Assembly: GCF_053078305.1 (NCBI RefSeq) | Contig: NZ_CP166879.1 | DNA length: 64,000 nt | Direction: 5' to 3' (one strand) | Shown here: one piece after another, positions 1 to 64,000 of the stretch | Position numbering within the stretch: the stretch's first letter is position 1 | Layout: each line of letters opens with the position of its first letter | The notes under the pieces: generated by a model | The model's input: only the letters and a program-made list of their open reading frames with translations | Told to the model about the DNA's origin: nothing | The model's database searches: none | Program-made: the position numbers and the translations under genes

Positions 1-79
1 CCACGGCGTGTTCTGGGTGATGGCGCTGGTGGCGCTTCCGGCAATGTTTTTGCGCCCGAAAGTTGTTCCCTCATGCTGA
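1..79 (+). CDS. 3' end of an ORF truncated by the window start; hydrophobic C-terminus, position consistent with hcaT-like transporter by synteny
   Basis: frame 2 open from window start to TGA at 77-79 (…HGVFWVMALVALPAMFLRPKVVPSC*); convergent with csiE; assignment by gene order only. Confidence 0.35.
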   Translation, partial: HGVFWVMALVALPAMFLRPKVVPSC

Positions 80-1351
80 TTCGAGCATTTTGCGGATCTG
101 CTCCTGTTGATGTGTTGTCAGTGTCAGGTCCGTATAGATCAGCGGTGGTGAAAAGAGCGGTAACGGCATGGTATAAGGAGCAATAATCAGTGCCGCGCCA
201 CGCGGAGCGCCTGTCTGCAAAAATGCCTTTACCGACATATGTTTAATGTTGAGCGGCAGTAACGTTAGTTCGCGTAACTGCTGCTCAATCTGCGCTTCTC
301 GCTCGCTATCATTCCCGGTCAGTAGAATAATCTGTTTTTCATGCAGATCGTTTTCCTGCATTAGCCAGGCACCGAAAATCACCGCGACCAGACCACTTTC
401 CTCATCAGAAAGATGGACGCCGTATTCACTTTCAAATCCGGCCAGCGCCGCGCGGGTGGTGCGTACCAGGCGTGGATACAGTCTGGCGAACTCTTCCGGC
501 AGGGTATTATCAATACCGATGGCAAACAAACTGCGATTTAACGCCTGGGCGAGGTGGGTATAAAGCTGATCACATAACCCCTGTTCATCATAAAAACAAA
601 CATTTCCCAGCTCACGAAAATGGTTTACCAGACGTTTGATAGACTGACGCAATTGTCTGTCCCGCTGATGCGCATCCCGCAATGGATCGGGAACCCGCAA
701 CATGGAAAAAAGTAGTGCCATAAACAGTGGCTCATCAGGTGGTACAGGCTGGAGCGCCCGACGCTGCCAGTGGCGTCCAATTTCCTGCGCTACCTGAAAT
801 TCAAGGCAGGATTCCGCCCAGCGACGTTGGAGCGGATTAAACTGAGGCGTAATTCCAGCGTGGTGCTGCAGCAAACAATATTGCAGATACAGACACAGGA
901 AATGAATATCGCGCGATTCAAAGCGTTTTTGCAGCCGTCGGGAGCAGAGATTCACTAACGCTTGTAGATTGGTATCGTCGTAAAAGTTACGCGCAATTCC
1001 GCGCCGCTTCAGTTCACTCTTCAGGGCGGGGGTGAATTGGCTGGTAATAAATGACGGACACAGACGGAAACCACGTCGTAGCCAGTGAAATAAACACAAA
1101 CGTTGGTTAAGCACTGTACCTTCAACCCGGTAGCTACCGTCATAACCAGTCGTCAGTGTGAGTTGATGATAGCGCAGGATCTCCCGTCCTGTTTCGCTGA
1201 TATCAAGACTGGCAATATCATCATCCACACCATTAAGCTCGCTGAAGGTTGCCATGGTGGCGGTCAACCCCGGCTGAAAGAGCGTCAGCAAGATCTGGCA
1301 GCGGCGCTGGGGAGCCGAAAGGACAGATGGTGGAGCAAGCGTAGGCATCAT
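71..1351 (-). CDS. csiE: stationary-phase inducible protein CsiE (PRD-domain protein)
   Basis: ORF track 71..1372; recognised protein begins at internal MMPTLAPPSV giving 426 aa. Confidence 0.8.
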   Translation of the reverse strand: MMPTLAPPSVLSAPQRRCQILLTLFQPGLTATMATFSELNGVDDDIASLDISETGREILRYHQLTLTTGYDGSYRVEGTVLNQRLCLFHWLRRGFRLCPSFITSQFTPALKSELKRRGIARNFYDDTNLQALVNLCSRRLQKRFESRDIHFLCLYLQYCLLQHHAGITPQFNPLQRRWAESCLEFQVAQEIGRHWQRRALQPVPPDEPLFMALLFSMLRVPDPLRDAHQRDRQLRQSIKRLVNHFRELGNVCFYDEQGLCDQLYTHLAQALNRSLFAIGIDNTLPEEFARLYPRLVRTTRAALAGFESEYGVHLSDEESGLVAVIFGAWLMQENDLHEKQIILLTGNDSEREAQIEQQLRELTLLPLNIKHMSVKAFLQTGAPRGAALIIAPYTMPLPLFSPPLIYTDLTLTTHQQEQIRKMLESA

Positions 1352-1541
1352 CTGTAGATCTCCCATAAGCATAATTGATAAGAATAGCTAAAGTTTGCTC
1401 AGGGAAATGGCGAAGGGAATGCTAATCATCAGAAATGTTGGCAAGCGTCACAGAATTTTTCTCATCTTAAACTGTTCTGACCAGTGGATTAGCATGTCTT
1501 AAGGTGGTTTTGTGAATGATTATCGTGCTAGCGATCATGGG

Positions 1542-2423
1542 TTAGTTCTGCGGATTCAACGCGCTAAGGATAAAGTCCACCATCTGTTCGCGATAAACAT
1601 CGCCGTGACGATCGGAAAAAGCATCAATGTGTTCGCCATCCGGGATTAGGATCAACCGTTTTGGCTCTTTTGCCAGGCTATACAACTTTTCGCTGTGCTG
1701 CCATGGGATAACGTGATCAGCTTTACCGTGAATGAGTAAAAGCGGGATCGGGCTGACGCTGGCGATGTAATTTTCGCCGCTGTAACTCTCATCAAGTAAG
1801 TAGCCACTGCCGGGGATCATCTGGTTGGCGATGGTTGCATAAGAGGCAAATGTGGAGTCGAGGATCACCGCACGTATGCCTTCACGATCACCCTGACCAA
1901 TAACAGCAAGAATATTCGCCCCGCCAATACTCTGCCCGAACAGCACCAGCCGTTGTGGGTTTACATCACTGCGATGGCGCACCACATTGATGGCGCTTTG
2001 CGTATCGTCCAGCAATCCGGCCTGGGACGGCGTGCCTTTTGATTTACCAAACCCGCGATAATCAAACATAAAAACGTTGAAATTACGCTCGGGTAACCAA
2101 CTGACCAGCGGCCAGTGGGCGGACATATTTCCGGCATTGCCGTGAGCATGAATGATGGTTGCGATGGCGTTGTCAGCAGGGCCCGTCGAAGAAGGGATAA
2201 ACCAGCCTTGCAGACGAGTACCGTCCTTAGCCGTAAATTCGACGGATTCCGCCGACCAGGGGTCGGGACCGTAAATTTTATCGTCAGGATAATAGAAGAA
2301 GTTGATGGCAACGCGCGGCACTAAATAAACGCAGAAGGCAACAACAAAGAGAATAAACAGAATTTTGAGAACGCGTTTGTTCACTGGCAGTGCCATAACC
2401 TTTCCTTGCGACTTCTTTATCAT
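1542..2423 (-). CDS. yfhR: alpha/beta hydrolase family protein YfhR
   Basis: 293-aa ORF with N-terminal TM segment and GQSIGG serine hydrolase motif; synteny next to suhB. Confidence 0.75.
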   Translation of the reverse strand: MIKKSQGKVMALPVNKRVLKILFILFVVAFCVYLVPRVAINFFYYPDDKIYGPDPWSAESVEFTAKDGTRLQGWFIPSSTGPADNAIATIIHAHGNAGNMSAHWPLVSWLPERNFNVFMFDYRGFGKSKGTPSQAGLLDDTQSAINVVRHRSDVNPQRLVLFGQSIGGANILAVIGQGDREGIRAVILDSTFASYATIANQMIPGSGYLLDESYSGENYIASVSPIPLLLIHGKADHVIPWQHSEKLYSLAKEPKRLILIPDGEHIDAFSDRHGDVYREQMVDFILSALNPQN

Positions 2424-2540
2424 CCATTAATCGGGGAAAGATGGTGGGAGAGTGACGAAAGAAAGTAAAGCGGTGAGGAAGTATTTCGGAATAGCGCCTG
2501 AAAGGCGAGGGCGGGTGAGTGATATCACCCGCCTGAGTCA

Positions 2541-3344
2541 TTAACGCTTCAGAGCGTCGCTTAACTCGTCACGCATGTTCGCCAGCATGGCTTTAACAAC
2601 ACGCGGGTTACCAGCAACGATGTTACCGGTCAGCATATAGTTATGACCACCGGTGAAGTCGCTGACGATGCCGCCCGCTTCACGAACCAGCAGCTCGCCT
2701 GCAGCGAAGTCCCACGGGCGCAGACCGATTTCAAAGAAACCGTCAACACGACCCGCAGCGACGTAAGCCAGATCCAGCGCCGCAGAACCGGTACGACGGA
2801 AGTCTGCACATTCGTTGAACAGTTTGCCGACGATGTTGATGTAGGTAGTGGCGTACTGTTTTGCTTTGAACGGGAAGCCGGTCGCCAGAATAGTACCGTC
2901 GAGATCGCGAGCGGTGCTGCCGCGCAGACGGTAGCCGTTCAGCTGTGCGCCCTGACCGCGAGTGGCGGTGAACAGTTCGTTACGCATAGGATCGTATACC
3001 ACAGCAACTTCGGTGCGGCCTTTGATACGAACGGCGATAGATACCGCGAAGTGCGGCAGACGTTTGATAAAGTTGGTAGTGCCATCCAGTGGATCGATAA
3101 CCCATTGAACATCCTGATCAGTACCTTCAAGTTCACCGCTTTCTTCGGTGATGATGGTGTGCTGTGGGTAAGATTTACGAATCGTGTCGATAATCACCGC
3201 TTCGGCAGCTTTATCTACGTTGGTCACGAAATCGTTACTGCCTTTCTGGCTCGCTTCTACAGCGTCCGGGGTTTCATAGTTTTTGGCAATTAAATTACCC
3301 GCCTTGCGCGCTGCGCGCACGGCGATGTTCAGCATCGGATGCAT
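2541..3344 (-). CDS. suhB: inositol monophosphatase SuhB
   Basis: 267-aa ORF, IMPase motifs (WVIDPLDGT), synteny. Confidence 0.9.
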   Translation of the reverse strand: MHPMLNIAVRAARKAGNLIAKNYETPDAVEASQKGSNDFVTNVDKAAEAVIIDTIRKSYPQHTIITEESGELEGTDQDVQWVIDPLDGTTNFIKRLPHFAVSIAVRIKGRTEVAVVYDPMRNELFTATRGQGAQLNGYRLRGSTARDLDGTILATGFPFKAKQYATTYINIVGKLFNECADFRRTGSAALDLAYVAAGRVDGFFEIGLRPWDFAAGELLVREAGGIVSDFTGGHNYMLTGNIVAGNPRVVKAMLANMRDELSDALKR

Positions 3345-3462
3345 CGGTCTCTCTCACTGGATGTTAAAGAACGGGAAAACGGCGCAGAGTATAGCAGCGA
3401 GATCGGCATCTGTCTTCGTTTTATGATAAGATGCGCGAATAATCTTTAGACGAAGAAAGACA

Positions 3463-4203
3463 ATGCTGCAAAATATTCGAATTGTGCTGGTGGAGACGTC
3501 ACACACCGGCAATATGGGTTCTGTTGCCCGTGCCATGAAAACAATGGGATTAACCAATCTGTGGCTGGTTAATCCACTGGTGAAACCTGACTCCCAGGCT
3601 ATTGCCCTGGCGGCGGGGGCCAGCGATGTGATTGGTAATGCTCACATCGTCGATACGCTCGACGAAGCGTTAGCCGGTTGTAGCCTGGTGGTGGGCACCA
3701 GCGCACGTTCCCGCACGCTGCCGTGGCCGATGCTCGACCCGCGCGAATGCGGTCTGAAAAGCGTCGCTGAAGCGGCAAATACCCCGGTGGCGCTGGTCTT
3801 TGGTCGCGAGCGCGTCGGCTTGACCAATGAAGAGTTGCAGAAATGCCATTATCATGTCGCGATTGCGGCAAACCCGGAATACAGTTCGCTGAACCTGGCA
3901 ATGGCGGTTCAGGTTATTGCCTATGAAGTGCGTATGGCCTGGCTGGCAACTCAGGAAAATGGCGAGCAGGTCGAGCATGAAGAGACGCCGTATCCGCTGG
4001 TCGATGATCTGGAGCGTTTTTATGGTCATCTGGAACAAACGCTGCTGGCAACCGGTTTTATCCGTGAAAACCATCCGGGGCAGGTGATGAATAAATTGCG
4101 CCGTCTGTTTACCCGTGCGCGCCCGGAAAGCCAGGAATTGAATATCCTGCGCGGGATTCTGGCTTCTATAGAGCAGCAGAATAAAGGTAATAAGGCCGAA
4201 TAA
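3463..4203 (+). CDS. trmJ: tRNA (cytidine/uridine-2'-O)-methyltransferase TrmJ
   Basis: 246-aa SPOUT-family ORF divergent from suhB. Confidence 0.9.
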
Positions 4204-4211
4204 CAGTGGTT

Positions 4212-4297
4212 GCCTGATGCGATGCTTAACGCGTCTTATCAGGCCTACAGTGAACAGAACCGTAGGTCGGATAAGGTGTTCACACCGCATCCGACAA
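4212..4297. repeat. REP/BIME palindromic elements downstream of trmJ
   Basis: GCCTGATGCGATGCTTAACGCGTCTTATCAGGCCTAC and GTAGGTCGGATAAGGTGTTCACACCGCATCCGACAA match REP consensus. Confidence 0.6.
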
Positions 4298-4337
4298 CAG
4301 GTACAAACGCCACGATAAAAAAATGGCACTGAAGGTT

Positions 4338-4403
4338 AAATACCCGACTAAATCAGTCAAGTAAATAGTTGACCAATTTACTCGGGAATGTCAGACTTGA
4401 CCC
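4338..4403 (+). promoter_or_regulatory. iscR promoter region with IscR type-1-like operator sequences
   Basis: AAATACCCGACTAAATCAGTCAAGTAAAT and following AT-rich repeat upstream of iscR; known autoregulation of isc operon. Confidence 0.45.
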
Positions 4404-4472
4404 TGCTATGCAATACCCCCACTTTTACAATAAAAAACCCCGGGCAGGGGCGAGTTTGAGGTGAAGTAAGAC

Positions 4473-4961
4473 ATGAGACTGACATCTAAAGGGCGCTATG
4501 CCGTGACCGCAATGCTTGACGTTGCGCTCAACTCTGAAGCGGGCCCGGTACCGTTGGCTGATATTTCCGAACGTCAGGGAATTTCCCTTTCTTATCTGGA
4601 ACAACTGTTTTCCCGTCTGCGTAAAAATGGTCTGGTTTCCAGCGTACGTGGACCAGGCGGTGGTTATCTGTTAGGCAAAGATGCCAGCAGCATCGCCGTT
4701 GGCGAAGTGATTAGCGCCGTTGACGAATCTGTAGATGCTACCCGTTGTCAGGGTAAAGGCGGTTGCCAGGGCGGCGATAAATGCCTGACCCACGCGCTGT
4801 GGCGTGATTTGAGCGACCGTCTCACCGGTTTTCTCAACAACATTACTTTAGGCGAACTGGTTAATAACCAGGAAGTGCTGGATGTGTCTGGTCGTCAGCA
4901 TACTCACGACGCGCCACGCACCCGCACACAAGACGCGATCGACGTTAAGTTACGCGCTTAA
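4473..4961 (+). CDS. iscR: Fe-S cluster assembly transcriptional regulator IscR
   Basis: 162-aa Rrf2-family ORF, first gene of isc operon. Confidence 0.95.
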
Positions 4962-5072
4962 TAAAAAGAATTCAGAATCAGGCCGGAGTGCTAAATACTC
5001 CGTAAACACGGTCGTACATCCAGCCGGTAGCCTGATTCCTTGCATTGAGTGATGTACGGAGTTTATAGAGCA

Positions 5073-6287
5073 ATGAAATTACCGATTTATCTCGACTACT
5101 CCGCAACCACGCCGGTGGACCCGCGTGTTGCCGAGAAAATGATGCAGTTTATGACGATGGACGGAACCTTTGGTAACCCGGCCTCCCGTTCTCACCGTTT
5201 CGGCTGGCAGGCTGAAGAAGCGGTAGATATCGCCCGTAATCAGATTGCCGATCTGGTCGGCGCTGATCCGCGTGAAATCGTCTTTACCTCTGGTGCAACC
5301 GAATCTGACAACCTGGCGATCAAAGGTGCAGCCAACTTTTATCAGAAAAAAGGCAAGCACATCATCACCAGCAAAACCGAACACAAAGCGGTACTGGATA
5401 CCTGCCGTCAGCTGGAGCGCGAAGGTTTCGAAGTCACCTACCTGGCACCGCAGCGTAACGGTATTATCGACCTGAAAGAACTCGAAGCGGCGATGCGTGA
5501 CGACACCATCCTCGTTTCTATCATGCACGTGAATAACGAAATCGGCGTGGTACAGGATATTGCGGCTATCGGCGAAATGTGCCGTGCTCGTGGCATTATC
5601 TATCACGTTGATGCAACCCAGAGCGTGGGCAAACTGCCTATCGACCTGAGCCAGTTGAAAGTTGACCTGATGTCTTTCTCCGGTCACAAAATCTATGGCC
5701 CGAAAGGTATCGGTGCGCTGTATGTGCGTCGTAAACCGCGCGTACGCATCGAAGCGCAAATGCACGGCGGCGGTCACGAACGCGGTATGCGTTCCGGCAC
5801 TCTGCCTGTTCACCAGATCGTCGGAATGGGCGAAGCCTATCGCATCGCAAAAGAAGAGATGGCGACCGAGATGGAACGTCTGCGCGGCCTGCGTAACCGT
5901 CTGTGGAACGGCATCAAAGATATCGAAGAAGTTTACCTGAACGGTGACCTGGAACACGGTGCGCCGAACATTCTCAACGTCAGCTTCAACTACGTTGAAG
6001 GTGAGTCGCTGATTATGGCGCTGAAAGACCTCGCGGTTTCTTCCGGTTCCGCCTGTACGTCAGCAAGCCTCGAACCGTCCTACGTGCTGCGCGCGCTGGG
6101 GCTGAACGACGAGCTGGCACATAGCTCTATCCGTTTCTCTTTAGGTCGTTTTACTACTGAAGAAGAGATCGACTACACCATCGAGTTAGTTCGTAAATCC
6201 ATCGGTCGTCTGCGTGACCTTTCTCCGCTGTGGGAAATGTACAAGCAGGGCGTGGATCTGAACAGCATCGAATGGGCTCATCATTAA
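5073..6287 (+). CDS. iscS: cysteine desulfurase IscS
   Basis: ORF track 5049..6287; recognised start [16 protein letters not shown] at 5073 with GGAG upstream; 404 aa. Confidence 0.95.
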
Positions 6288-6314
6288 TCGGTATCGGAAT
6301 CAGGAGAATTTATA

Positions 6315-6701
6315 ATGGCTTACAGCGAAAAAGTTATCGACCATTACGAGAATCCGCGTAACGTGGGTTCCTTTGACAACAACGACGAGAACGTCGGCAG
6401 CGGCATGGTGGGTGCACCGGCCTGTGGCGACGTGATGAAGTTGCAGATTAAAGTCAACGATGAAGGTATCATTGAAGACGCGCGTTTTAAAACTTACGGC
6501 TGCGGTTCCGCTATCGCTTCCAGCTCCCTGGTCACCGAATGGGTGAAAGGGAAGTCTCTCGACGAAGCGCAGGCGATCAAAAACACCGATATTGCTGAAG
6601 AACTTGAACTGCCGCCGGTGAAAATTCACTGTTCTATTCTGGCAGAAGACGCGATCAAAGCCGCCATTGCGGACTATAAAAGCAAACGTGAAGCAAAATA
6701 A
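6315..6701 (+). CDS. iscU: Fe-S cluster scaffold IscU
   Basis: 128-aa ORF MAYSEKVIDHYENPRNVG. Confidence 0.95.
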   Translation: MAYSEKVIDHYENPRNVGSFDNNDENVGSGMVGAPACGDVMKLQIKVNDEGIIEDARFKTYGCGSAIASSSLVTEWVKGKSLDEAQAIKNTDIAEELELPPVKIHCSILAEDAIKAAIADYKSKREAK

Positions 6702-6717
6702 GAGTTGAGGTTTGGTT

Positions 6718-7041
6718 ATGTCGATTACACTGAGCGACAGTGCAGCAGCGCGAGTAAATACCTTTCTGGCTAACCGCGGCAAAGGGTTTGGCCTGCGTCT
6801 GGGCGTGAGAACCTCCGGATGTTCAGGTATGGCTTATGTACTGGAATTTGTTGACGAACCGACGCCGGAAGACATCGTGTTTGAAGACAAAGGCGTGAAA
6901 GTCGTGGTCGATGGCAAAAGCCTGCAATTTCTGGACGGTACGCAGCTGGACTTCGTAAAAGAAGGCCTGAACGAAGGGTTTAAATTCACCAACCCGAACG
7001 TTAAAGATGAGTGTGGTTGCGGCGAAAGCTTCCACGTTTGA
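6718..7041 (+). CDS. iscA: Fe-S cluster insertion protein IscA
   Basis: ORF track starts at TTG 6712; ATG at 6718 gives [13 protein letters not shown], 107 aa. Confidence 0.9.
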
Positions 7042-7136
7042 TGCGCATACCGATAACCCCACCGTGGTCGCCTGCGCGTGGGGTTTGTTTTACCTGATTC
7101 GCCGTTATCGCGGCGGATCGCAGCCCTGAGAATGTT

Positions 7137-7652
7137 ATGGATTACTTCACCCTCTTTGGCTTGCCTGCCCGTTATCAACTCGATACCCAGGCGCTGAGCC
7201 TGCGTTTTCAGGATCTACAACGTCAGTATCATCCTGATAAATTCGCCAGCGGAAGCCAGGCGGAACAACTCGCCGCCGTACAGCAATCTGCAACCATTAA
7301 CCAGGCCTGGCAAACGCTGCGTCATCCGTTAATGCGCGCGGAATATTTGCTTTCTTTGCACGGCTTTGATCTCGCCAGCGAGCAGCATACTGTGCGCGAC
7401 ACCGCGTTCCTGATGGAACAGTTGGAGCTGCGCGAAGAGCTGGACGAGATCGAACAGGCGAAAGATGAAGCGCGGCTGGAAAGCTTTATCAAACGTGTGA
7501 AAAAGATGTTTGATACCCGCCATCAGTTGATGGTTGAACAGTTAGACAACGAGACCTGGGACGCGGCGGCGGATACCGTGCGTAAGCTGCGTTTTCTCGA
7601 TAAACTGCGAAGCAGTGCCGAACAACTCGAAGAAAAACTGCTCGATTTTTAA
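7137..7652 (+). CDS. hscB: co-chaperone HscB
   Basis: 171-aa J-domain ORF. Confidence 0.9.
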
Positions 7653-7668
7653 TTTCTGGAAGCTAAAC

Positions 7669-9519
7669 ATGGCCTTATTACAAATTAGTGAACCTGGTTT
7701 GAGTGCTGCGCCGCATCAGCGTCGTCTGGCGGCCGGTATTGACCTGGGCACAACCAACTCGCTGGTGGCGACAGTGCGCAGCGGTCAGGCCGAAACGTTA
7801 GCCGACCATGAAGGCCGTCACCTGCTGCCATCTGTTGTTCACTATCAACAGCAAGGGCATTCGGTGGGTTATGACGCGCGTACTAATGCAGCGCTCGATA
7901 CCGCCAACACAATTAGTTCTGTTAAACGCCTGATGGGACGCTCGCTGGCTGATATCCAGCAACGCTATCCGCATCTGCCTTATCAATTCCAGGCCAGCGA
8001 AAACGGCCTGCCGATGATTGAAACGGCGGCGGGGCTGCTGAACCCGGTGCGCGTTTCTGCGGACATCCTCAAAGCACTGGCGGCGCGGGCAACTGAAGCC
8101 CTGGCAGGCGAGCTGGATGGTGTAGTTATCACCGTTCCGGCGTACTTTGACGATGCCCAGCGTCAGGGCACCAAAGACGCGGCGCGTCTGGCGGGCCTTC
8201 ACGTCCTGCGCTTACTTAACGAACCGACCGCTGCGGCTATCGCCTACGGGCTGGATTCCGGTCAGGAAGGCGTGATCGCCGTTTATGACCTCGGTGGCGG
8301 GACGTTTGATATTTCCATTCTGCGCTTAAGTCGCGGCGTGTTTGAAGTGCTGGCAACCGGCGGTGATTCCGCGCTCGGCGGCGATGATTTCGACCATCTG
8401 CTGGCGGATTACATTCGCGAGCAGGCGGGCATTCCTGATCGTAGCGATAACCGCGTTCAGCGTGAACTGCTGGATGCCGCCATTGCAGCCAAAATCGCGC
8501 TGAGCGATGCGGACTCCGTGACCGTTAACGTTGCGGGCTGGCAGGGCGAAATCAGCCGTGAACAATTCAATGAACTGATCGCGCCACTGGTAAAACGAAC
8601 CTTACTGGCCTGTCGTCGCGCGCTGAAAGATGCGGGTGTTGAGGCTGACGAAGTACTGGAAGTGGTGATGGTGGGCGGTTCTACTCGCGTGCCGCTGGTG
8701 CGTGAACGGGTAGGCGAATTTTTCGGTCGTCCACCGCTGACTTCCATCGACCCGGATAAAGTCGTCGCTATTGGCGCGGCGATTCAGGCGGATATTCTGG
8801 TGGGTAACAAGCCAGACAGCGAAATGCTGTTGCTTGATGTGATCCCACTGTCGCTGGGCCTCGAAACGATGGGCGGCCTGGTGGAGAAAGTGATTCCGCG
8901 TAATACCACTATTCCGGTGGCCCGCGCTCAGGATTTCACCACCTTTAAAGATGGTCAGACGGCGATGTCTATCCATGTAATGCAGGGTGAGCGCGAACTG
9001 GTGCAGGACTGCCGCTCACTGGCGCGTTTTGCGCTGCGTGGTATTCCGGCGCTACCGGCTGGCGGTGCGCATATTCGCGTGACGTTCCAGGTCGATGCCG
9101 ACGGTCTTTTGAGCGTGACGGCGATGGAGAAATCCACCGGCGTTGAGGCGTCTATTCAGGTCAAACCGTCTTACGGTCTGACCGATAGCGAAATCGCTTC
9201 GATGATCAAAGACTCAATGAGCTATGCCGAGCAGGACGTAAAAGCCCGAATGCTGGCAGAACAAAAAGTAGAAGCGGCGCGTGTGCTGGAAAGTCTGCAC
9301 GGCGCGCTGGCTGCTGATGCCGCGCTGTTAAGCGCCGCAGAACGTCAGGTCATTGACGATGCTGCCGCTCACCTGAGTGAAGTGGCGCAGGGCGATGATG
9401 TTGACGCCATCGAACAAGCGATTAAAAACGTAGACAAACAAACCCAGGATTTCGCCGCTCGCCGCATGGACCAGTCGGTTCGTCGTGCGCTGAAAGGCCA
9501 TTCCGTGGACGAGGTTTAA
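7669..9519 (+). CDS. hscA: Fe-S cluster chaperone HscA (Hsp70 family)
   Basis: ORF track 7615..9519; recognised start [10 protein letters not shown] at 7669; 616 aa. Confidence 0.95.
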
Positions 9520-9520
9520 T

Positions 9521-9856
9521 ATGCCAAAGATTGTTATTTTGCCTCATCAGGATCTCTGCCCTGATGGCGCTGTTCTGGAAGCTAATAGCGGTGAAACCAT
9601 TCTCGACGCAGCGCTGCGTAACGGTATCGAGATTGAACACGCCTGTGAAAAATCCTGTGCTTGCACCACCTGCCACTGCATCGTTCGTGAAGGTTTTGAC
9701 TCACTGCCGGAAAGCTCAGAGCAGGAAGACGACATGCTGGACAAAGCCTGGGGACTGGAGCCGGAAAGCCGTTTAAGCTGCCAGGCGCGCGTCACCGACG
9801 AAGATTTAGTGGTCGAAATCCCGCGTTACACTATCAACCATGCGCGTGAGCATTAA
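9521..9856 (+). CDS. fdx: [2Fe-2S] ferredoxin Fdx
   Basis: 111-aa ORF with adrenodoxin-type Cys motif. Confidence 0.9.
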
Positions 9857-9867
9857 CAGAGGTTAGT

Positions 9868-10068
9868 ATGGGACTTAAGTGGACTGATAGCCGCGAAATT
9901 GGCGAAGCACTGTACGATGCGTATCCCGATCTTGATCCGAAAACGGTTCGATTCACCGATATGCATCAGTGGATTTGCGATCTGGAAGATTTCGACGACG
10001 ACCCGCAGGCATCCAACGAGAAAATCCTCGAAGCGATTTTGTTAGTCTGGCTGGACGAAGCCGAGTAA
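9868..10068 (+). CDS. iscX: Fe-S assembly protein IscX
   Basis: 66-aa acidic ORF at end of isc operon. Confidence 0.85.
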
Positions 10069-10071
10069 ATG

Positions 10072-10102
10072 AACGGGCTGCCTGGGGGTAGCCCGTTTTG
10101 CT
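10072..10102 (+). terminator. rho-independent terminator of isc operon
   Basis: hairpin AACGGGCT...AGCCCGTT followed by T-rich tract right after iscX stop. Confidence 0.55.
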
Positions 10103-10126
10103 GTTAAACGAATAAGGATAACTAAA

Positions 10127-11410
10127 ATGACAGAAGCGATGAAAATTACCCTTTCTACCCAACCTGCCGACGCGCGCTGGGGAGAAAAAGCAACTTACAG
10201 CATTAATAATGATGGCATTACCCTGCATTTGAACGGGGCAGACGATCTGGGGCTGATCCAGCGTGCGGCGCGCAAGATTGACGGTCTGGGCATCAAGCAT
10301 GTTCAGCTAAGCGGTGAAGGCTGGGATGCGGATCGCTGCTGGGCATTCTGGCAAGGTTACAAAGCCCCGAAAGGCACGCGTAAAGTGGAGTGGCCGGATC
10401 TGGACGATACCCAGCGCCAGGAACTCGATAACCGCCTGATGATCATCGACTGGGTGCGTGACACCATCAACGCACCGGCGGAAGAGCTGGGGCCATCGCA
10501 ACTGGCACAGCGTGCTGTTGATCTGATCAGCAACGTCGCGGGCGATCGTGTGACTTATCGGATCACCAAAGGCGAAGATCTGCGTGAGCAAGGTTATATG
10601 GGGCTGCACACCGTCGGACGCGGTTCAGAACGTTCTCCGGTATTGCTGGCGCTGGATTACAACCCAACTGGCGATAAAGAAGCGCCAGTGTACGCGTGCC
10701 TGGTAGGTAAAGGTATCACTTTTGACTCCGGTGGCTACAGCATCAAACAGACTGCGTTTATGGACTCGATGAAGTCGGACATGGGCGGCGCGGCAACGGT
10801 TACCGGGGCGCTGGCATTTGCCATTACGCGCGGACTGAACAAGCGCGTGAAGCTGTTCCTCTGCTGTGCGGATAACCTGATTAGCGGCAATGCGTTCAAG
10901 CTGGGCGATATCATCACCTATCGCAACGGTAAAAAAGTTGAAGTGATGAACACTGATGCCGAAGGGCGTCTGGTGCTTGCCGATGGTCTGATTGATGCCA
11001 GTGCGCAGAAACCGGAAATGATCATTGATGCGGCGACCCTCACCGGGGCGGCGAAAACTGCGCTGGGTAATGATTATCACGCGCTGTTCAGTTTTGACGA
11101 TGCGCTTGCCGGTCGTTTGCTGGCGAGTGCCTCACAAGAGAACGAACCATTCTGGCGTCTGCCGCTGGCGGAATTCCACCGCAGCCAGCTGCCGTCTAAC
11201 TTTGCCGAACTGAACAATACCGGAAGCGCGGCGTATCCGGCAGGCGCGAGCACGGCAGCGGGCTTCCTGTCGCACTTTGTTGAGAACTATCAGCAAGGCT
11301 GGCTGCATATCGACTGCTCGGCGACTTACCGTAAAGCGCCGGTTGAACAGTGGTCTGCGGGTGCTACGGGACTTGGTGTGCGCACGATTGCTAATCTGTT
11401 AACGGCGTAA
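10127..11410 (+). CDS. pepB: aminopeptidase B PepB (M17 family)
   Basis: 427-aa ORF, leucyl aminopeptidase motifs. Confidence 0.9.
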
Positions 11411-11418
11411 ACTAATAT

Positions 11419-11518
<100 letters not shown>

Positions 11519-11543
11519 TTGTGCCCCGAACGTTGAATGAATT

Positions 11544-12329
11544 GTGGTTCTTATGTCCGAAACAAAAAATGAACTTGAAGACCTGCTGGAAAAAGCAGCA
11601 ACCGAACCGGCGCACCGCCCGGCCTTTTTCCGTACTCTACTGGAATCCACCGTCTGGGTGCCTGGTACGGCGGCGCAGGGCGAGGCTGTGGTTGAAGATA
11701 GCGCGCTTGATTTACAGCACTGGGAAAAAGAAGACGGCACCAGCGTCATTCCTTTTTTTACCTCGTTAGAAGCACTTCAACAGGCGGTTGAAGACGAACA
11801 GGCATTTGTCGTAATGCCCGTTCGCACATTGTTTGAGATGACCCTTGGCGAAACGCTCTTCCTTAATGCCAAACTGCCGACCGGTAAAGAATTTATGCCG
11901 CGTGAAATCAGTTTGTTGATTGGTGAAGAGGGAAATCCGCTGAGCAGCCAGGAAATCCTGGAAGGCGGTGAATCGCTGATATTATCGGAAGTCGCAGAGC
12001 CGCCAGCACAAATGATTGATTCACTCACCACCTTATTTAAAACCATTAAGCCTGTGAAGCGTGCTTTTATTTGTTCAATTAAAGAGAACGAAGAGGCACA
12101 GCCTAATTTACTTATTGGCATTGAAGCCGATGGTGATATCGAAGAAATTATTCAGGTGGCGGGAAGTGTAGCGACCGATACATTACCTGGCGATGAACCA
12201 ATCGATATTTGTCAGGTGAAAAAAGGGGAAAAAGGAATTAGCCACTTTATTACCGAACATATTGCGCCATTCTATGAACGTCGCTGGGGTGGTTTTTTGC
12301 GTGACTTTAAACAGAATCGGATAATCTAA
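11544..12329 (+). CDS. sseB: serine sensitivity enhancing protein SseB
   Basis: 261-aa ORF; synteny; alternative start at 11553 (MSETKNE). Confidence 0.8.
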   Translation: MVLMSETKNELEDLLEKAATEPAHRPAFFRTLLESTVWVPGTAAQGEAVVEDSALDLQHWEKEDGTSVIPFFTSLEALQQAVEDEQAFVVMPVRTLFEMTLGETLFLNAKLPTGKEFMPREISLLIGEEGNPLSSQEILEGGESLILSEVAEPPAQMIDSLTTLFKTIKPVKRAFICSIKENEEAQPNLLIGIEADGDIEEIIQVAGSVATDTLPGDEPIDICQVKKGEKGISHFITEHIAPFYERRWGGFLRDFKQNRII

Positions 12330-12646
12330 AATATGCCGCCCCAAAGGGCGGCATTCGGGCTTACCTGCTGCTCTGAAGGTTGTTAATCACCAGTAAATTG
12401 TTACCGGAGAGACTCCGGTTATTATTTACCTCGGTTAACAGCGCACCAGAAACAATAAGTACGATACAAAAGCACCGTATCTTCATTGTGCGGTCCATGC
12501 GAAGACCGCATCACGACAGCACCACTGGCGATATTGCCGCGATAGCAAGCGCTGTGAAACACCTGCATTTACGGCCACGGAACATCCTTTCCTAAAGCCA
12601 GCGCCCGTTTGCGAGACGGCGGAAAGGGCCGGTGTCGATAATACGC
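12330..12646 (-). ncRNA. ryfA: ryfA-like RNA copy 1 (candidate small-protein mRNA, TimP/RyfA family)
   Basis: location between sseB and sseA; minus-strand terminator hairpin at 12332-12353; conserved internal hairpins; predicted length ~300 nt; 5' end inferred. Confidence 0.45.
12361..12498 (-). CDS. 45-codon small hydrophobic ORF inside ryfA-like copy 1 (MDRTMKIRCFCIVLIVSGALLTEVNNNRSLSGNNLLVINNLQSSR), candidate small membrane toxin
   Basis: hand-translated minus strand; conserved in copy 2 with 2 synonymous and 2 conservative changes; not in ORF track (below size cutoff). Confidence 0.4.
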   Translation of the reverse strand: MDRTMKIRCFCIVLIVSGALLTEVNNNRSLSGNNLLVINNLQSSR

Positions 12647-12661
12647 TAAATAAACAATAAT

Positions 12662-12704
12662 TACTCTCTTTTGCTTGACAAAAAGAGAGTTGCTGGCGAA
12701 TATT
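12662..12704. promoter_or_regulatory. palindromic divergent promoter region of ryfA-like locus copy 1
   Basis: inverted repeat ACTCTCTTTT-GCTTGAC-AAAAGAGAGT centred on TTGACA (plus) / TTGTCA (minus) -35-like hexamers. Confidence 0.35.
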
Positions 12705-12709
12705 GCTCT

Positions 12710-12812
12710 GCTGTGAAGCACCTGCGTTGCTCATGCAACACAAGTCAATCTGCTGGAGAGGCCGCGAACCAAACCGGCAACAAATAACCGCCTGATTTTG
12801 GCGGTTTTTTGT
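12710..12812 (+). ncRNA. candidate short plus-strand sRNA divergent from ryfA-like copy 1
   Basis: TTGACA-N18-AATATT promoter-like sequence at 12675-12704 and hairpin+T6 terminator at 12786-12812; internal hairpin GTTGC-loop-GCAAC conserved in copy 2 with loop change. Confidence 0.3.
12786..12812. terminator. bidirectional rho-independent terminator (copy 1)
   Basis: AACCGCC-TGATTT-GGCGGTT followed by TTTTTT. Confidence 0.55.
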
Positions 12813-12930
12813 TGCTTAAAGAAAGTGAATTTACATGTTTAAGTAATATCTTTTACCGGTTAGTATTTTTAATATTGAGCGGGATTTGTTTATATTTGTC
12901 TGAATTCGGACTAATAAGCCAGGTTATTTT

Positions 12931-13010
12931 ATTACTGACATATTGCGCCATTCTATGAACGTCGCTGGGGTGGTTTTTTGCATCACTTTAAACAGAATCG
13001 GATAATCTAA
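12931..13010 (+). pseudogene. duplicated 3' fragment of sseB carried on repeat unit 2
   Basis: near-identical to sseB codons for ...HIAPFYERRWGGFLRDFKQNRII* but without upstream gene. Confidence 0.55.
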
Positions 13011-13327
13011 AATATGCCGCCCCAAAGGGCGGCATTCGGGCTTACCTGCTGTTCTGAAGGTTGTTGACCACCAGTAAATTGTTGCCGGAGAGACTCCGGT
13101 TATTATTTACCTCGGTTAACAGCGCACCAGAAACAATAAGTACGATACAGAAGCACCGTATCTTCATTGTGCGGTCCATGCGAAGACCGCATCACGACAG
13201 CACCACTGGCGATATTGCCGCGATAGCAAGCACTGTGGGGTGCCTGTATTTACGGTCATGGAACATCCTTTCCTAAAGCCAGCGCCCGTTTGCGAGACGG
13301 CGAAAAGGGCCATTAAGAATAATACTC
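13011..13327 (-). ncRNA. ryfA: ryfA-like RNA copy 2
   Basis: 681-bp offset copy of 12330..12646 with conserved terminator hairpin at 13013-13034. Confidence 0.4.
13042..13179 (-). CDS. 45-codon small hydrophobic ORF, copy 2 (…VVNNLQNSR)
   Basis: same frame and length as 12361..12498; differences F(ttt>ttc) and G(ggt>ggc) synonymous, I>V and S>N conservative. Confidence 0.4.
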   Translation of the reverse strand: MDRTMKIRCFCIVLIVSGALLTEVNNNRSLSGNNLLVVNNLQNSR

Positions 13328-13391
13328 TCATGTTTGAATAATTACTCTGTTTATTATCTTGACACAGCCAGGCATAAAAGAGAGTATTTCA

Positions 13392-13495
13392 ACACTGTGG
13401 GGTGCCTGCGTTGCTCCGGCAACACAAGTCAACCTGCTGGAAAGGCCGCGAACCAGACCAGCAATAAAAAACCGCCAAATTCGGCGGTTTTTTAT
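13392..13495 (+). ncRNA. candidate short plus-strand sRNA, copy 2
   Basis: homolog of 12710..12812 ending at hairpin AAAAACCGCC-AAATTC-GGCGGTTTTT. Confidence 0.3.
13466..13495. terminator. bidirectional terminator shared by sseA and ryfA-like locus
   Basis: perfect hairpin flanked by A6 and T6, 15 bp beyond sseA stop. Confidence 0.6.
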
Positions 13496-13509
13496 TGCCT
13501 GTAAAAAGC

Positions 13510-14355
13510 TTATTTCAATGGCTCAACCGGTAAATCTGCCCGCGCGCCCCATTCACTCCATGCGCCGTCGTACAGTTTCACGTTTGGCACATCCAGCGTC
13601 GCGAGTGCCAACAAAACCACGGCTGCTGTTACACCAGAGCCGCAGCTGACGATAATCGGTTTGTCATAGCTGACGCCGCGACCAAAAAATATCGCATCCA
13701 GTTCATCGGTCGTTTTTAGTTCGCCTTCGCGCACCAGTTCCGTCCACGGAACGTTCAATGCACCTGGAATATGTCCGCGACGTAAACCTGGGCGAGGTTC
13801 ATCAACTTCTGCGTTAAAACGTGCAGCCGGGCGGGCATCAATAATTTGCGCCGTATTTTCATGGCTTGCCAATAACACATCGGTTACTTTCACCACTACT
13901 TCAGGATTAAACGCGGCGTTAAACTCTCCTTCCGGCAGCTCTACTGCACCTTCTTCTAACAACAGATCATCGCGCTGCCAGCCTGCAAGTCCACCCCCCA
14001 GAATCGACACTTTCTCTACACCAAAGGTGCGCAGCATCCACCATGCTCGTGGGGCTGAGAAAAGATTACCTTCGTCATAGACAATCAGGTGCTTATCCTG
14101 GTTAACGCCTAATTCACGCATCGCCACGGCGAACGTTTCCGGGCGCGGCAGCATGTGCGGAAGCGGGGAAGTGTGATCAGAAAGCGCTTCGATATCAAAA
14201 AACACTGCGCCGGGAATATGTCCATTCAGATACTCCTGAGCAACGTTACGATCTTCCTGTCCAGGCGACGCCATGCGGGCATCGATAATCTGAATTTCCG
14301 GGTCATCAATATGTTCGGCGAGCCAGTCGGCTCCTACAAACCATGTCGTGGACAT
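13510..14355 (-). CDS. sseA: 3-mercaptopyruvate sulfurtransferase SseA
   Basis: ORF track 13510..14514; recognised start MSTTWFVGADWL gives 281 aa; rhodanese CSGSGVTA motif. Confidence 0.9.
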   Translation of the reverse strand: MSTTWFVGADWLAEHIDDPEIQIIDARMASPGQEDRNVAQEYLNGHIPGAVFFDIEALSDHTSPLPHMLPRPETFAVAMRELGVNQDKHLIVYDEGNLFSAPRAWWMLRTFGVEKVSILGGGLAGWQRDDLLLEEGAVELPEGEFNAAFNPEVVVKVTDVLLASHENTAQIIDARPAARFNAEVDEPRPGLRRGHIPGALNVPWTELVREGELKTTDELDAIFFGRGVSYDKPIIVSCGSGVTAAVVLLALATLDVPNVKLYDGAWSEWGARADLPVEPLK

Positions 14356-14561
14356 AGGCATCTCCATTTTTGCCGGGGTTAGGCTAAATTGTCGGATGTT
14401 TAGTGAAAAGCGACAAGCAAAAGAGGCTGATTTGGCTGTCTGAGCCACAATTCTCACTAAAATTCGGATTGTATGGGCGTGATACTGAATTACATAACGT
14501 AAATTCTCACGCATAATAATTATTCGACGTTGCTAACGGGCCATTGTGGCAGGGATGAAAA

Positions 14562-17500
14562 ATGAAAAAGTTACGCGTAGCCGCCTGCATGCTAATGCTG
14601 GCGCTGGCAGGGTGCGACAACAACGATAACGCGCCAACAGCGGTGAAAAAAGATGCGCCTTCTGAAGTTACTAAAGCGGCCTCTTCAGAAAACGCGAGTT
14701 CAGCAAAACTCTCCGCGCCAGAGCGACAAAAACTGGCCCAACAGAGTGCCGGTAAGGCGCTGACATTGCTGGATCTCTCTGAAGTCCAACTTGATGGTGC
14801 AGCCACGCTGGTGCTGACGTTCTCCATCCCTCTCGACCCGGATCAGGATTTCTCACGCGTTATTCATGTCGTCGATAAAAAAAGCGGCAAAGTGGATGGT
14901 GCCTGGGAGCTGTCAGATAATCTTAAAGAGCTGCGTTTACGCCACCTCGAACCGAAACGTGATTTGATCGTTACTATTGGCAAGGAGGTCAAAGCACTCA
15001 ACAACGCAACCTTCAGTAAAGATTACGAAAAAACTATAACTACCCGCGACATCCAACCCAGCGTCGGTTTTGCCAGCCGTGGTTCGCTGCTGCCAGGTAA
15101 AGTCGTTGAAGGGCTGCCGGTAATGGCGCTCAACGTTAATAATGTCGATGTTAACTTCTTCCGCGTTAAGCCAGAATCTCTGCCAGCATTCATCAGCCAA
15201 TGGGAATACCGCAATTCGCTGGCGAACTGGCAGTCAGACAAACTGCTGCAGATGGCGGATCTGGTCTACACCGGACGGTTTGATCTCAATCCTGCGCGTA
15301 ACACCCGTGAAAAATTATTGCTGCCGCTGGGCGATATCAAACCGCTTCAGCAGGCGGGCGTGTATCTGGCTGTGATGAATCAGGCTGGACGTTACGATTA
15401 CAGTAATCCCGCGACGCTGTTTACGTTAAGTGATATCGGCGTTTCAGCTCATCGTTATCACAATCGTCTGGATATCTTTACCCAAAGTCTGGAAAACGGC
15501 GCGGCCCAGCAAGGAATTGAAGTCTCTTTATTAAATGAGAAAGGGCAGACTCTGACTCAGGCAACCAGTGACGCTCAGGGGCATGTGCAGCTGGAAAATG
15601 ATAAAAACGCCGCATTATTGCTGGCACGTAAAGACGGTCAGACAACGCTACTCGATTTAAAACTTCCGGCGCTGGACTTAGCAGAATTTAACATTGCTGG
15701 CGCGCCAGGCTATAGCAAACAGTTTTTCATGTTTGGCCCGCGCGATCTTTATCGCCCGGGAGAAACGGTCATCCTCAATGGTTTGCTGCGTGATGCAGAC
15801 GGTAAAGCGTTGCCCAATCAACCCATCAAGTTAGACGTGATTAAACCCGATGGGCAGGTACTCAGGAGCGTCGTTAGTCAGCCGGAAAATGGCCTCTACC
15901 ACTTTACCTGGCCACTCGATAGCAATGCGGCAACCGGTATGTGGCATATTCGTGCTAACACGGGCGATAACCAGTATCGGATGTGGGATTTCCACGTCGA
16001 AGATTTTATGCCAGAGCGTATGGCGCTGAATCTGACCGGTGAGAAAACCCCGCTTACGCCGAATGATGAAGTGAAATTCTCCGTGGTGGGATACTACCTG
16101 TACGGTGCGCCTGCTAATGGTAATACTTTGCAAGGGCAACTTTTCCTGCGCCCACTGCGTGAGGCTGTGTCAGCCTTACCTGGTTTTGAATTCGGCGATA
16201 TAGCTGCCGAAAACCTTTCCCGCACGCTGGATGAAGTTCAGTTGACGCTGGATGATAAAGGGCGCGGCGAAGTTTCTACAGAAAGCCAGTGGAAGGAAAC
16301 GCATTCCCCATTGCAGGTTATTTTCCAGGGCAGTTTGCTGGAATCGGGCGGTCGCCCGGTGACGCGCCGTGCTGAGCAGGCTATCTGGCCAGCCGATGCA
16401 TTGCCGGGGATCCGTCCGCAGTTCGCCTCGAAATCGGTTTACGATTATCGCACTGACAGCACGGTGAAACAGCCCATTGTTGATGAAGGCAGTAACGCCG
16501 CTTTTGACATCGTTTATAGCGATGCGCAAGGCGTGAAAAAAGCCGTGTCGGGCTTGCAGGTGCGCCTGATTCGCGAACGCCGCGATTACTACTGGAACTG
16601 GTCAGAAGATGAAGGCTGGCAATCACAGTTTGATCAAAAAGATCTGATTGAAAATGAACAAACTCTGGATCTGAAAGCGGACGAAACCGGCAAGGTCAGT
16701 TTCCCGGTAGAGTGGGGCGCTTATCGTCTGGAAGTCAAAGCGCCGAATGAAGCGGTCAGTAGTGTGCGTTTCTGGGCTGGCTATAGCTGGCAGGACAACA
16801 GCGACGGGAGCGGTGCCGTGCGACCCGACCGTGTCACGCTGAAACTAGATAAAGCCAGTTATCGCCCTGGCGATACCATTAAGTTGCATATTGCCGCGCC
16901 AACGGCGGGTAAAGGTTATGCGATGGTCGAGTCCAGTGAAGGGCCGCTGTGGTGGCAAGAGATTGATGTTCCGGCTCAAGGGCTTGATCTGACGATTCCG
17001 GTCGATAAAACCTGGAATCGTCATGATCTTTATTTGAGTACGCTGGTGGTGCGTCCTGGCGATAAATCTCGCTCCGCGACGCCAAAACGCGCGGTTGGTG
17101 TGTTGCATCTGCCGCTTGGTGATGAAAACCGTCGCCTCGGTCTGGCGCTGGAAACACCAGCAAAAATGCGTCCCAATCAACCATTAACCGTGAAAATTAA
17201 AGCCAGCACTAAAAATGGCGAGAAGCCTAAACAGGTGAATGTGCTGGTGTCTGCCGTTGATAGTGGTGTGCTGAATATTACTGACTACGTCACGCCAGAT
17301 CCGTGGCAGGCGTTCTTTGGTCAGAAACGCTATGGCGCAGACATTTACGATATTTACGGTCAGGTTATTGAAGGTCAGGGGCGTCTGGCAGCTCTGCGTT
17401 TCGGTGGCGATGGTGATGAGCTGAAACGTGGTGGTAAACCGCCGGTCAATCACGTCAATATTGTCGCGCAGCAGGCGCTGCCGGTAACGCTCAACGAACA

Positions 17501-19523
17501 GGGCGAAGGCTCGGTTACACTGCCGATTGGCGATTTTAACGGTGAATTGCGCGTCATGGCGCAAGCCTGGACGGCAGATGACTTCGGTAGCAACGAAAGC
17601 AAAGTGATAGTTGCCGCACCGGTGATTGCTGAACTGAACATGCCGCGCTTTATGGCGAGTGGCGATACCTCGCGTCTGACGCTGGATATCACTAATCTTA
17701 CCGATAAACCGCAAAAACTGAACGTTGCCCTGACCGCCAGTGGTTTGCTTGAACTGGTCAGCGATTCACCCGCAGCCGTTGAATTAGCGCCAGGTGTGCG
17801 TACTACGCTGTTTATCCCGGTGCGAGCATTGCCGGGTTATGGCGATGGAGAAATTCAGGCCACCATTAGCGGGTTAGCGTTACCGGGTGAAACCGTTGCC
17901 GATCAGCATAAGCAGTGGAAAATCGGCGTCCGTCCGGCGTTCCCGGCACAAACGGTTAATTACGGTACGGCGTTACAGCCTGGTGAGACATGGGCGATTC
18001 CGGCGGATGGATTGCAAAACTTCTCGCCTGTTACGCTGGAAGGGCAATTGTTGTTGAGCGGCAAACCACCGCTGAACATCGCACGTTATATCAAAGAGTT
18101 AAAAGCGTATCCGTACGGCTGTCTTGAGCAAACCGCCAGCGGCCTGTTCCCGTCACTTTATACCAACGCAGCCCAACTGCAGGCGTTGGGCATCAAAGGC
18201 GACAGTGATGAGAAACGCCGTGCATCGGTCGATATCGGCATTTCCCGTTTGCTGCAAATGCAACGTGATAACGGCGGCTTTGTGCTGTGGGATAAAAACG
18301 GTGACGAAGAGTACTGGCTGACGGCTTACGTGATGGATTTCCTGGTCCGCGCAGGCGAACAGGGTTACAGCGTGCCGACAGACGCCATTAACCGGGGTAA
18401 TGAGCGTCTGCTGCGCTATTTACAAGATCCGGGCATGATGTCGATCCCGTACGCGGATAATCTCAAAGCCAGTAAATTCGCCGTACAGTCTTACGCTGCG
18501 CTGGTGTTGGCCCGTCAGCAAAAGGCTCCGCTGGGTGCGCTGCGTGAAATCTGGGAGCATCGTGCAGATGCCGCTTCTGGTTTACCGCTGCTGCAACTTG
18601 GCGTTGCGCTGAAAACCATGGGTGATGCAACGCGTGGTGAAGAAGCGATTGTGCTGGCGCTGAAAACGCCGAGAAATAGTGATGAGCGGATATGGCTGGG
18701 TGATTACGGTAGTCCACTGCGCGACAACGCGTTAATGCTCTCCTTGCTGGAAGAAAATAAACTGCTACCCGATGAGCAGTACACTTTGCTGAACACACTT
18801 TCGCAGCAGGCGTTTGGTGAACGCTGGCTATCGACGCAGGAAAGTAACGCGTTGTTCCTGGCTGCCCGTACGATTCAGGATTTACCGGGTAAATGGCAGG
18901 CGCAAACCTCTTTCTCAGCTGAGCCGCTGACAGGCGAGAAAGCGCAAAACAGCAATCTGAATAGCGATCAACTTGCCACCTTGCAGGTGAGCAACAGTGG
19001 CGATCAGCCGTTATGGTTGCGTGTGGATGCCAGCGGTTATCCGCAATCCGCACCTTTACCGGCGAACAATGTGCTGCAAATCGAGCGTCATATTCTTGGT
19101 ACTGATGGTAAGAGCAAATCGCTGGACTCGTTACGTAGCGGCGATCTGGTGCTGGTGTGGTTGCAGGTAAAAGCCAGTAACAGCGTGCCGGATGCGTTGG
19201 TCGTGGATCTGCTGCCTGCGGGTCTGGAACTGGAAAACCAGAATCTGGCGAACGGTAGCGCCAGCCTGGAGCAAAGTGGTGGCGAAGTGCAGAACTTACT
19301 GAACCAGATGCAGCAGGCGAGTATTAAGCACATTGAGTTCCGTGACGATCGCTTTGTGGCGGCGGTTGCCGTTGATGAATACCAACCGGTAACGCTGGTG
19401 TATCTGGCGCGGGCGGTGACGCCGGGAACGTATCAGGTACCGCAACCGATGGTGGAATCAATGTATGTTCCCCAATGGCGGGCGACCGGCGCGGCTGAAG
19501 ATTTGCTGATTGTCAGACCGTAA
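14562..19523 (+). CDS. yfhM: alpha-2-macroglobulin family lipoprotein YfhM
   Basis: 1653-aa ORF with lipobox LAGC and thioester-region motif CLEQ. Confidence 0.9.
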   Translation: MKKLRVAACMLMLALAGCDNNDNAPTAVKKDAPSEVTKAASSENASSAKLSAPERQKLAQQSAGKALTLLDLSEVQLDGAATLVLTFSIPLDPDQDFSRVIHVVDKKSGKVDGAWELSDNLKELRLRHLEPKRDLIVTIGKEVKALNNATFSKDYEKTITTRDIQPSVGFASRGSLLPGKVVEGLPVMALNVNNVDVNFFRVKPESLPAFISQWEYRNSLANWQSDKLLQMADLVYTGRFDLNPARNTREKLLLPLGDIKPLQQAGVYLAVMNQAGRYDYSNPATLFTLSDIGVSAHRYHNRLDIFTQSLENGAAQQGIEVSLLNEKGQTLTQATSDAQGHVQLENDKNAALLLARKDGQTTLLDLKLPALDLAEFNIAGAPGYSKQFFMFGPRDLYRPGETVILNGLLRDADGKALPNQPIKLDVIKPDGQVLRSVVSQPENGLYHFTWPLDSNAATGMWHIRANTGDNQYRMWDFHVEDFMPERMALNLTGEKTPLTPNDEVKFSVVGYYLYGAPANGNTLQGQLFLRPLREAVSALPGFEFGDIAAENLSRTLDEVQLTLDDKGRGEVSTESQWKETHSPLQVIFQGSLLESGGRPVTRRAEQAIWPADALPGIRPQFASKSVYDYRTDSTVKQPIVDEGSNAAFDIVYSDAQGVKKAVSGLQVRLIRERRDYYWNWSEDEGWQSQFDQKDLIENEQTLDLKADETGKVSFPVEWGAYRLEVKAPNEAVSSVRFWAGYSWQDNSDGSGAVRPDRVTLKLDKASYRPGDTIKLHIAAPTAGKGYAMVESSEGPLWWQEIDVPAQGLDLTIPVDKTWNRHDLYLSTLVVRPGDKSRSATPKRAVGVLHLPLGDENRRLGLALETPAKMRPNQPLTVKIKASTKNGEKPKQVNVLVSAVDSGVLNITDYVTPDPWQAFFGQKRYGADIYDIYGQVIEGQGRLAALRFGGDGDELKRGGKPPVNHVNIVAQQALPVTLNEQGEGSVTLPIGDFNGELRVMAQAWTADDFGSNESKVIVAAPVIAELNMPRFMASGDTSRLTLDITNLTDKPQKLNVALTASGLLELVSDSPAAVELAPGVRTTLFIPVRALPGYGDGEIQATISGLALPGETVADQHKQWKIGVRPAFPAQTVNYGTALQPGETWAIPADGLQNFSPVTLEGQLLLSGKPPLNIARYIKELKAYPYGCLEQTASGLFPSLYTNAAQLQALGIKGDSDEKRRASVDIGISRLLQMQRDNGGFVLWDKNGDEEYWLTAYVMDFLVRAGEQGYSVPTDAINRGNERLLRYLQDPGMMSIPYADNLKASKFAVQSYAALVLARQQKAPLGALREIWEHRADAASGLPLLQLGVALKTMGDATRGEEAIVLALKTPRNSDERIWLGDYGSPLRDNALMLSLLEENKLLPDEQYTLLNTLSQQAFGERWLSTQESNALFLAARTIQDLPGKWQAQTSFSAEPLTGEKAQNSNLNSDQLATLQVSNSGDQPLWLRVDASGYPQSAPLPANNVLQIERHILGTDGKSKSLDSLRSGDLVLVWLQVKASNSVPDALVVDLLPAGLELENQNLANGSASLEQSGGEVQNLLNQMQQASIKHIEFRDDRFVAAVAVDEYQPVTLVYLARAVTPGTYQVPQPMVESMYVPQWRATGAAEDLLIVRP

Positions 19524-21836
19524 ATGCCTCGCTTGTTAACCAAACGCGGCTGCTGGATAACGCTGGCAGCTGCGCCATTTCTCCTTTTTCTTGCAGCGTG
19601 GGGAGCAGATAAACTCTGGCCTCTACCGCTGCATGAAGTCAATCCCGCACGAGTGGTCGTGGCGCAGGATGGTACGCCGCTCTGGCGCTTCGCCGATGCT
19701 GACGGCATCTGGCGTTATCCTGTAACAATCGAAGATGTTTCTCCACGTTACCTTGAAGCGCTGATCAATTATGAAGATCGCTGGTTCTGGAAGCATCCTG
19801 GGGTGAATCCATTCTCGGTGGCGCGCGCAGCATGGCAAGATTTCACTTCGGGACGGGTTATTTCCGGTGGCAGCACGCTCACTATGCAGGTTGCTCGTCT
19901 GCTTGATCCTCACCCCAAAACATTTGGCGGCAAAATTCGCCAGCTCTGGCGCGCGTTGCAACTGGAGTGGCATTTGTCTAAGCGTGAAATTCTGACCTTG
20001 TATCTTAACCGCGCTCCGTTTGGCGGTACGTTGCAGGGGATCGGTGCGGCAAGTTGGGCTTATCTCGGAAAATCGCCTGCGAATTTAAGCTATTCCGAGG
20101 CGGCAATGCTGGCGGTTTTGCCGCAAGCGCCCAGCCGTCTTCGCCCGGATCGTTGGCCGGAGCGTGCCGAAGCCGCGCGTAATAAAGTGCTCGAACGGAT
20201 GGCCGTGCAAGGTGTGTGGTCCCGTGAGCAGGTAAAAGAGTCAAGGGAAGAACCCATCTGGCTGGCACCCCGACAAATGCCGCAACTGGCACCGCTGTTT
20301 TCGCGCATGATGCTCGGTAAAAGTAAAAGCGACAAAATCGTTACTACGCTGGATGCCGGGCTTCAGCGACGTCTGGAAGAACTGGCGCAAAACTGGAAAG
20401 GACGATTGCCGCCGCGCAGCTCACTGGCGATGATCGTGGTTGATCATACCGATATGCGTGTTCGCGGCTGGGTGGGATCGGTAGATCTCAACGATGATTC
20501 ACGCTTTGGTCATGTTGATATGGTCAATGCGATCCGATCGCCAGGATCGGTGCTCAAACCGTTTGTTTATGGTCTGGCGCTGGATGAAGGCTTGATCCAC
20601 CCGGCATCACTGCTGCAAGACGTCCCCCGGCGCACCGGTGATTATCGACCAGGTAACTTTGATAGCGGTTTTCATGGCCCGATCAGCATGAGCGAGGCGC
20701 TGGTGCGCTCGCTGAATTTACCTGCTGTGCAGGTACTGGAAGCCTATGGACCGAAACGGTTTGCGGCAAAGTTACGCAATGTTGGATTGCCGTTATATTT
20801 GCCCAACGGTGCGGCGCCGAATCTTTCGCTCATTCTCGGCGGCGCTGGTGCAAAACTGGAAGATATGGCGGCAGCGTATACCGCGTTTGCTCGCCACGGC
20901 AAGGCAGGCAAATTGCGCTTACAGCCTGACGATCCGCTGCTTGAACGGCCTTTAATGTCGTCGGGGGCTGCGTGGATCATTCGCCGGATTATGGCTGATG
21001 AAGCGCAACCCTTGCCGGATGGTGCCTTGCCGCGCGTCGCCCCACTGGCATGGAAAACGGGCACCAGCTATGGCTATCGTGACGCCTGGGCGATTGGGGT
21101 TAACGCTCGCTATGTCATTGGGATCTGGACTGGCAGACCGGACGGCACGCCCGTTGTTGGTCAGTTTGGTTTTGCCAGCGCCGTACCATTGTTGAATCAG
21201 GTCAATAATATCTTACTGTCGCGCAGTGCTAATCTGCCGGAAGACCCGCGCCCGAACTCAGTCACTCGTGGCGTTATCTGCTGGCCGGGCGGACAGTCTT
21301 TGCCGGAAGGTGACGGTAACTGTCGCCGCCGCCTGGCAACCTGGCTGCTGGACGGGAGTCAGCCGCCAACTCTATTACTGCCGGAGCAGGAAGGCATTAA
21401 TGGCATTCGTTTCCCCATCTGGCTGGATGAAAATGGCAAACGTGTTGCCGCTGATTGCCCTCAGGCGCGACAAGAAATGATAAATGTCTGGCCGCTACCG
21501 CTGGAACCCTGGTTGCCCGCATCAGAACGCCGCGCTGTGCGCTTACCACCGGCCTCGACAATTTGCCCGCCATACGGTCACGATGCCCAGCTCCCGCTGC
21601 AGCTGACAGGCGTTCGCGATGGCGAGATTATTAAACGTTTACCGGGCGCAGCGGAAGCGACTTTGCCGTTGCAATCAAGTGGAGGGGCAGGTGAACGCTG
21701 GTGGTTTCTGAATGGCGAACCGTTAACTGAACGCGGGCGCAACGTGACCCTGCATTTGACGGATAAAGGTGATTATCAATTGCTGGTGATGGATGACGTA
21801 GGGCAAATCGCGTCAGTACATTTTTCATTTCAGTGA
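19524..21836 (+). CDS. pbpC: penicillin-binding protein 1C (PbpC)
   Basis: 770-aa ORF; glycosyltransferase and transpeptidase (SVLKP) motifs; start abuts yfhM stop. Confidence 0.9.
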   Translation: MPRLLTKRGCWITLAAAPFLLFLAAWGADKLWPLPLHEVNPARVVVAQDGTPLWRFADADGIWRYPVTIEDVSPRYLEALINYEDRWFWKHPGVNPFSVARAAWQDFTSGRVISGGSTLTMQVARLLDPHPKTFGGKIRQLWRALQLEWHLSKREILTLYLNRAPFGGTLQGIGAASWAYLGKSPANLSYSEAAMLAVLPQAPSRLRPDRWPERAEAARNKVLERMAVQGVWSREQVKESREEPIWLAPRQMPQLAPLFSRMMLGKSKSDKIVTTLDAGLQRRLEELAQNWKGRLPPRSSLAMIVVDHTDMRVRGWVGSVDLNDDSRFGHVDMVNAIRSPGSVLKPFVYGLALDEGLIHPASLLQDVPRRTGDYRPGNFDSGFHGPISMSEALVRSLNLPAVQVLEAYGPKRFAAKLRNVGLPLYLPNGAAPNLSLILGGAGAKLEDMAAAYTAFARHGKAGKLRLQPDDPLLERPLMSSGAAWIIRRIMADEAQPLPDGALPRVAPLAWKTGTSYGYRDAWAIGVNARYVIGIWTGRPDGTPVVGQFGFASAVPLLNQVNNILLSRSANLPEDPRPNSVTRGVICWPGGQSLPEGDGNCRRRLATWLLDGSQPPTLLLPEQEGINGIRFPIWLDENGKRVAADCPQARQEMINVWPLPLEPWLPASERRAVRLPPASTICPPYGHDAQLPLQLTGVRDGEIIKRLPGAAEATLPLQSSGGAGERWWFLNGEPLTERGRNVTLHLTDKGDYQLLVMDDVGQIASVHFSFQ

Positions 21837-21930
21837 AATATACAAAATATTTATTAATCTAATTATGGTATTTATATTTGGAATGCATTAATAATTTAAT
21901 AATCTCACGTTTTTTTAAACGACTAATTAT

Positions 21931-21944
21931 TTGATTGTTATCAG
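21931..21944 (+). promoter_or_regulatory. FNR-like binding site upstream of DMSO-reductase-family operon
   Basis: TTGATTGTTATCAG matches TTGAT-N4-ATCAA at 9/10; 56 bp upstream of ATG in an AT-rich region. Confidence 0.35.
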
Positions 21945-21999
21945 CATTGTTCTCGAATAAATACGTGAATATTTATTTTTTCATTTTCGGGAACGCAAG

Positions 22000-24381
22000 A
22001 TGGATACGCCAGACGAAAAGGAACGCATTACATTTCCGCAAGTATCACGACGTAGTTTTTTACAAGCGACTTCCGCGCTTATCACTTTGCCTTTTATTTC
22101 TTATACCGTAAAGGCGCAATCCCCAGATGCGTCGCCAGAAGTTACAGCTCCAGTAGCTGATAAAGTCGTGCCCACCTGTAGCACATTTGACTGCGGTGGT
22201 AAGTGCGATATTCGGGCGCATATGCGCGACGGTGTGGTGACGCAAATTACCACGCTTCCCGATAACGAACTGGATCCACAAATGCCGATTATGCGCGCCT
22301 GTGTTCGTGGTTGCGGCTATCGTAAATTTGTTTATCATCCAGACCGCCTCAAATATCCGATGAAACGGGTCGGTAAACGGGGCGAGGGGAAATTTGAGCG
22401 TATTTCATGGGATGAGGCGACGACCTTAATTGCCGATAACCTGAAAAGGATCACGCAACAATATGGCCCGGCTTCACGTTATGTCCATGTCGGGACGGCT
22501 GTTTCTGGTGGAACATTTTCTGGTGATGCGATGGCGCGTCGGCTGTTAAATTTAACCGGTGGTTATCTTGAATATTATCACTCAGTTAGTCTGGGTAATA
22601 CTGCGGCGGCAACGCCTTACACGTATGGCGTGGCGGCCAGCGGTAACTCGATGGATACTCTTCTGGATACCAAACTGGTGATCCTCTGGGGGCATAACCC
22701 AACGGAAACCATCTTCGGTCACACCAATTACTTTTTTCAAAAAATGAAGCAAAACGGTACGCGTTTTATCGTGGTAGATCCGCGTTATTCCGACACTGTA
22801 TCTTCGCTTGCCGATCAGTGGATCCCGCTGCTGCCGACCACGGACAATGCGTTGATGGACGCGATGATGTACGTCATTATCAGCGAAAATCTCCACAATA
22901 AGACATTTATCGACACATATACTCTCGGTTTTGATGAAAACTCTATGCCAGAAGGCGTACCAGCCAACGAATCGTTGGTTGCCTACCTTTTTGGCGCAAA
23001 AGATGGGATACACAAAACGCCGGAATGGGCAGAAAAAATTACCCACGTTCCAGCACAATCCATTCGTCAACTGGCACGCGATTACGCCACTACAAAACCC
23101 GCAGCGTTGATTCAGGGATGGGGGCCACAGCGACATATTTGCGGCGAACGCACCGCCCGAGGTTCAACTTTACTGGCCTCGATTACCGGTAACGTCGGCA
23201 TCAAAGGTGGCTGGGCGGCAGGTTACGGCGGTAGTTCTAATCGTAAATTCTGCGTTGGACCAGATATGCCAGAAAATCCGGTACAAGCGAAAATCTCGAT
23301 TATGAACTGGATGCAGGCGGCGGATGATGCTTCTAAAGTTACGCCGCAAGATGGGCTTAAAGGTGTCGATAAACTCGACAGTAATATCCGCCTGCTGTTC
23401 TCACTGGCAGGTAATTATCTGGCGAACCAGAACCCGGACGTCCACCAGGCCGCGAAGCTCCTTGAAGACGAATCTAAAATAGAATTCATCGTACTCAGCG
23501 ATCTGTTCATGACTCCGAGCGCGAAATATGCCGATGTGTTGCTGCCGGAAACCAGCTTTATGGAACGCTGGAATATCGGCGAAACATGGGGAACTGCGAG
23601 CTATCTTATTCTGTCAGAAAAACTGATTGAGCCGGATTTTGAACGTCGCACCGATTATGACTGGTTGCGTGACGTGGCGAAAAAACTGGGTGTCGAAGCC
23701 GAGTTCAGTCAAGGACGTGATGAGAAGCAATGGGTAGAGCATATCTGGGAGCAAACTCGTCTGGCGATGCCGGATGAAAATTTGCCGGACTTCGCGACCC
23801 TGCAAAAAACACGTCGACATCTTTTTAAAAGTGCGCCGCACATCGCTTTCGAAGCAAATATTCGCGATCCGCAGAATAATCCTTTCCCGACGCCTTCCGG
23901 CAAAATTGAGATCTTCTCTAAGCGTCTTTTTGATATGCAAGATCCAGAAATTCCCGCGCTTTCGCACTATGTCCCTGCATTTGAAGGGCCAGAAGATAAA
24001 CTGACGGCGAAATACCCGTTGCAGCTCATCACCTGGAAAGGGAAAAACCGTGCTAATTCCACCCAGTATGCTAACCCGTGGCTGCAAGAAGTTCAGACGC
24101 AAAAACTCTGGCTGAATCCGCAAGATGCAAAACAGCGCGGGATTAGCGAAGGAGATAGCGTAAAAATTTATAACGATCGTGGTGTGAGCATTATCCCGGT
24201 GGAAATAACCCCCCGTATCATCCCTGGCGTAGTTGCTATGCAGGCGGGGGCATGGTGGCAACCGGATGCACAAGGTATCGATCGCGGAGGCTGTGCCAAT
24301 GTACTGAGTTCGACCCGCATTACGGCGCTGGCGAAAGGGAATTCGCATCAAACAATGCTGGTGGAGGTTGAGAAAGCATGA
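22000..24381 (+). CDS. molybdopterin (DMSO reductase family) oxidoreductase catalytic subunit with Tat signal
   Basis: 793 aa; SRRSFLQATSAL twin-arginine motif; N-terminal CxxCxxxC Fe-S motif (CSTFDCGGKC). Confidence 0.85.
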   Translation: MDTPDEKERITFPQVSRRSFLQATSALITLPFISYTVKAQSPDASPEVTAPVADKVVPTCSTFDCGGKCDIRAHMRDGVVTQITTLPDNELDPQMPIMRACVRGCGYRKFVYHPDRLKYPMKRVGKRGEGKFERISWDEATTLIADNLKRITQQYGPASRYVHVGTAVSGGTFSGDAMARRLLNLTGGYLEYYHSVSLGNTAAATPYTYGVAASGNSMDTLLDTKLVILWGHNPTETIFGHTNYFFQKMKQNGTRFIVVDPRYSDTVSSLADQWIPLLPTTDNALMDAMMYVIISENLHNKTFIDTYTLGFDENSMPEGVPANESLVAYLFGAKDGIHKTPEWAEKITHVPAQSIRQLARDYATTKPAALIQGWGPQRHICGERTARGSTLLASITGNVGIKGGWAAGYGGSSNRKFCVGPDMPENPVQAKISIMNWMQAADDASKVTPQDGLKGVDKLDSNIRLLFSLAGNYLANQNPDVHQAAKLLEDESKIEFIVLSDLFMTPSAKYADVLLPETSFMERWNIGETWGTASYLILSEKLIEPDFERRTDYDWLRDVAKKLGVEAEFSQGRDEKQWVEHIWEQTRLAMPDENLPDFATLQKTRRHLFKSAPHIAFEANIRDPQNNPFPTPSGKIEIFSKRLFDMQDPEIPALSHYVPAFEGPEDKLTAKYPLQLITWKGKNRANSTQYANPWLQEVQTQKLWLNPQDAKQRGISEGDSVKIYNDRGVSIIPVEITPRIIPGVVAMQAGAWWQPDAQGIDRGGCANVLSSTRITALAKGNSHQTMLVEVEKA

Positions 24382-25007
24382 GCCAATTTAAAGAATTTGC
24401 ATCTGTCAGCGACAAACAATTAGGGTTCTTTATTGACTCTTCGCGTTGTTCTGGCTGTAAAGCGTGTCAGGTGGCCTGTAAAGACAAAAACAACCTTGAG
24501 GTTGGGCGACGTTTTCGCCGCGTGTATGAAGTGAACGGCGGTGGCTTCATCGCCACTGGAGAGGGCGGTGTGAGTCATAATGTCTTTGCTTATACCCTTT
24601 CTGTTTCCTGTAACCATTGCGCGGATCCGATCTGTACCAAAAATTGCCCGACGATGGCGATGCATAAGCGTCCCGGAGACGGCATTGTGCGCGTGAATAC
24701 TGATAAGTGCGTCGGTTGCGGTTACTGCGCCTGGTCCTGTCCTTACGGCGCACCACAAATGAATGAGCAGACCGGGCAGATGTCGAAATGCGATTTCTGT
24801 ATTGATCTGCAAGCTAAAGGAGAACAACCCATTTGCGTGGCAACGTGCCCGTTGGGGGCGATTAAGTTCGGCCCTATTGATGAGTTGCGTGAAAAGTATG
24901 GCGATGTCAGTGATGTGAAAGGTTTACCTGATTCGTCGATTACGCAGCCAAATCTGGTGATTAAACCGCATCAGGGCGCGGAAAAGGAGGCGTCACATCA
25001 TGCATGA
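24378..25007 (+). CDS. 4Fe-4S ferredoxin-type electron transfer subunit (DmsB-like)
   Basis: 209 aa with multiple CxxCxxCxxxCP motifs; ATGA overlap with upstream gene. Confidence 0.85.
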   Translation: MSQFKEFASVSDKQLGFFIDSSRCSGCKACQVACKDKNNLEVGRRFRRVYEVNGGGFIATGEGGVSHNVFAYTLSVSCNHCADPICTKNCPTMAMHKRPGDGIVRVNTDKCVGCGYCAWSCPYGAPQMNEQTGQMSKCDFCIDLQAKGEQPICVATCPLGAIKFGPIDELREKYGDVSDVKGLPDSSITQPNLVIKPHQGAEKEASHHA

Positions 25008-25821
25008 ATTACCGTTAATGGCTTTTACGCTGTTGTTACAGGCATCGGTCGGTATGACGTTGTGGCTGGCGTTTCTTCATCGTCATATTTTAATCACCTC
25101 CAGTGCCCGCCCGGTTATGCGACCGCCATTACTGTTGGCTTTTTTGGCCGGGGCAGTAGGGTTACTGATTTCTACCTTACACCTGGGTTATCCACTTAAT
25201 GCGATGCATGCGCTAAGTCACTTTTCCAGTTCATGGCTGAGTCGGGAAATTATCTTTGGTGCGCTGTATCTGGCGCTATTGGGTTTAACCACATTACTGG
25301 TCATGTTACACAAAGGCGGCTGGCAACTCCTTCTTATGCTAGCGGCAGTGGTCGGAATTGTTGATGTTTTCTGCATGGCGCAAGTTTACATCCATACGTC
25401 GATTATCACCTGGCAGCATTACAACACGCTGATTATGTTCTTAGGTACAGTGGGAATTCTCGGTTCAGCGCTGGTAGCAGTGTTTCGTATTAGCGGAATT
25501 TTGCCGCAGATTGATGCCCTGCGTAATGGATGCGTGTTGGTGATCGCTCTCCTGGTTCTGTTGCGCTTGTTGGTTCAGCCGTTGTGGGTAGGGGATTTAA
25601 CGGCGAATGCGATGCAGATAGCTACACTGCCACATGCGCCATTAGCGATGCTGGGACAGTTAAAACCCATACTGACACTAAGCTGGGGAATTTCCGTCAT
25701 TGGGATGATGTTCTTTGCTGTCGGTGGTTGTAAAAAGAATATCCCTGCGGCGTTATTCGGTAGCGTACTGCTAGTGGGCAGTGAAGTTATGCTGCGTTTT
25801 GTCTTTTTTAGTATCGGCTAA
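25000..25821 (+). CDS. integral membrane anchor subunit (DmsC-like)
   Basis: 273 aa, highly hydrophobic multi-TM; 8-bp overlap with upstream gene. Confidence 0.75.
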   Translation: MHELPLMAFTLLLQASVGMTLWLAFLHRHILITSSARPVMRPPLLLAFLAGAVGLLISTLHLGYPLNAMHALSHFSSSWLSREIIFGALYLALLGLTTLLVMLHKGGWQLLLMLAAVVGIVDVFCMAQVYIHTSIITWQHYNTLIMFLGTVGILGSALVAVFRISGILPQIDALRNGCVLVIALLVLLRLLVQPLWVGDLTANAMQIATLPHAPLAMLGQLKPILTLSWGISVIGMMFFAVGGCKKNIPAALFGSVLLVGSEVMLRFVFFSIG

Positions 25822-26675
25822 TGTTAAGTCATAACATAACGATTGGCGCGGAATGCGCGCGCCAACGCTTTCGTTTTGCAACATGTCATGCCTGTGTCGA
25901 GGCTTGCCCGGCACAGGCGCTAACGCTGACAGAAGAGGGCATAGCGGTCGACGCGGAACAATGTATTGAGTGTGCGGTTTGCCAGTTTATTTGTCCGCAA
26001 GAGGCTATTCGTGGCGTTAATTCCCCTTTACGTTATTTTCGCAATCACACCCTGGTCGCACCTTTCACCACTATTGCGCCGACGCTGGAAGAACTTTTGC
26101 TATGGCATAAAGAGCAGGGGATCACAGCGATCGCGATTGATCTGAGTCAGGCGAAGGCATGGGAGCGCGCATTATTGCTGTTAAACGAACGCTTACGGCA
26201 ATATGGCGAGGAAGGCTGGTCTGTGGTATCTCCACATACCAGTGAGGTGAATGTTTCCCGGCGTCGTTTGTTCCATGTGCAGCGTGCGGATGTTCAGATG
26301 ACACAAATACAACCAGGATTACGTCGGTTACATTATTTATGGCCCCAGATTAGTGATGCTCGCCCGATGATGGATCCTCAAAAGTGTCAGCTTTGCGGTG
26401 CATGCTGGCGGGCCTGCGAGCAACAGGTCTTTTCGCTTAACGAAGGCCATTTACAAATCAATGATGCCTTGTGTAACGGATGCCAAAATTGTATTGCTGT
26501 TTGTTTTCATCAGGCAATGACCGTTGAATTGACGATTCTACCGGCAAAAATTGTGAATCTTCATGCTAATCGCAAAGTCTGTAAAACCTGTCAAAAATCC
26601 TTTCTTACTTTTCAGCAAAATGCGCAAAATTGTCTTTATTGCCAACGTCATCGCTATGGGATGAGAGCACCATAA
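25821..26675 (+). CDS. cysteine-rich ferredoxin-like protein, fourth gene of the operon
   Basis: 284 aa; motifs CHACVEACP, CIECAVCQFICP, CQLCGACWRAC, CNGCQNCIAVC; TAATG stop/start overlap. Confidence 0.7.
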   Translation: MLSHNITIGAECARQRFRFATCHACVEACPAQALTLTEEGIAVDAEQCIECAVCQFICPQEAIRGVNSPLRYFRNHTLVAPFTTIAPTLEELLLWHKEQGITAIAIDLSQAKAWERALLLLNERLRQYGEEGWSVVSPHTSEVNVSRRRLFHVQRADVQMTQIQPGLRRLHYLWPQISDARPMMDPQKCQLCGACWRACEQQVFSLNEGHLQINDALCNGCQNCIAVCFHQAMTVELTILPAKIVNLHANRKVCKTCQKSFLTFQQNAQNCLYCQRHRYGMRAP

Positions 26676-26815
26676 AAGTCGAGTTGTTGCTAAAACTCAT
26701 TTTATTTTAAAAAAATGTTACCTTCATCAATAGTCAACGGCCCTGTTGCTCATTATAATCCGCGCCATCTCGTACGCTGGTACAGACAACAACAGAACAA
26801 TTTACAGAGGTAAAA

Positions 26816-27247
26816 ATGGCTATTGAACGTACTTTTTCCATTATCAAACCGAACGCGGTAGCAAAAAACGTCATTGGTAATATCTTTGCGCGCTTTGAAG
26901 CTGCAGGGTTCAAAATTGTCGGCACCAAAATGCTGCACCTGACCGTTGAACAGGCACGTGGCTTTTATGCTGAACACGATGGAAAACCGTTCTTTGATGG
27001 TCTGGTTGAATTCATGACCTCTGGCCCGATCGTGGTTTCCGTGCTGGAAGGTGAAAACGCCGTTCAGCGTCACCGCGATCTGCTGGGCGCGACCAATCCG
27101 GCAAACGCACTGGCCGGTACTCTGCGCGCTGATTACGCTGACAGCCTGACCGAAAACGGTACCCACGGTTCTGATTCCGTCGAATCTGCCGCTCGCGAAA
27201 TCGCTTATTTCTTCGGCGAAGGCGAAGTGTGCCCGCGCACCCGTTAA
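26816..27247 (+). CDS. ndk: nucleoside diphosphate kinase
   Basis: 143-aa [18 protein letters not shown]. Confidence 0.95.
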
Positions 27248-27307
27248 TAATTTCGTAAATGCCGCGTGCAAACGTGGCATCCGTGCGCCAGAATTTGTAC
27301 AATGCAG

Positions 27308-27350
27308 CGCCCCCGGACGAGCAGCCGCTCACCGGGGCGTTTCTTTTTTC
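27308..27350 (+). terminator. ndk terminator
   Basis: GC-rich hairpin CGCCCCCGG...CCGGGGCG followed by TTTCTTTTTT. Confidence 0.5.
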
Positions 27351-27396
27351 AACCCTCCAGGGGCCATAACGTGTAATAACGAGGCCGGAATAGCAT

Positions 27397-28551
27397 ATGT
27401 CTGAACAATTAGTCACACCTGAAAACGTCACCACCAAAGATGGAAAAATCAACCTGCTGGATCTCAACCGTCAGCAGATGCGGGAGTTTTTTAAAGATTT
27501 AGGTGAAAAACCCTTCCGCGCCGATCAGGTGATGAAGTGGATGTATCACTATTGCTGCGACAACTTTGATGAGATGACTGACATCAACAAAGTGTTGCGC
27601 GGCAAACTGAAAGAGGTGGCGGAGATCCGCGCACCGGAAGTGGTTGAAGAACAGCGTTCATCTGACGGCACCATTAAATGGGCGATCGCCGTAGGCGATC
27701 AGCGCGTCGAAACGGTGTATATCCCGGAAGACGACCGTGCCACGCTCTGCGTCTCTTCGCAGGTGGGGTGTGCGCTGGAGTGTAAATTCTGTTCCACCGC
27801 CCAGCAGGGCTTTAACCGCAACCTGCGGGTATCGGAAATTATCGGCCAGGTTTGGCGTGCGGCGAAAATCGTCGGCGCAGCAAAAGTCACCGGTCAGCGC
27901 CCAATCACTAACGTAGTGATGATGGGCATGGGCGAGCCGCTGCTCAACCTGAACAACGTCGTTCCGGCGATGGAAATCATGCTTGATGATTTCGGTTTTG
28001 GCCTGTCTAAACGTCGCGTGACGCTTTCCACTTCCGGTGTAGTTCCAGCGCTGGATAAACTGGGCGATATGATCGACGTTGCGCTGGCAATTTCCCTGCA
28101 CGCGCCGAACGACGAAATTCGTGACGAAATTGTGCCGATCAACAAAAAGTACAATATCGAAACGTTCCTTGCTGCGGTGCGCCGTTATCTGGAGAAATCC
28201 AACGCCAATCAAGGCCGAGTCACTATTGAATACGTGATGCTTGACCACGTTAACGACGGCACTGAACACGCGCACCAACTGGCGGAACTGCTGAAAGATA
28301 CGCCGTGTAAGATCAACCTGATCCCGTGGAACCCGTTCCCGGGCGCACCGTATGGACGCAGCTCGAACAGCCGTATCGACCGTTTCTCAAAAGTGCTGAT
28401 GAGCTACGGTTTCACCACTATTGTGCGTAAAACGCGTGGTGATGATATCGATGCTGCCTGTGGTCAGTTGGCGGGCGATGTTATCGACCGTACGAAACGT
28501 ACCCTGCGTAAACGGATGCAGGGTGAAGCCATCGACATTAAAGCGGTCTGA
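27397..28551 (+). CDS. rlmN: 23S rRNA/tRNA A-C2 methyltransferase RlmN (radical SAM)
   Basis: 384-aa ORF with CALECKFC radical-SAM motif. Confidence 0.9.
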
Positions 28552-28554
28552 TAG

Positions 28555-28599
28555 CCATTACGCCACGGTTACTTTATGTACCGTGGCGTAATGTTTTAT
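28555..28599 (+). terminator. rlmN terminator
   Basis: 14-bp stem CCATTACGCCACGG/CCGTGGCGTAATG followed by TTTTAT. Confidence 0.6.
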
Positions 28600-28835
28600 G
28601 AATGAAGTATTAAGTTGCAATTGTCTGGTCAATATTAACGGTGCGTTTTTGCTGACTTTAAGGCAGTATGTAACGATGCAACAGTAAGTTAGCCTTAGTG
28701 AATGTGGACTTTGTCACGAGCACACAGACGGTCTTATACTGTATGATAACGGTTAACTTAACGGATGTTTCGCGGTGTGGGTGAGCATGATGGTTCACCG
28801 GCATCTCAATTCTCATTTAAACGTACCTGCAGCGA

Positions 28836-29849
28836 ATGAATACTGAAGCCACGCACGACCAAAATGAAGCACTTACTACCGGCGCTCGCCTGCGTAATGC
28901 TCGCGAACAACTAGGACTTAGTCAGCAGGCCGTTGCCGAGCGACTTTGCCTGAAGGTTTCCACGGTACGCGACATTGAAGAAGATAAGGCACCCGCCGAT
29001 CTTGCTTCAACATTCCTGCGCGGATATATCCGCTCTTATGCGCGTCTGGTACATATTCCAGAAGAAGAACTGCTGCCAGGGCTGGAAAAGCAGGCTCCAC
29101 TACGGGCTGCAAAAGTTGCGCCGATGCAGAGTTTTTCCCTCGGTAAACGCCGCAAAAAACGCGACGGCTGGCTGATGACCTTCACCTGGCTGGTGTTGTT
29201 TGTGGTTATCGGCCTGAGCGGTGCCTGGTGGTGGCAAGACCACAAAGCTCAGCAGGAAGAGATCACCACTATGGCCGATCAATCTTCGGCGGAACTGAGC
29301 AGTAATAGCGAGCAGGGGCAGAGTGTTCCGTTAAATACGTCGACAACTACAGACCCGGCTACAACGTCCACGCCGCCAGCGTCTGTGGATACTACCGCAA
29401 CCAACACGCAAACACCTGCCGTAACTGCGCCAGCACCAGCTGTTGATCCGCAACAGAATGCGGTTGTTTCGCCTTCGCAGGCAAATGTTGATACCGCCGC
29501 GACCCCGGCACCAACGGCAGCAACAACGCCAGATGGTGCTGCGCCGTTGCCAACCGATCAGGCTGGCGTGACCACGCCGGTGGCTGATCCGAATGCGCTG
29601 GTGATGAACTTTACTGCCGATTGCTGGCTGGAGGTCACTGATGCTACCGGTAAAAAATTGTTTAGCGGTATGCAGCGTAAAGACGGTAATTTGAACTTAA
29701 CCGGCCAGGCACCATACAAACTGAAAATTGGTGCGCCAGCCGCAGTACAGATCCAGTATCAAGGGAAACCTGTCGATCTGAGTCGTTTTATCAGAACTAA
29801 CCAGGTTGCGCGTCTGACCCTCAATGCCGAACAATCACCGGCGCAGTAA
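28836..29849 (+). CDS. rodZ: cytoskeleton protein RodZ
   Basis: 337-aa ORF; N-terminal HTH, TM segment, Pro/Thr/Ala-rich linker. Confidence 0.9.
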
Positions 29850-29875
29850 CAGACGGGTAACGCGGGAGATTTTTC

Positions 29876-30994
29876 ATGCATAACCAGGCTCCAATTCAAC
29901 GTAGAAAATCAACACGTATTTACGTTGGGAATGTGCCGATTGGCGATGGTGCTCCCATCGCCGTACAGTCCATGACCAATACGCGTACGACAGATGTCGA
30001 AGCAACGGTCAATCAAATCAAGGCGCTGGAACGCGTTGGCGCTGATATCGTCCGTGTCTCCGTACCGACGATGGACGCGGCAGAAGCGTTCAAACTCATC
30101 AAACAGCAGGTTAACGTGCCGCTGGTGGCTGACATCCACTTCGACTATCGCATTGCGCTGAAAGTAGCGGAATACGGTGTCGATTGTCTGCGTATTAACC
30201 CTGGCAATATCGGTAATGAAGAGCGTATTCGCATGGTGGTTGACTGTGCGCGCGATAAAAACATTCCGATCCGTATTGGCGTTAACGCCGGATCGCTGGA
30301 AAAAGATCTGCAAGAAAAGTATGGCGAACCGACGCCGCAGGCGTTGCTGGAATCCGCCATGCGCCATGTTGATCATCTCGATCGCCTGAACTTCGATCAG
30401 TTCAAAGTCAGCGTGAAAGCGTCTGACGTCTTCCTCGCTGTTGAGTCTTATCGTTTGCTGGCAAAACAAATCGATCAGCCGCTGCATCTGGGGATCACCG
30501 AAGCGGGTGGCGCGCGCAGCGGGGCAGTAAAATCCGCCATTGGTTTAGGTCTGCTGCTGTCTGAAGGCATCGGCGACACGCTGCGCGTATCACTGGCGGC
30601 CGATCCGGTCGAAGAGATCAAAGTCGGTTTCGATATTTTGAAATCGCTTCGTATCCGTTCGCGAGGTATCAACTTCATCGCCTGTCCGACCTGTTCGCGT
30701 CAGGAATTTGATGTTATCGGTACAGTTAACGCGCTGGAGCAACGCCTGGAAGATATCATCACTCCGATGGACGTTTCGATTATTGGCTGCGTGGTGAATG
30801 GCCCGGGTGAGGCGCTGGTATCTACACTCGGCGTCACCGGCGGCAACAAGAAAAGCGGTCTCTATGAAGATGGCGTGCGCAAAGACCGTCTGGACAACAA
30901 CGATATGATCGACCAGCTGGAGGCACGCATTCGTGCGAAAGCCAGTCAGCTGGACGAAGCGCGTCGAATTGACGTTCAGCAGGTTGAAAAATAA
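29876..30994 (+). CDS. ispG: HMBPP synthase IspG
   Basis: 372-aa [26 protein letters not shown]. Confidence 0.95.
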
Positions 30995-31104
30995 TAACGT
31001 GATGGGAAGCGCCTCGCTTCCCGTGTATGATTGAACCCGCATGGCTCCCGAAACATTGAGGGAAGCGTTGAGGGTTCATTTTTATATTCAGAAAGAGAAT
31101 AAAC

Positions 31105-32379
31105 GTGGCAAAAAACATTCAAGCCATTCGCGGCATGAACGATTACCTGCCTGGCGAAACGGCCATCTGGCAGCGCATTGAAGGCACACTGAAAAACGTG
31201 CTCGGCAGCTACGGTTACAGTGAAATCCGCTTGCCGATTGTAGAGCAGACCCCGCTATTCAAACGTGCGATTGGTGAAGTCACCGACGTGGTTGAAAAAG
31301 AGATGTACACCTTTGAGGATCGCAATGGCGACAGCCTGACTCTGCGCCCTGAAGGGACGGCGGGCTGTGTACGCGCCGGCATCGAGCATGGTCTTCTGTA
31401 CAATCAGGAACAGCGTCTGTGGTATATCGGGCCGATGTTCCGTCACGAGCGTCCGCAGAAAGGGCGTTATCGTCAGTTCCATCAGTTGGGCTGCGAAGTT
31501 TTCGGTCTGCAAGGTCCGGATATCGACGCTGAACTGATTATGCTCACCGCCCGCTGGTGGCGCGCGCTGGGTATTTCCGAACACGTAACTCTTGAGCTGA
31601 ATTCTATCGGTTCGCTGGAAGCACGCGCCAATTACCGCGATGCGCTGGTGGCATTCCTTGAGCAGCATAAAGAAAAGCTGGACGAAGACTGCAAACGCCG
31701 CATGTACACTAACCCGCTGCGCGTGCTGGATTCAAAAAATCCGGAAGTGCAGGCGCTTCTCAACGACGCTCCGGCATTAGGTGATTATCTGGACGAGGAA
31801 TCTCGTGAGCATTTTGCCGGTCTGTGCAAACTGCTTGAGAGCGCGGGGATCGCTTACACCGTAAACCAGCGTCTGGTGCGTGGTCTGGATTACTACAACC
31901 GTACCGTTTTCGAGTGGGTGACTAACAGTCTCGGCTCCCAGGGCACCGTGTGTGCAGGCGGTCGTTATGACGGTCTTGTGGAACAACTGGGCGGCCGTGC
32001 AACACCGGCTGTCGGTTTTGCGATGGGCCTCGAACGTCTTGTATTGTTAGTACAGGCCGTTAATCCGGAATTTAAAGCCGATCCTGTTGTCGATATATAC
32101 CTGGTGGCTTCAGGTGCTGATACACAATCTGCGGCTATGGCATTAGCTGAGCGTCTGCGTGATGAATTACCGGGCGTGAAATTGATGACCAACCACGGCG
32201 GCGGCAACTTTAAGAAACAGTTTGCCCGTGCTGATAAATGGGGTGCCCGCGTTGCTGTGGTGCTGGGTGAGTCTGAAGTGGCTAACGGCACAGCAGTAGT
32301 GAAGGATTTGCGCTCTGGTGAGCAAACGGCAGTTGCGCAGGATAGCGTAGCCGCGCATTTGCGCACGTTACTGGGTTAA
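31105..32379 (+). CDS. hisS: histidine--tRNA ligase
   Basis: 424-aa class II aaRS ORF. Confidence 0.95.
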
Positions 32380-32396
32380 GGAAGGAGAAGGACAGC

Positions 32397-33017
32397 GTGG
32401 AAATTTACGAGAACGAAAACGACCAGGTAGAAGCGGTTAAACGCTTTTTTGCTGAAAATGGCAAAGCACTGGCTGTTGGGGTGATTTTGGGCGTTGGCGC
32501 ACTGATTGGCTGGCGCTACTGGAACAGCCATCAGGTTGATTCTGCACGCTCCGCTTCTCTTGCCTATCAAAATGCGGTTACCGCAGTGAGCGAAGGCAAA
32601 CCGGATAGCATCCCGGCGGCGGAAAAATTTGCTGCTGAAAATAAAAATACTTATGGTGCGCTGGCTTCTTTGGAACTTGCGCAGCAATTTGTTGACAAAA
32701 ATGAACTAGAGAAAGCTGCCGCCCAGTTACAACAGGGGCTGGCAGACACGAGCGATGAAAATCTCAAAGCCGTGATAAATCTGCGTCTTGCTCGCGTTCA
32801 GGTACAGCTCAAGCAGGCTGATGCCGCGCTGAAAACCCTTGATACCATCAAAGGTGAAGGGTGGGCTGCCATTGTTGCCGACCTGCGTGGTGAAGCATTG
32901 CTGAGCAAAGGTGATAAGCAAGGTGCGCGTAGTGCATGGGAAGCAGGCGTGAAAAGCGATGTTACTCCGGCACTGAGCGAAATGATGCAGATGAAAATTA
33001 ATAATTTGTCCATCTGA
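32397..33017 (+). CDS. yfgM: TPR-like membrane protein YfgM
   Basis: 206-aa ORF with GTG start; synteny between hisS and bamB. Confidence 0.8.
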   Translation: MEIYENENDQVEAVKRFFAENGKALAVGVILGVGALIGWRYWNSHQVDSARSASLAYQNAVTAVSEGKPDSIPAAEKFAAENKNTYGALASLELAQQFVDKNELEKAAAQLQQGLADTSDENLKAVINLRLARVQVQLKQADAALKTLDTIKGEGWAAIVADLRGEALLSKGDKQGARSAWEAGVKSDVTPALSEMMQMKINNLSI

Positions 33018-33027
33018 GAGGGACCCG

Positions 33028-34206
33028 ATGCAATTGCGTAAATTACTGCTGCCAGGACTGCTTTCCGTTACCCTTTTAAGCGGCTGTTCGCTGTTTAACA
33101 GCGAAGAAGATGTGGTAAAGATGTCCCCATTGCCAACCGTTGAAAACCAGTTTACGCCGACCACGGCGTGGAGCACTTCCGTTGGTAGCGGCATTGGCAA
33201 CTTCTATTCCAATCTTCATCCGGCACTGGCGGACAACGTTGTCTATGCAGCGGACCGCGCTGGTTTAGTAAAAGCGCTGAATGCGGATGATGGCAAAGAA
33301 ATCTGGTCTGTCAGCCTGGCCGAGAAAGATGGCTGGTTCTCTAAAGAGCCTGCATTACTTTCTGGCGGTGTGACCGTGTCTGGTGGGCATGTCTACATTG
33401 GCAGCGAAAAGGCGCAGGTTTACGCGCTGAATACCAGCGATGGTACTGTGGCATGGCAAACTAAAGTCGCGGGTGAAGCACTTTCGCGCCCGGTGGTCAG
33501 CGACGGTCTGGTGTTAATCCACACCAGTAACGGTCAGTTACAAGCGCTGAACGAAGCTGACGGCGCTGTCAAATGGACAGTTAACCTCGATATGCCTTCG
33601 CTCTCTTTGCGTGGCGAGTCTGCGCCGGCAACGGCTTTTGGTGCGGCCGTCGTGGGTGGCGATAATGGTCGCGTCAGCGCAGTGCTGATGGAACAGGGCC
33701 AGATGATTTGGCAGCAGCGTATTTCCCAGGCGACCGGTTCTACCGAAATTGACCGTCTGAGCGATGTTGACACGACTCCCGTCGTTGTTAACGGCGTTGT
33801 TTTCGCGCTGGCCTATAATGGTAACCTGACGGCGCTTGATCTGCGCAGTGGTCAGATTATGTGGAAACGCGAACTGGGTTCGGTGAATGATTTCATCGTC
33901 GACGGCAATCGCATCTATCTGGTCGATCAAAATGACCGGGTGATGGCGTTGACCATTGATGGCGGCGTTACGCTGTGGACACAAAGCGATCTGCTGCATC
34001 GCCTGCTGACTTCTCCGGTGCTGTATAATGGCAACCTGGTGGTCGGTGACAGTGAAGGTTATCTGCACTGGATTAACGTCGAAGATGGTCGTTTCGTTGC
34101 CCAGCAAAAAGTTGATAGTTCCGGTTTCCAGACTGAACCGGTTGCCGCTGACGGCAAACTGCTGATCCAGGCAAAAGACGGAACCGTGTACTCTATTACA
34201 CGTTAA
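33028..34206 (+). CDS. bamB: outer membrane protein assembly factor BamB
   Basis: 392-aa lipoprotein (LLSGCS lipobox), PQQ-like beta-propeller repeats. Confidence 0.9.
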   Translation: MQLRKLLLPGLLSVTLLSGCSLFNSEEDVVKMSPLPTVENQFTPTTAWSTSVGSGIGNFYSNLHPALADNVVYAADRAGLVKALNADDGKEIWSVSLAEKDGWFSKEPALLSGGVTVSGGHVYIGSEKAQVYALNTSDGTVAWQTKVAGEALSRPVVSDGLVLIHTSNGQLQALNEADGAVKWTVNLDMPSLSLRGESAPATAFGAAVVGGDNGRVSAVLMEQGQMIWQQRISQATGSTEIDRLSDVDTTPVVVNGVVFALAYNGNLTALDLRSGQIMWKRELGSVNDFIVDGNRIYLVDQNDRVMALTIDGGVTLWTQSDLLHRLLTSPVLYNGNLVVGDSEGYLHWINVEDGRFVAQQKVDSSGFQTEPVAADGKLLIQAKDGTVYSITR

Positions 34207-34323
34207 TCGTCTCTGTCGTTCACTTTGAAAACGGCTCCTGGACAGGGGCCGTTTTCCTGTTTTTAACAACGACGCGAATATAGCGTGCGTTGTCTGATGA
34301 TTTATAAAAATGAGGCTTTAAAC

Positions 34324-35796
34324 ATGGTACCTGTGGTCGCGCTTGTCGGGCGCCCTAACGTAGGAAAATCCACGTTATTTAACCGTCTAACTCGCACCCG
34401 AGATGCGCTGGTTGCGGATTTCCCGGGTCTGACTCGTGACCGTAAGTACGGTCGTGCGGAAATTGAAGGCCGTGAGTTTATCTGTATTGATACCGGCGGG
34501 ATTGATGGCACAGAAGACGGTGTAGAAACCCGCATGGCGGAACAGTCGCTGCTGGCGATTGAAGAAGCGGACGTCGTACTGTTTATGGTGGATGCGCGCG
34601 CGGGCCTGATGCCGGCAGATGAAGCGATTGCCAAACATCTGCGCTCCCGTGAAAAACCGACCTTCCTGGTGGCAAACAAAACTGACGGTCTGGATCCCGA
34701 TCAGGCAGTGGTTGATTTCTACTCGCTTGGTTTAGGTGAAATCTACCCGATCGCCGCGTCTCACGGTCGTGGCGTATTAAGTCTGCTGGAGCATGTGCTA
34801 CTGCCGTGGATGGAAGATCTCGCACCGCAAGAGGAAGTCGACGAAGACGCTGAATACTGGGCGCAATTTGAAGCGGAAGAGAACGGCGAAGAAGAAGAGG
34901 AAGACGACTTCGACCCGCAAAGTCTGCCGATCAAACTGGCGATTGTGGGTCGTCCGAACGTAGGTAAGTCTACACTCACTAACCGTATTCTTGGTGAAGA
35001 GCGCGTTGTTGTTTATGACATGCCTGGTACGACGCGTGACAGTATCTACATTCCAATGGAACGCGATGGACGTGAGTATGTGCTCATTGACACCGCTGGC
35101 GTACGTAAACGCGGCAAAATCACCGATGCTGTAGAGAAATTCTCCGTAATCAAAACGTTGCAGGCCATTGAAGACGCCAACGTGGTGATGTTAGTGATTG
35201 ATGCGCGCGAAGGTATTTCCGATCAGGATCTCTCGCTGCTGGGCTTTATTCTCAATAGTGGGCGCTCACTTGTCATTGTGGTGAATAAGTGGGATGGCCT
35301 GAGTCAGGAAGTGAAAGAGCAGGTGAAAGAAACGCTGGACTTCCGTCTGGGCTTTATCGATTTTGCTCGTGTGCACTTTATCTCTGCCTTGCACGGCAGT
35401 GGTGTTGGTAACTTGTTTGAATCAGTACGTGAAGCGTATGACAGCTCCACCCGTCGTGTGGGGACCTCTATGCTGACGCGCATCATGACGATGGCTGTTG
35501 AAGATCACCAACCGCCGCTGGTACGCGGTCGTCGTGTGAAGCTGAAATATGCACACGCCGGTGGTTATAATCCGCCGATTGTGGTGATTCACGGTAATCA
35601 GGTGAAAGACCTGCCTGATTCCTACAAGCGTTACTTGATGAACTACTTCCGCAAATCGCTGGACGTAATGGGATCGCCGATTCGTATTCAGTTCAAAGAA
35701 GGGGAAAACCCGTATGCGAACAAGCGTAACACCCTGACGCCAACCCAGATGCGTAAACGTAAGCGTCTGATGAAGCACATCAAGAAAAATAAATAA
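34324..35796 (+). CDS. der: ribosome-associated GTPase Der (EngA)
   Basis: ORF track 34285..35796; recognised start [16 protein letters not shown]; two GKS P-loops; 490 aa. Confidence 0.9.
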
Positions 35797-35864
35797 TTAT
35801 CCGTAAGTATTTTATCTGCCATTCCCTCTATGAATGTAGAGGGGTGGCTACCGGAGGAATTCAT

Positions 35865-37477
<1,613 letters not shown>

Positions 37478-37559
37478 TTATTCAGTCGATAGTAACCCGC
37501 CCTTCGGGGATAGCAAGCATTTTTTGCAAAAAGGGGTAGATGCAATCGGTTACGCTCTG

Positions 37560-37565
37560 TATAAT
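37560..37565 (+). promoter_or_regulatory. guaB promoter -10 hexamer
   Basis: perfect TATAAT 44 bp upstream of guaB ATG; -35 not resolved. Confidence 0.4.
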
Positions 37566-37608
37566 GCCGCGGCAATATTTATTAACCACTCTGGTCGAGA
37601 TATTGCCC

Positions 37609-39075
37609 ATGCTACGTATCGCTAAAGAAGCTCTGACGTTTGACGACGTTCTCCTCGTTCCTGCTCATTCTACTGTTCTGCCGAATACTGCTGACCTCAG
37701 CACCCAGCTGACGAAAACTATTCGTCTGAATATCCCTATGCTTTCCGCAGCAATGGATACCGTAACGGAAGCGCGCCTGGCTATTGCTCTGGCTCAGGAA
37801 GGCGGTATCGGCTTTATCCACAAAAACATGTCCATTGAACGCCAGGCAGAAGAAGTTCGCCGTGTGAAAAAACACGAATCTGGCGTGGTGACTGATCCGC
37901 AGACTGTTCTGCCAACCACGACGCTGCGCGAAGTGAAAGAACTGACCGAGCGTAACGGTTTTGCGGGCTATCCGGTCGTTACCGAAGAAAACGAACTGGT
38001 GGGTATTATCACCGGTCGTGACGTGCGTTTTGTTACCGACCTGAACCAGCCGGTTAGCGTTTACATGACGCCGAAAGAGCGTCTGGTCACCGTGCGTGAA
38101 GGTGAAGCCCGTGAAGTGGTGCTGGCAAAAATGCACGAAAAACGCGTTGAAAAAGCGCTGGTGGTTGATGACGAATTCCACCTGATCGGCATGATCACCG
38201 TGAAAGATTTCCAGAAAGCGGAACGTAAACCGAACGCCTGTAAAGACGAGCAAGGCCGTCTGCGTGTTGGTGCTGCAGTTGGCGCAGGTGCGGGTAACGA
38301 AGAGCGTGTTGACGCGCTGGTTGCCGCTGGCGTTGACGTTCTGCTGATCGACTCCTCCCACGGTCACTCAGAAGGCGTTTTGCAGCGTATCCGTGAAACC
38401 CGTGCTAAATATCCGGATCTGCAAATCATCGGCGGCAACGTGGCAACAGCTGCAGGTGCACGCGCTCTGGCAGAAGCTGGTTGCAGCGCGGTTAAAGTCG
38501 GTATCGGCCCTGGTTCTATCTGTACGACTCGTATCGTTACTGGCGTAGGTGTTCCGCAGATCACTGCCGTTGCTGACGCAGTTGAAGCCCTGGAAGGCAC
38601 CGGTATTCCGGTTATCGCAGATGGTGGTATTCGCTTCTCCGGCGACATCGCCAAAGCTATCGCCGCTGGCGCAAGCGCGGTGATGGTAGGTTCCATGCTG
38701 GCGGGTACTGAAGAATCTCCGGGTGAAATCGAACTCTACCAGGGCCGTTCTTACAAATCTTACCGTGGTATGGGTTCCCTGGGCGCGATGTCCAAAGGTT
38801 CCTCTGACCGTTATTTCCAGAGCGATAACGCTGCCGACAAACTGGTGCCGGAAGGTATCGAAGGTCGCGTAGCTTATAAAGGTCGCCTGAAAGAGATCAT
38901 TCACCAGCAGATGGGCGGCCTGCGCTCCTGTATGGGTTTGACCGGCTGTGGTACTATCGACGAACTGCGTACTAAAGCGGAGTTTGTACGTATCAGCGGT
39001 GCGGGCATTCAGGAAAGCCACGTTCACGACGTGACCATTACTAAAGAGTCCCCGAACTACCGTCTGGGCTCCTGA
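37609..39075 (+). CDS. guaB: IMP dehydrogenase GuaB
   Basis: ORF track 37540..39075; recognised start [21 protein letters not shown]; 488 aa. Confidence 0.95.
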
Positions 39076-39081
39076 TTCTCT

Positions 39082-39110
39082 TCGCCCGACTTCATGTCGG
39101 GCGATTTATA
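39082..39110 (+). terminator. intercistronic hairpin between guaB and guaA
   Basis: TCGCCCGAC-TTCAT-GTCGGGCGA followed by TTTAT; probably partial terminator/processing site within guaBA operon. Confidence 0.35.
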
Positions 39111-39143
39111 TTATCTGTTTCACTTGCCTCGGAATAAGCGTCA

Positions 39144-40721
39144 ATGACGGAAAACATTCATAAGCATCGCATCCTCATTCTGGACTTCGGTTCTCAGTAC
39201 ACTCAACTGGTTGCGCGCCGCGTGCGTGAGCTGGGTGTTTACTGCGAACTGTGGGCGTGGGATGTGACAGAAGCACAAATTCGTGACTTCAATCCAAGCG
39301 GCATTATTCTTTCCGGCGGCCCGGAAAGTACTACTGAAGAAAACAGTCCGCGTGCGCCGCAGTATGTCTTTGAAGCAGGCGTACCGGTATTCGGCGTTTG
39401 CTATGGCATGCAGACCATGGCAATGCAGTTGGGCGGTCACGTTGAAGCCTCTAACGAACGTGAATTTGGCTACGCGCAGGTTGAAGTCGTAAACGACAGC
39501 GCACTGGTTCGCGGTATCGAAGATGCGCTGACCGCAGACGGTAAACCGCTGCTCGATGTCTGGATGAGCCACGGCGATAAAGTTACCGCTATCCCGTCCG
39601 ACTTCGTCACCGTAGCCAGCACCGAAAGCTGCCCGTTTGCCATTATGGCTAACGAAGAAAAACGCTTCTATGGCGTACAGTTCCACCCGGAAGTGACTCA
39701 CACCCGCCAGGGTATGCGCATGCTGGAGCGTTTTGTGCGTGATATCTGCCAGTGTGAAGCCCTGTGGACGCCAGCGAAAATTATCGACGATGCTGTAGCT
39801 CGCATCCGCGAGCAGGTAGGCGACGATAAAGTCATCCTCGGCCTCTCTGGTGGTGTGGATTCCTCCGTAACCGCAATGCTGCTGCACCGCGCTATCGGTA
39901 AAAACCTGACTTGCGTATTCGTCGACAACGGCCTGCTGCGTCTCAACGAAGCAGAGCAGGTTCTGGATATGTTTGGCGATCACTTTGGTCTTAACATTGT
40001 TCACGTACCGGCAGAAGATCGCTTCCTGTCAGCGCTGGCTGGCGAAAACGATCCGGAAGCAAAACGTAAAATCATCGGTCGCGTTTTCGTTGAAGTATTC
40101 GATGAAGAAGCGCTGAAACTGGAAGACGTGAAGTGGCTGGCACAGGGCACCATCTACCCTGACGTTATCGAATCTGCGGCGTCTGCAACCGGTAAAGCAC
40201 ACGTCATCAAATCTCACCACAACGTGGGCGGCCTGCCGAAAGAGATGAAGATGGGCCTGGTTGAACCGCTGAAAGAGCTGTTCAAAGACGAAGTGCGTAA
40301 GATTGGTCTGGAGCTGGGTCTACCGTACGACATGCTGTACCGTCACCCGTTCCCGGGACCAGGCCTTGGCGTTCGTGTTCTGGGTGAAGTGAAGAAAGAG
40401 TACTGTGACCTGCTGCGCCGTGCTGACGCCATCTTCATTGAAGAACTGCGTAAAGCGGATCTGTACGACAAAGTCAGCCAGGCGTTCACCGTCTTCCTGC
40501 CAGTACGTTCCGTTGGCGTAATGGGCGATGGTCGTAAGTATGACTGGGTTGTCTCTCTGCGTGCTGTCGAAACCATCGACTTTATGACCGCACACTGGGC
40601 GCATCTGCCGTACGATTTCCTCGGTCGCGTTTCCAACCGCATTATCAATGAAGTGAACGGTATTTCCCGCGTGGTGTATGACATCAGCGGCAAGCCGCCA
40701 GCTACCATTGAGTGGGAGTGA
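39144..40721 (+). CDS. guaA: GMP synthase (glutamine-hydrolysing) GuaA
   Basis: 525-aa ORF, GATase and ATP-PPase (SGGVDSSV) motifs. Confidence 0.95.
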
Positions 40722-40760
40722 GGCTATTATTTAAACTATTGTTTTATTTGATTTAGTGAG

Positions 40761-40800
40761 TGCCATTGATGATATTGACTGCATTATCAATGGCATTTTT
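40761..40800 (+). terminator. guaA terminator
   Basis: imperfect stem TGCCATTGATGAT / ATTATCAATGGCA followed by ATTTTT. Confidence 0.5.
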
Positions 40801-41105
40801 CATGGTATAAGGCCGACGCTGAATCGAAGATATAGCAAATACCATGTGACTGTATCAGCAAATGCCATGGTATCGACAACCGGGGGCATTGCAGCGCTGT
40901 GCTGATGCCATCGATGCCCGCTTTTAGTCAGAACACTCTCTCGACCCAAGCCTCCAGATCCTTAAATATGCGCCAGAGGAGCACCTCGTGATCGAAATTA
41001 TGAACAAGACAGCCGCCGCTCGGAATCGAAGTCTCCATATGGGTGAATAAGGTTTGCGGAAAACACGCTGAGAAAATAGAAAAGCGTCAATGAAGGGACA
41101 TAGCA

Positions 41106-42386
41106 ATGGCGATTAACGGAGTGGACGGTGTTAGCGCAGTCACCGTGGATGAACTACTCAAGCAAGGCCTTCGGATACCGAACTATCAACGCCCATACAG
41201 TTGGGAAGTATCGACCGCTCTACAACTGGTGGATGATCTCAGCGAAGCTCTTCGAGATACCGAAAGAAAAGATATTCCCTATGTTTTGGGTGCAATCATT
41301 CTTCACGATGATGGTGAGTATCTCAATGTAGTCGACGGACAGCAACGTCTGCTGACTTTGCGAATGATTCTTGCGGCCTTAGATCCGATAAATCACCAAA
41401 TTTCGGTGTCTGGTAACAGAGAAACCTCTGTCTCCCTGGTTTGGATAGAGCTTCAAAGGCGCCTGTCGCAGTTGGAAGATAAAAAAGAATTTTTGGATTT
41501 TATCTGTCACAAATGTCAGTTGGTGCGTATTGTGACGGACGATATTGATGAGGCATTCCGTGTCTTTGATTCCCAGAACTATCGCGGCAAACCGCTTGCC
41601 CCTCATGACTTGCTCAAAGCACACCACCTGCGCGAAATGCACGATGAGTCCGCTGCTATGAAAGTGGCTGTCGTTGAGGCTTGGGAAGCCGTAAATGATG
41701 AGGATCTGGACAGGCTTTTTTCTACTTTTTTATACCGGATATCCAAGTGGTCACGAGGAGAAAGCTCGCTCGAATTTGCTATTCGGGACATCGGTATGTT
41801 CAAGGGAATTTCATCACGATCCCACAGATCATTTTCGCCAAATCTGCGATATCACCTTGCAGCACAAGCCGCTATGCCACTTCTAAGTGCATGGGCGGTG
41901 TCCTCGACACATGATGCTCGAAATGCCGGGCGCAGCCGCTTTCAGCTTGATGCCCCGATAATCGCTGGGCGCTCATTTTTCGAGATGGTGGCATTCATGC
42001 TTGACGAATTGAAGATACTGGAAAAAGAGGTTATCGACAAAGGTTTCAAAAACTTTGGCCCATCTCAAAGTCGCTACCGCTACGTGTACGAATTGTTCAT
42101 TGCCGCTCTGCTTTGCTATACAAACAAGTTTGGCGATGAAGATGTGGATGAAGTGCGAAATAGGTTATTCGCATGGGCATATGCCTTGCGGGTCGAGTTA
42201 CTTCGTGTGCAATTTGTATCTGCTGACAACCGAGCTCGAGGTAAAAACGATGCAAATAAATCGCCTTTTGTTTTGCTACGCAACGCGATGACTGGAAGTG
42301 TTGTCCGCAAACTTCCAATAGCAAGTCAGCCATACAACGATAACCACGAAAAGGAACTCATTGCTTTTATCAAGGGGCTGCAATGA
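41106..42386 (+). CDS. DUF262-like (ParB/Srx-fold, GmrS-like) protein without nuclease domain; first gene of accessory two-gene cassette
   Basis: 426 aa; N-terminal IPNYQRPYSW and DGQQRL motifs at ~aa 25-80, later FDSQNYRGKPL motif; SD AAGGGA upstream; stop overlaps next start. Confidence 0.8.
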   Translation: MAINGVDGVSAVTVDELLKQGLRIPNYQRPYSWEVSTALQLVDDLSEALRDTERKDIPYVLGAIILHDDGEYLNVVDGQQRLLTLRMILAALDPINHQISVSGNRETSVSLVWIELQRRLSQLEDKKEFLDFICHKCQLVRIVTDDIDEAFRVFDSQNYRGKPLAPHDLLKAHHLREMHDESAAMKVAVVEAWEAVNDEDLDRLFSTFLYRISKWSRGESSLEFAIRDIGMFKGISSRSHRSFSPNLRYHLAAQAAMPLLSAWAVSSTHDARNAGRSRFQLDAPIIAGRSFFEMVAFMLDELKILEKEVIDKGFKNFGPSQSRYRYVYELFIAALLCYTNKFGDEDVDEVRNRLFAWAYALRVELLRVQFVSADNRARGKNDANKSPFVLLRNAMTGSVVRKLPIASQPYNDNHEKELIAFIKGLQ

Positions 42387-44335
42387 GCAAGAAGGAGTTG
42401 AAACCCGAACTGCTAACAGTAGGCAAGCTATTCACGGACAATTATCTGATTCCTATTTATCAACGGAACTATGCTTGGCGGGCCGAACAGATTGAGCAAC
42501 TTATCAGCGATATTCAAGACTCGGTTGTTGGGGGCCAGGACGACTATTTTCTTGGAAACCTTGTTGTAATCAAGCGGGGTAGAGAGGACGAGTTCGAGGT
42601 CATAGATGGACAACAACGACTTACAACCCTCTATCTGCTTCTGACCTTCCTGGAGCAAGACGGTGAGGGTGGGAAGCCGTCGATTGGCCATGCAGGCCAC
42701 TTGCAATATGAGTCGCGTGCACGGGCAACGGAAGCCCTGCGGCGAGTAGCACAGGAGGCGGCTAAGGGGCACGTCCGACCGCAGGGCTCCACGAGTAATG
42801 CAGATGCTGGCATCCATGAAGGCTACAGCATCATCAATCAGTTCTTCAAACAAAATGAAACCCTTAATTGCTCACGCGAAAAATTCTCCGATTTCTTGCT
42901 AACGAAGGTTACTGTCGTCCGTGCCTCGCTGCCACCCAATACAGATCTCAATCGCTACTTCGAGATCATGAACACTCGTGGGCAGCAACTCAAGCAGGTT
43001 GATATTGTTAAGGCTCGCCTGATGAGCAAGCTGCCCAATCAATATGAACGCGAATGCTTCGCCTGGGTTTGGGATGCCTGTGCTGAGATGGATTCTTATG
43101 TCCAGATGTCTCTGACCCGTGGTGACACCAGTTTGCGAAACAAAGTATTTGGCGATGAATGGTCCTGGCTGGAGGTGACCAGCTTCGCGTCGTTAATGGA
43201 AAGTCGTCCGCAATCCGGCATCAATTCTTCAAGGCAATCCTCCGAAGGGGTATCGTTGTCCTTGGATGAGGCGTTGTCAAAATACGCTAAAGAGATCGAG
43301 TCAAATTCCACTGAAGACGAGGGCAACGAGCGGTTTCGTTCGACTATTGAGTTTCCGGCCTTTCTGCTACACGTTCTAAGAATTATGAAAGGCGATGAGG
43401 TCGAAGACGAAGGCCAGCTTGACGACAAACGCCTCATCAAGTCATTTGACGACGCTGTAAATAATGTACCCGATGCTAAAGCCGATTGGGTGCGTAACTT
43501 TACATTCATGCTCCTCAAGTGCCGCAACCTCTTCGATGGCTTCATTTTGAAGCGTCAATTCACGGCGAACATCGGTGACGATGGCGATTGGTCTCTCCAG
43601 CGATTGAAGAAAGGCGGCGCGGACAAGAAGCCAACCCCGACGTATATCCATGTTTTCTCGGCCAGCAATGGAAACTTAGAGGAGGACGGCGGTGCTGACC
43701 CACATACCCGAGATGTATTGCTGCTTCAGTCCATGCTTCGGATAACCTACACTTCTCCGCGAACGATGCACTGGATTACCAAAGTTCTTCGCTGGCTATC
43801 CGTCAAAGCCCCTCAAGACGCGAAACATGCGGATCTTGCCGATTTGTTGAAGGGGTATGCCCGCAGCAAGGTCAAAGAGACATTCCCCTTTGAGGAAGAT
43901 CAGCAACCACAAGGGTTTGGTATCAGCCGCATCGTCTTTTCGTATCTCGACTATCTTCTGTTGAGCGATTCCTCAAAACGAGATTTCAAATTTCAGTTCA
44001 GAACTTCCATTGAGCACTTTTATCCACAGCATCCGGACAAAGAACAGTCGGGCGCGGTTGTTTCAGGTTCTAGCCTTAACCTGCTTGGCAACCTTGCGCT
44101 CGTAAGCGTCAGCGCGAACTCAAAATTCAGCAATAGCCTTCCCAGAGCGAAGGCCGAAAACTTCAAGGATACGATTGAACTTCAAAGTCCCAAGCTCAAG
44201 AGAATGGCGGAAATCACTCGAAATACAAGCTGGGACGATCAGCAGATAACAGCTCATCATGAAGAGATGGTGACATTGCTTCGTGATGATGTAAGTCTGG
44301 TGGAGGCAAGCGGAAGATCCTACCCGGGGCGTTGA
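42383..44335 (+). CDS. GmrSD/SspE-like protein: N-terminal DUF262-like domain fused to C-terminal DUF1524-like His-Me finger nuclease domain (putative modification-dependent or defence endonuclease)
   Basis: 650 aa; IPIYQRNYAW and DGQQRLTTL motifs; FEIMNTRGQQL; C-terminal SIEHFYPQHP ... GNLALVSVSANSKFSN. Confidence 0.8.
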   Translation: MSKKELKPELLTVGKLFTDNYLIPIYQRNYAWRAEQIEQLISDIQDSVVGGQDDYFLGNLVVIKRGREDEFEVIDGQQRLTTLYLLLTFLEQDGEGGKPSIGHAGHLQYESRARATEALRRVAQEAAKGHVRPQGSTSNADAGIHEGYSIINQFFKQNETLNCSREKFSDFLLTKVTVVRASLPPNTDLNRYFEIMNTRGQQLKQVDIVKARLMSKLPNQYERECFAWVWDACAEMDSYVQMSLTRGDTSLRNKVFGDEWSWLEVTSFASLMESRPQSGINSSRQSSEGVSLSLDEALSKYAKEIESNSTEDEGNERFRSTIEFPAFLLHVLRIMKGDEVEDEGQLDDKRLIKSFDDAVNNVPDAKADWVRNFTFMLLKCRNLFDGFILKRQFTANIGDDGDWSLQRLKKGGADKKPTPTYIHVFSASNGNLEEDGGADPHTRDVLLLQSMLRITYTSPRTMHWITKVLRWLSVKAPQDAKHADLADLLKGYARSKVKETFPFEEDQQPQGFGISRIVFSYLDYLLLSDSSKRDFKFQFRTSIEHFYPQHPDKEQSGAVVSGSSLNLLGNLALVSVSANSKFSNSLPRAKAENFKDTIELQSPKLKRMAEITRNTSWDDQQITAHHEEMVTLLRDDVSLVEASGRSYPGR

Positions 44336-44632
44336 CTTCTTTGAATAACCGCTTTTGGACGAATGTCCCTTGTGGAGTGCAAGTTGTCAGTTTAAAAGTG
44401 TTTTGCGTCGGGCGACACGATCAGTACAGCTCCCAGGTTTTTTTACCATGGTATTTTGTGTGGTATCGACATGCAAAGATAATGCTATTTTGTTGATTTT
44501 ATAGTGTTTTAAGGCGGCATTGATCATCGAGTGGGAATAAACCCTGTACATATTGCTGAAGTTTTCTTTTCGGATAAAACTTCAGCAGATTTTCACAGCA
44601 AACCCCTCTTATCTCTGGAGGTTTTTTTTACG

Positions 44633-44667
44633 CAAATTAAAAACCCATAACTCTCACGAATCATGGG
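44633..44667 (-). terminator. yfgI terminator
   Basis: minus-strand hairpin CCCATGATTCGTGAGAGTTATGGG followed by T-rich run. Confidence 0.4.
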
Positions 44668-44686
44668 CTTTGTGGTAGAAAGACGA

Positions 44687-45226
44687 TTAATTAAACCAAC
44701 CGTCCGATTTATTCTCTTCTGCTTTACCCACGCTTTTCATCAAATCGCGACCGCCTTCTGTCACATTTCTGTTAGCGTCAGCTTCAGATTGCACGACATC
44801 AGTTTGCGCGGCTTTGTGCTTCAGCTCCTGGTCGATAAACTCGTTCTCTCGCTTAACGCGGGCTTCTTCTTTCGCCAGCGCCAGCTTTTGTTTCTGAATC
44901 TCTAAGCTGCGCAGCTCATCTTCATAACTTTGATCGCGTTTTTTATCCGCGGTGGCTTCGGCGTCCAGTTTATCCTGACGAGCTTTCTTATCCGCTGCTG
45001 CTGCCGCCGCTCTTTTGTTAGCGGCGGCCTGGGCATTTGCGCGACGTTGCTTCTCTTGCTGGATTTCCCTGTTGCGCTCCGCGACCCATTCGTCATGCTG
45101 CCTTTGCTCTTCATTTTTACCTTGCTGTTCCGCTTCTGCGACAGCAGAGAGTTGATCCTGCAATGATGAGGCGATAGCCGGATAGCTTAAGGAGACCAAG
45201 ATGGCGCAAAGAAAAACTTTCTTCAT
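44687..45226 (-). CDS. yfgI: secreted coiled-coil protein YfgI
   Basis: 179-aa ORF with signal peptide and charged coiled-coil; synteny. Confidence 0.8.
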   Translation of the reverse strand: MKKVFLCAILVSLSYPAIASSLQDQLSAVAEAEQQGKNEEQRQHDEWVAERNREIQQEKQRRANAQAAANKRAAAAAADKKARQDKLDAEATADKKRDQSYEDELRSLEIQKQKLALAKEEARVKRENEFIDQELKHKAAQTDVVQSEADANRNVTEGGRDLMKSVGKAEENKSDGWFN

Positions 45227-45241
45227 GACTCCTCCTGATTA

Positions 45242-45760
45242 TTAGCTCTTTTCAGGACATTTGGTATTTGGCTGAATACGCGTTTCGTTATACGTCGTGG
45301 TAATAACAACGGCTAAACCTGTCGTAAACTGGCACTCTTTACCCACCTGAGTAGAGGTATACACTTTGGTGCCTTCCTTATACGTTAAAGAAACACCTTC
45401 CACTAAGGTTTTATCATTCACCATAGAACCCGCTGCCGCGCCTACAGCTCCGCCGCCAACTGCACCTGCCGTCGTTCCGGAATTGCTGCCAGACCCGACG
45501 TTGTGGCCGATAACACCGCCAGCGACTGCGCCAATAAGCGCGCCGAAGGCTTGTGCGTTCCGTTTATTTTGGGAGTTGTCTACGGCAACTTTTGCGGGAA
45601 GAATGGAAATAATATTAACGGTTTTAGTTTCTTGTTTGGTATTCAGTTGATCGGTTTGATAAACATCGGCGGCATGATCGTCAGCATTTGACTGGCATCC
45701 TGCCAGAGTGAATGACGCTAACATTGCCACAGGCAGAAGACATTTTTTAAATTTCATCAC
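45242..45760 (-). CDS. yfgH: glycine-zipper outer membrane lipoprotein YfgH
   Basis: 172-aa ORF, lipobox LAGC, Gly-rich GAxxG repeats. Confidence 0.8.
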   Translation of the reverse strand: MMKFKKCLLPVAMLASFTLAGCQSNADDHAADVYQTDQLNTKQETKTVNIISILPAKVAVDNSQNKRNAQAFGALIGAVAGGVIGHNVGSGSNSGTTAGAVGGGAVGAAAGSMVNDKTLVEGVSLTYKEGTKVYTSTQVGKECQFTTGLAVVITTTYNETRIQPNTKCPEKS

Positions 45761-46059
45761 TATTCCTTGTTATACACATTACGAAAAATAAGACATTTAA
45801 GATCATCAAAAGAGGAAAGTAAATGTATTGCGTATAAAGGGATAGATTAAATTTATTAAAATTCACGTGGGGAATAATTTATGAAAACACATCATTACAA
45901 CATATATATTAATTTTGCAGCCAAACAGGATAAACATCAGTCAGGACAAAGACGTAAAATTTAAGATGAAAGAATATCTGCCGCTTTGATAATTCCAAAG
46001 AGCAAAAGCATCCGACAGCGAAGCGCCGTTATGTTCTGTGAAAGTGGAGAAGGTAACCG

Positions 46060-46251
46060 CTAACGTTGTACCGGTGATTCGACGGAGAGTGTGGATTGCT
46101 GAGCTTCTTTTTTGCTCTGATGGTGCTGCCAGGCACCGACGGACGAGTAGATAAAACGGCCAAAGAAGAAGATAAAGCTGATGAGCAGTACGATACGGGT
46201 CATGCGACTGTTAAATCGGTGTCGTTTTCGCATACTGGTTGCCTGACTCAC
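46060..46251 (-). CDS. yfgG: small membrane protein YfgG
   Basis: 63-aa ORF with single TM segment; synteny. Confidence 0.65.
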   Translation of the reverse strand: MSQATSMRKRHRFNSRMTRIVLLISFIFFFGRFIYSSVGAWQHHQSKKEAQQSTLSVESPVQR

Positions 46252-46461
46252 AAAAGGTTCCTTGAAGTATGTCCCACGCTGTGGACGGTACTTACATTAA
46301 GGCACAACAGGACAAAATGGTCAATTCTTCGTTATGTAAAAAAGCGTCAGTGGATACATATTTTAATGTTATGGAAGTTAATTTAATTATTTACAATGAT
46401 GATGTAATAATGATGAATTAACATGATAAACGTAATAATTCATTAATCAGGGTTATTTTGT

Positions 46462-46475
46462 TTGATATATATCAA
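46462..46475 (+). promoter_or_regulatory. FNR binding site upstream of pdeF
   Basis: TTGATATATATCAA is a perfect TTGAT-N4-ATCAA palindrome 128 bp upstream of pdeF start. Confidence 0.5.
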
Positions 46476-46602
46476 TTGGAACTTTCATATGACACTTAGA
46501 ATCAATGCTCTCTATAGTGATGAATAATCATCATTCGAAGTCAGGTGGGATGCCTGTCTGAATACACCTCCTTCAGGATGTGGGGGATTCTGCTGAGCAT
46601 CT

Positions 46603-48846
46603 ATGAAACTGAATGCAACTTATATAAAAATACGTGATAAATGGTGGGGGCTTCCGCTGTTCCTGCCTTCTTTAATCTTGCCCATTTTCGCCCACATTAA
46701 TACTTTCGCGCATATTTCTTCCGGTGAGGTTTTTCTCTTTTATCTGCCTTTGGCACTGATGATCAGCATGATGATGTTTTTCAGCTGGGCGGCATTGCCA
46801 GGGATCGCCTTAGGGATTTTTGTCCGCAAATATGCAGAGCTTGGTTTTTACGAAACGCTCTCATTAACGGCTAATTTTATTATCATTATCATTCTCTGTT
46901 GGGGCGGTTACAGGGTCTTTACTCCCCGCCGTAACAACGTTTCACATGGTGATACCCGTTTAATTTCCCAGCGTATATTCTGGCAGATTGTGTTTCCTGC
47001 AACGCTGTTTCTGATACTTTTCCAGTTTGCTGCGTTTGTAGGATTACTGGCGAGCAGAGAAAATCTGGTCGGCGTCATGCCTTTTAACCTCGGGACCTTA
47101 ATCAATTATCAGGCCTTACTGGTGGGTAATCTGATCGGTGTCCCGCTGTGCTACTTCATCATTCGGGTAGTGCGAAATCCATTTTATTTACGTAGCTATT
47201 ATTCGCAATTAAAACAGCAGGTTGATGTCAAAGTCACCAAAAAAGAGTTCGCACTCTGGCTACTGGCATTAGGTGCTTTACTGTTGCTGTTATGCATGCC
47301 GTTAAATGAAAAAAGCACAATTTTTAGCACCAATTATACCTTGTCATTATTGCTGCCCCTGATGATGTGGGGAGCGATGCGCTATGGTTATAAGCTGATT
47401 TCGCTGCTCTGGGCGGTCGTGTTGATGATCAGCATCCACAGCTATCAAAATTACATTCCCATTTATCCTGGCTATACCACGCAGCTGACCATAACCTCCT
47501 CCAGTTATCTGGTATTCTCTTTTATTGTCAATTATATGGCTGTACTGGCAACCCGTCAGAGAACGGTAGTCAGACGCATTCAGCGGCTTGCGTATGTGGA
47601 CCCGGTGGTTCATCTGCCAAATGTTCGCGCCCTGAATCGCGCGTTGCGTGATGCCCCCTGGTCTGCGCTTTGTTATTTACGCATCCCTGGCATGGAAATG
47701 CTGGTTAAGAACTATGGCATCATGCTGCGGATTCAATACAAGCAAAAACTTTCTCACTGGCTGTCACCCTTGCTGGAACCGGGTGAAGATGTTTATCAGC
47801 TTTCGGGTAACGATCTCGCGCTGCGACTGAATACAGAATCGCACCAGGAGCGCATTGCCGCACTGGATAGCCATCTCAAGCAATTTCGTTTCTTTTGGGA
47901 TGGCATGCCGATGCAACCGCAGATTGGCGTCAGTTACTGCTATGTGCGCTCGCCAGTGAATCATATCTACCTGCTGCTGGGAGAGCTAAATACGGTCGCC
48001 GAACTTTCCATCGTGACCAACGCCCCGGAAAATATGCAGCGTCGCGGGGCAATGTATTTGCAACGCGAATTGAAAGATAAAGTCGCGATGATGAATCGAC
48101 TACAGCAGGCGCTGGAACACAACCATTTTTTCCTGATGGCCCAGCCGATTACCGGTATGCGTGGTGATGTTTACCATGAAATTCTTCTGCGCATGAAAGG
48201 TGAGAATGATGAACTGATCGGCCCCGATAGCTTCTTGCCGGTCGCGCACGAATTTGGTTTATCGTCGAGTATCGACATGTGGGTCATTGAGCATACGCTG
48301 CAATTTATGGCTGAAAACAGAGCGAAGATGCCCGCTCACCGTTTTGCTATTAATCTGTCTCCAACCTCGGTATGTCAGGCTCGTTTTCCTGTTGAAGTCA
48401 GTCAGTTGCTGGATAAATATCAGATTGAAGCGTGGCAACTTATTTTTGAAGTCACCGAAAGTAATGCTCTGACCAATGTTAAGCAGGCGCAAATCACCTT
48501 GCAGCATCTTCAGGAATTAGGCTGCCAGATTGCGATTGATGATTTCGGCACCGGCTACGCCAGCTATGCGCGGCTTAAAAATGTGAATGCCGATCTGCTT
48601 AAAATTGACGGCAGTTTTATCCGCAATATTGTGTCAAATAGTCTGGATTATCAGATAGTGGCATCGATTTGCCACCTGGCGCGAATGAAGAAAATGCGGG
48701 TAGTGGCAGAGTACGTTGAAAACGAAGAGATCCGCGAGGCGGTGCTCTCTTTGGGGATCGATTATATGCAGGGTTATCTTATTGGTAAGCCGCAGCCGTT
48801 AATTGATACGTTGAATGAAATCGAACCCATTCGCGAAAGTGCCTGA
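46603..48846 (+). CDS. pdeF: c-di-GMP phosphodiesterase PdeF (YfgF); MASE1 membrane domain, degenerate GGDEF, EAL
   Basis: 747-aa ORF with multi-TM N-terminus and EAL-domain motifs. Confidence 0.85.
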   Translation: MKLNATYIKIRDKWWGLPLFLPSLILPIFAHINTFAHISSGEVFLFYLPLALMISMMMFFSWAALPGIALGIFVRKYAELGFYETLSLTANFIIIIILCWGGYRVFTPRRNNVSHGDTRLISQRIFWQIVFPATLFLILFQFAAFVGLLASRENLVGVMPFNLGTLINYQALLVGNLIGVPLCYFIIRVVRNPFYLRSYYSQLKQQVDVKVTKKEFALWLLALGALLLLLCMPLNEKSTIFSTNYTLSLLLPLMMWGAMRYGYKLISLLWAVVLMISIHSYQNYIPIYPGYTTQLTITSSSYLVFSFIVNYMAVLATRQRTVVRRIQRLAYVDPVVHLPNVRALNRALRDAPWSALCYLRIPGMEMLVKNYGIMLRIQYKQKLSHWLSPLLEPGEDVYQLSGNDLALRLNTESHQERIAALDSHLKQFRFFWDGMPMQPQIGVSYCYVRSPVNHIYLLLGELNTVAELSIVTNAPENMQRRGAMYLQRELKDKVAMMNRLQQALEHNHFFLMAQPITGMRGDVYHEILLRMKGENDELIGPDSFLPVAHEFGLSSSIDMWVIEHTLQFMAENRAKMPAHRFAINLSPTSVCQARFPVEVSQLLDKYQIEAWQLIFEVTESNALTNVKQAQITLQHLQELGCQIAIDDFGTGYASYARLKNVNADLLKIDGSFIRNIVSNSLDYQIVASICHLARMKKMRVVAEYVENEEIREAVLSLGIDYMQGYLIGKPQPLIDTLNEIEPIRESA

Positions 48847-48884
48847 ATAATGCGGGCCGACATTTCTCGTCGGCCCGCAAAGCA

Positions 48885-52497
<3,613 letters not shown>

Positions 52498-52667
52498 TAC
52501 CACTTTTACTCCGTTTTATTCACGGGACACTGCCTGGATATTATGGCGAGCAATATTGGCAGATGTCCAACTATGCCAGAAAAGGGGGAAAAAAACTGCT
52601 GGAGCTTGCGATTTACAGGTGAATTGAAAAACGCCAGCGGCAGAGCTGGCGCTTTAACTACGGGGCA

Positions 52668-53305
52668 TTACTCGTCGGCAGCGTAGCCCTGCGGCGGCAG
52701 ACGTTGACCATCCAGCCACGCGGCGTTTTCGTGCATTTTCAGACGACCATCGGCAAACCAGCTAATCACCAGTGGATAAATGGCGTGTTCCTGGGTTTGC
52801 ACGCGGGCGGTGACGTCATCTTCCGTATCACCAGCAAATACCGGGACTTTCGCCTGTAAAATAACCGGGCCACCGTCCAGTTCATCGGTGACGAAATGCA
52901 CCGATGTACCGTGCTCTTCATCACCATTTTCCAGCGCCTGACGATGGGTGTGTAATCCGGGATATTTCGGCAGCAGAGAAGGGTGAATGTTCAGCAAACG
53001 CCCGGCATAGTGGGAGACAAACGCCGGGCTGAGAATGCGCATAAAACCAGCCAGCACGACCACATCGGGTGCGTACATGTCGATTTCATGAATCAACTCC
53101 CGGTCATAGGCTTCACGACTGTCAAACGCGCTGGCGATGAGCGTATGCGTTGCAATACCCGCCTGGCGGGCGCGTTCAAGGCCGAACGCGTCGGCCTTAT
53201 TGCTGAAAACTGCCCGTACGGTGCCTTTAATTTTGTTGGTTTTACAGGCGTCAATAATTGCCTGCAAATTACTTCCGTTGCCGGAAATAAGCACCACAAT
53301 ATTCA

Positions 53306-53306
<1 letters not shown>
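52668..53306 (-). CDS. purN: phosphoribosylglycinamide formyltransferase PurN
   Basis: 212-aa ORF MNIVVLISGNGSNLQAIIDA. Confidence 0.95.
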
Positions 53307-54361
<1,055 letters not shown>

Positions 54362-54407
54362 TTACTTGCGGTAGAAAAATAAAATTCGGCGCAATTCTAA
54401 CAGGGAA

Positions 54408-54423
54408 AGCAAACGTTTGCGAG
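54408..54423. promoter_or_regulatory. PurR operator (pur box) upstream of purMN
   Basis: AGCAAACGTTTGCGAG contains the palindromic GCAAACGTTTGC core. Confidence 0.6.
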
Positions 54424-54667
54424 ACTGCTTTACACAACCTTTTTGCACGTCTTTTCCCCAGGCGCGCGGCGAAAGAAGATTTGTGCCAGGGCAAAGGTTA
54501 GTTTTCGGATGGAATAATCTTCTTTCATAACCATTTGAATATAAAATAACTTTATCTCAAACCGTTATCATTTTGACTAAAGTCAACGAAAATAATATTG
54601 CCGCCTTGAAGAAAGGAGGTATAATCCGTCGATTTTTTTTGTGGCTGCCCCTCAAAGGAGAAAGAGT

Positions 54668-55294
54668 ATGAAGATCGTGGAAGTCAAACACCCACTCGTC
54701 AAACACAAGCTGGGACTGATGCGTGAGCAAGATATCAGCACCAAGCGCTTTCGCGAACTCGCTTCCGAAGTGGGTAGCCTGCTGACTTACGAAGCGACCG
54801 CCGACCTCGAAACGGAAAAAGTAACTATCGAAGGCTGGAACGGCCCGGTAGAAATCGACCAGATCAAAGGTAAGAAAATTACCGTTGTGCCAATTCTGCG
54901 TGCGGGTCTGGGGATGATGGACGGTGTGCTGGAAAACGTTCCGAGCGCGCGCATCAGCGTTGTCGGTATGTACCGTAATGAAGAAACGCTGGAGCCGGTA
55001 CCGTACTTCCAGAAACTGGTTTCTAACATCGATGAGCGTATGGCGCTGATCGTTGACCCAATGCTGGCAACCGGTGGTTCCGTTATCGCGACCATCGACC
55101 TGCTGAAAAAAGCGGGCTGCAGCAGCATCAAAGTTCTGGTGCTGGTAGCTGCACCAGAAGGTATCGCTGCGCTGGAAAAAGCGCATCCGGACGTCGAACT
55201 GTATACCGCATCGATTGACCAGGGACTGAACGAGCACGGATACATTATTCCGGGCCTCGGCGATGCCGGTGACAAAATCTTTGGTACGAAATAA
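54668..55294 (+). CDS. upp: uracil phosphoribosyltransferase Upp
   Basis: ORF track 54641..55294; recognised start [15 protein letters not shown]; 208 aa. Confidence 0.95.
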
Positions 55295-55311
55295 AGAATA
55301 AAAATAATTAA

Positions 55312-55340
55312 AGCCGACTTTAAGAGTCGGCTTTTTTTTG
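55312..55340 (+). terminator. hairpin between upp and uraA (attenuator/terminator)
   Basis: AGCCGACT-TTAAG-AGTCGGCT followed by T8. Confidence 0.55.
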
Positions 55341-55379
55341 AGTAAAGCGCCTATAACACATAATACAGAGGATAATACT

Positions 55380-56669
55380 ATGACGCGCCGTGCTATCGGG
55401 GTGAGTGAAAGACCGCCACTTTTACAGACAATCCCGCTTAGTTTGCAACATTTGTTCGCCATGTTTGGTGCAACCGTCCTGGTGCCCGTCTTATTTCATA
55501 TTAACCCGGCGACTGTACTGTTATTTAACGGTATTGGAACGCTGCTGTATCTCTTCATCTGTAAAGGGAAAATTCCGGCTTATCTTGGTTCCAGCTTTGC
55601 CTTTATTTCACCGGTATTGCTGCTGTTGCCGTTGGGGTATGAAGTCGCGCTGGGCGGCTTTATTATGTGCGGCGTGCTGTTTTGCCTGGTTTCTTTTATC
55701 GTGAAGAAAGCGGGGACCGGCTGGCTGGACGTGCTGTTTCCACCTGCGGCAATGGGCGCAATCGTTGCCGTCATCGGTCTGGAGCTGGCGGGCGTAGCTG
55801 CCGGTATGGCGGGTTTACTCCCGGCTGAAGGGCAAACGCCAGACTCCAAAACCATCATCATCTCTATTACCACCCTGGCGGTCACGGTTTTAGGTTCCGT
55901 GCTGTTCCGTGGTTTCCTGGCAATTATCCCGATTTTAATTGGCGTGCTGGTGGGGTACGCGCTCTCTTTCGCAATGGGAATTGTCGATACCACGCCGATT
56001 ATTAATGCTCACTGGTTTGCGCTGCCAACCCTCTATACGCCGCGCTTCGAGTGGTTTGCCATTCTGACTATTCTGCCAGCGGCGTTAGTGGTTATTGCCG
56101 AACACGTAGGGCACCTGGTAGTAACGGCTAATATCGTCAAAAAAGATCTGCTGCGCGATCCAGGTCTGCACCGTTCGATGTTTGCTAACGGCTTGTCGAC
56201 CGTGATTTCCGGCTTCTTTGGCTCCACGCCAAACACCACCTACGGGGAAAACATTGGCGTGATGGCGATCACCCGTGTTTACAGTACCTGGGTTATCGGC
56301 GGGGCGGCGATTTTCGCTATCCTGCTTTCCTGCGTCGGTAAACTGGCTGCCGCTATCCAGATGATCCCATTGCCGGTGATGGGCGGCGTTTCGCTGCTGC
56401 TTTATGGTGTCATCGGTGCTTCCGGTATTCGTGTTTTGATCGAATCGAAAGTGGATTACAACAAAGCACAGAACCTGATCCTGACTTCCGTGATTTTGAT
56501 CATCGGCGTCAGTGGCGCGAAGGTAAACATCGGCGCGGCGGAGTTGAAAGGTATGGCGCTGGCGACCATCGTCGGTATCGGCTTAAGTTTGATTTTCAAA
56601 CTGATCAGTGTGCTGCGCCCTGAAGAAGTGGTGCTGGACGCAGAAGACGCGGATATAACAGACAAATAA
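55380..56669 (+). CDS. uraA: uracil:proton symporter UraA
   Basis: ORF track 55338..56669; recognised start [16 protein letters not shown]; 429 aa. Confidence 0.9.
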
Positions 56670-56763
56670 TGTACCGACCGGGCAGTGTTGCTGCCCGGTT
56701 CAAACATCATGGCATTCTGTGGTAAACTTCTCGCGATTTTGTGAAATCCTGGTTGAGGTATCT

Positions 56764-57465
56764 CTGAACACACCGGCACAGCTCTCTTTGCCACTTTATC
56801 TTCCTGACGACGAAACCTTTGCAAGTTTCTGGCCGGGGGATAACTCCTCTTTACTGGCCGCGCTGCAAAACGTGCTGCGTCAGGAACATAGCGGTTACAT
56901 CTATCTCTGGGCACGCGAAGGCGCGGGGCGCAGCCATCTGCTGCACGCGGCTTGCGCGGAATTGTCGCAGCGTGGCGATGCGGTGGGCTATGTCCCGCTG
57001 GATAAACGCACCTGGTTTGTTCCGGAAGTGCTCGACGGTATGGAGCATTTGTCGCTGGTCTGTATCGACAACATTGAGTGTATTGCAGGCGATGAGTTGT
57101 GGGAGATGGCGATTTTCGATCTCTACAATCGAATTCTGGAATCGGGCAAAACACGGTTGTTGATCACCGGCGATCGTCCACCGCGGCAGTTGAATCTGGG
57201 ATTACCGGATCTCGCGTCGCGACTCGACTGGGGGCAGATCTACAAATTGCAGCCACTTTCTGATGAAGATAAGTTGCAGGCGCTACAGTTACGCGCGCGT
57301 TTGCGTGGTTTTGAACTGCCGGAAGATGTGGGGCGTTTCTTGCTGAAGCGGCTCGACAGAGAAATGCGCACGCTATTTATGACGTTGGATCAGTTGGATC
57401 GTGCGTCGATTACCGCGCAACGTAAATTGACCATTCCGTTTGTGAAAGAAATTCTGAAGTTGTAG
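56764..57465 (+). CDS. hda: DnaA regulatory inactivator Hda
   Basis: ORF track 56719..57465 starts at GTG; recognised 233-aa protein begins at CTG codon 56764 ([12 protein letters not shown]), as I recall from the literature. Confidence 0.75.
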
Positions 57466-57479
57466 ATAAGGTGTGTATT

Positions 57480-57574
57480 GTCGGATGCGGCGCGAACGCC
57501 TTATCCGAACTACGCGAAGTTAATCCATAGTATTCGTAGGCCGGATAAGACGTGGCAAGCGTCGCATCCGGCAA
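57480..57574. repeat. REP/BIME elements between hda and yfgD
   Basis: GTCGGATGCGGCGCGAACGCCTTATCCGAACTAC and GTAGGCCGGATAAGACGTGGCAAGCGTCGCATCCGGCA. Confidence 0.6.
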
Positions 57575-57602
57575 TGTGCTTCAACTAGCGATGGAGCACA
57601 TC

Positions 57603-57962
57603 TTAACCCACGATTTCCAGTACCTGCTCCGGTGGACGACCAATCCGCGCTTTGCCATTCGCGACCACAATCGGGCGCTCCATCAGCTTCGGATTATCCA
57701 CCATTGCCTGAATTAGCGCCTCTTCGCTAAGCGAACTGTCAGCCAGGTTCAGTTCTTTATAAAGATCCTCTTTCTGGCGCATCAATTCACGGGCGCTATT
57801 CATCCCCAGCATTTTCAGCAAATCGCGCAGCGTTGCCGCATCGGCGGGTGTCTCAAGGTAGAGCACCACTTCTGGCTCCACGCCGTTTTCTTTCAGCAGG
57901 TTCAGCGTTTCCCGGCTCTTTGAACAGCGTGGGTTATGGTAGATTTTTACCTGTTTGGTCAT
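57603..57962 (-). CDS. yfgD: ArsC-family (arsenate reductase-like) protein YfgD
   Basis: 119-aa ORF MTKQVKIYHNPRCSKSRETL. Confidence 0.85.
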   Translation of the reverse strand: MTKQVKIYHNPRCSKSRETLNLLKENGVEPEVVLYLETPADAATLRDLLKMLGMNSARELMRQKEDLYKELNLADSSLSEEALIQAMVDNPKLMERPIVVANGKARIGRPPEQVLEIVG

Positions 57963-57982
57963 TGTTCTTCCTTTAATGCGAA

Positions 57983-59446
57983 TTACATCTTGGTATAAGG
58001 CTTAAAGCGTTCCTGCAGCTGGCGCAACTGGTCGATGCGCGCATCGTAACGCGCTTGTTGCAGGCTGCCTAATTTCACCTGCGAACTGGCGCTACTCAAC
58101 AGCGAAATAGCCTGATCGAGTCGCCCGGCGAGCGCATAACCTTCTGCTCGCGCAGCCAGTTCCTGATCGCGGTTATTTAGCGCGGCTTCCGCCTGTGCCA
58201 GTAAATCCCAGCCGTTACTGTCATCTTTATTATTAAAGGTGTAGCGATTAAGAATATTGGCCGCTTCTTGTGGTTGACCGCCTTGTAGATAAGCGTTCGC
58301 CAGGTTGAGCTGCAACACAGGATTGGTGCGCAAATCGCGGGCATTTTTCAGACGATTGATCGCCTCATTGGCTTTGTTTTGCCCAAGATCGATATCAGTA
58401 GCCAGATCGAGATACCATGCGTTGCCAGGTTCTGCCGCCAGTAACGGTTGCAGCGTTTTACGCGCCTCGTCGTATTTATTGGCTTCCATCGCCTGTAAAG
58501 CACGACCATATTGTGCTGCTCGTTGCTGACGAACGTTTCCTTTCGCCCATTCATCCAGCAAATCACTGGTGAGCTGGTTACGTCCGGAATTATACATCCC
58601 CAGTGTGCGCGCTTTCGCCAGATAGAAATCTTCCGACGACTGCACCACCATCGGGCGCATCTGATTAGCACGGTTGCGGGCATCTGCCAGACGACTTTCC
58701 GGCAACGGGTGAGTCAATAAAATTTCCGGCGGACGCGAGGAGTAACGCGCCTGATCGAGTAATTTTTCGAGGAAGGTCGGCATCGCCTGCGGATCGAATC
58801 CTGAGCGTTGCAGCACCTGAATACCAATGCGGTCCGCTTCCTGTTCATTTTGCTGGGTGAAACTGATCATCCCCTGACGCGTTCCCGCCAGTGTACCGGT
58901 CAGCGCCGCCATCCCCGCCTGCGGACTGGCCATCGCCAGTAAAATAGAACCTAACGCGCCGACCCAGGTCAGCGGCGCGCTGCGCTGCTGATCTTCCATC
59001 GCTCGCGCCAGGTGACGTTGGGTGACGTGGGAGATTTCGTGCGCCATAACTGAAGCCAGTTGACTTTCGTTATCGGAATAACGGAACAGGGCAGAGTGCA
59101 GCACCACGTTGCCGCCAAAGAAAGCAAAGGCGTTAATTTCGTCGTTGTTGATCAGAAAGAAATGAAACGGTGTCTTAACCGAATTGGCATGCGAAACCAG
59201 ACGCATCCCCAGCGAATTAATATATTGCGTTAACAGCGGGTCATTAATTAACGGCGCGCTGCCGCGTAGCTGGCGGACATAATAGTCGCCCATCTGCATT
59301 TCCTGACCAATGGAAAGCGTGCTTCCTGCGGAGGTTCCCATATCCGGCAAGGTGTCTGCGCTGTCGGCAAACGCCGGGGCTACCTGACCAATGGTCATAG
59401 CAGCAATGAGGGTTGCAACCAGGTTTTTTTTCAACTGCCTGAACAT
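57983..59446 (-). CDS. bepA: periplasmic M48 metalloprotease/chaperone BepA (YfgC)
   Basis: 487-aa ORF, signal peptide, HEISH zinc motif, C-terminal TPR. Confidence 0.9.
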
Positions 59447-59658
59447 AACCTCTATCCTGTATTTCTGAAGATAGTCATTTGACCGATACTGTGAAATATC
59501 GTTCCCACCGCGCCGCCTTTGAGTGTAACGGCGAAGATTAGCCCACTCAAATGACTTTTCAGTTTCCTGAATCCGTCATAAAAAGCGAAGTCTTTTTTGT
59601 GACATTTCGATACAATTGCGGATCGCAATCCCGCTCTTGAGGTTCAGGGAAGGTCTTT

Positions 59659-60720
59659 ATGCTCGAAATGTTGATGCAATGGTATCGCCGCCGTTTTAGC
59701 GACCCGGAAGCGATTGCCTTGCTGGTTATTTTAGTTGCCGGATTTGGCATTATCTTTTTCTTTAGTGGCCTGCTTGCTCCGTTGCTGGTGGCTATTGTGC
59801 TGGCCTATTTGCTGGAATGGCCAACCGTGCGCCTGCAATCTATTGGCTGCTCCCGCCGCTGGGCGACGTCGATTGTATTGGTGGTTTTCGTCGGTATATT
59901 GCTACTGATGGCGTTCGTGGTACTGCCTATCGCCTGGCAACAGGGCATCTACTTAATCCGCGATATGCCGGGGATGCTCAATAAGCTTTCTGACTTTGCC
60001 GCCACGTTGCCGCGCCGCTATCCGGCGTTAATGGACGCGGGCATTATTGATGCAATGGCCGAAAATATGCGCAGTCGGATGCTGACCATGGGCGATTCGG
60101 TGGTGAAAATTTCCCTCGCCTCGCTGGTCGGTTTGCTGACCATTGCCGTCTATCTGGTGCTGGTGCCATTGATGGTCTTCTTCCTGCTGAAAGACAAAGA
60201 GCAGATGCTGAATGCCGTTCGCCGGGTGCTGCCGCGTAACCGTGGGCTGGCAGGACAGGTGTGGAAGGAGATGAATCAACAAATCACCAACTATATCCGC
60301 GGCAAAGTGCTGGAGATGATCGTGGTGGGGATCGCCACCTGGCTGGGGTTCTTGCTCTTTGGGCTGAACTATTCGCTGCTGCTGGCGGTGCTGGTCGGCT
60401 TCTCGGTACTTATTCCGTACATTGGCGCATTTGTGGTGACCATTCCTGTGGTTGGCGTGGCGCTATTCCAGTTTGGTGCAGGCACGGAATTCTGGAGCTG
60501 CTTCGCAGTGTATCTGATTATTCAGGCGCTGGACGGTAATCTGTTAGTACCGGTGTTGTTCTCCGAAGCGGTTAACCTGCATCCGCTGGTGATTATTTTA
60601 TCGGTGGTGATCTTCGGTGGTTTGTGGGGATTCTGGGGCGTATTCTTCGCCATTCCATTGGCGACGCTGATCAAAGCCGTGATCCACGCCTGGCCCGATG
60701 GTCAAATAGCGCAAGAATAA
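59659..60720 (+). CDS. perM: AI-2E family membrane transporter PerM (YfgO)
   Basis: 353-aa multi-TM ORF. Confidence 0.85.
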   Translation: MLEMLMQWYRRRFSDPEAIALLVILVAGFGIIFFFSGLLAPLLVAIVLAYLLEWPTVRLQSIGCSRRWATSIVLVVFVGILLLMAFVVLPIAWQQGIYLIRDMPGMLNKLSDFAATLPRRYPALMDAGIIDAMAENMRSRMLTMGDSVVKISLASLVGLLTIAVYLVLVPLMVFFLLKDKEQMLNAVRRVLPRNRGLAGQVWKEMNQQITNYIRGKVLEMIVVGIATWLGFLLFGLNYSLLLAVLVGFSVLIPYIGAFVVTIPVVGVALFQFGAGTEFWSCFAVYLIIQALDGNLLVPVLFSEAVNLHPLVIILSVVIFGGLWGFWGVFFAIPLATLIKAVIHAWPDGQIAQE

Positions 60721-60757
60721 TCTTCAGCCCGACGAACTGTTTCGCCGGGCTGATTTT

Positions 60758-61606
60758 TCAGGATTCCTGACGTAAATAAATAGCCCGATAACAAATACTC
60801 ACCAGCACTGCACCGCCGATAATATTACCCAGCATCACCGGGAGCAGATTGGCGGTAATAAAATGGCTGACCGTCAGTGCAGGAAAATTGTCTGCGCTAC
60901 TGTGCGCCAGTTGCCAGAAGGGGCGTGGGGCAAAATGGCGAATGGCAATGGCGAACGGAATCACAAACAAATTGGCGATACAGTGCTCAAAGCCACTGGC
61001 GACAAACAGGGTGATGGGCAAAATCATGGCGACGATTTTGTCGCATAACGAACGCCCGCAATAACTCATCCACAGCGCCAGGCAAACCATCAGATTGCAC
61101 ATAATGCCGAGGCTGACAGATTCAGTAAATGTATGATGCATTTTGCCCTCGGCGCAGTGTAAAACCGCGACTCCCCACATCGCGTTTTCACTCATCACCA
61201 GCCCGGAAAACCAGATTAACAAACTGAAACAGGCAATACCTGCCAGATTACCGCAGGCCACCAGAAGTGCGTTAATCAGCCAAGTTCGCCAACTAATAAC
61301 GCCCCGACTTTTTGCCATCACCGTCATTACCGACGAGGTGAACAGGCTGGTGCCACAAACCGCCAGCAAAATAAAGCCGAGTGTAAAGCAAAGGCCGCCC
61401 ACCAGATGGGTTAATGCCTGTGAAGACGGGGCATCGGCGATAACGGAAAGGTAAAAAGTAAATCCAATCGCCATAAACACGCCAGCGGACATCGCCATTA
61501 AAAAGACCGATACATTGCTGCGGGCAATTTTATGGGCAGCAATCCGTTCAGCGATTGCCGCTTTTCTGGCGCTCAACTGCAAGTCGAAAGAGAGTTTATT
61601 TCTCAT
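60758..61606 (-). CDS. focB: formate channel FocB (FNT family)
   Basis: 282-aa multi-TM ORF; synteny with hyf operon. Confidence 0.85.
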   Translation of the reverse strand: MRNKLSFDLQLSARKAAIAERIAAHKIARSNVSVFLMAMSAGVFMAIGFTFYLSVIADAPSSQALTHLVGGLCFTLGFILLAVCGTSLFTSSVMTVMAKSRGVISWRTWLINALLVACGNLAGIACFSLLIWFSGLVMSENAMWGVAVLHCAEGKMHHTFTESVSLGIMCNLMVCLALWMSYCGRSLCDKIVAMILPITLFVASGFEHCIANLFVIPFAIAIRHFAPRPFWQLAHSSADNFPALTVSHFITANLLPVMLGNIIGGAVLVSICYRAIYLRQES

Positions 61607-61627
61607 GCATACTCCTGCAAAAACAGA

Positions 61628-63643
61628 TTACAACACCTCGCGAACCGAGATCCCCAGACGCTGCATTCGTGACAGCAGCGTGGTGCGCTTCATCCCTAAT
61701 CGTGTCGCCGCGCCACGGGGCCCGGCAACAATGCCATTGGTTTCTCGCAATACCTGAACAATGCGCTGACGTTCTTCTTCGTCATTCTCTGGCGTCGTCG
61801 GGTGCAGCAACTGCGCCATTGAACTGCGAAGCGCTGAATCTTCATTTAGCGTCGGCAGTAAACGGCTTTGTCGGACATTAAGATGTAAATTCAGACTGTT
61901 ACCGCGAGTCAGCAGTACCGCTCGCTCAATCACGTTTTCCAGCTCGCGCACGTTGCCCGGCCAGTCCCACGACATCAACTGGCGTAGCGCCTCGGTTGGG
62001 ATGGCGTCAATTGCGCGATTCATATGGCGCGCCATTTTTTGCGTGAAATGTTTTGCTAAAAGAGGGATATCTTCCGGACGGTCGCGTAGCGGCGGCAATT
62101 CCAGTGGGAAGACATTCAGGCGATAAAAGAGATCGCTGCGAAACTGGCGATCTTCAACCATTTGCCACAAATCACGGTTGGTGGCGGCAATGACTCTGAC
62201 ATTCACCGGGATCGTTCTACTCCCGCCGAGACGCTCAATCTCCCGCTCCTGCAATACGCGCAGCAATTTAGGCTGAAGTTCTAACGGCAGATCGCCAATT
62301 TCATCGAGAAACAACGTGCCGCCATCGGCAATTTCAAAACGACCACGATGGGTATTAATCGCACCAGTAAACGCCCCTTTGTCATGACCGAATAACTCAC
62401 TTTCCAGAAGACTGGCGGGGATGGCAGCGCAGTTGATTTTGACCAGCGGTTTGTCGCGTCGCGGGCTAAGTTGATGGATCGCTCTGGCGATCACCTCTTT
62501 GCCGGTTCCGGTTTCACCGCAAATCAACACCGTACTGTCGCTCTTCGCCACAATATCTACCTGCTGGAGCAGGTCTTCCATTGCCTGGCTTTGATAGATA
62601 ATGTCACCGACGCCCAGATTCGAAAGGAGCTGCTCGCTAAGCTGGTGGTTTTCTTGCTGCAAACTTTCCTGCAAATCGGTCATGCTACGCCAGGCATCGG
62701 CATTGCCAACGGCAATAGCGATGCGATCGGCTATGTGTTGTAGTAGCTGGCAGTTTTCCTCACTAAAGAGAGTGGAAGAGGTATGCGCCAGCAACAATGC
62801 ACCCGGTGTATGGTTGCCAAAGGTAAGCGGTATCAGGAGCGCAGATTCGCAGCCGTTAGATGCAAGTAAGTGTAATAATGGGTCGCGTTGCCAGAGAAAC
62901 AGATCGTCTGCACGGTGCGTCAAGGTCGGTTGTCGGGTTTGTAGCGTTTGTGTCAGCAATACACTGTCGCCAGGCATATTGCGTGGCAGACACGCACAAT
63001 GTGAGGCAGAAAGATCGCTGCACCACAGGCTGAACTTCTCGTTCTTTCGATGATCGCCCAGTACCATACTGACTGAAGCCAGACCGAAAAAATGATGGAT
63101 CTCACGGGCGACGTCAGCGATCAGATCGTCGAGATCAAGATGTGACAGCACTGCATTAGTGATATCCACCAGTACCCGATGATGATCGCGATCTTTCTCC
63201 AGCAAACGCAGCGCCACCTGTTGTTCTTCATCATTGAGCCATGATTGCAGAACCGGGGTGATAATGCGTGCCAGCCAGTTAAACAGTGTGCAATCCTGGG
63301 GAGTAAAACGGCTGCCGTGGGTACGAATAAAGCGTAGCTCCGCCATTCCACTACTGCCGAGAAGGACGGCGTGACGCGAATAATCGACCATCTCGCCCTG
63401 ATACTCTACTGTTGCCGTCACATCGCTGCCATCATCATGGTAGCGGTAATAGAAGTTGCTTTTGAGAACATGCAGTTCAATAAGTTGTACCGGGCTGAAC
63501 GGCGGCGGCAGCGGGATGAAGGCGCGTAATAAAGACGCCTTGCCGTGTTTCTGCGCTAACCGCTCCGCGAGCATTCCGTTTACCGCTTCAATTGTTATTC
63601 CTTGCGGCGGGGCAAACATCGCCTCGTCTGACATAGCCATCAA
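61628..63643 (-). CDS. hyfR: sigma54-dependent transcriptional activator HyfR (GAF + AAA+ + HTH)
   Basis: 671-aa ORF with GETGTGKE Walker A and GAFTGA motif. Confidence 0.9.
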
Positions 63644-63669
63644 CAGTCCTTATTAATGAGAAATCCTTC

Positions 63670-64000
63670 TCACGCAATTTTTCTGGCCATCAGATAGATG
63701 GCCGGTTCCAGCACAATTTCATCCAACAGATGAATGAATTGAATGCTACGCGCCTGCCACGCCGACGTCGCGTCATCTGCCAGTGGCGCGAATGCCCGGG
63801 TCAACAGGGCGGTGTGGCTGGCGTCAATAACAATCTCACCAAAGGTCATCACCCCCAGCATCTTACGTCGGGCTTGCTTCTCTTCGACCTGTGCAAGCCA
63901 ATCTTCGTATTCCGTCTGTGGGCAGCGGAAGGCGACATTCAGACAATCAATCACGCCAACGTGATGACCGATAGCCAACGAGTAATACATTACCTGGGAG
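63670..64000 (-). CDS. hyfJ: HycH-like hydrogenase maturation protein HyfJ, 5' end probably beyond window
   Basis: frame stays open from ATG at 63990 to window end; synteny. Confidence 0.6.
   Translation of the reverse strand, partial: SQVMYYSLAIGHHVGVIDCLNVAFRCPQTEYEDWLAQVEEKQARRKMLGVMTFGEIVIDASHTALLTRAFAPLADDATSAWQARSIQFIHLLDEIVLEPAIYLMARKIA

Follow-up and report, generated by a model that had tools for sequence, protein, structure and literature searches.

The window analysed here is a stretch of 64,000 nucleotides of contig NZ_CP166879.1 (RefSeq assembly GCF_053078305.1). Between guaA and yfgI it carries two adjacent co-directional genes, ORF1 and ORF2, whose coordinates and ATGA overlap agree exactly with those given in an earlier note on this DNA. 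The guaA-yfgI spacer is 3,965 bp here versus 92 bp in MG1655, which bears out the remark that the segment is missing from K-12, and homology to MG1655 stops at the guaA stop codon and restarts 3 nt before the yfgI stop. The features of the locus are the following:

40710..40717, + strand: left GAGTGGGA core, attL-like, inside the last guaA codons
40718..44528, + strand: inserted unit between the cores (core-to-core 3,819 bp)
40937..41105, + strand: upstream non-coding region, presumed native promoter and 5' UTR, conserved with the gene pair
41106..42386, + strand: ORF1, TgvA/GmrS1-like subunit, 426 aa (ORF list, Pfam)
41160-41630, + strand: ORF1 DUF262/GmrSD_N NTPase-type domain (Pfam)
41334..41348, + strand: ORF1 DGQQR motif, D77-R81, putative nucleotide binding/hydrolysis (invariant in 38 A-type proteins)
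41661-42347, + strand: ORF1 helical DUF7834 domain (Pfam)
42383..42386, + strand: ATGA start/stop overlap that couples ORF1 and ORF2 (verified on the sequence)
42383..44335, + strand: ORF2, TgvB/GmrSD2-like subunit, 650 aa (ORF list, Pfam)
42422-43024, + strand: ORF2 DUF262/GmrSD_N domain (Pfam)
42605..42619, + strand: ORF2 DGQQR motif, D75-R79 (invariant in the B-type alignment)
43943-44275, + strand: ORF2 DUF1524/GmrSD_C His-Me finger nuclease domain (Pfam)
44012..44134, + strand: ORF2 His-Me finger, E544-H545 at 44012-44017, then N570, N579 and N584
44511..44540, + strand: degenerate copy of the guaA 3' end (...KAALIIEWE and stop), right boundary of the unit (repeat and translation)
44529-44536, + strand: right GAGTGGGA core, attR-like, within the degenerate guaA 3'-end copy

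Pfam profiles confirmed that both proteins contain DUF262, a ParB/Srx-like NTPase domain, and that only the second contains DUF1524. GmrSD_N (PF03235) was matched at residues 19-175 of ORF1 (E 1.3e-27) and 14-214 of ORF2 (E 2.2e-33), and GmrSD_C (PF07510) at residues 521-631 of ORF2 (E 1.1e-13), where a helical linker joins the two domains; no nuclease domain was found by Pfam in ORF1. The C-terminal half of ORF1 is DUF7834 (PF25202, residues 186-414, E 5.6e-55), which the earlier note had overlooked and which is common to ORF1 and TgvA. The motifs described in both proteins are intact (YQR 27-29, DGQQR 77-81 and FDSQN 154-158 in ORF1; YQR 26-28, DGQQR 75-79, FEIMN 193-197 and EH 544-545 in ORF2). 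QR, DGQQR and FxxxN are invariant across an alignment of 38 nuclease-less (A-type) sequences including TgvA and GmrS1, and E544, H545, N570, N579 and N584 of ORF2 are invariant in the alignment of nuclease-bearing (B-type) proteins, E544/H545 aligning with E582/H583 of ECOR17 GmrSD2. Judged by dN/dS (0.10-0.23), ORF1 and ORF2 are both under purifying selection. The best structural matches of the predicted ORF1 structure are SspE, DndI and BrxU.

The non-coding region upstream of ORF1 is co-conserved with the ORFs at 87-90% identity in unrelated contexts (L011-L015). A consensus sigma-70 scan gave no + strand site and the unit showed no internal terminator; because of the former, the promoter role of this region is presumptive. 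Neither Rfam families (E up to 0.1) nor convincing small ORFs were found in the non-coding parts.

The cassette is present in 81 of 5,426 complete E. coli genomes (1.5%), i.e., it is accessory and not core. The segment was acquired horizontally. It was also found on 468 plasmids, of which 464 belong to Klebsiella and 394 are conjugative. The pair in the order A then B is kept in Bordetella avium, Pseudoduganella, metagenomic mobile elements, and other Enterobacterales. The A and B genes of the relatives examined overlap by up to 4 nt or lie up to 5 nt apart, and one of these relatives (metagenomic) adjoins hsdRMS. No phage records carrying the cassette were found, and no dnd/ssp modification genes adjoin it in any context examined. 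This distribution and the dN/dS values fit a defence gene.

Comparison with described systems placed both proteins in one family. ORF1 aligned nearly end to end with TgvA (E 1e-27) and with ECOR17 GmrS1 at 31% identity (E 5e-56), and ORF2 aligned with residues 1-399 of TgvB (29% identity over 420 columns, E 8e-37) and over its full length with ECOR17 GmrSD2 (33% identity over 674 columns, E 1e-87). The homology is subunit-specific: A-to-A and B-to-B comparisons gave E values of 1e-27 to 1e-87 over 377-674 columns, and crosswise A/B pairs aligned over about 70 residues (E about 1e-8 to 1e-10), mainly in the DUF262 core. The gene arrangement is also that of the doublet family, with adjacent co-directional genes, the nuclease-less A first and the nuclease-bearing B second. 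The cassette very probably encodes a modification-dependent (type IV) restriction enzyme that has two subunits and belongs to the TgvAB / GmrS1-GmrSD2 doublet family, although identity to the experimentally validated systems is only 25-33%. The earlier suggestion of a type IV-restriction-like defence system is supported. The cassette is, however, a known system and not a new one, because TgvAB of V. cholerae and GmrS1/GmrSD2 of ECOR17 were described and named in 2024-2025; it can no longer be called uncharacterised, and the split-plus-fused arrangement for which no name had been available is the architecture of the TgvAB / GmrS1-GmrSD2 doublet.

Close relatives of the cassette already figure in the supplements of both papers. 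Among the TgvAB model matches in Table S5 of PMC11411939, Shimwellia and Klebsiella proteins are near-identical to the cassette proteins over the stretches compared. In Supplementary Data 6 of PMC12373910, near-identical proteins form clusters CLS_016 and CLS_017, among enterobacterial GmrS-like proteins. The E. coli Res13-Sevr-PER07-33 proteins WP_001625659 and WP_001625657 (98.6% and 99.8% amino acid identity to ORF1 and ORF2, respectively) and the plasmid alleles sit in CLS_017/CLS_016. According to that paper, each of its 15 groups was represented by one synthesised system in the tests, and CLS_016/CLS_017 is apparently one of these groups. No NCBIfam family was found for ORF1 or ORF2. PADLOC had been proposed earlier as a check; PADLOC-DB 2.0.0 (2023) returned only partial, mostly N-terminal matches to HEC-06, Orf5 and SspE, and it has no TgvAB model and therefore cannot name the cassette.

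TgvAB of V. cholerae (VC1767/VC1766) is located on VPI-2 (PMC11411939, PMC11014532). It resembles the cassette in the A-then-B order with overlapping ORFs (8 bp between tgvA and tgvB; PMC11014532), in the domains (DUF262 and DUF7834 in A, as Pfam finds GmrSD_N and DUF7834 in TgvA; DUF262 and DUF1524 in B), in the QR, DGQQR, FxxxN and His-Me motifs, and in reciprocal homology over most of the length, but the cassette is only 25-29% identical to it. Furthermore, V. cholerae tgvAB is embedded in a type I RM operon, whereas the cassette stands alone between guaA and yfgI; this embedding, although it figures in the name, does not define the family, because stand-alone tgvAB is about 17 times commoner than the five-gene form with type I RM genes (PMC11411939). 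The closest experimentally validated relative is ECOR17 GmrS1/GmrSD2 (CLS_003/004), in which the EH nuclease residues align, although it belongs to a different cluster and its GmrS1 and GmrSD2 are longer by 57 and 30 residues, respectively. In both systems defence requires the two genes together, and either one by itself is inactive; the target is the glucosyl-hydroxymethylcytosine DNA of T-even phages, and T2 and T4 escape when glucosylation is lost (PMC11411939, PMC11014532, PMC12373910). Defence was lost in the DGQQR mutants G94A and R97A of TgvA and G81A and R84A of TgvB, and the His-Me finger mutants H571A and N602A of TgvB were inactive (PMC11411939), as was the E582A/H583A double mutant of ECOR17 GmrSD2 (PMC12373910). 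Restriction by ECOR17 is confined to glucosyl-hmC T4, and T4 Ip3 blocks it; overexpression of either protein alone gave no protection, and induction of both together was grossly toxic (PMC12373910). TgvAB cultures go on growing at MOI up to 5 (PMC11411939), which indicates direct defence.

Single-chain GmrSD (E. coli CT596, Eco94GmrSD), whose cleavage of glucosyl-hmC DNA is stimulated by NTP, shares DUF262, DUF1524 and the overall logic of ORF2, but one polypeptide suffices, whereas members of the doublet family also require a DUF262 partner that has no nuclease, and beyond DGQQR there is essentially no sequence similarity between the two kinds (PMC12373910). BrxU and HEC-05/HEC-06 (GmrSD-like, embedded in BREX or Hma) differ in being single proteins (homodimers), and their PADLOC matches lie mainly in the first ~90 residues. 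Membership among single-chain GmrSD, BrxU or HEC-06 was rejected, the partner gene being conserved and the best stretches to HEC-06 and Orf5 covering only about residues 1-100.

By analogy with the studied doublets, ORF1 and ORF2 most likely act as a hetero-oligomer in which neither protein would work alone (no hetero-oligomer structure of a doublet-family member was found in the PDB copy searched). Both DUF262 domains may take part in nucleotide binding or hydrolysis and sense how incoming DNA is modified, and would then license the sole nuclease domain, that of ORF2, to cut hypermodified phage DNA. The substrate is most probably T-even-like phage DNA that carries glucosyl-hydroxymethylcytosine, and the outcome would be direct protection, not abortive infection. 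Of the earlier idea that the nuclease-less paralog is a sensor or regulator of the nuclease, joint action with the nuclease stands. On the published data the A protein is better seen as an obligate co-subunit than as a mere regulator: DGQQR mutants of TgvA abolish defence, and in ECOR17 neither overexpressed protein protected by itself, while the two induced together were grossly toxic.

Glucosyl-hmC specificity of the cassette clade would be an extrapolation, because the identity to TgvAB and the ECOR17 doublet is so low and because substrates differ among GmrSD-family members (BrxU versus GmrSD). It is conceivable, though rather unlikely, that the family and the two-subunit mechanism are the same but that this clade reads a different DNA modification, e.g., non-glucosylated 5hmC, arabinosyl-hmC or another hypermodified base of Klebsiella/Enterobacterales phages, in which case standard T-even phages would not be restricted in the manner of TgvAB. 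The low identity and the variable substrate range inside the GmrSD family speak for it, as do the location of the clade mainly on Klebsiella plasmids and the report in PMC12373910 that activity against T-even phages was seen in only 5 of the additional enterobacterial systems synthesised (therefore some groups were inactive on the T-even panel). It is opposed by the fact that both studied doublets, although distant from each other, target glucosyl-hmC T-even phages.

Readings outside the family fare much worse. A phosphorothioate-sensing effector of the SspE/DndI type (DUF262-DUF1524), dependent on phosphorothioation of host DNA, is extremely improbable, even though PADLOC SspE profiles and the PDB entries of SspE and DndI match both ORFs and the two proteins are among the best structural matches of the ORF1 model: the sequence matches span only the N-terminal DUF262 core (about 70-100 residues), the ssp/dnd modification genes that such effectors need do not adjoin the cassette here or in the other contexts examined, and it is TgvAB and the ECOR17 doublet that the ORFs resemble over their full length. 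The core-only similarity and the lack of adjoining dnd/ssp genes led us to reject it. The tight coupling of the ORFs and the gross toxicity of the over-induced ECOR17 doublet might suggest that ORF1 holds a toxic ORF2 nuclease in check until infection, as in a toxin-antitoxin or abortive-infection pair. This is very unlikely and was rejected, because the ECOR17 toxicity is reported only for joint induction, single proteins giving no protection, because the NTPase-motif mutants of TgvA abolish defence and do not unleash it, and because of the growth of TgvAB cultures at high MOI. There is similarly little probability that the cassette has lost its function and is decaying as a passenger at the guaA attachment site, as might be supposed from a unit without an integrase and from two E. 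coli copies, one truncated by ISKpn26 and one interrupted by ISSen4. Of the 81 E. coli copies, 78 have both ORFs intact and full length, as do the E. coli and plasmid copies that were compared closely, a near-full-length DNA match occurs on 454 plasmids, and the intact ORFs, the low dN/dS and the invariance of all catalytic motifs decided against a relic. The two-subunit type IV restriction enzyme is the reading that we retain.

An observation that may be new concerns the insertion site: the cassette, 3.8 kb long and without an integrase, is inserted precisely at the GAGTGGGA attachment core in the guaA 3' end. The GC content of the inserted unit is 0.48, versus 0.54 in guaBA; in E. coli B27 the intact K-12 spacer restarts directly after the right core, and plasmid copies end at 7 of the 8 core bases. 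No integrase or transposase was found inside the unit and no integrase in the flanks examined (~6-9 kb per side). GIsul2-family integrases use the GAGTGGGA sequence at the 3' end of guaA as their core site, and the CR2-sul2 unit is an integrase-less att-flanked unit that is mobilised there by the GIsul2 integrase (PMC9376610). Like the cassette, it has GAGTGGGA cores at both ends, lies at the guaA 3' end, lacks an integrase, and can be found on plasmids too, where the cores are imperfect (PMC9376610), but its cargo is a resistance gene and that of the cassette is defence genes. No relatives of the cassette arms were found in other E. coli elements. The enterobacterial copies that are more distant (87-90% identity) lie at sites other than guaA and have no GAGTGGGA cores, and the att arms therefore belong to the guaA sub-lineage only. 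We tentatively suggest, as a doubtful but not negligible possibility, that the cassette is a minimal integrase-less site-specific mobile element that borrows a GIsul2-family integrase in trans, like CR2-sul2, perhaps together with the reading of a modification other than glucosyl-hmC by its clade. Such an element would shuttle between chromosomes of Enterobacterales, where it uses the guaA attB, and IncF conjugative plasmids of Klebsiella, where it uses secondary GAGTGGG(A) sites.

E. coli and hundreds of conjugative plasmids of Klebsiella carry such pairs under the annotation "DUF262 domain-containing protein"; they can now be annotated as TgvAB-type two-subunit type IV restriction, which is useful for predicting resistance to T-even-like therapeutic phages and when a host has to be picked for cloning modified DNA. 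How cassettes spread without their own recombinase is a minor question on which the att-site observation bears in a testable way and, if the suggestion of a borrowed integrase were true, the defence system would be hitch-hiking as an att cassette.

The cassette consists of two co-directional ORFs, lying exactly where the earlier note had placed them, and the junction between them is an ATGA start/stop overlap:

41106..42386, + strand, ORF1, A-type (TgvA/GmrS1-like) gene, 426 aa
42383..44335, + strand, ORF2, B-type (TgvB/GmrSD2-like) gene, 650 aa

The overlap and the motif positions quoted in that note were verified in the sequence. Pfam placed GmrSD_N (DUF262) at residues 19-175 of ORF1 (E 1.3e-27) and residues 14-214 of ORF2 (E 2.2e-33), and GmrSD_C (DUF1524) at residues 521-631 of ORF2 (E 1.1e-13), which bears out the claim that both proteins carry DUF262 and ORF2 alone DUF1524; the sole omission from that domain list was DUF7834 at residues 186-414 of ORF1 (E 5.6e-55). 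The AlphaFold2 model of ORF1 (pLDDT 85.7) shows an alpha/beta DUF262 domain and then an all-helical C-terminal half, and this predicted fold places ORF1 in the GmrSD family as a member that lacks the His-Me finger. In 38 A-type sequences including GmrS1, H414 of ORF1 is kept in at least 90% and E415 is invariant (nt 42345-42350); the two residues sit just ahead of the subunit's final helix, in a local fold other than a beta-beta-alpha finger. No heterocomplex of doublet subunits was found in the PDB copy searched.

The split-plus-fused arrangement, which the earlier note could not assign to any named system and regarded as uncharacterised, has already been published under two names, and its clade is catalogued. 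TgvAB of the Vibrio cholerae island VPI-2 was described in two 2024 papers: TgvA (VC1767) has DUF262 only, TgvB (VC1766) has DUF262 and DUF1524, the ORFs overlap, both genes are needed for defence, and activity is lost with DGQQR mutants of either protein as well as with TgvB H571A and N602A; in E. coli the system blocks T2, T4 and T6, the target being glucosylated 5-hydroxymethylcytosine (PMC11411939; PMC11014532). The "GmrS1/GmrSD2 doublet" of E. coli ECOR17 (2025) has a TgvAB-like architecture and the same two-gene requirement, is inactive as the nuclease mutant E582A/H583A, and restricts only glucosyl-hmC T4, with the injected T4 protein Ip3 as a specific inhibitor (PMC12373910). Both pairs were compared with the cassette, using the first 399 residues each of TgvA and TgvB (from supplementary tables) and full-length GmrS1 and GmrSD2 (rebuilt from supplementary alignments).

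Comparison of the cassette proteins with published relatives
ORF1 vs TgvA (first 399 residues): 25% identity, 377 columns, E 1e-27
ORF1 vs GmrS1: 31% identity, 424 columns, E 5e-56
ORF2 vs TgvB (1-399): 29% identity, 420 columns, E 8e-37
ORF2 vs GmrSD2: 33% identity, 674 columns (full length), E 1e-87
Crosswise pairs vs TgvA/TgvB: about 70 residues (DUF262 core), E about 1e-10

TgvA scores as GmrSD_N followed by DUF7834, the same two-domain architecture as ORF1. Invariant residues of the A-type alignment (38 sequences including TgvA and GmrS1) are Y27, Q28 and R29, D77-R81, and F154/Q157/N158/G161; those of the B-type alignment are DGQQR, E544-H545, N570, N579 and N584, of which E544-H545 of ORF2 align with the mutated E582-H583 of GmrSD2. 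Near-identical pairs from Shimwellia blattae (AFJ46164/5) and a Klebsiella plasmid (AIX87316/5) appear as VC1767/VC1766 matches in the table of the TgvAB authors (PMC11411939). The ECOR17 study counts three two-gene systems among the 20 commonest enterobacterial clusters, calls CLS_003/004 and CLS_018/019 doublets, and states that a representative of each group was synthesised and assayed (PMC12373910). The E. coli and plasmid alleles WP_001625659 and WP_004182042, and WP_001625657 and WP_000037308, belong to CLS_017 and CLS_016 of that study, and we infer that CLS_016/017 is the third doublet because the accession numbers of its members are consecutive. Judged by its sequence, the cassette thus belongs to a kind of type IV restriction system that already has a description and a name.

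Catalytic motifs are intact in both subunits, the two genes are translationally coupled, and both are under purifying selection (dN/dS 0.10-0.23 against the Klebsiella plasmid allele and a 90% relative). By analogy with the relatives, ORF1 and ORF2 would co-operate obligately, probably as a hetero-oligomer, in which both DUF262 domains may sense in a nucleotide-dependent manner and so license the lone nuclease of ORF2 for cleavage of phage DNA that is hypermodified, an action that would amount to direct defence. Specificity for glucosyl-hmC is extrapolated from the same relatives; with identities to them of only 25-33% and substrate variation known in the family, the cassette might recognise another modification, which we consider rather unlikely. 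Readings as a phosphorothioate effector, a toxin-antitoxin pair or a dead relic are disfavoured.

More than 2,200 homologs of ORF1 were found at E<1e-5, and all of the top 120 combine PF03235 with PF25202. In every context examined (Bordetella avium, Pseudoduganella, a metagenomic mobile element and further contigs with 87-89% identical ORF1 copies), a GmrSD_N+GmrSD_C gene directly follows the A-type gene, with a 4-nt overlap to a 5-nt gap. The pair of the metagenomic element adjoins hsdRMS and an AAA_15/21 ATPase gene. In this element (L005-L007, 1-10266), the TgvAB-type pair is 58% identical and lies directly 3' of hsdR-hsdM-hsdS, the AAA_15/AAA_21 ATPase gene and a 333-aa gene that has no annotation; transposase and integrase genes are also present. 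The whole is a compact defence island, reminiscent of V. cholerae tgvAB, which is embedded in type I genes. The cassette is accessory in E. coli, being present in 81 of 5,426 complete genomes (79 of the 81 chromosomal). PLSDB holds 468 plasmids with it (464 from Klebsiella, 394 conjugative; the single plasmid examined in detail is IncFIB/IncFII), and it was found in no phage record. Both window proteins are already known, as exact sequences, from E. coli, and at 90% they cluster with proteins of Kluyvera, Serratia and Proteus as well. On two Klebsiella-type IncFIB/IncFII conjugative plasmids (L016, L002), the cassette is flanked by sopAB partition genes with an IS1 copy, and by umuDC; an antirestriction gene and genes that we read as leading-region-like follow a few kb beyond, and restriction and anti-restriction are therefore encoded in one plasmid segment. 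Natural knock-outs occur in E. coli TUM2820, where ISKpn26 cuts the cassette about 60 nt into ORF1 and yfgI is lost too, and in E. coli MB15, where the IS3-family ISSen4 lies inside the matched region.

Homology of the window to K-12 ends at the guaA stop codon, and the guaA-yfgI spacer measures 3,965 bp versus 92 bp in MG1655, so the segment is indeed missing from K-12, as the earlier note stated. Its boundaries are as follows:

40710-40717, left core GAGTGGGA, guaA 3' end
40718-44528, inserted unit, between the two GAGTGGGA cores
44511-44540, degenerate copy of the guaA 3' end (...IEWE, then stop)
44529-44536, right core GAGTGGGA

The octamer has just two copies in the 64-kb window (40710, 44529), and these bracket the unit. 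In E. coli B27, which has a 95.6% allele, the complete K-12 spacer directly follows the right-hand GAGTGGGA, thus revealing a precise 3,817-bp insertion with core duplication there. The Klebsiella-type plasmid copies have the same cores as boundaries (left 8/8 bases, right 7/8). GIsul2-family integrases have GAGTGGGA at the 3' end of guaA as their core attachment site, and they are also able to mobilise CR2-sul2, an integrase-less att-flanked unit (PMC9376610). Site-specific insertion of the cassette at the GIsul2-type attB core in the guaA 3' end is well supported.

Just past the guaA stop and inside the unit, 40761-40800 holds a 13-bp inverted repeat (TGCCATTGATGAT / ATTATCAATGGCA) with a 9-nt loop and then TTTTT, apparently a substitute terminator that the element provides for guaA; the terminator that guaA has in K-12 now lies beyond the insertion. 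Past the right core, a divergent 150-bp spacer (44537-44686) stands in place of the one that K-12 has between guaA and yfgI. Within it, 44554-44587 form a perfect 12-bp hairpin and 44605-44629 resemble a terminator; only the six E. coli genomes that are at least 99% identical share this spacer.

A CCATGGTAT...GGTATCGACA motif stands in direct orientation in each of the two non-coding arms (40865-40878; 44446-44471). Its 10-mer is found twice in the arms, where 0.09 copies would be expected for the window as a whole; the motifs are possible arm-type sites for the binding of a recombinase or an excisionase. Arms without the cassette were not found elsewhere in E. coli. No integrase lies within the unit, and we hypothesise that it could still be mobilised in trans at present. 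The att-flanked state of the cassette is the one element of the finding that is possibly new.

Follow-up and report, generated by a model that had tools for sequence, protein, structure and literature searches.

Why should a gene for a DUF262 protein that lacks a nuclease lie directly in front of a gene for a GmrSD enzyme that has one? The question is raised by two neighboring genes, here called A and B, in a window of 64,000 nucleotides (the whole stretch analysed, from contig NZ_CP166879.1 of RefSeq assembly GCF_053078305.1) of an E. coli chromosome. In RefSeq, neither has a more specific name than "DUF262 domain-containing protein". The answer argued below is that A and B are very probably the two subunits of a modification-dependent type IV restriction enzyme of the TgvAB (or GmrS1/GmrSD2) type, carried on a 3.8-kb cassette that is inserted at the 3' end of guaA. 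The argument starts from these features:

41106..42386, + strand: gene A, the probable TgvA/GmrS1-type subunit; a 426-aa ORF with an ATG start, DUF262 at residues 19-175 and the all-helical DUF7834 at 186-414
42383..44335, + strand: gene B, the probable TgvB/GmrSD2-type subunit; a 650-aa ORF in which a long helical stretch separates DUF262 (residues 14-214) from a DUF1524 His-Me nuclease (521-631)
42383..42386, + strand: the 4-bp overlap ATGA, stop of A and start of B, with AAGGGG a few bases upstream of the ATG

Two proteins with one domain in common

The original prediction gave gene A an ORF of 426 aa, and the C-terminal sequence that it quoted is the real translation; RefSeq annotates the ORF in other E. 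coli genomes as well. Pfam recognizes GmrSD_N at residues 19-175 (E 1.3e-27) and DUF7834 at 186-414 (E 5.6e-55) of A, and GmrSD_N at 14-214 (E 2.2e-33) and GmrSD_C at 521-631 (E 1.1e-13) of B. The DUF262 motif layout said to be common to both is there: QR (28-29), DGQQR (77-81), and FDSQN (154-158) in A, QR (27-28), DGQQR (75-79), and FEIMN (193-197) in B, that is, QR, DGQQR, and FxxxN in each. An alignment of the two N-terminal domains, suggested at the same time as a check on paralogy, bears it out, with 23% identity by BLASTP (E 1e-8) and a profile-profile probability of 99.6% (E 5e-24). The profile match stays within A 7-198 and B 4-235, and so the paralogy is confined to the DUF262 domain. 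A lies directly upstream of B and overlaps it, as had been claimed, and translation of the two genes is likely to be coupled.

The E-H...N...N site of a His-Me nuclease is found only in B, not in A. It consists of E544-H545 together with N570, N579, and N584, all invariant in the family alignment, and E544/H545 align with E582/H583 of GmrSD2 from ECOR17, the residues that were mutated in that enzyme (PMC12373910). Gene B encodes the whole of a GmrSD-type enzyme, its His-Me site intact. Gene A is something else. A Pfam scan of the full protein gave no match to GmrSD_C, the DUF1524 His-Me nuclease, and the AF2 model (pLDDT 88.3) has an alpha/beta DUF262 domain and then, from 183 to 425, a purely helical domain, with no beta-beta-alpha finger in the C-terminal half. 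A single-chain GmrSD consisting of gene A alone is thereby ruled out. The structural neighbors of A are SspE, DndI, and BrxU. The claim that A lacks an H-containing nuclease motif thus stands, while the notion that its last ~200 residues are featureless does not, since they make up a strongly conserved Pfam domain, DUF7834 (PF25202). In gene A, a ParB-like DUF262 NTPase/sensor domain, whose QR, DGQQR, and FxxxN motifs are all intact, is followed by the helical DUF7834.

The paralogy of the N-terminal domains might lead one to suppose that A is a functionless neighbor of B, the decayed or broken copy of a single-chain GmrSD gene. When DUF7834 by itself was searched for in 1.84 billion representative proteins, 438 clusters (at 50% identity) came back, almost all of them 420-480 aa in length with the domain at the C-terminus, and it follows that A is not the fragment of a single-chain gene. 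A frameshifted remnant was the outcome that the original prediction had said would overturn it, and the stability of this architecture at ~420-480 aa across the 438 clusters speaks the other way. Moreover, an alignment of 65 sequences of the A family has 32 invariant columns and more than 100 nearly so, A and B diverge at equal rates, and B retains a complete DUF262 domain of its own. That A is debris is scarcely credible.

The neighborhood survey proposed at the outset was carried out on ten loci, Bordetella avium, Pseudoduganella, and metagenomic contigs included, with A homologues that are between 68% and 33% identical to A. In 10 of 10 the next gene downstream is of the B type, at a distance of -8 to +15 nt, so the pair is indeed met with elsewhere, and the flanking genes are unrelated from one locus to the next. 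Pairwise distances for A and B are correlated in a mirror-tree comparison with r = 0.98 over 30 pairs (24 of the 30 partners were assigned to each other only through equal-sized source contigs), against a maximum of 0.74 in 2000 trials with shuffled partners. Throughout the sampled loci, A and B are adjacent, co-diverging, and strictly co-inherited.

Two observations may be added on the distribution of A-type genes. By tblastn there is no copy of gene A in 50,697 phage records. Rare A-type subunits bear large N-terminal extensions, with a B-type gene still next to them: one of 1411 aa (L019 4001-10435) has a Pfam SACS domain and follows a DUF499 gene, a second (L018 1460-3508) has 682 aa, and the extension in one A homologue amounts to 970 residues.

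Kinship with two published pairs and the role of A

Two pairs from the literature are the natural standards of comparison. TgvAB (VC1767/VC1766), from VPI-2 of V. cholerae, consists of TgvA, a DUF262-only protein, and TgvB, with DUF262 and DUF1524, encoded by ORFs that overlap by 8 bp (PMC11411939; 10.1101/2024.04.05.588314). The other is GmrS1/GmrSD2 of ECOR17 (GmrSD-ECOR17, CLS_003/004; PMC12373910). Sequences of the latter were taken from the supplementary alignments of PMC12373910, while TgvA and TgvB were compared through their first ~400 residues, as given in Table S5 of PMC11411939. By BLASTP over the full length, A is 31% identical to ECOR17 GmrS1 (E 2e-56) and B is 33% identical to GmrSD2 (E 4e-88). 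Within the first ~400 residues, A is 25% identical to TgvA over A 22-364, a region that spans both domains (E 4e-27), and B is 29% identical to TgvB (E 2e-36). Like pairs with like: the cross pairs A-TgvB and B-TgvA match over only ~70 N-terminal residues (E 1e-10). Both TgvA and ECOR17 GmrS1 scan as GmrSD_N plus DUF7834 (E 7e-38 and 1.4e-76), which marks DUF7834 as the domain characteristic of TgvA-type subunits. The features of the family are present at this locus: adjacent, co-oriented, overlapping genes with the nuclease-less gene first; a first protein with QR, DGQQR, FxxxN, and DUF7834 and without DUF1524; and a second with DUF262 and DUF1524 and with the His-Me H...N...N intact.

The pair can also be traced, under other names, in the tables of both groups. 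Table S5 of PMC11411939, which lists matches to the TgvAB model, includes near-identical orthologues of A-B:

AFJ46164/65: Shimwellia blattae
ARA75559/60: Pectobacterium brasiliense
AIX87315/16: K. pneumoniae plasmid

The RefSeq alleles in other E. coli genomes, WP_001625659 (A, 6 aa different) and WP_001625657 (B, 1 aa different), fall in CLS_017 and CLS_016, respectively, of Supplementary Dataset 6 of PMC12373910. Of the GmrSD systems in the 20 commonest enterobacterial clusters, that study counted three as two-gene systems, and it synthesized and tested representatives of all 15 GmrSD systems or groups, five of which were newly active (PMC12373910). I infer that CLS_016/017 is the third of the two-gene systems, because accession numbers are adjacent in the two clusters and because the plasmid genes WP_004182042/WP_000037308 are adjacent. 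The main text, Supplementary Information, Dataset 6, and source-data listing of PMC12373910 do not state the activity of CLS_016/017. Literature searches found no experiment on the pair A-B itself and nothing for DUF7834 or the four WP accessions.

The pairing is therefore real and already known, the E. coli copy of a two-protein restriction type described in 2024-2025. The original prediction had considered it the least described part of the locus, which is contradicted by the experimental descriptions of the architecture in those years and by the presence of the pair in two published supplementary tables. What is gained is in annotation: Pfam DUF7834 becomes linked to the TgvA/GmrS1 subunit, and therefore such pairs can be named as TgvAB-type type IV restriction systems.

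The genetics of the two relatives tell much about what a protein like A may do. [quoted passage not shown] By itself TgvB shows no activity, even under pBAD expression (PMC11411939; 10.1101/2024.04.05.588314). Of the ECOR17 genes, neither protects alone, overexpression included, and the E582A/H583A mutant of GmrSD2 is dead (PMC12373910). Neither a structure nor a biochemical complex of TgvAB was found in the literature.

Why a complete GmrSD enzyme requires a second, nuclease-less DUF262 subunit is the question facing the field, to which A-B contributes one more diverged member of the family and no new handle. GmrSD enzymes, of which BrxU is an example, switch between the dimeric and the monomeric state as NTP is bound and hydrolyzed. 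I propose that A and B assemble, plausibly as a hetero-oligomer in which A would stand where a BrxU-like GmrSD dimer has its second protomer. The DUF262 domains of both proteins would bind and hydrolyze NTP and in this way gate the recognition of hypermodified phage DNA, the target most likely being the sugar-modified 5-hydroxymethylcytosine of T-even phages, and the His-Me domain of B would cut the modified DNA, A having no part in the cleavage. Judged by the homologues that have been studied, neither A nor B should work alone. It follows from this homologue-based model that A would be an obligate co-activator or co-sensor and not an inhibitor.

The original prediction had left the choice between a heteromeric sensor/effector, which agrees with the finding that neither homologous gene protects alone, and an immunity or regulator function. 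In the second case, A would be an antitoxin-like protein that restrains B, an autonomous and toxic GmrSD nuclease. A and B are adjacent and overlapping in the manner of toxin-antitoxin pairs, and GmrSD enzymes can be toxic if overexpressed (PMC12373910), both points in favor of this reading. The ECOR17 system behaves in the opposite fashion: overexpressed GmrSD2 alone gives no protection, and gross toxicity is reported only when GmrS1 and GmrSD2 are induced together (PMC12373910). This disfavors an antitoxin, and so does the inactivity of TgvB by itself. Furthermore, the NTPase motifs of A are invariant throughout the family alignments and the equivalent motif of TgvA is required for defense, which argues for an active enzymatic role. 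I judge it very improbable that A is there to restrain B.

A different view is that B is the whole enzyme and A a decoy or guard, absorbing or countering inhibitors injected by the phage (Ip proteins) and needed only against phages that carry them. Vizzarro et al. raised a decoy role for TgvA (PMC11411939), and T4 internal proteins do inhibit GmrSD variants specifically, Ip3 being the inhibitor of ECOR17 GmrS1/GmrSD2 (PMC12373910). The difficulty is that GmrS1 and TgvA are needed also against T2 and T6, phages without the cognate inhibitor Ip3. A requirement for the partner against phages that lack the known inhibitor disfavors a decoy, for which an intact and invariant NTPase site would in any case be superfluous. 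The idea is improbable, and a joint role for A and B in the recognition of modified DNA is preferred here.

A cassette at the end of guaA

The order of genes in this part of the window is xseA, guaB, guaA (39144-40721), A, B, yfgI (44687-45226, minus strand), yfgH, yfgG, pdeF. In K-12-like strains, the spacer between guaA and yfgI is only 92 bp. Here the homology to other E. coli ends at the guaA stop codon and resumes beside yfgI, and between them lies the 3.8-kb segment that contains the pair, with homology to a plasmid copy extending from 40707 to 44535. Its parts are as follows:

40710..40721, + strand: left cassette border, GAGTGGGAGTGA, with which the coding sequence of guaA ends; most E. 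coli genomes are homologous only up to 40721
40722..41105, + strand: non-coding leader of the cassette, 384 bp
~40758-40803: hairpin after the guaA stop and inside the cassette, an inverted repeat with a 16-bp stem, then UUUUU; fold -19.1 kcal/mol, z = -3.55
44529..44540, + strand: right cassette border, GAGTGGGAATAA, which repeats the 3' terminus of guaA in direct orientation; in several E. coli genomes the match goes no further than ~44538

The empty site in K-12-like strains reads GAGTGGGAATGA, and for this reason GAGTGGGAATAA looks like the original end of guaA, displaced to the far side of the cassette. GAGTGGG(A) occurs at both ends of the cassette, in the chromosomal copy and in the Klebsiella plasmid copy (96% identical) alike. 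No gene for an integrase, transposase, or other recombinase is present in the 3.8-kb cassette. The hairpin at 40758-40803 is probably a replacement terminator for guaA. By its position, the promoter of A-B should lie between that hairpin and 41105; a promoter scan found no sigma-70-like promoter on the + strand upstream of A.

Some further features of the surroundings deserve record. A terminator-like hairpin at 44605-44621, now downstream of B, resembles by eye the hairpin in the guaA-yfgI spacer of K-12. The yfgI allele beside the cassette (44687-45226) is ~90-93% identical to that of most E. coli, the end of guaA 97-99%. Elsewhere in the window, at 22000-26675, there are four co-oriented ORFs (793, 209, 273, and 284 aa) of lower G+C (~47-50%). 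A prophage with a tyrosine integrase lies beside guaA in E. coli ETEC4077 (L013 6515-12258); its junction and flanks are unrelated to those of the cassette. That a prophage occupies the spacer in some strains instead marks the guaA-yfgI spacer as a general insertion hotspot.

The pair is found in 81 of 5426 complete E. coli genomes and, at ~96% identity, on 468 PLSDB plasmids, 464 of them from Klebsiella and 394 predicted to be conjugative. On one such plasmid (locus L014, IncFIB/IncFII), it is flanked by sopAB/IS3 and umuDC, and an antirestriction gene is a few kb away. Being so common on conjugative plasmids of Klebsiella, the pair may be of consequence where T4-like phages are used in phage therapy. 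I put forward, quite tentatively and as something that will more probably prove wrong, the idea that CLS_016/017 could differ from TgvAB and GmrSD-ECOR17 in substrate range or inhibitor profile and may spread, as a recombinase-less 3.8-kb cassette with GAGTGGG repeats, between large conjugative Klebsiella plasmids and the 3' end of guaA in E. coli. If true, CLS_016/017 would be a plasmid-disseminated type IV restriction module.

Comparison with known systems

There is no dedicated model for the pair in PADLOC 2.0 or NCBIfam, and NCBIfam has no match for either protein. The best PADLOC matches (A, E 1e-28; B, E 2e-37) are to HEC-06, Orf5, and SspE, and they were rejected because they cover mainly the N-terminal ~90 residues of models of ~560 aa. 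In the case of HEC-06, the best-scoring stretch is ~14-101 in a profile of 558 aa; HEC-06 has been described as a system that acts by itself (PMC11411939), and the system here comprises two genes. Eco94GmrSD, GmrSD-CT596, BrxU, SspE, and DndI are all single-polypeptide enzymes, whereas gene A has no His-Me domain.

GrwAB, from V. cholerae of the WASA lineage, is a GmrSD-like type IV system that likewise consists of two proteins, depends on the DUF262 domains of both, and restricts 7-deazaguanine DNA as well (PMC12137116). It differs from A-B in that the nuclease subunit comes first and in that GrwB has a long multi-domain C-terminus, distinct from TgvA according to its authors (PMC12137116). 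With the opposite gene order and with a single helical domain of 240 aa in A, the pair is set apart from GrwAB as the latter has been described.

What GrwAB does supply is an example of another substrate, and since identity to the characterized systems is only 25-35%, the target specificity of A-B may differ from theirs. The pair would then be a TgvAB-type enzyme directed at, for example, another hypermodified base or plasmid DNA. The low identity to both TgvAB and the ECOR17 pair is in keeping with this, as is the variation in specificity that GrwAB shows to exist among two-gene GmrSD systems, and residence on 468 plasmids, many predicted to be conjugative, would fit as well. Nothing speaks directly against such a substrate, but the default expectation from three characterized relatives is sugar-modified hmC. 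In the family as defined, restriction depends on a modification of the DNA, glucosyl- or arabinosyl-5hmC. I regard a different substrate as rather unlikely and take modified hmC as the expected target of A-B.

The ECOR17 pair resembles A-B in architecture, in species (E. coli), and in the aligned catalytic E-H, and alleles of both were clustered in the same paper; it is, as CLS_003/004, a different cluster pair from A-B (CLS_017/CLS_016). The resemblance to TgvAB lies in a DUF262-only gene followed by one with DUF262 and DUF1524, in overlapping ORFs, and in a first protein that is likewise GmrSD_N plus DUF7834. The differences are that identity is 25-29%, that the overlap is 4 bp in A-B and 8 bp in tgvAB, and that A-B does not lie inside a type I R-M operon. 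One relative (L004-L006 1-9266), with an A protein 58% identical, does occur directly after hsdM, hsdS, and an AAA_15 ATPase gene, a type I R-M context like that of tgvAB in V. cholerae.

What the first reader, a model, noticed from the sequence alone, without database searches (positions are those of the whole stretch)
41106..44335. Atypical codon usage in the two island genes
By eye both genes use AGA/AGG/CGA arginine and ATA isoleucine codons repeatedly (for example CGAGATACCGAAAGAAAAGAT, GGTAGAGAGGACGAG), and appear slightly lower in GC than neighbouring guaA. This is consistent with horizontal acquisition. I did not compute GC or codon statistics.
Basis: seen in the sequence. Interest (0 to 1): 0.35.

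Follow-up and report, generated by a model that had tools for sequence, protein, structure and literature searches.

The report
Mobile phage-defence cassette beside guaA
The two odd-looking genes are a horizontally acquired 3.8-kb cassette, inserted at a known integration site at the end of guaA, that encodes a two-protein restriction system of a known kind (TgvAB / GmrS-GmrSD doublet) thought to cut sugar-modified phage DNA; the codon-usage signal is real but weak on its own.

Summary
Both genes are rich in rare Arg codons (42/76 = 55% vs 16% in the rest of the window, Fisher p 2e-13) and in ATA, and both have lower GC than guaA. GC3 (0.46, 0.56) and CAI (0.22, 0.25) still lie inside the range of the window's other genes, so composition alone does not prove foreign origin.

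Comparison does prove it. K-12 has a 92-bp guaA-yfgI spacer here, and only 81 of 5426 complete E. coli genomes carry the segment. The same 3.82-kb DNA (95.6-97% identical) lies after guaA in Kluyvera, Providencia and Shewanella and on at least 454 Klebsiella IncF plasmids.

The segment is bounded by two copies of GAGTGGGA, the published att core of GIsul2, whose guaA attB PIME elements also use. It encodes no integrase. In strain EcPF16 it sits in tandem behind such an element.

The genes are an operon: A (426 aa, DUF262 + DUF7834) and B (650 aa, DUF262 + DUF1524 His-Me nuclease). This matches V. cholerae TgvAB and the 'doublet' GmrSD cluster CLS_016/017.

Likely function is modification-dependent restriction of T-even phage DNA; this is inferred, not shown. 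It is a new member of known kinds and of modest interest.

The parts
39144..40721 (+). guaA (GMP synthase). Its last codons GAG TGG GAG TGA contain the left att core, and the cassette supplies the final G and the TGA stop.
   Evidence: ORF and translation; annotation of matching E. coli records; junction alignment
40710..40717 (+). Left copy of the 8-bp core GAGTGGGA (attL-like junction)
   Evidence: This is one of only two GAGTGGGA in the 64-kb window. It is the start of homology with the plasmid and other-genus copies. It is the published core of GIsul2 att sites (PMC9376610).
40718..41105 (+). Cassette 5' non-coding region, with no ORF of 100 aa or more. It contains a 16-bp-stem hairpin at 40758-40798 followed by U5, terminator-like, 37 nt after the guaA stop. 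A Shine-Dalgarno-like AAGGGA lies before the ATG at 41106.
   Evidence: Fold dG -19.1 kcal/mol, z -3.8, 0 of 200 shuffles as good; inverted repeat I5; sequence; hairpin sequence retained in the other copies
41106..42386 (+). Gene A, 426 aa, TgvA-like / GmrS1-like. It has an N-terminal DUF262 (GmrSD_N, ParB-like NTPase) with YQR27, DGQQR77 and FRVFDSQN151, and a helical C-terminal DUF7834. It has no nuclease motif.
   Evidence: Pfam GmrSD_N 3e-28 and DUF7834 4e-55. V. cholerae TgvA has the same two Pfam domains. BLASTP to TgvA-class proteins. Motifs. AF2 model pLDDT 86, best PDB matches DndI, SspE and BrxU. RefSeq WP_001625659 (the 99.2%-identical strain's protein) is listed in cluster CLS_017.
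42383..44335 (+). Gene B, 650 aa, TgvB-like / GmrSD2-like. It has DUF262 (YQR26, DGQQR75, F193..N197) plus a C-terminal DUF1524 His-Me-finger nuclease (E544-H545-F-Y-P548, N570, N579/N584). Its start overlaps the gene A stop by 4 nt (ATGA).
   Evidence: Pfam GmrSD_N 1e-33 and GmrSD_C 3e-14; motifs and overlap; BLASTP to TgvB-class proteins; near-identical proteins listed as TgvB hits in Table S5 of PMC11411939; RefSeq WP_001625657 in CLS_016
44336..44528 (+). Cassette 3' non-coding region. It ends ...GGCATTGATCATC directly before the right core. It is the most variable part of the cassette (18% variable columns).
   Evidence: Alignment of six cassette copies; sequence; no significant RNA structure
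44529..44536 (+). Right copy of GAGTGGGA (attR-like junction). It reads ATC GAG TGG GAA TAA, a displaced guaA-type 3' end.
44537..45083 (.). Right flank that is not K-12-like. 44537-44683 is a divergent guaA-yfgI spacer found in E. coli only together with the cassette. 44684-45083 (3' half of yfgI) is only 92-94% identical to K-12 before identity returns to about 99%. This is probably donor DNA co-imported by homologous recombination.

Best explanation
Window 40710-44536 is a 3.82-kb integrase-less mobile cassette sitting in the attachment site at the 3' end of guaA. GIsul2 and PIME-type integrative mobilizable elements use this site; its published core is GAGTGGGA.

The cassette carries one operon of two translationally coupled genes forming a TgvAB-type (GmrS + GmrSD 'doublet') type IV restriction system. 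Proposed mechanism, inferred from homologues: proteins A and B act together. Their DUF262/ParB-like NTPase domains (DGQQR motif) sense hypermodified phage DNA, most likely glucosylated 5-hydroxymethylcytosine of T-even phages. They then license the His-Me-finger nuclease of B (H545) to cut that DNA, leaving unmodified host DNA untouched. A has lost the nuclease and serves as an obligatory sensor or regulatory partner.

Proposed mobility, also inferred: a tyrosine integrase of the GIsul2/PIME family, supplied in trans, recombines the two att cores. This lets the cassette excise, insert into empty guaA sites or look-alike plasmid sites, or be left behind when a tandem element excises. The rare-codon-rich, 48% GC composition is the unameliorated signature of a cassette circulating among hosts of very different GC content. 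The copy in this window probably arrived with about 0.5 kb of donor flank by homologous recombination.
For: Shown:
- Precise insertion. The K-12 empty site is ...ACCATT GAGTGGGA ATGATTTGACC.... Strains H2 and ETEC1738 have the same flanks plus the cassette and a second GAGTGGGA.
- The same junctions follow guaA in Kluyvera, Providencia and Shewanella, each with its own species-specific downstream DNA.
- At least 454 Klebsiella IncF plasmids carry the cassette, bounded by GAGTGGGA / GAGTGGGT.
- Cassette copies are 95.6-99.6% identical at 47-48% GC.
- No integrase lies inside the cassette.
- In EcPF16 the order is guaA - core - integrase/alpA/repA/trb element - core - cassette - core.
- GAGTGGGA is the published att core. 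The GIsul2 integrase moves an integrase-less att-bounded unit in trans (PMC9376610). PIMEs use the guaA attB and carry defence cargo (bioRxiv 10.64898/2026.01.12.698999).
- Domain architecture and motifs.
- Best BLASTP matches run A to A-class and B to B-class among the Table S5 TgvAB-model pairs.
- Near-identical pairs are listed as TgvAB hits and as doublet clusters CLS_016/017.
- A-then-B adjacency holds in 13 of 13 loci with a full-length A homologue, from 97% down to 29% identity, and A and B co-diverge.
- Synonymous codon differences outnumber non-synonymous ones, about 2:1 in most comparisons (one near 1:1), and both ORFs are intact in six hosts.

From the literature: TgvAB and ECOR17 GmrS1/GmrSD2 each need both genes and the nuclease histidine, and restrict T2/T4/T6 (PMC11411939, PMC11014532, PMC12373910).
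Against: No experiment on this cassette was available to me. Identity to V. cholerae TgvA/TgvB is only 25% and 29%, and only the first 400 residues could be compared. Substrate choice varies within the GmrSD family: BrxU accepts hypomodified DNA, and SspE and DndI sense phosphorothioate. The best structural matches of A are DndI and SspE. Whether the synthesised CLS_016/017 representative was active is shown only in an image I could not read.

For mobility, no circular form or integrase dependence has been shown. No empty site was found on plasmids. The plasmid left flank shows no homology to the EcPF16 element. This window's own right flank points to homologous recombination rather than direct integration. 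No sigma-70-like promoter was found upstream of gene A.
Confidence: 0.75

Rival explanations
1. The rare codons simply reflect weak expression of ordinary chromosomal genes. There is no horizontal transfer, and the composition is within the normal spread.
For: GC3 and CAI lie inside the range of the other 40 genes. Native weakly expressed genes in the window also have many rare Arg codons: yfgH 50%, the 60758-61606 gene 55%, pdeF 34%.
Against: The segment is absent from 98.5% of complete E. coli genomes, and K-12 has a 92-bp spacer at this position. The same DNA is 96-97% identical in other genera and on Klebsiella plasmids, although E. coli-Providencia identity across the flanking guaBA-plus-cassette stretch averages only 84%.
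Confidence: 0.02
2. The segment is a dead remnant of a larger guaA-integrated element (PIME or GIsul2-like) that lost its integrase and core genes. It is no longer mobile as a unit and spreads only vertically or by homologous recombination of flanking DNA.
For: There is no integrase, alpA, rep or oriT-like genes in the 3.8 kb. In EcPF16 the pair lies at the distal end of a full element. This window's copy has a divergent 0.5-kb right flank, suggesting import by homologous recombination.
Against: Identical boundaries, core to core, occur in four genera with unrelated downstream DNA, in K-12-type E. coli sites, and on plasmids that have no guaA homology to recombine with. An internal intact core separates the cassette from the EcPF16 element. 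An analogous integrase-less att-bounded unit is experimentally mobile in trans (PMC9376610).
Confidence: 0.2
3. The two proteins are a modification-dependent nuclease, but for a different mark than glucosyl-5hmC. Candidates are phosphorothioate (as for SspE and DndI) or 5mC, 5hmC or other hypermodified bases (as for BrxU). The target might also be plasmids rather than T-even phages.
For: PADLOC models for SspE match the N-termini, alongside HEC-06 and Orf5 models. The best PDB sequence and fold matches are DndI (9jfl) and SspE. Specificity is known to vary across the family (PMC12373910). The cassette's location on conjugative plasmids is compatible with inter-plasmid conflict.
Against: Those matches cover mainly the shared DUF262 domain. 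Full-length, reciprocal similarity and the A+B architecture point to the TgvAB class. No dnd or ssp modification genes adjoin the cassette in any context seen. Both characterised doublets restrict T-even phages.
Confidence: 0.25

Closest known systems
TgvAB of Vibrio cholerae VPI-2 (VC1767/VC1766), a two-protein GmrSD-family type IV restriction system
   Same: Gene order is A then B. A has DUF262 + DUF7834 without a nuclease, and B has DUF262 + DUF1524 His-Me finger. DGQQR is present in both. Best BLASTP matches run A to A-class and B to B-class. Near-identical copies of this pair (Shimwellia, Klebsiella plasmid) are listed among the authors' TgvAB-model hits.
   Different: Identity is only 25% (A) and 29% (B). 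The pair is closer (32-37%) to the Pasteurella, Syntrophomonas and Bifidobacterium pairs. It is not embedded in a type I R-M operon. It sits on its own att-bounded cassette at guaA. Activity and substrate are untested.
GmrS1/GmrSD2 doublet of E. coli ECOR17 (clusters CLS_003/004; PMC12373910)
   Same: An E. coli two-gene system: a ParB_n-only protein plus a ParB_n + nuclease protein. Both are required, the nuclease histidine is required, and it restricts T2, T6 and T4 lacking ip3. The proteins of a 99.2%-identical E. coli copy of this cassette are catalogued in the same study as another doublet, CLS_016/017.
   Different: It is a different sequence cluster: the active site is E582/H583 there and E544/H545 here. 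Whether T4 Ip3 or any other internal protein inhibits this system is unknown. The paper found no new inhibitors for the additional clusters.
Single-chain GmrSD enzymes (GmrSD of CT596, Eco94GmrSD, BrxU) and the PT-sensing relatives SspE and DndI
   Same: DUF262 NTPase/sensor + DUF1524 nuclease architecture of protein B. These are the top sequence and fold matches in the PDB.
   Different: Those enzymes work as single proteins. Here a second, nuclease-less paralogue is always encoded upstream and, in the two characterised doublets, is indispensable.
CR2-sul2 unit of GIsul2 (an att-bounded, integrase-less module at the guaA 3' end) and PIME / GIsul2 integrative mobilizable elements
   Same: Same chromosomal target (last codons of guaA) and same 8-bp core GAGTGGGA at both ends. 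The left junction reads GAGTGGGAGTGA, as in GIsul2 attLR. There is no integrase of its own. In EcPF16 it is arranged in tandem behind an integrase-bearing element.
   Different: The cargo is a phage-defence operon, not sul2/ISCR2. It is frequently found alone at guaA. Mobilisation in trans has not been demonstrated for it. It lacks every PIME core gene, so it is not itself a PIME.

Membership tests
TgvAB-type two-protein GmrSD system | Two adjacent co-oriented genes: A (DUF262 only) upstream of B (DUF262 + DUF1524) | tested here: met
   Pfam domains; 4-nt ATGA overlap; adjacency conserved in 13 of 13 homologous loci
TgvAB-type two-protein GmrSD system | A shares the TgvA-specific C-terminal region (Pfam DUF7834), not just DUF262 | tested here: met
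   DUF7834 E 4e-55 in A and E 3e-38 in V. cholerae TgvA
TgvAB-type two-protein GmrSD system | QR, DGQQR and FxxxN motifs in both proteins | tested here: met
   A: YQR27, DGQQR77, F151..N158. B: YQR26, DGQQR75, F193..N197
TgvAB-type two-protein GmrSD system | His-Me finger H...N...H/N in B (TgvB H571, N602) | tested here: met
   GmrSD_C match 521-631; E544-H545-FYP, N570, N579/N584. Residue-by-residue equivalence to TgvB was not checked because only its first 400 aa were available.
TgvAB-type two-protein GmrSD system | Detectable sequence homology A to TgvA and B to TgvB, better than the cross pairs | tested here: met
   A-TgvA E 1e-26 against A-TgvB 1e-9; B-TgvB E 6e-36 against B-TgvA 3e-10; near-identical pair in the authors' hit table
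TgvAB-type two-protein GmrSD system | Both proteins required; restriction of T-even phages dependent on glucosylated 5hmC | not testable with these tools
   Known only for V. cholerae TgvAB and ECOR17. The result for the CLS_016/017 representative is in an image-only figure.
GIsul2 / PIME integrative mobilizable elements | Integration at the guaA 3' end with the GAGTGGGA core repeated at both ends | tested here: met
   Cores at 40710-40717 and 44529-44536, the only two in the window; empty and occupied sites compared; published core
GIsul2 / PIME integrative mobilizable elements | Own tyrosine integrase plus alpA, replicase and trbJ/trbL core genes | tested here: not met
   The only non-nested ORFs of 100 aa or more between the cores are the two DUF262 genes; the others listed lie antisense within gene B. 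It is therefore not a member. It resembles the integrase-less CR2-sul2 unit that such integrases move in trans.
GIsul2 / PIME integrative mobilizable elements | Integrase-dependent excision to a circle and re-integration | not testable with these tools
   Inferred only from identical boundaries in unrelated contexts
   GC3 z -1.6 and +0.2; CAI z -1.35 and -1.1, both within range. Only the rare-Arg and ATA fractions are extreme.

The most novel reading that the evidence does not exclude
The guaA att site may work like a cassette dock. Small integrase-less, att-bounded defence modules such as this TgvAB-like cassette could be shuffled in trans by GIsul2/PIME integrases. They would move between chromosomes of different families, tandem arrays behind full elements, and look-alike sites on conjugative plasmids. 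That would be an integron-like exchange system for phage-defence operons. The published PIME census would miss it, because that census required all core genes to be present.
Probability: 0.4. Interest if true: 0.6.

Novelty: new member of a known kind. Interest (0 to 1): 0.35.

Why it matters
For the scan, this case shows that rare-codon richness by eye flagged a real foreign segment even though GC3 and CAI would have cleared it. Presence/absence comparison and junction analysis are the decisive tests.

Biologically, the cassette adds a candidate anti-T-even restriction system to about 1.5% of complete E. coli genomes and to hundreds of Klebsiella IncF plasmids. That is relevant to phage-therapy host range.

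It also gives a clean natural example of a defence operon packaged as a minimal att-bounded unit at the guaA site. The example is directly testable with an integrase supplied in trans.

Tried and rejected
- The repeat search at default settings (minimum 12 nt) found no flanking repeats. The 8-bp core only emerged from the homology breakpoints with plasmid copies.
- NCBIfam gave no match for either protein.
- PADLOC gave only partial N-terminal matches to HEC-06, Orf5 and SspE models, so no PADLOC system name was adopted.
- The promoter/terminator scan found no sigma-70-like promoter on the + strand upstream of gene A. It also missed the left hairpin because its loop is 9 nt.
- The 3' non-coding region has no significant RNA fold.
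- No phage record matches the cassette.
- The search for an E. coli empty site carrying this window's variant right flank found none. The search for an empty plasmid site also found none.
- The plasmid and Buttiauxella left flanks show no homology to the EcPF16 element.
- E. coli TUM2820, which keeps only the first 445 bp of the cassette, is an ISKpn26-mediated deletion, not a different element sharing the end.
- I could not read which five extra GmrSD clusters were active in PMC12373910.
- I could not read references 42 and 43 of the PIME preprint, so I do not claim that the 'previously characterized' T2/T4/T6 system tested there is this pair.
- The Foldseek TM-scores of the A model to DndI, SspE and BrxU are low (0.18-0.38). 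I use them only as family-level support.
Full report
**1. Setting**

The window is an E. coli chromosome segment running iscRS ... hisS - der - xseA - guaBA | island | yfgI - yfgH - yfgG - pdeF - ppx - ppk - purNM. The finding covers two overlapping + strand ORFs: 41106-42386 (426 aa) and 42383-44335 (650 aa).

**2. Check of the observation**

Both quoted strings are present and in frame. I took 42 non-overlapping ORFs of the window as genes and computed composition for each.

| Measure | Gene 1 | Gene 2 | 40 other genes |
|---|---|---|---|
| GC | 0.471 | 0.499 | guaA 0.541 |
| GC3 | 0.461 (z -1.6) | 0.558 (z +0.2) | mean 0.548, sd 0.053 |
| CAI | 0.220 | 0.245 | mean 0.362, sd 0.105, minimum 0.205 |
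| Rare Arg codons | 19/34 | 23/42 | 172/1051 (16%) |
| ATA among Ile | 7/24 | 3/29 | 43/965 |

- Pooled rare Arg is 42/76 (Fisher p 2e-13), and pooled ATA is 10/53 (p 2e-4).
- Both genes rank first of 42 for rare-Arg fraction.
- CAI is below guaB (0.638), guaA (0.575), ppk (0.344) and ppx (0.290), but overlaps weakly expressed native genes such as pdeF (0.255).
- Native yfgH and the gene at 60758-61606 also have at least 50% rare Arg codons.

So the rare-codon enrichment and the GC dip are real and statistically strong. Two of the lowest reference CAI values (0.205, 0.244) belong to another accessory cluster at 22000-26675.

**3. Direct evidence of foreign origin**

- Homology with K-12 ends at the guaA stop codon (40721) and resumes 3 nt before the yfgI stop (44684). 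K-12 has just 92 bp in between.
- Only 81 of 5426 complete E. coli genomes contain the segment. They fall into allele classes of at least 99%, 97.7%, 97.1% and 95.6% identity to the window. Every chromosomal copy in the 40-row sample that was annotated at its left end lies next to guaA, and two copies are on plasmids.
- The same DNA at 95.6% identity is on at least 454 large Klebsiella IncFIB/FII plasmids, between sopAB and umuDC.
- No phage record has it.
- A scan of one genome per species found copies with 96-97% protein identity in Buttiauxella agrestis, Kluyvera sichuanensis, Providencia rettgeri and Shewanella indica.
- The six cassette copies are 95.6-99.6% identical at 47-48% GC. E. coli-Providencia identity across the whole guaBA-plus-cassette stretch averages only 84%.
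- Horizontal spread is therefore certain and recent.

**4. Boundaries**

The segment shared with every other context begins at GAGTGGGA (40710-40717, the last codons of guaA). It ends at a second GAGTGGGA (44529-44536). These are the only two occurrences in the 64-kb window.

- In Kluyvera, Providencia and Shewanella the cassette follows guaA with the same junctions...ATTGAGTGGGA|GTGAGGCTATT... and ...ATCATCGAGTGGGA|ATAA.... After that comes each species' own downstream sequence.
- In E. coli H2 and ETEC1738 the flanks are exactly the K-12 empty site...ACCATT GAGTGGGA ATGATTTGACCCTGCAC.... The cassette and a duplicated core are inserted there.
- The left junction regenerates the guaA stop codon (GAG TGG GAG TGA).
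- The right junction preserves a displaced guaA-type end (ATC GAG TGG GAA TAA).

**5. What that site is**

PMC9376610 states that GIsul2 inserts at the 3' end of guaA at 5'-GAGTGGGA-3', the core of 19-bp att sites. It also reports that the GIsul2 integrase excises and integrates an integrase-less unit (CR2-sul2) bounded by attLR and attR. The published attLR reads GAGTGGGAGTGAC..., like our left junction.

A 2026 preprint (10.64898/2026.01.12.698999) describes about 1000 PIME elements. They use the same guaA attB, depend on IncP helper plasmids, and carry defence cargo.

Strain EcPF16, used in that preprint, contains the cassette. The order there is:
- guaA and a core at position 1371
- integrase, regulators, repA, traJ, trbJ, trbL, HigA, PIN, NERD and YecA genes
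- a core at 16377, followed immediately by the cassette's left end
- the cassette
- a core at 20194
- K-12-type flank

That is a tandem array like attL-attLR-attR of GIsul2. The cassette itself has no integrase: the only non-nested ORFs of 100 aa or more between the cores are the two DUF262 genes.

Identical core-to-core boundaries appear in unrelated chromosomal and plasmid contexts. From this I infer that the cassette moves as a unit through an integrase supplied in trans. This step is inferred, not shown.

On Klebsiella plasmids the site is GAGTGGGA / GAGTGGGT. The plasmid sequence just left of it (TTGATAATA) resembles element right ends: TTGATCATC in the cassette and TTGATAATT in the EcPF16 element. 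No empty plasmid site was found, and the plasmid flank is unrelated to the EcPF16 element.

**6. This window's own copy**

The 148 bp after the right core (44537-44683) is not the K-12 spacer. In E. coli it occurs only together with the cassette. The next 400 bp (3' half of yfgI) is 92-94% identical to K-12 before identity returns to about 99%. The simplest reading is that this lineage received the cassette together with donor flanking DNA by homologous recombination. The donor would have carried the cassette already at guaA.

**7. The genes**

- **A (426 aa):** Pfam GmrSD_N (DUF262) at 19-175 and DUF7834 at 186-414.
- **B (650 aa):** GmrSD_N at 14-214 and GmrSD_C (DUF1524) at 521-631.
- **Coupling:** the genes overlap by ATGA, and each has a Shine-Dalgarno-like sequence.
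- **Motifs:** both proteins have YQR, DGQQR and FxxxN. Only B has the His-Me finger (E544-H545-F-Y-P, N570, N579/N584).
- **A is a paralogue of B:** they are 23% identical over about 300 residues, E 1e-8.
- **Structure of A:** the AlphaFold model (pLDDT 86) has an alpha/beta N-domain and an all-helical C-domain. Its best PDB matches are DndI, SspE and BrxU, all GmrSD-family proteins.
- **No solved close relative exists**.

**8. Comparison with known systems**

*V. cholerae TgvAB.* This system has the same architecture. Both genes, both DGQQR motifs and the TgvB histidine are required. It restricts T2/T4/T6, and phage escape it by losing glucosyltransferases (PMC11411939, PMC11014532).
- V. cholerae TgvA also carries DUF7834.
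- BLASTP gives A-TgvA 25% (E 1e-26) and B-TgvB 29% (E 6e-36). Cross pairs are far weaker.
- Similarity is 32-37% to the Pasteurella, Syntrophomonas and Bifidobacterium pairs.
- Table S5 of PMC11411939 lists near-identical copies of this very pair as TgvAB-model hits: Shimwellia blattae EBL_c10540/50 and K. pneumoniae plasmid KPNIH31_27130/25.

*ECOR17 doublet.* PMC12373910 describes the E. coli ECOR17 GmrS1/GmrSD2 doublet. Both genes are needed and T4 Ip3 inhibits it. That study classifies the RefSeq proteins of a 99.2%-identical E. coli copy of this cassette (WP_001625659, WP_001625657) as doublet clusters CLS_017/CLS_016. A representative was synthesised and tested, but the outcome is only in a figure image.

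*Conservation of the pair.* A-then-B adjacency holds in all 13 loci with a full-length A homologue, down to 29% identity in Actinomycetota, Bacteroidota and Firmicutes. A and B co-diverge. Among cassette copies, synonymous codon differences outnumber non-synonymous ones, about 2:1 in most comparisons (one near 1:1). Both observations fit a selected two-protein machine.

**9. Mechanism proposed**

- **Shown:** the architecture, the motifs, the operon structure and the conservation of the pair.
- **From homologues:** both proteins are needed, NTPase motifs and the nuclease histidine are needed, and the targets are T-even phages with glucosyl-hmC DNA.
- **Inferred for this cassette:** A and B act together, and DUF262 domains sense the modification and gate the B nuclease. 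The exact modification is uncertain. I give about 0.6 for glucosyl-hmC, because specificity varies in the family.

A 16-bp-stem hairpin followed by U5 lies 37 nt after the guaA stop (dG -19.1, z -3.8). It replaces the displaced native terminator and probably insulates the operon from guaBA read-through. No consensus promoter was detected upstream of gene A.

**10. Verdict**

- The object is a known kind of defence system on a known kind of integration site. Its family is already catalogued, and it is packaged as a minimal integrase-less att-bounded cassette.
- That packaging, and its occurrence solo, in tandem and on plasmids, is the only mildly new element.
- Interest is modest.

Noticed in passing
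window 22000-26675: A four-gene DMSO/selenate-family reductase cluster lies between pbpC and ndk: a molybdopterin A subunit, two 4Fe-4S proteins and a DmsC-type anchor. It is present in only 379 of 5426 complete E. coli genomes. Its genes have among the lowest GC3 and CAI values in the window (CAI 0.205-0.315). It is a second accessory segment.
   Followed up: partly
window 44537-45083: The guaA-yfgI spacer right of the cassette is not the K-12 version, and in E. coli it is found only with the cassette. The adjoining 3' half of yfgI is 92-94% identical to K-12 before identity returns to about 99%. This looks like a short tract of donor DNA imported with the cassette.
   Followed up: partly
window 44554-44587: A perfect 12-bp inverted repeat (TGCTGAAGTTTT ... 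AAAACTTCAGCA) sits in the variant spacer and folds better than shuffles (z -3.3). It is absent from the K-12 spacer. Its function is unknown.
   Followed up: no
window 45884-46083 and 45500-46750: There is a patch of 92% identity to K-12 between yfgH and yfgG, inside a low-GC stretch (0.36-0.40). Everything around it is 98-100% identical.
   Followed up: no
window 38222-38721 (guaB): A short patch of 95-97% identity to K-12 lies inside otherwise 99-100% identical guaB. It may be a small recombination tract.
   Followed up: no
L040 (E. coli TUM2820) 12001-13492: An ISKpn26 (IS5-family) insertion has left only the first 445 bp of the cassette and has removed the rest together with yfgI.
   Followed up: yes
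L041 (E. coli EcPF16) 1371-22638: A 15-kb integrase-bearing guaA element lies in tandem with the cassette, separated from it by an internal GAGTGGGA. Its genes are int, regulators, repA, traJ pseudogene, trbJ, trbL, HigA, PIN, NERD and YecA. An IS66 lies between the right core and yfgI. Two further GAGTGGGA copies (10974, 15552) lie inside coding regions and are probably fortuitous.
   Followed up: partly
L006 (Buttiauxella agrestis) 155-8173: Here the cassette is not preceded by guaA within 9 kb, and its left core has lost one G (GAGTGG-AGTGA). The upstream ORFs (642, 681, 414, 520 and 293 aa) look like other defence or methyltransferase/ATPase genes. This could be a larger composite island.
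   Followed up: no
window 42428-42853 and 43096-43545, minus strand: Two long antisense ORFs (141 and 149 aa) lie inside gene B, and both are retained in the Buttiauxella copy. They are most likely spurious. PMC12373910 also noted antisense small ORFs in the ECOR17 doublet and found them dispensable.
   Followed up: no

What the first reader, a model, noticed from the sequence alone, without database searches (positions are those of the whole stretch)
43950..44150. C-terminal His-Me finger nuclease signature in the 650-aa protein
Residues near the C-terminus read FQFRTSIEHFYPQHPDKEQ...LNLLGNLALVSVSANSKFSNSLP. The E-H pair followed by a GNL...N..K..N element matches the DUF1524 / HNH-like beta-beta-alpha metal finger of GmrD-type nucleases. 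This is what makes the second gene a likely effector rather than a partition ParB-like protein.
Basis: partly seen in the sequence, partly recalled or inferred. Interest (0 to 1): 0.6.

Follow-up and report, generated by a model that had tools for sequence, protein, structure and literature searches.

The report
TgvAB-type two-gene Type IV restriction
The motif is real: the 650-aa protein ends in a conserved DUF1524 His-Me finger nuclease domain, and with the gene upstream it forms a published two-protein anti-phage restriction system (TgvAB / GmrS-GmrSD doublet), so the finding is correct but ordinary.

Summary
Residues 521-631 of the 650-aa ORF (window 42383-44335) match Pfam GmrSD_C/DUF1524 (E 1e-13). 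S542, E544, H545, P548, G569, N570 and N579 are invariant in 50 homologues. AlphaFold puts H545 at the end of a strand and N579 in the following helix. The best structural matches are SspE, DndI and BrxU.

The ORF overlaps by 4 bp an upstream 426-aa gene (DUF262 + DUF7834, no nuclease motif). This pair has the architecture of Vibrio cholerae TgvAB and the E. coli ECOR17 GmrS1/GmrSD2 doublet, and aligns with both over full length at 25-33% identity. H545 and N579 align with TgvB H571 and N602, whose mutation abolishes defence.

Near-identical proteins are already listed as TgvAB hits (Vizzarro 2024) and as clusters CLS_016/017 (Nat Commun 2025). The modification it targets is not known from the text I could read.

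Side note: the 3.8-kb module sits in the guaA-yfgI spacer, bounded by the only two GAGTGGGA octamers in the window. That is the att core used by GIsul2-family integrases. The same module is on about 450 Klebsiella plasmids.

The parts
40710..40717 (+). Left GAGTGGGA core, within the last codons of guaA (..GAG TGG GAG TGA). This is the left boundary of the inserted module.
   Evidence: Homology to empty-site E. coli ends at 40721. It is one of only two GAGTGGGA octamers in the 64-kb window. GAGTGGGA is the published att core of GIsul2-family integrases at the guaA 3' end (PMC9376610).
40722..41105 (+). Non-coding leader of the module. It contains a 13-nt-arm hairpin (40761-40795) just after the guaA stop and presumably the operon promoter.
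   Evidence: No ORF of 60 aa or more on the + strand. Inverted repeat I9. The simple sigma-70 scan found no + strand promoter, so the promoter is not located.
41106..42386 (+). Gene A (426 aa), TgvA/GmrS1-like: DUF262 (residues 19-175) plus DUF7834 (residues 186-414), with no nuclease motif.
41334..41348 (+). DGQQR NTPase motif of protein A (residues 77-81).
   Evidence: Motif position. D77, G78 and R81 are invariant and Q79, Q80 are at least 90% conserved in 89 homologues.
42383..44335 (+). Gene B (650 aa), TgvB/GmrSD2-like: DUF262, a helical linker, then the DUF1524 nuclease. Its start overlaps the stop of A by 4 bp (ATGA).
   Evidence: 25% identity over full length to V. cholerae TgvB, E 1e-40. 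33% identity over full length to ECOR17 GmrSD2, E 1e-87.
42605..42619 (+). DGQQR NTPase motif of protein B (residues 75-79).
   Evidence: D75, G76, Q77, Q78 and R79 are invariant in 50 homologues.
43943..44275 (+). GmrSD_C / DUF1524 domain of B (residues 521-631).
44006..44134 (+). His-Me finger core: S542-I-E544-H545-F-Y-P548 ... G569-N570-L ... N579-S-K-F-S-N584.
   Evidence: Invariant residues. Strand 542-545, strand 571-574, helix 576-582 in the model. H545 and N579 align with TgvB H571 and N602.
44529..44536 (+). Right GAGTGGGA core, the right boundary of the module. It is preceded by a diverged guaA-3'-end-like stretch (44511-44536).
   Evidence: Homology to Klebsiella plasmids ends at about 44535 and to Kluyvera chromosomes at about 44540. 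Direct repeat D4. Octamer census.

Best explanation
Window 41106-44335 encodes a two-protein, modification-dependent (Type IV) restriction system of the GmrSD family. It is of the TgvAB / GmrS1-GmrSD2 doublet type. Protein A (DUF262 + DUF7834) and protein B (DUF262 + helical linker + DUF1524) are made from one translationally coupled operon. They most likely act as a hetero-complex. Their ParB-like DUF262 domains bind and hydrolyse NTP (DGQQR motif) and couple recognition of hypermodified phage DNA to activation of the C-terminal His-Me finger of B. In that finger H545 would act as the general base, with E544 beside it and N579 holding the metal, and it cuts the invading DNA. Shown here: the domains, the motifs, their conservation, the predicted fold, full-length homology to two experimentally validated doublets, a conserved gene pair, and purifying selection. 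Inferred: complex formation, the requirement for both proteins, NTP dependence, and the DNA modification recognised. Glucosyl- or arabinosyl-hydroxymethylcytosine of T-even-like phages is the default guess, taken from the two characterised relatives.
For: Domains. Invariant catalytic and NTPase residues. Predicted beta-beta-alpha layout. Structural neighbours SspE, DndI and BrxU. Profile match to the nuclease motifs of DndI and SspE. End-to-end alignments: TgvB (E 1e-40, H545=H571, N579=N602), TgvA, ECOR17 GmrSD2 (33% identity, E 1e-87) and GmrS1 (30% identity, E 2.5e-55). Single-chain CT596 GmrSD and BrxU match only in the DUF262 N-terminus. V. cholerae TgvA has the same GmrSD_N + DUF7834 architecture and overlaps tgvB. 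The A+B pair with the 4-bp overlap recurs in Janthinobacterium, Nocardioides and Kluyvera. dN/dS against the Klebsiella plasmid copy is 0.15 for A and 0.12 for B. Near-identical pairs are in the authors' TgvAB hit table. The E. coli proteins WP_001625657/WP_001625659 are in clusters CLS_016/CLS_017, a pairing consistent with one of the three 'two-gene' GmrSD systems. Experimental behaviour of the relatives comes from PMC11411939, PMC11014532 and PMC12373910.
Against: Identity to the two characterised doublets is only 25-33%, so substrate specificity cannot be transferred with confidence. Another doublet, GrwAB, also restricts phages with 7-deazaguanine modifications (PMC12409362). No experimental result for this cluster could be read. 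The 2025 paper tested representatives of all 15 groups and found 5 more active, but which ones is shown only in figures. No promoter was located. NCBIfam has no model for either protein. The AF2 model of B is only moderate (pLDDT 77.6), and global TM-scores to PDB relatives are low (0.22-0.29) because domain orientations differ.
Confidence: 0.85

Rival explanations
1. B is a self-sufficient single-chain GmrSD enzyme. A is a dispensable paralogue, for example a decoy for phage inhibitors such as Ip proteins, or a regulator, rather than an obligatory subunit.
For: B has every domain of a fused GmrSD. Single-chain GmrSD, BrxU and HEC-06 work alone. Vizzarro et al. themselves raise the inhibitor-decoy idea for TgvA. 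In two loci A is disrupted by an IS while B stays intact (L003; L010).
Against: In both tested doublets neither protein protects alone, and the DGQQR motif of A is required. A is under purifying selection (dN/dS 0.15). A is conserved with a 4-bp overlap across phyla. The DGQQR motif of A is conserved in 89 homologues.
Confidence: 0.08
2. The pair is a phosphorothioate-sensing effector like SspE or DndI. It would nick or cut DNA according to the PT status set by a partner modification system.
For: The best PDB matches by sequence profile and by fold are DndI and SspE. PADLOC models Orf5 and SspE also hit.
Against: Those hits are mainly to the shared DUF262 domain. No ssp or dnd genes flank the pair: the neighbours are guaA and yfgI. 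The module travels as a bare 2-gene unit in E. coli, Kluyvera and Klebsiella plasmids. Full-length homology is to TgvB and GmrSD2, not to SspE or DndI. SspE and DndI have not been described with a DUF7834 partner.
Confidence: 0.04
3. The system acts by abortive infection or toxicity. The nuclease would degrade host as well as phage DNA once triggered, killing the cell.
For: Co-overexpression of the ECOR17 doublet is grossly toxic. TgvAB cultures show partial lysis at high MOI with some phages.
Against: TgvAB-expressing cultures keep growing at MOI up to 5 with Bas35, and the authors interpret this as direct defence. Escape depends on loss of phage DNA glucosylation, which points to direct recognition of phage DNA.
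Confidence: 0.03
4. It is a ParB-like partition or plasmid-maintenance protein pair, the alternative the first reader wanted to exclude.
For: DUF262 belongs to the ParB N-terminal superfamily. The model has weak structural hits to ParB domains. The module lies near sopAB on Klebsiella plasmids.
Against: A conserved nuclease domain is present. The plasmids have their own SopA and ParB. No centromere-like repeats were found in the module. The module also occurs in chromosomes.
Confidence: 0.01

Closest known systems
TgvAB (VC1767/VC1766) of Vibrio cholerae VPI-2
   Same: Two co-oriented overlapping genes. A is DUF262 + DUF7834 and B is DUF262 + DUF1524. A and B align end to end. QR, DGQQR and FxxxN-type motifs are present in both proteins. 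The catalytic H and metal-binding N align with H571 and N602. Near-identical relatives of the window pair are in the authors' TgvAB hit list.
   Different: Only 25-26% identity. The overlap is 4 bp instead of 8 bp. A is 426 aa against 470 aa. The pair is not embedded in a Type I R-M operon but stands alone next to guaA. Its substrate is untested.
GmrS1/GmrSD2 doublet of E. coli ECOR17 (CLS_003/004; inhibited by T4 Ip3)
   Same: Same doublet architecture. It is the closest characterised relative: B 33% identity (E 1e-87) and A 30% identity (E 2.5e-55). The nuclease motif is almost the same (SVEHFSPQHP...FGNLCLISHSKNSRLSN) and E582/H583 are required.
   Different: It belongs to a different sequence cluster (the window pair is CLS_016/017). 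GmrSD2 is 680 aa and GmrS1 is 483 aa. Whether Ip3 or any other internal protein inhibits the window system is unknown.
Single-chain GmrSD (EcoCT596 / Eco94GmrSD), BrxU and HEC-06
   Same: Same two Pfam domains in one chain and the same (D/E)H...N...N nuclease motif (DHIYP in BrxU, EHICP in HEC-06). PADLOC HEC-06 models are the top hits. BrxU is a structural neighbour.
   Different: These enzymes act alone. Pairwise similarity to CT596 GmrSD and BrxU is limited to the first 90 residues or so. They have no DUF7834 partner.
SspE and DndI (phosphorothioate-sensing DUF262-DUF1524 effectors)
   Same: Best solved-structure matches. The same DUF262 NTPase and DUF1524 nuclease, including the IEHxxPQ...GNLxLL...N motif.
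   Different: They work with Ssp or Dnd modification genes, which are absent here. About 14-17% identity in structural alignments. They are single proteins.
GrwAB of WASA V. cholerae
   Same: Also a two-protein GmrSD-like system that needs both partners.
   Different: The gene order is reversed and the partner has a different, longer C-terminus. [quoted passage not shown] It was not compared by sequence here.

Membership tests
[quoted passage not shown] | N-terminal DUF262/ParB-like NTPase domain with QR, DGQQR and FxxxN motifs | tested here: met
   B: GmrSD_N E 2e-33, with YQRNY at 26, DGQQR at 75 and FEIMNTRG at 193-200, invariant in 50 homologues. A: GmrSD_N E 1e-27, with YQRPY at 27, DGQQR at 77 and FDSQN at 154.
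[quoted passage not shown] | C-terminal DUF1524 domain with the H...N...H/N His-Me finger motif on a beta-beta-alpha fold | tested here: met
[quoted passage not shown] | Cleavage of modified but not unmodified DNA, stimulated or controlled by NTP | not testable with these tools
   This needs phage assays and biochemistry.
TgvAB / GmrS-GmrSD doublet systems | Two adjacent, co-oriented genes. The first encodes DUF262 without a nuclease (with DUF7834). The second encodes DUF262 + DUF1524. | tested here: met
   V. cholerae TgvA/TgvB have the same Pfam architecture and overlap each other. A and B share only the DUF262 domain in a profile-profile comparison. No conserved His/Asn nuclease motif is present in 89 homologues of A.
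TgvAB / GmrS-GmrSD doublet systems | Full-length homology of each partner to the corresponding validated protein, with catalytic residues in register | tested here: met
   B against TgvB E 1e-40, and H545/N579 align with H571/N602. A against TgvA E 3e-28. B and A against the ECOR17 pair E 1e-87 and 2.5e-55.
TgvAB / GmrS-GmrSD doublet systems | Detected by the authors' own family models or clusters | tested here: met
   Table S5 of PMC11411939 lists pairs from Shimwellia, Pectobacterium and Klebsiella plasmids that contain 15- to 16-residue peptides identical to the window proteins, and whose visible N-terminal sequence is near-identical. WP_001625657 and WP_001625659, the RefSeq proteins at this E. 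coli islet, are in CLS_016 and CLS_017 of PMC12373910.
TgvAB / GmrS-GmrSD doublet systems | Both proteins required; restriction of T-even-type phages with sugar-modified hydroxymethylcytosine | not testable with these tools
   Shown for V. cholerae TgvAB and the ECOR17 doublet. No readable result exists for this cluster.
TgvAB / GmrS-GmrSD doublet systems | Embedding in a Type I R-M operon. This gave the system its name but it is not universal: 1,341 stand-alone hits against 79 embedded. | tested here: not met
   Here the neighbours are guaA and yfgI. A 68%-identical homologue lies downstream of an hsdR gene and a YgjP-like gene. The authors do not treat embedding as defining.
SspE / DndI phosphorothioate-dependent effectors | Genetic linkage to sspABCD or dndBCDE modification genes | tested here: not met
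   The module is a bare 2-gene unit in every context examined. I did not annotate the rest of the 64-kb window gene by gene.
GIsul2-type integrative element (side observation only) | Insertion at the guaA 3' end, flanked by direct GAGTGGGA att cores | tested here: met
   The core sequence is from PMC9376610. The full 19-bp att sites were not compared.
GIsul2-type integrative element (side observation only) | Carries its own tyrosine integrase | tested here: not met
   The only two ORFs of 100 aa or more between the cores that have any family support are A and B.

The most novel reading that the evidence does not exclude
The 3.8-kb A+B module (window 40718-44536) is an integrase-less 'defence cassette' bounded by GIsul2-type att sites. 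Integrases of guaA-targeting genomic islands would move it in trans, as shown for the CR2-sul2 unit. That would explain why the same module sits at the guaA 3' end in E. coli and Kluyvera and, with the same GAGTGGG(A/T) ends but non-guaA flanks, on about 450 Klebsiella plasmids. A second open point is that this clade (CLS_016/017) may recognise a DNA modification different from that of TgvAB or the ECOR17 doublet.
Probability: 0.35. Interest if true: 0.45.

Novelty: already known. Interest (0 to 1): 0.15.

Why it matters
It matters little as a discovery. The domain is in Pfam, the two-protein architecture has been characterised twice (V. cholerae TgvAB; E. coli ECOR17 GmrS1/GmrSD2), and proteins nearly identical to these are already listed in both papers' supplementary tables. 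The practical value is annotation. RefSeq calls both genes only 'DUF262 domain-containing protein' and NCBIfam has no model, so this islet can be labelled a TgvAB-type Type IV restriction system. About 1.4% of complete E. coli genomes carry it. It is also on many clinical Klebsiella IncF-type plasmids, which is relevant to phage therapy with T4-like phages. The att-bounded cassette structure is the only part that might add something new.

Tried and rejected
- NCBIfam: no family for either protein.
- Rfam on 40000-46700: nothing at gathering threshold.
- Sigma-70 and terminator scan: no + strand promoter upstream of gene A. Only the native-type terminator at 44605-44621 was found, and counts were below shuffle expectation.
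- Phage genomes: no phage carries the pair. There is one weak DUF262-only hit. PHROGs gives only unknown-function DUF262-type families.
- Foldseek global TM-scores are low (0.22-0.29) despite significant E-values. I attribute this to different relative domain orientation, as the HEC-06 authors also report.
- I tried to find out whether CLS_016/017 was one of the five additional active systems in PMC12373910. The information is only in figure images, so I could not determine it.
- Terminal inverted repeats of the module (transposon hypothesis): none convincing. The direct GAGTGGGA cores fit site-specific recombination better.
- Vizzarro Table S5 sequences are cut at about 400 residues in the held copy. 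I recovered full-length TgvB through a database search with its N-terminal part and TgvA from a V. cholerae contig.

Full report
**Setting.** The window is Escherichia coli chromosome. guaB (37540-39075) and guaA (39144-40721) lie upstream. yfgI (44687-45226, minus strand), yfgH, yfgG, pdeF and ppx lie downstream. In K-12 and most E. coli, guaA and yfgI are separated by a 92-bp spacer. Here that spacer is replaced by about 3.9 kb holding two + strand genes. Gene A is 41106-42386 (426 aa) and gene B is 42383-44335 (650 aa). They overlap by 4 bp, ATGA. Only 78 of 5,426 complete E. coli genomes carry this insert at 80% coverage or more. RefSeq labels both products only 'DUF262 domain-containing protein'.

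**The observation.**
- Pfam GmrSD_C (PF07510, the former DUF1524) matches residues 521-631 with E 1.1e-13. GmrSD_N (DUF262) matches residues 14-214 with E 2.2e-33.
- I aligned 50 homologues at 24-98% identity, taken from two database searches. S542, E544, H545, P548, G569, N570, L571, L573, S575 and N579 are invariant. N584 is at least 90% conserved.
- An AlphaFold2 model built on that alignment (pLDDT 77.6) places residues 542-545 in a strand ending at H545. A second strand follows at 571-574 and a helix at 576-582 carries N579. This is the beta-beta-alpha-metal layout.
- Foldseek against the PDB returns DndI (9jfl, 7e-11), SspE (7drr and 6jiv, about 1e-9) and BrxU (7p9k, 7e-3), then noise.
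- A profile of the family also aligns its motif with the EH..P...GN...N motifs of DndI and SspE, with domain E about 0.02 on top of strong N-terminal hits.

**What the thing is.** Protein A has DUF262 (residues 19-175, E 1e-27) followed by Pfam DUF7834 (residues 186-414, E 6e-55). It has a DGQQR motif but no conserved His/Asn nuclease motif in 89 homologues. Its model is confident (pLDDT 93.5). Its structural neighbours are again SspE, DndI and BrxU. In a profile-profile comparison A and B share only the DUF262 domain.

A nuclease-less DUF262 protein followed by an overlapping DUF262-DUF1524 protein is the published architecture of V. cholerae TgvAB (PMC11411939; PMC11014532). I recovered full-length TgvB and the V. 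cholerae locus. TgvA there is also GmrSD_N + DUF7834 and overlaps tgvB.
- Window B aligns with TgvB from residue 6 to 633 (25% identity, E 1e-40). H545 is opposite TgvB H571 and N579 opposite TgvB N602. H571A and N602A abolish defence.
- Window A aligns with TgvA (26% identity, E 3e-28).

A second validated doublet is GmrS1/GmrSD2 of E. coli ECOR17 (PMC12373910). I rebuilt its sequences from the paper's supplementary alignments.
- It is the closest characterised relative: B 33% identity over full length (E 1e-87) and A 30% identity (E 2.5e-55).
- Single-chain CT596 GmrSD and BrxU match only in the first 90 residues or so.

**Already catalogued.** Table S5 of Vizzarro et al. lists pairs from Shimwellia, Pectobacterium and Klebsiella plasmids as TgvAB hits. 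These contain 15- to 16-residue peptides identical to the window proteins, and their visible N-terminal sequence is near-identical. The RefSeq proteins at this very E. coli islet are WP_001625657 and WP_001625659. Both appear in clusters CLS_016 and CLS_017 of the 2025 Nat Commun paper. That paper describes three two-gene GmrSD systems among the 20 commonest enterobacterial clusters. It reports synthesising and testing representatives of all 15 groups. The figure showing which extra five were active is not readable with these tools.

**Conservation and function.** The A+B pair with the 4-bp overlap recurs in several taxa.
- Janthinobacterium: downstream of an hsdR gene and a YgjP-like gene.
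- Nocardioides, an actinobacterium.
- Kluyvera.

The TgvA-like family is large, with 413 clusters at 50% identity at E below 1e-30. Against the Klebsiella plasmid copy (96% nucleotide identity), dN/dS is 0.15 for A and 0.12 for B. None of the five C-terminal substitutions touches the motif. The genes are therefore intact and under purifying selection.

**Mechanism.** The best-supported model comes from the relatives, and I mark it as inference. A and B act together. The DGQQR NTPase sites of both are needed. Hypermodified phage DNA is recognised, and the His-Me finger of B cuts it. The substrate is the weakest step. TgvAB and the ECOR17 doublet target glucosylated or arabinosylated hmC phages. 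Another doublet, GrwAB, also restricts 7-deazaguanine-modified phages. This clade is only 25-33% identical to the tested ones.

**Rivals.**
- B acting alone: disfavoured by genetics in both relatives and by selection on A.
- A phosphorothioate-dependent SspE/DndI-like role: no ssp or dnd partners in any context.
- Abortive infection: TgvAB cultures survive high MOI.
- A ParB partition role: excluded by the conserved nuclease domain.

**Side observation on mobility.**
- Homology to empty-site E. coli stops at 40721 and resumes at 44684.
- The only two GAGTGGGA octamers in the 64-kb window, on either strand, lie at 40710-40717 and 44529-44536, in direct orientation.
- The first octamer is in the last codons of guaA, whose reading frame and stop are preserved as GAG TGG GAG TGA.
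- Homology to Kluyvera chromosomes ends at the second core. There the module also follows guaA but has a different right flank.
- Homology to 454 Klebsiella plasmids (95.7% identity, mostly conjugative) also ends at that core. Their flanks are not guaA, yet the same GAGTGGGA and GAGTGGGT ends are present.
- GAGTGGGA is the published core of the 19-bp att sites used by GIsul2-family integrases at the guaA 3' end. That integrase can move the integrase-less CR2-sul2 unit in trans (PMC9376610).
- The module carries no integrase. It therefore looks like an att-bounded defence cassette. This is plausible but untested, and I did not compare the full 19-bp att sites.

**Verdict.** The finding is correct in both observation and interpretation. 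It describes a member of a known, experimentally characterised family that has already been catalogued, so interest is low.

Noticed in passing
window 40710-40717 and 44529-44536: The only two GAGTGGGA octamers in the 64-kb window bracket the two-gene module in direct orientation. They sit exactly where homology to empty-site E. coli, Kluyvera chromosomes and Klebsiella plasmids starts and stops. GAGTGGGA is the att core of GIsul2-family integrases that target the guaA 3' end, and the module has no integrase, so it may be a cassette mobilised in trans.
   Followed up: partly
window 40722-44535; L009 (NZ_CP022824.1) 6001-9812: The same 3.8-kb module is present at 95.7% identity on 454 PLSDB plasmids, almost all from Klebsiella and mostly conjugative. 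In the plasmid examined (IncFIB) it lies between an IS1 remnant near sopAB and a umuDC-like operon.
   Followed up: partly
L010 (Kluyvera, GCA_046532915.1) 1862-4857: In one Kluyvera genome a roughly 3-kb insert disrupts gene A at about codon 45 while gene B stays intact. The insert carries a class A beta-lactamase gene and a 420-aa DDE transposase, like an ISEcp1-bla unit.
   Followed up: partly
L003 1929-4577: In a metagenomic relative of the Janthinobacterium locus, gene A is split by a Transposase_mut IS. This is a second independent case of A being disrupted with B intact.
   Followed up: no
window 40761-40795: A 13-nt-arm hairpin (TGCCATTGATGAT...ATTATCAATGGCA) followed by a T-run lies inside the module just after the guaA stop. 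It may replace the native guaA terminator, which is now displaced to 44605-44621.
   Followed up: no
window 40500-40721 versus 44684-44900: The left flank (guaA 3' end) is 99.5% identical to K-12, but the right flank (yfgI) is only 92.6% identical. The 150 bp between the right att core and yfgI is a diverged version of the K-12 spacer. This jump in divergence suggests the region was exchanged by recombination with a distant lineage.
   Followed up: no
window 44511-44536: The right end of the module contains a diverged copy of the last 26 nt of guaA (73% identity, coding ..IEWE). The copy is also present in the plasmid and Kluyvera versions, as expected for an attP-derived arm.
   Followed up: partly

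Follow-up and report, generated by a model that had tools for sequence, protein, structure and literature searches.

The overlap of a dimeric CRP/FNR-family activator with the -35 region is the hallmark of Class II promoters, and the standard positions from which the oxygen sensor FNR activates transcription are -41.5, -61.5 and places further upstream at steps of about one helical turn. CRP sites carry a characteristic G before the GA of the half-site, a position at which the FNR box investigated here has a T. The CRP-dependent Class II promoters, such as galP1 with its site at -41.5, share their architecture and presumably their mechanism with the pdeF promoter, but they differ from it in their operators, which span 22 bp with the half-site TGTGA, whereas that of pdeF spans 14 bp with the half-site TTGAT and has its FNR specificity backed by FNR ChIP.

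The closest described system is the yfgF (pdeF) promoter of E. coli K-12. In the passage of PMC3718329 that summarises Lacey, Partridge & Green 2010 (Microbiology 156:2873), it is assigned to the FNR-dependent promoters of Class II, with an FNR box TTGAT--ATCAA at -41.5, a -10 hexamer TAGAAT, and expression that is activated by FNR and at its highest when oxygen is absent; the -41.5 position is therefore used here at second hand, through that summary. The same paper gives TTGAC--ATCAA and TACAAT for the yfgF promoter of Salmonella, and RegulonDB has the anaerobic activation of yfgF by FNR among its curated entries. Binding in vivo was reported by Myers 2013 (PMC3688515), where an FNR ChIP-seq/ChIP-chip peak at yfgF/yfgG, with its summit at 2627146, has been called in all but one of the five columns of Table S5, and where the predicted site TTGATATATATCAA at 2627088 (PatSer 16.08, Table S6) coincides with the ChIP-seq peak, displays no NAP enrichment and has yfgF as its estimated target. 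Of the 63 predicted sites in Table S6 that coincide with ChIP binding, this one stands seventh by PatSer score, and yfiD leads with 17.25 (PMC3688515).

Several other FNR targets can be compared with this promoter. Exact TTGAT-N4-ATCAA sites with ChIP occupancy are also present at nirB, narK, narG, yfiD, ydhY, ndh and cydA (Table S6, PMC3688515), and among these ydhY resembles the pdeF site further in that the removal of H-NS and StpA strongly raises the occupancy by FNR. In contrast to nirB, narG and yfiD, yfgF showed an FNR peak in anaerobic glucose minimal medium and yet no significant change upon deletion of fnr (Table S9, PMC3688515), and ndh and cydA are repressed targets of FNR, whereas pdeF is an activated one. 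Exact-consensus sites of K-12 that were unbound are also recorded in Table S6, within sucC, purU, yehB and ybcM and upstream of araF/ftnB, which signifies that an exact consensus is no guarantee of FNR binding. The Fnr/ArcA supplements of Federowicz 2014 contain no entry for yfgF, b2503 or yfgG.

The FNR box and the pdeF promoter

The window, that is, the whole 64-kb stretch of DNA analysed in this study, is from E. coli, and the kilobase surrounding the box was matched in 5423 of 5426 complete E. coli genomes. Two divergent genes flank the spacer that harbors the box, around which the GC content is 36%. On one side is the c-di-GMP phosphodiesterase gene (46603..48846, + strand), named pdeF (yfgF) in the RefSeq annotation of E. 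coli genomes, which encodes 747 aa with MASE1 and EAL domains (Pfam); on the other is yfgG (46060..46251, - strand), which encodes 63 aa with DUF2633 and has its own promoter at about 46296-46324 (-) and its TSS near 46288. Positions 46462-46475 read TTGATATATATCAA on the + strand, a fully self-complementary 14-mer centred on 46468.5. It agrees with TTGAT-N4-ATCAA at all 10 specified bases and does not have the form of a CRP operator, TGTGA-N6-TCACA. The motif scan found this exact match nowhere else in the window. The palindrome claimed in the original prediction was borne out, and the distance of 128 bp to the pdeF start given there is correct when it is counted from the edge of the box, with 127 nt between its last base (46475) and the first base of the ATG (46603); from the centre the distance is 134.5 nt. 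We annotate 46462..46475, without strand, as an FNR-binding site on the evidence of its sequence, the FNR ChIP-seq peak of K-12, the half-sites kept across genera, and its preservation in 5335 of 5426 genomes.

By count, the single exact box is not significant (p about 0.13), as dinucleotide-preserving shuffles of the window contained a mean of 0.14 exact matches, with at least one in 13 of 100. Since this count is unremarkable against the shuffles, the significance of the box is drawn from its position, its conservation and its published binding.

With regard to position, the box is followed by a spacer of 21 nt (46476..46496, +; read from the sequence), which carries an A/T polymorphism at 46480, and then by the -10 hexamer TAGAAT of the FNR-dependent promoter (46497..46502, +), which is named as the -10 in PMC3718329 and is kept across genera as TA(G/A)AAT. 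This promoter lacks a usable -35 element: the hexamer located 17 nt before TAGAAT is AATTGG, with none of six consensus matches, and the best -35-like hexamer, TTGGAA (46476-46481), has four of six but a spacer of 15 nt to the -10. A poor -35 together with a box that lies over the -35 region, some 21-22 nt ahead of the -10, is what one expects of a Class II promoter that depends on its activator. Based on the published -41.5 (46468.5 + 41.5), the +1 of pdeF would fall at 46510 (+), where the base is C, with TAGAAT at -13..-8 and a predicted 5' leader of 93 nt (46510..46602, +) ahead of the ATG at 46603. The promoter displays a consensus operator that overlaps the -35 region with 21 nt to the -10, a poor -35 and a conserved spacing, all of which belong to Class II. 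A Class I FNR site would have its centre near -61.5 or further upstream, whereas the centre found here is at -41.5 with respect to TAGAAT and at about -56.5 with respect to another -10-like hexamer, TATAGT, which is considered below.

The K-12 promoter has the identical 14-mer, TAGAAT, distance to the ATG and divergent yfgG neighbour, and its one difference from the window is an A/T polymorphism at position 46480 (T in K-12), which falls in the 21-nt spacer, whose sequence is not conserved. What the palindrome represents, the Class II FNR operator of pdeF, is already known from the literature. The two comparisons that the original prediction had called for are in print as well: the summary of Lacey 2010 in PMC3718329 places the box at -41.5 from the mapped start, a functional position, and the K-12 ChIP data have a peak on exactly this 14-mer (Myers 2013, PMC3688515). 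With the link between FNR and pdeF published in 2010 and confirmed by ChIP-seq in 2013, finding it again adds no new biology. An independent genome-wide TSS record for pdeF was not found, and in the 3'-end tables of Adams 2021 the only entries for the two genes are one antisense 3' end within pdeF and one internal to yfgG, which have no bearing on the promoter.

Conservation and variation

Within E. coli, 5335 of 5426 complete genomes carry exactly the same 44-mer across the box (46436-46479). The 66-mer that runs from the box to the +1 has at least one difference in about half of the E. coli genomes. Of the four other E. coli strains that were aligned, three differ from the window in this stretch by A/T polymorphisms at 46480 and 46505, outside both the box and the -10. 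In strain L73 (NZ_CP033378.1), the insertion sequence IS1X2 is located 11 nt 3' of the FNR box (equivalent to 46486/46487), between the box and the -10, an arrangement that should uncouple pdeF from FNR. Disruption of this type is rare, as the 66-mer was without full-length coverage in only 2 of 5403 matching genomes.

For the comparison across genera, loci were obtained by a PdeF genome scan that recovered Escherichia species, Enterobacter asburiae, Phytobacter and Kluyvera, with PdeF identities down to 57-62%. The scan gave no Salmonella, Citrobacter or Klebsiella loci, its peptide patterns being too specific for E. coli, and the comparison with the Salmonella promoter was taken from PMC3718329. 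In 14 orthologous loci from the four genera, TTGA-N6-TCAA, a distance of exactly 21 nt and TA(G/A)AAT are invariant, at 117-136 nt before the ATG, whereas the N6 core, the sequence of the 21-nt spacer and most of the flanks differ among the loci. Invariant contact bases and fixed spacing within drifting surroundings are the signature of a functional operator/promoter pair, and we read this cross-genus footprint as independent support for the published Class II architecture.

The pdeF leader

Another conserved stretch was observed downstream of the promoter. The block G(T/C)CAGGT(G/T)GGATGCCTG(T/C)CT at 46540-46559, within the predicted leader, is invariant in Escherichia, Enterobacter, Phytobacter and Kluyvera, and it folds as a short hairpin (46539-46559) with the stem CAGGU/GCCUG and the loop (G/U)GGAU, which places GGA in the loop. 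A GGA in a hairpin loop is the classic recognition motif of CsrA. The stem never varies across the genera, so that covariation gives no support to the hairpin, and a DNA site at about +30 to +50 is an equally good reading of the block. The whole pdeF leader folds no better than shuffled sequences (z = -0.36), and no credible Rfam family was detected in 45700-46750. The CsrA CLIP-seq supplements of Potts 2017 have no yfgF/pdeF entry, in conditions under which pdeF may not have been expressed, and no publications describing a pdeF leader element were found. At the pdeF start codon, GAGCATCTATG is also invariant across the genera.

Mechanism and alternative explanations

We assign a probability of about 0.9 to the main reading, namely that the palindrome acts as the operator of a Class II FNR-dependent pdeF (yfgF) promoter. 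In the absence of oxygen, a [4Fe-4S]-FNR dimer would bind TTGAT-N4-ATCAA centred at -41.5, where it would cover the would-be -35 position and stand in for the -35 element. Through contacts with RNA polymerase of the kind established for Class II activation by FNR and CRP, it would recruit and activate the sigma-70 enzyme at TAGAAT, 21 nt downstream, and transcription would start near 46510 and pass through a leader of roughly 93 nt into pdeF. In the presence of oxygen, the cluster would be lost, FNR would come off the DNA, and the promoter, having no usable -35, would be silent. H-NS and StpA on the AT-rich spacer may further limit both occupancy and output, such that FNR would be needed and not always sufficient. 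The site, its occupancy in vivo, its spacing to the -10 and its conservation, on which this scheme is built, come from the present data or from the cited papers.

Other explanations of the palindrome were also weighed. That it is a chance AT-rich sequence without function deserves practically no credence: an exact match does occur in 13% of shuffled windows and several exact-consensus sites of K-12 are unbound in vivo (PMC3688515), but this 14-mer is bound by FNR in vivo (PMC3688515), stands at a fixed spacing to a conserved -10, is kept across genera amid diverged sequence and is near-invariant, with 5335 genomes sharing it, and chance is already refuted by the ChIP data together with the conservation. 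It is also very improbable that pdeF is driven by an overlapping sigma-70 'constitutive' promoter, with FNR near -56.5 modulating or obstructing it. A sigma-70-like pair, ATGACA-18-TATAGT (46489-46518, +; TSS about 46525), overlaps the FNR-dependent promoter and agrees with the consensus at 10 of 12 positions; it was the sole match of our promoter scan, and the same pair was predicted for yfgF from RpoD holoenzyme genomic SELEX (Shimada 2014). However, the one site of the scan compares with 1.9 expected in shuffles, neither hexamer is kept outside Escherichia while TAGAAT/TAAAAT is invariant, the published description of the promoter uses TAGAAT (PMC3718329), and FNR near -56.5 would occupy a non-standard position for activation. 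Equally hard to credit is the idea that the palindrome serves the divergent yfgG(HI) genes, activating or repressing them from its other face. The site is symmetric and lies within a divergent spacer, yfgG is among the operons that differ between aerobic and anaerobic growth (0.45, Table S12, Myers 2013, PMC3688515), and a -10-like AATTAT is present on the minus strand at 46440-46435, 21 nt from the box. Nevertheless, this hexamer is not conserved in other genera, the yfgG TSS and the conserved -35 and -10 of that gene are located about 180 bp from the box centre, which is too far for standard FNR activation, and Myers 2013 assigns yfgF as the target (PMC3688515). A divergent Class II yfgG promoter working from the pdeF box was rejected on account of this distance and of the unconserved hexamer.

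A further explanation concerns the conditions under which the operator works. The anaerobic, FNR-dependent expression of yfgF/pdeF that the original prediction referred to is supported by the Class II description with its box at -41.5 in the summary of PMC3718329 and by the ChIP of Myers 2013. The absence of an effect of fnr deletion, which that prediction had named among its grounds for refutation, was observed in anaerobic glucose minimal medium and is contradicted elsewhere, as far as Lacey 2010 is summarised in PMC3718329. We count this dependence on the medium as conditionality, not as refutation. It is possible, though we would not rely on it, that the FNR site is largely poised or silent in the wild type and that a second condition is needed (such as relief from H-NS/StpA silencing, entry into stationary phase or removal of a leader block), so that FNR would be one input of an AND gate and not a simple on/off activator. 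The ChIP peak with no fnr-dependent change of yfgF in anaerobic glucose minimal medium favours such a gate (PMC3688515). So does the hns stpA double mutant, in which the average FNR peak rises from 0.35 to 1.68 log2(IP/input), a significant increase and among the largest in Table S7, and in which yfgF is 4.3-fold higher anaerobically, with an O2-dependent +O2/-O2 ratio of 0.23 (Table S11, Myers 2013, PMC3688515). H-NS was flagged in the yfgF/yfgG spacer by Shimada 2014, the GC content around the box is 36%, and the invariant hairpin in the leader points in the same direction. On the other hand, wild-type K-12 is already activated by FNR, with maximal expression anaerobically, in the summary of Lacey 2010 in PMC3718329, so that some conditions suffice with H-NS present, and Table S6 records no NAP enrichment over the pdeF site (Myers 2013, PMC3688515). 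The AND gate is a refinement of the main explanation, not a substitute for it. We consider it the best reading that pdeF has FNR as its anaerobic activator and that H-NS/StpA, and probably also the growth conditions, gate the access of FNR and its output; FNR binding looks necessary for anaerobic induction but conditionally gated. The locus offers a clear example of a site that matches the consensus perfectly and at which nucleoid proteins still gate both occupancy and output.

A scheme with more gates, in which FNR binding comes first, H-NS/StpA limit the occupancy and the leader hairpin acts with CsrA or another RNA-binding factor, seems to us rather doubtful. If CsrA or another factor does act on the hairpin, the response of pdeF to anaerobiosis would be combined post-transcriptionally with carbon or stationary-phase status, and leader gating, if true, would explain FNR occupancy without expression in minimal medium.

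The yfgG promoter and neighbouring regions

The yfgG promoter was predicted as TTGACC-17-CTTAAT (Shimada 2014), and both of its hexamers, the -35 and the -10, are invariant across the genera examined. Its TSS at 2627275 (U00096.2; Peano 2015) was mapped to about position 46288 of the window through the K-12 coordinates. A sigma-S ChIP-seq region (2627100-2627399, U00096.2) lies on this promoter (46280-46330, -). In the sigma-70 ChIP-seq, the spacer has a single strong peak (2627279), its strongest under anaerobic conditions, and this peak coincides with the yfgG promoter and not with that of pdeF. Upstream of the yfgG promoter, conserved blocks were observed at 46332-46369, comprising ATGTAAAAA..CGTCAG and the inverted repeat ACAT-N6-ATGT (46356-46369), which is centred at about -74 from the yfgG TSS and is a perfect palindrome, ACATTAATTAATGT, in Kluyvera. 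These blocks are probably the site of an undescribed regulator; in the genomic SELEX of PgrR (YcjZ), the yfgF/yfgG spacer is among the targets.

The same blocks fall inside a 50-aa ORF (46269-46421, +) of the yfgG/pdeF spacer, for which the PGAP annotation of several strains gives a 'hypothetical protein' (WP_000017552.1). This ORF was rejected as an upstream gene: no Pfam domain matched it, NC_000913.3 does not annotate it, and its conservation across genera is patchy and includes a 1-nt indel, as for regulatory DNA. Most likely, it is spurious and merely overlies such DNA.

Further from the promoter, a pair of GmrSD-like genes (41106-44335, +) is located between guaA and yfgI. The first encodes 426 aa with GmrSD_N and DUF7834, and the second 650 aa with GmrSD_N and GmrSD_C; their top PADLOC matches are HEC-06/Orf5/SspE-like, and their GC content of 44-49% is below that of guaBA. 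In strain ECNB21-M121, a pair formed by an 'ATP-dependent nuclease' and a UvrD-helicase beside yfgI replaces the GmrSD-like genes, and the guaA-yfgI interval looks like a variable hotspot of defence genes.

When up to two mismatches to TTGAT-N4-ATCAA were allowed, 52 sites were observed in the window against 32.5 +/- 5.3 in shuffled windows, none of 100 shuffles reaching 52. Two further sites of the window were bound in the FNR ChIP-seq of Myers 2013 (PMC3688515), namely GTGAGCGAGATCAA at 37448-37461 in the guaB/xseA spacer and TTGACTAAAGTCAA at 54573-54586 in the upp/purM spacer.

Follow-up and report, generated by a model that had tools for sequence, protein, structure and literature searches.

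The published PurR operator upstream of purMN in an Escherichia coli genome: register, promoter context and conservation

The upp-purM region and its counterpart in E. coli K-12

The DNA analysed here is a single stretch of 64,000 nucleotides, referred to throughout as the window, in which purM and upp are divergent, as the preliminary description of this DNA had also noted, on either side of a common spacer of 324 bp. The genes that flank the spacer are the following.

52668..53306, minus strand: purN (GAR transformylase), second gene of the operon; from the open reading frame list and RefSeq annotation, its start overlapping the purM stop
53306..54343, minus strand: purM (AIR synthetase), first gene of the repressed operon; open reading frame with GTG start at 54343 per RefSeq annotation
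54668..55294, plus strand: upp; open reading frame list and RefSeq annotation
55380..56669, plus strand: uraA; open reading frame list and RefSeq annotation

The GTG at 54343 is annotated as the purM start both in K-12 and in NZ_CP062811.1, which is 100% identical over a 1-kb query around the site, and the program-made open reading frame list extends purM to an earlier GTG at 54358. The same 1-kb query was matched with at least 95% identity in 5424 of the 5426 complete E. coli genomes. The 61 bp immediately around the site were likewise found in 5424 of these genomes, with an identity of at least 99% in 5308. Compared with K-12 MG1655 there are four point differences over 401 aligned bases, none of them in or near the operator or the purM promoter. 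Judged from its sequence, the window is E. coli of a strain other than K-12. The repressor gene purR lies outside the window; the K-12 purR was matched in 5424 of the 5426 complete E. coli genomes, a distribution by which purR is a core gene of the window's species.

The operator and its register

On the plus strand positions 54408..54423 read AGCAAACGTTTGCGAG by direct reading, and 54409..54420 within this string form the perfect 12-bp palindrome GCAAACGTTTGC, with its axis between C54414 and G54415 and thus a central CpG. The preliminary description had placed a PurR box with a palindromic core at 54408-54423, 65-80 bp upstream of the purM GTG; both the string and the core are present there, and the distance is correct with the annotated start at 54343. 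The site was accordingly well chosen, but its 16-mer was off by one base in register (54408..54423 in place of 54407..54422), omitting the outermost half-site base A54407, which is the final T of TCGCAAACGTTTGCTT, and adding G54423. The symmetric operator is the following.

54407..54422, minus strand: PurR operator (PUR box) of the purMN promoter, 16 bp, TCGCAAACGTTTGCTT in the purM sense; assigned by the published motif, the position weight matrix and conservation

The centre of this symmetric 16-bp operator falls between 54414 and 54415; TCGCAAACGTTTGCTT occupies the nucleotides 64-79 upstream of the purM GTG, and the end of the box is 63 nt from the start codon. With the shift by one base and the assignment to the minus strand, the annotation of the site is confident.

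The 64 kb of the window hold a single exact copy of GCAAACGTTTGC; in 100 shuffles that preserved dinucleotide composition there was none. When up to two mismatches were allowed there was no enrichment in the window, with 4 sites found versus 5.95 expected. Since this two-mismatch count is unremarkable, only the exact GCAAACGTTTGC and the full 16-bp matrix are informative.

Identity with published PurR sites

In the ChIP-chip study of Cho et al. 2011 (PMC3159470, Table 1) a PurR peak at purM-purN is listed with the motif TCGCAAACGTTTGCTT, and its enrichment was log2 2.08 with adenine versus 0.98 without (PMC3159470). The reverse complement of 54407..54422 is identical to this motif, so that the assignment to the purine regulon made in the preliminary description is supported letter for letter. 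Compared with the consensus of Cho et al., ACGNAAACGTTTGCNT, a 16-bp near-palindrome with a central CpG, TCGCAAACGTTTGCTT is mismatched at position 1 only. The PurR site of the upp-purMN spacer has also been named as CGCAAACGTTTGCTT (PMC3266220), a sequence contained within the operator at 54407..54422. Deletion of AAACGTTTGCTT from a high-copy clone of the spacer gave a weaker phenotype, which the authors ascribed to titration of PurR (PMC3266220). The purMN operator was first described by He et al. 1990; PMC3159470, PMC3266220 and PMC10912719 cite this paper and Meng et al. 1990 for purR-dependent repression.

Comparison with the K-12 purMN operator, which had been proposed as a check, gave the same 16-mer, the same flanking promoter and the same position, with no difference at the site itself. 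Two further documented PurR sites are found in the window, bringing these to three.

37540..37555, minus strand: guaBA PurR ChIP-chip motif GCGTAACCGATTGCAT; unchanged versus published (PMC3159470)
59704..59719, plus strand: yfgO/yfgC PurR ChIP-chip motif CCGGAAGCGATTGCCT; unchanged versus published (PMC3159470)

Among other operators of the regulon, that of xanP (TGGCAAACGTTTGCTT) differs from the purMN site by one base and is of the same palindrome class with a central CpG, and those of purT, purHD and purF (the ACGAAAACGTTTGCGT type) are of the same 16-bp class, again with a central CpG, at other promoters. Relative to the xanP, purT, purHD and purF types the purMN site carries C and not A at position 4, and T and not A or G at positions 1 and 15. 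The intragenic operators of purB and purR share repressor and motif with the purMN box but lie within coding sequence and block elongation (PMC3159470, PMC4052901), whereas the purMN box overlaps a putative promoter and would block initiation.

Matrix scan of the window

A position weight matrix was built from the 27 other published 16-mers of PMC3159470, with purMN left out. A scan with a PurR matrix had been suggested in the preliminary description, and with this leave-one-out matrix the purMN site scored 17.0 bits (16.99), which is rank 2 of 128,000 window positions. From the exact score distribution the probability of a score of at least 16.99 is 9e-7 per position, and the chance matches expected at the purMN score are 0.115 per window and 0.0006 per 325-bp spacer. 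The genuine published sites span 12.1-24.8 bits, and the purMN score is middling among them because of the bases at positions 1, 4 and 15. Two lower matches lie within coding sequence and are absent from the ChIP table of PMC3159470, one at 25859..25874 (16.7 bits) in a gene for a 4Fe-4S protein and one at 57291..57306 in hda. The score alone is not decisive, since the highest-scoring position of the window is a site internal to uraA (18.0 bits).

A PurR-like 16-mer within uraA

55756..55771, minus strand: PurR-like 16-mer in uraA, ACGGCAACGATTGCGC; top matrix match in the window, 18.0 bits

This 16-mer, which K-12 has as well, sits 1.35 kb from the purMN box and shares 15 of its 16 bases with the yieG operator as published. 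It was not found in the ChIP-chip table of PMC3159470. The 16-mer encodes the peptide GAIVAV, and among 31 relatives with the same peptide only 5 hold a score of at least 14 bits, which indicates that its synonymous positions drift freely. On this conservation (5/31) it was rejected as a functional PurR site and is most likely fortuitous, and it serves as a negative control which shows that the conservation test discriminates. There is a slim chance that PurR does bind here and forms an intragenic roadblock comparable to those in purB and purR. In that case expression of the uraA portion of upp-uraA would be damped, linking the uptake of uracil by E. coli to its purine status.

Conservation of the box upstream of purM

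Loci were gathered by means of the PurM protein from 80 species of Gammaproteobacteria, a sampling that is independent of the site. A box was called at 14 bits or more within 400 bp upstream of purM, and orders were assigned from the record titles. By this measure 65 of the 80 species carry a box, centred 52-140 bp upstream of the purM start; as a control, 1.4% of 948 windows of 400 bp from the same loci reach 14 bits. Absence from relatives had been put forward in the preliminary description as the finding that would speak against the site, and the box is instead widely retained. Its distribution was as follows.

Enterobacterales: box in 41 of 41
Vibrionales: box in 12 of 12
Pasteurellales: box in 10 of 12
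Aeromonas: box in 2 of 2
Orbales: box in 0 of 2
Alteromonadales-like (Shewanella, Alteromonas, Pseudoalteromonas, Idiomarina and similar): box in 0 of 11

The two Pasteurellales without a box are Cricetibacter, where a degenerate site scores 11.6 bits, and Spirabiliibacterium, where there is no site. Orthologues of PurR have been described only in Enterobacterales, Pasteurellales and Vibrionales (PMC4052901), and Shewanella is without PurR (PMC3223726). The distribution of the box matches this published distribution of PurR, the presence of PurR being taken from PMC4052901 and PMC3223726, and neatly illustrates the co-evolution of a repressor with a site of its regulon. Aeromonas carries the box although PMC4052901 limits PurR to the three orders.

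In 50 of the 80 loci upp is the divergent neighbour of purM, at an upstream distance below 600 bp. The box is present in Pasteurellaceae and in several enterics whose loci lack upp or have it at about 1.9 kb, and is absent in Shewanella and Parashewanella despite a retained divergent upp-purM arrangement. The box travels with purM and with PurR-bearing lineages, not with upp. In four Leclercia/Enterobacter loci (L004, L007, L011 and L013) the gap between upp and purM is about 1.9 kb, compared with 210-450 bp in most other enterics. A gap of this size suggests that something has been inserted there, and the box is still about 70 bp from purM.

Other elements of the spacer

Alignment of the full spacer gave four conserved islands. 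One is the leader of upp, including T-tract and -10; the others are a palindrome resembling an FNR site, the PurR box together with a -10, and the ribosome-binding region of purM. The elements outside the purM promoter are listed below.

54471..54481 and 54516..54526: perfect inverted repeat of 11 nt, GAAAGAAGATT / AATCTTCTTTC, the arms 34 nt apart
54573..54586: FNR site of the upp-purMN spacer, TTGACTAAAGTCAA; published in PMC3266220
54620..54625, plus strand: upp promoter -10, TATAAT; from a sigma-70 scan
54631..54641: upp T-tract GATTTTTTTTG; conserved in the aligned enteric spacers

At the aligned FNR position other enteric genera carry TTGATCnnGATCAA. The T-tract GATTTTTTTTG is the one on which upp is known to be controlled through UTP-dependent reiterative transcription. 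Among the aligned spacers, the inverted repeat is part of a segment of about 90 bp that is limited to E. coli and E. albertii. The minus-strand RNA of the repeat folds at -17.2 kcal/mol (z = -3.6), and no Rfam match was obtained for the inverted-repeat region in a search of 54250..54750 with E up to 1. K-12 differs at one position of one arm, which on the minus strand would be a G-U wobble.

The putative purM promoter

When the Enterobacterales were aligned on the box, three variable bases were followed by CTGTTAGAAT in essentially all. CTGTTAGAAT has the form of an extended -10 (TG-n-TAGAAT), with the hexamer starting 7 nt after the box. In this box-anchored alignment the 25 nt upstream of the box show no conservation, so that box and CTGTTAGAAT together are a conserved island between variable flanks. 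The promoter elements placed from these data are the following.

54394..54402, minus strand: putative extended -10 of the purM promoter, TGTTAGAAT in the purM sense, supported by conserved spacing; TAGAAT hexamer at 54394..54399
54387, minus strand: putative purM transcription start, a G 7 nt after the -10; placed from the position of the -10

A generic sigma-70 scan of 54300..54700 returned the upp promoter only (TTGCCG-16-TATAAT) and no purM promoter. The scanner would have missed the latter because it has an extended -10 and no good -35. From this putative start the box would cover about -35 to -20 with its centre at -27.5, in agreement with PMC3266220, in which the PurR site is stated to be 28 nt upstream. 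The promoter-distal half-site, TCGCAA, is 17 bp from the -10 and shares 3 of 6 positions with TTGACA. The operator thus appears to occupy the place of both the -35 element and the spacer, and the box lies within or near what is probably the promoter and start of a purine-regulon unit.

The distance from the box to TAGAAT is 7 nt in Enterobacterales and Pasteurellales, 18 nt in Vibrionales and 23 nt in Aeromonas (loci L045, L050, L057, L058, L064-L068, L070, L072 and L074-L076 for the latter two, compared with L002-L043). This difference of 7 versus 18 or 23 nt implies that the operator has shifted by about one helical turn relative to the promoter between orders. In the Vibrionales the promoter-proximal half-site, TTGCTA, doubles as a -35.

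Interpretation and alternative readings

Short palindromes arise randomly, and the uraA 16-mer, which looks fortuitous, scores higher than the purMN site; one may ask whether the latter is a chance match, or a structural element such as a cruciform or an RNA hairpin, with no regulatory role. The absence of the 12-mer from all shuffles and the very low expectation per spacer speak against chance, as does the conservation of the box in four orders at a fixed position while the flanks diverge. A structural role is opposed by the lack of any Rfam match in the spacer search described above and by the location of the box upstream of both putative transcription starts, which would place it in neither mRNA. 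Conservation together with the published ChIP data effectively refutes this reading, and its probability is negligible. The position of the box within a spacer common to both operons raises another question, whether it acts in both directions and lets PurR control upp-uraA as well, and PurR does regulate some pyrimidine genes, including carAB, pyrD and codBA (PMC3159470). The box is, however, centred some 205 bp upstream of the -10 of upp, well beyond the limits of that promoter, and keeps a constant distance to the purM -10. It is also retained next to purM in loci that lack upp or have it 1.9 kb off, and Shewanella and Parashewanella are without it in spite of retained synteny. Moreover, a mechanism of its own, UTP-dependent reiterative transcription, has been described for the control of upp. 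The main text of Cho et al. does not count upp among the units that PurR binds or regulates, with 0 mentions of the gene (PMC3159470), and we consider joint control of upp-uraA through this box highly unlikely.

The palindrome could also be targeted mainly by a paralogue of the LacI family with a nearly identical motif, for example the ribose repressor RbsR. PurR is a duplication of RbsR that kept the ancestral DNA motif, and the operators of RbsR have a very similar palindromic motif (PMC4052901). Repression of purHD by RbsR has also been reported (Shimada et al. 2013, cited in PMC10912719). The two proteins differ in that RbsR binds DNA without ligand and controls ribose genes, whereas PurR requires a purine corepressor (PMC4052901). 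The occupancy by PurR found by ChIP-chip at exactly this locus, higher with adenine (PMC3159470), and the lack of the box upstream of purM in lineages without PurR make RbsR as the main regulator extremely unlikely, although additional weak binding of RbsR at the box may occur.

With these alternatives weighed, we are very confident that PurR, the purine repressor of the LacI family, uses this site as its operator at purMN of E. coli, and no observation made here speaks against it. The purMN box is the published PurR operator and as such was already known; the recognition of this textbook operator from raw sequence was correct and serves as a sanity check only, and nothing fundamentally new is added to purine regulation.

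In vivo occupancy, purR-dependent repression, corepressors and binding geometry are taken here from the literature, in which purMN is the E. coli example of a PurR dimer with hypoxanthine or guanine as corepressors, helix-turn-helix binding with opening of the minor groove, and a block of polymerase (PMC10912719); the mechanism is also covered by Cho et al. (PMC3159470). Applied to this locus, abundant hypoxanthine or guanine would place a corepressor-loaded PurR dimer on the TCGCAAACGTTTGCTT palindrome. The two helix-turn-helix motifs would each read a half-site from the major groove, and insertion of the hinge helices into the minor groove at the central CpG would bend the DNA. PurR on a box that covers about -35 to -20 would exclude RNA polymerase and so repress initiation of purM-purN. 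A block of this kind would be expected because the box ends 7 nt before the extended -10.

Segments of the window that differ from K-12

Three regions away from the upp-purM spacer set the window apart from K-12. Between pbpC and ndk, 4.9 kb (21829..26683) are absent from K-12 and hold a four-gene operon of the DMSO/selenate-reductase family, with A, B and anchor subunits and a 4Fe-4S protein. The PurR-like 16-mer at 25859..25874 lies inside the last gene of this island. A segment of 4 kb between guaA and yfgI (40722..44683) is likewise absent from K-12 and carries two adjacent DUF262 domain-containing proteins, according to the annotation of the matching RefSeq genome; this pair may be a defence-type island. 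At about 12616..13496, in the small-RNA and toxin region ryfA/timP/timR, K-12 alignments with 86-90% identity overlap one another, which suggests an extra or rearranged copy relative to K-12.
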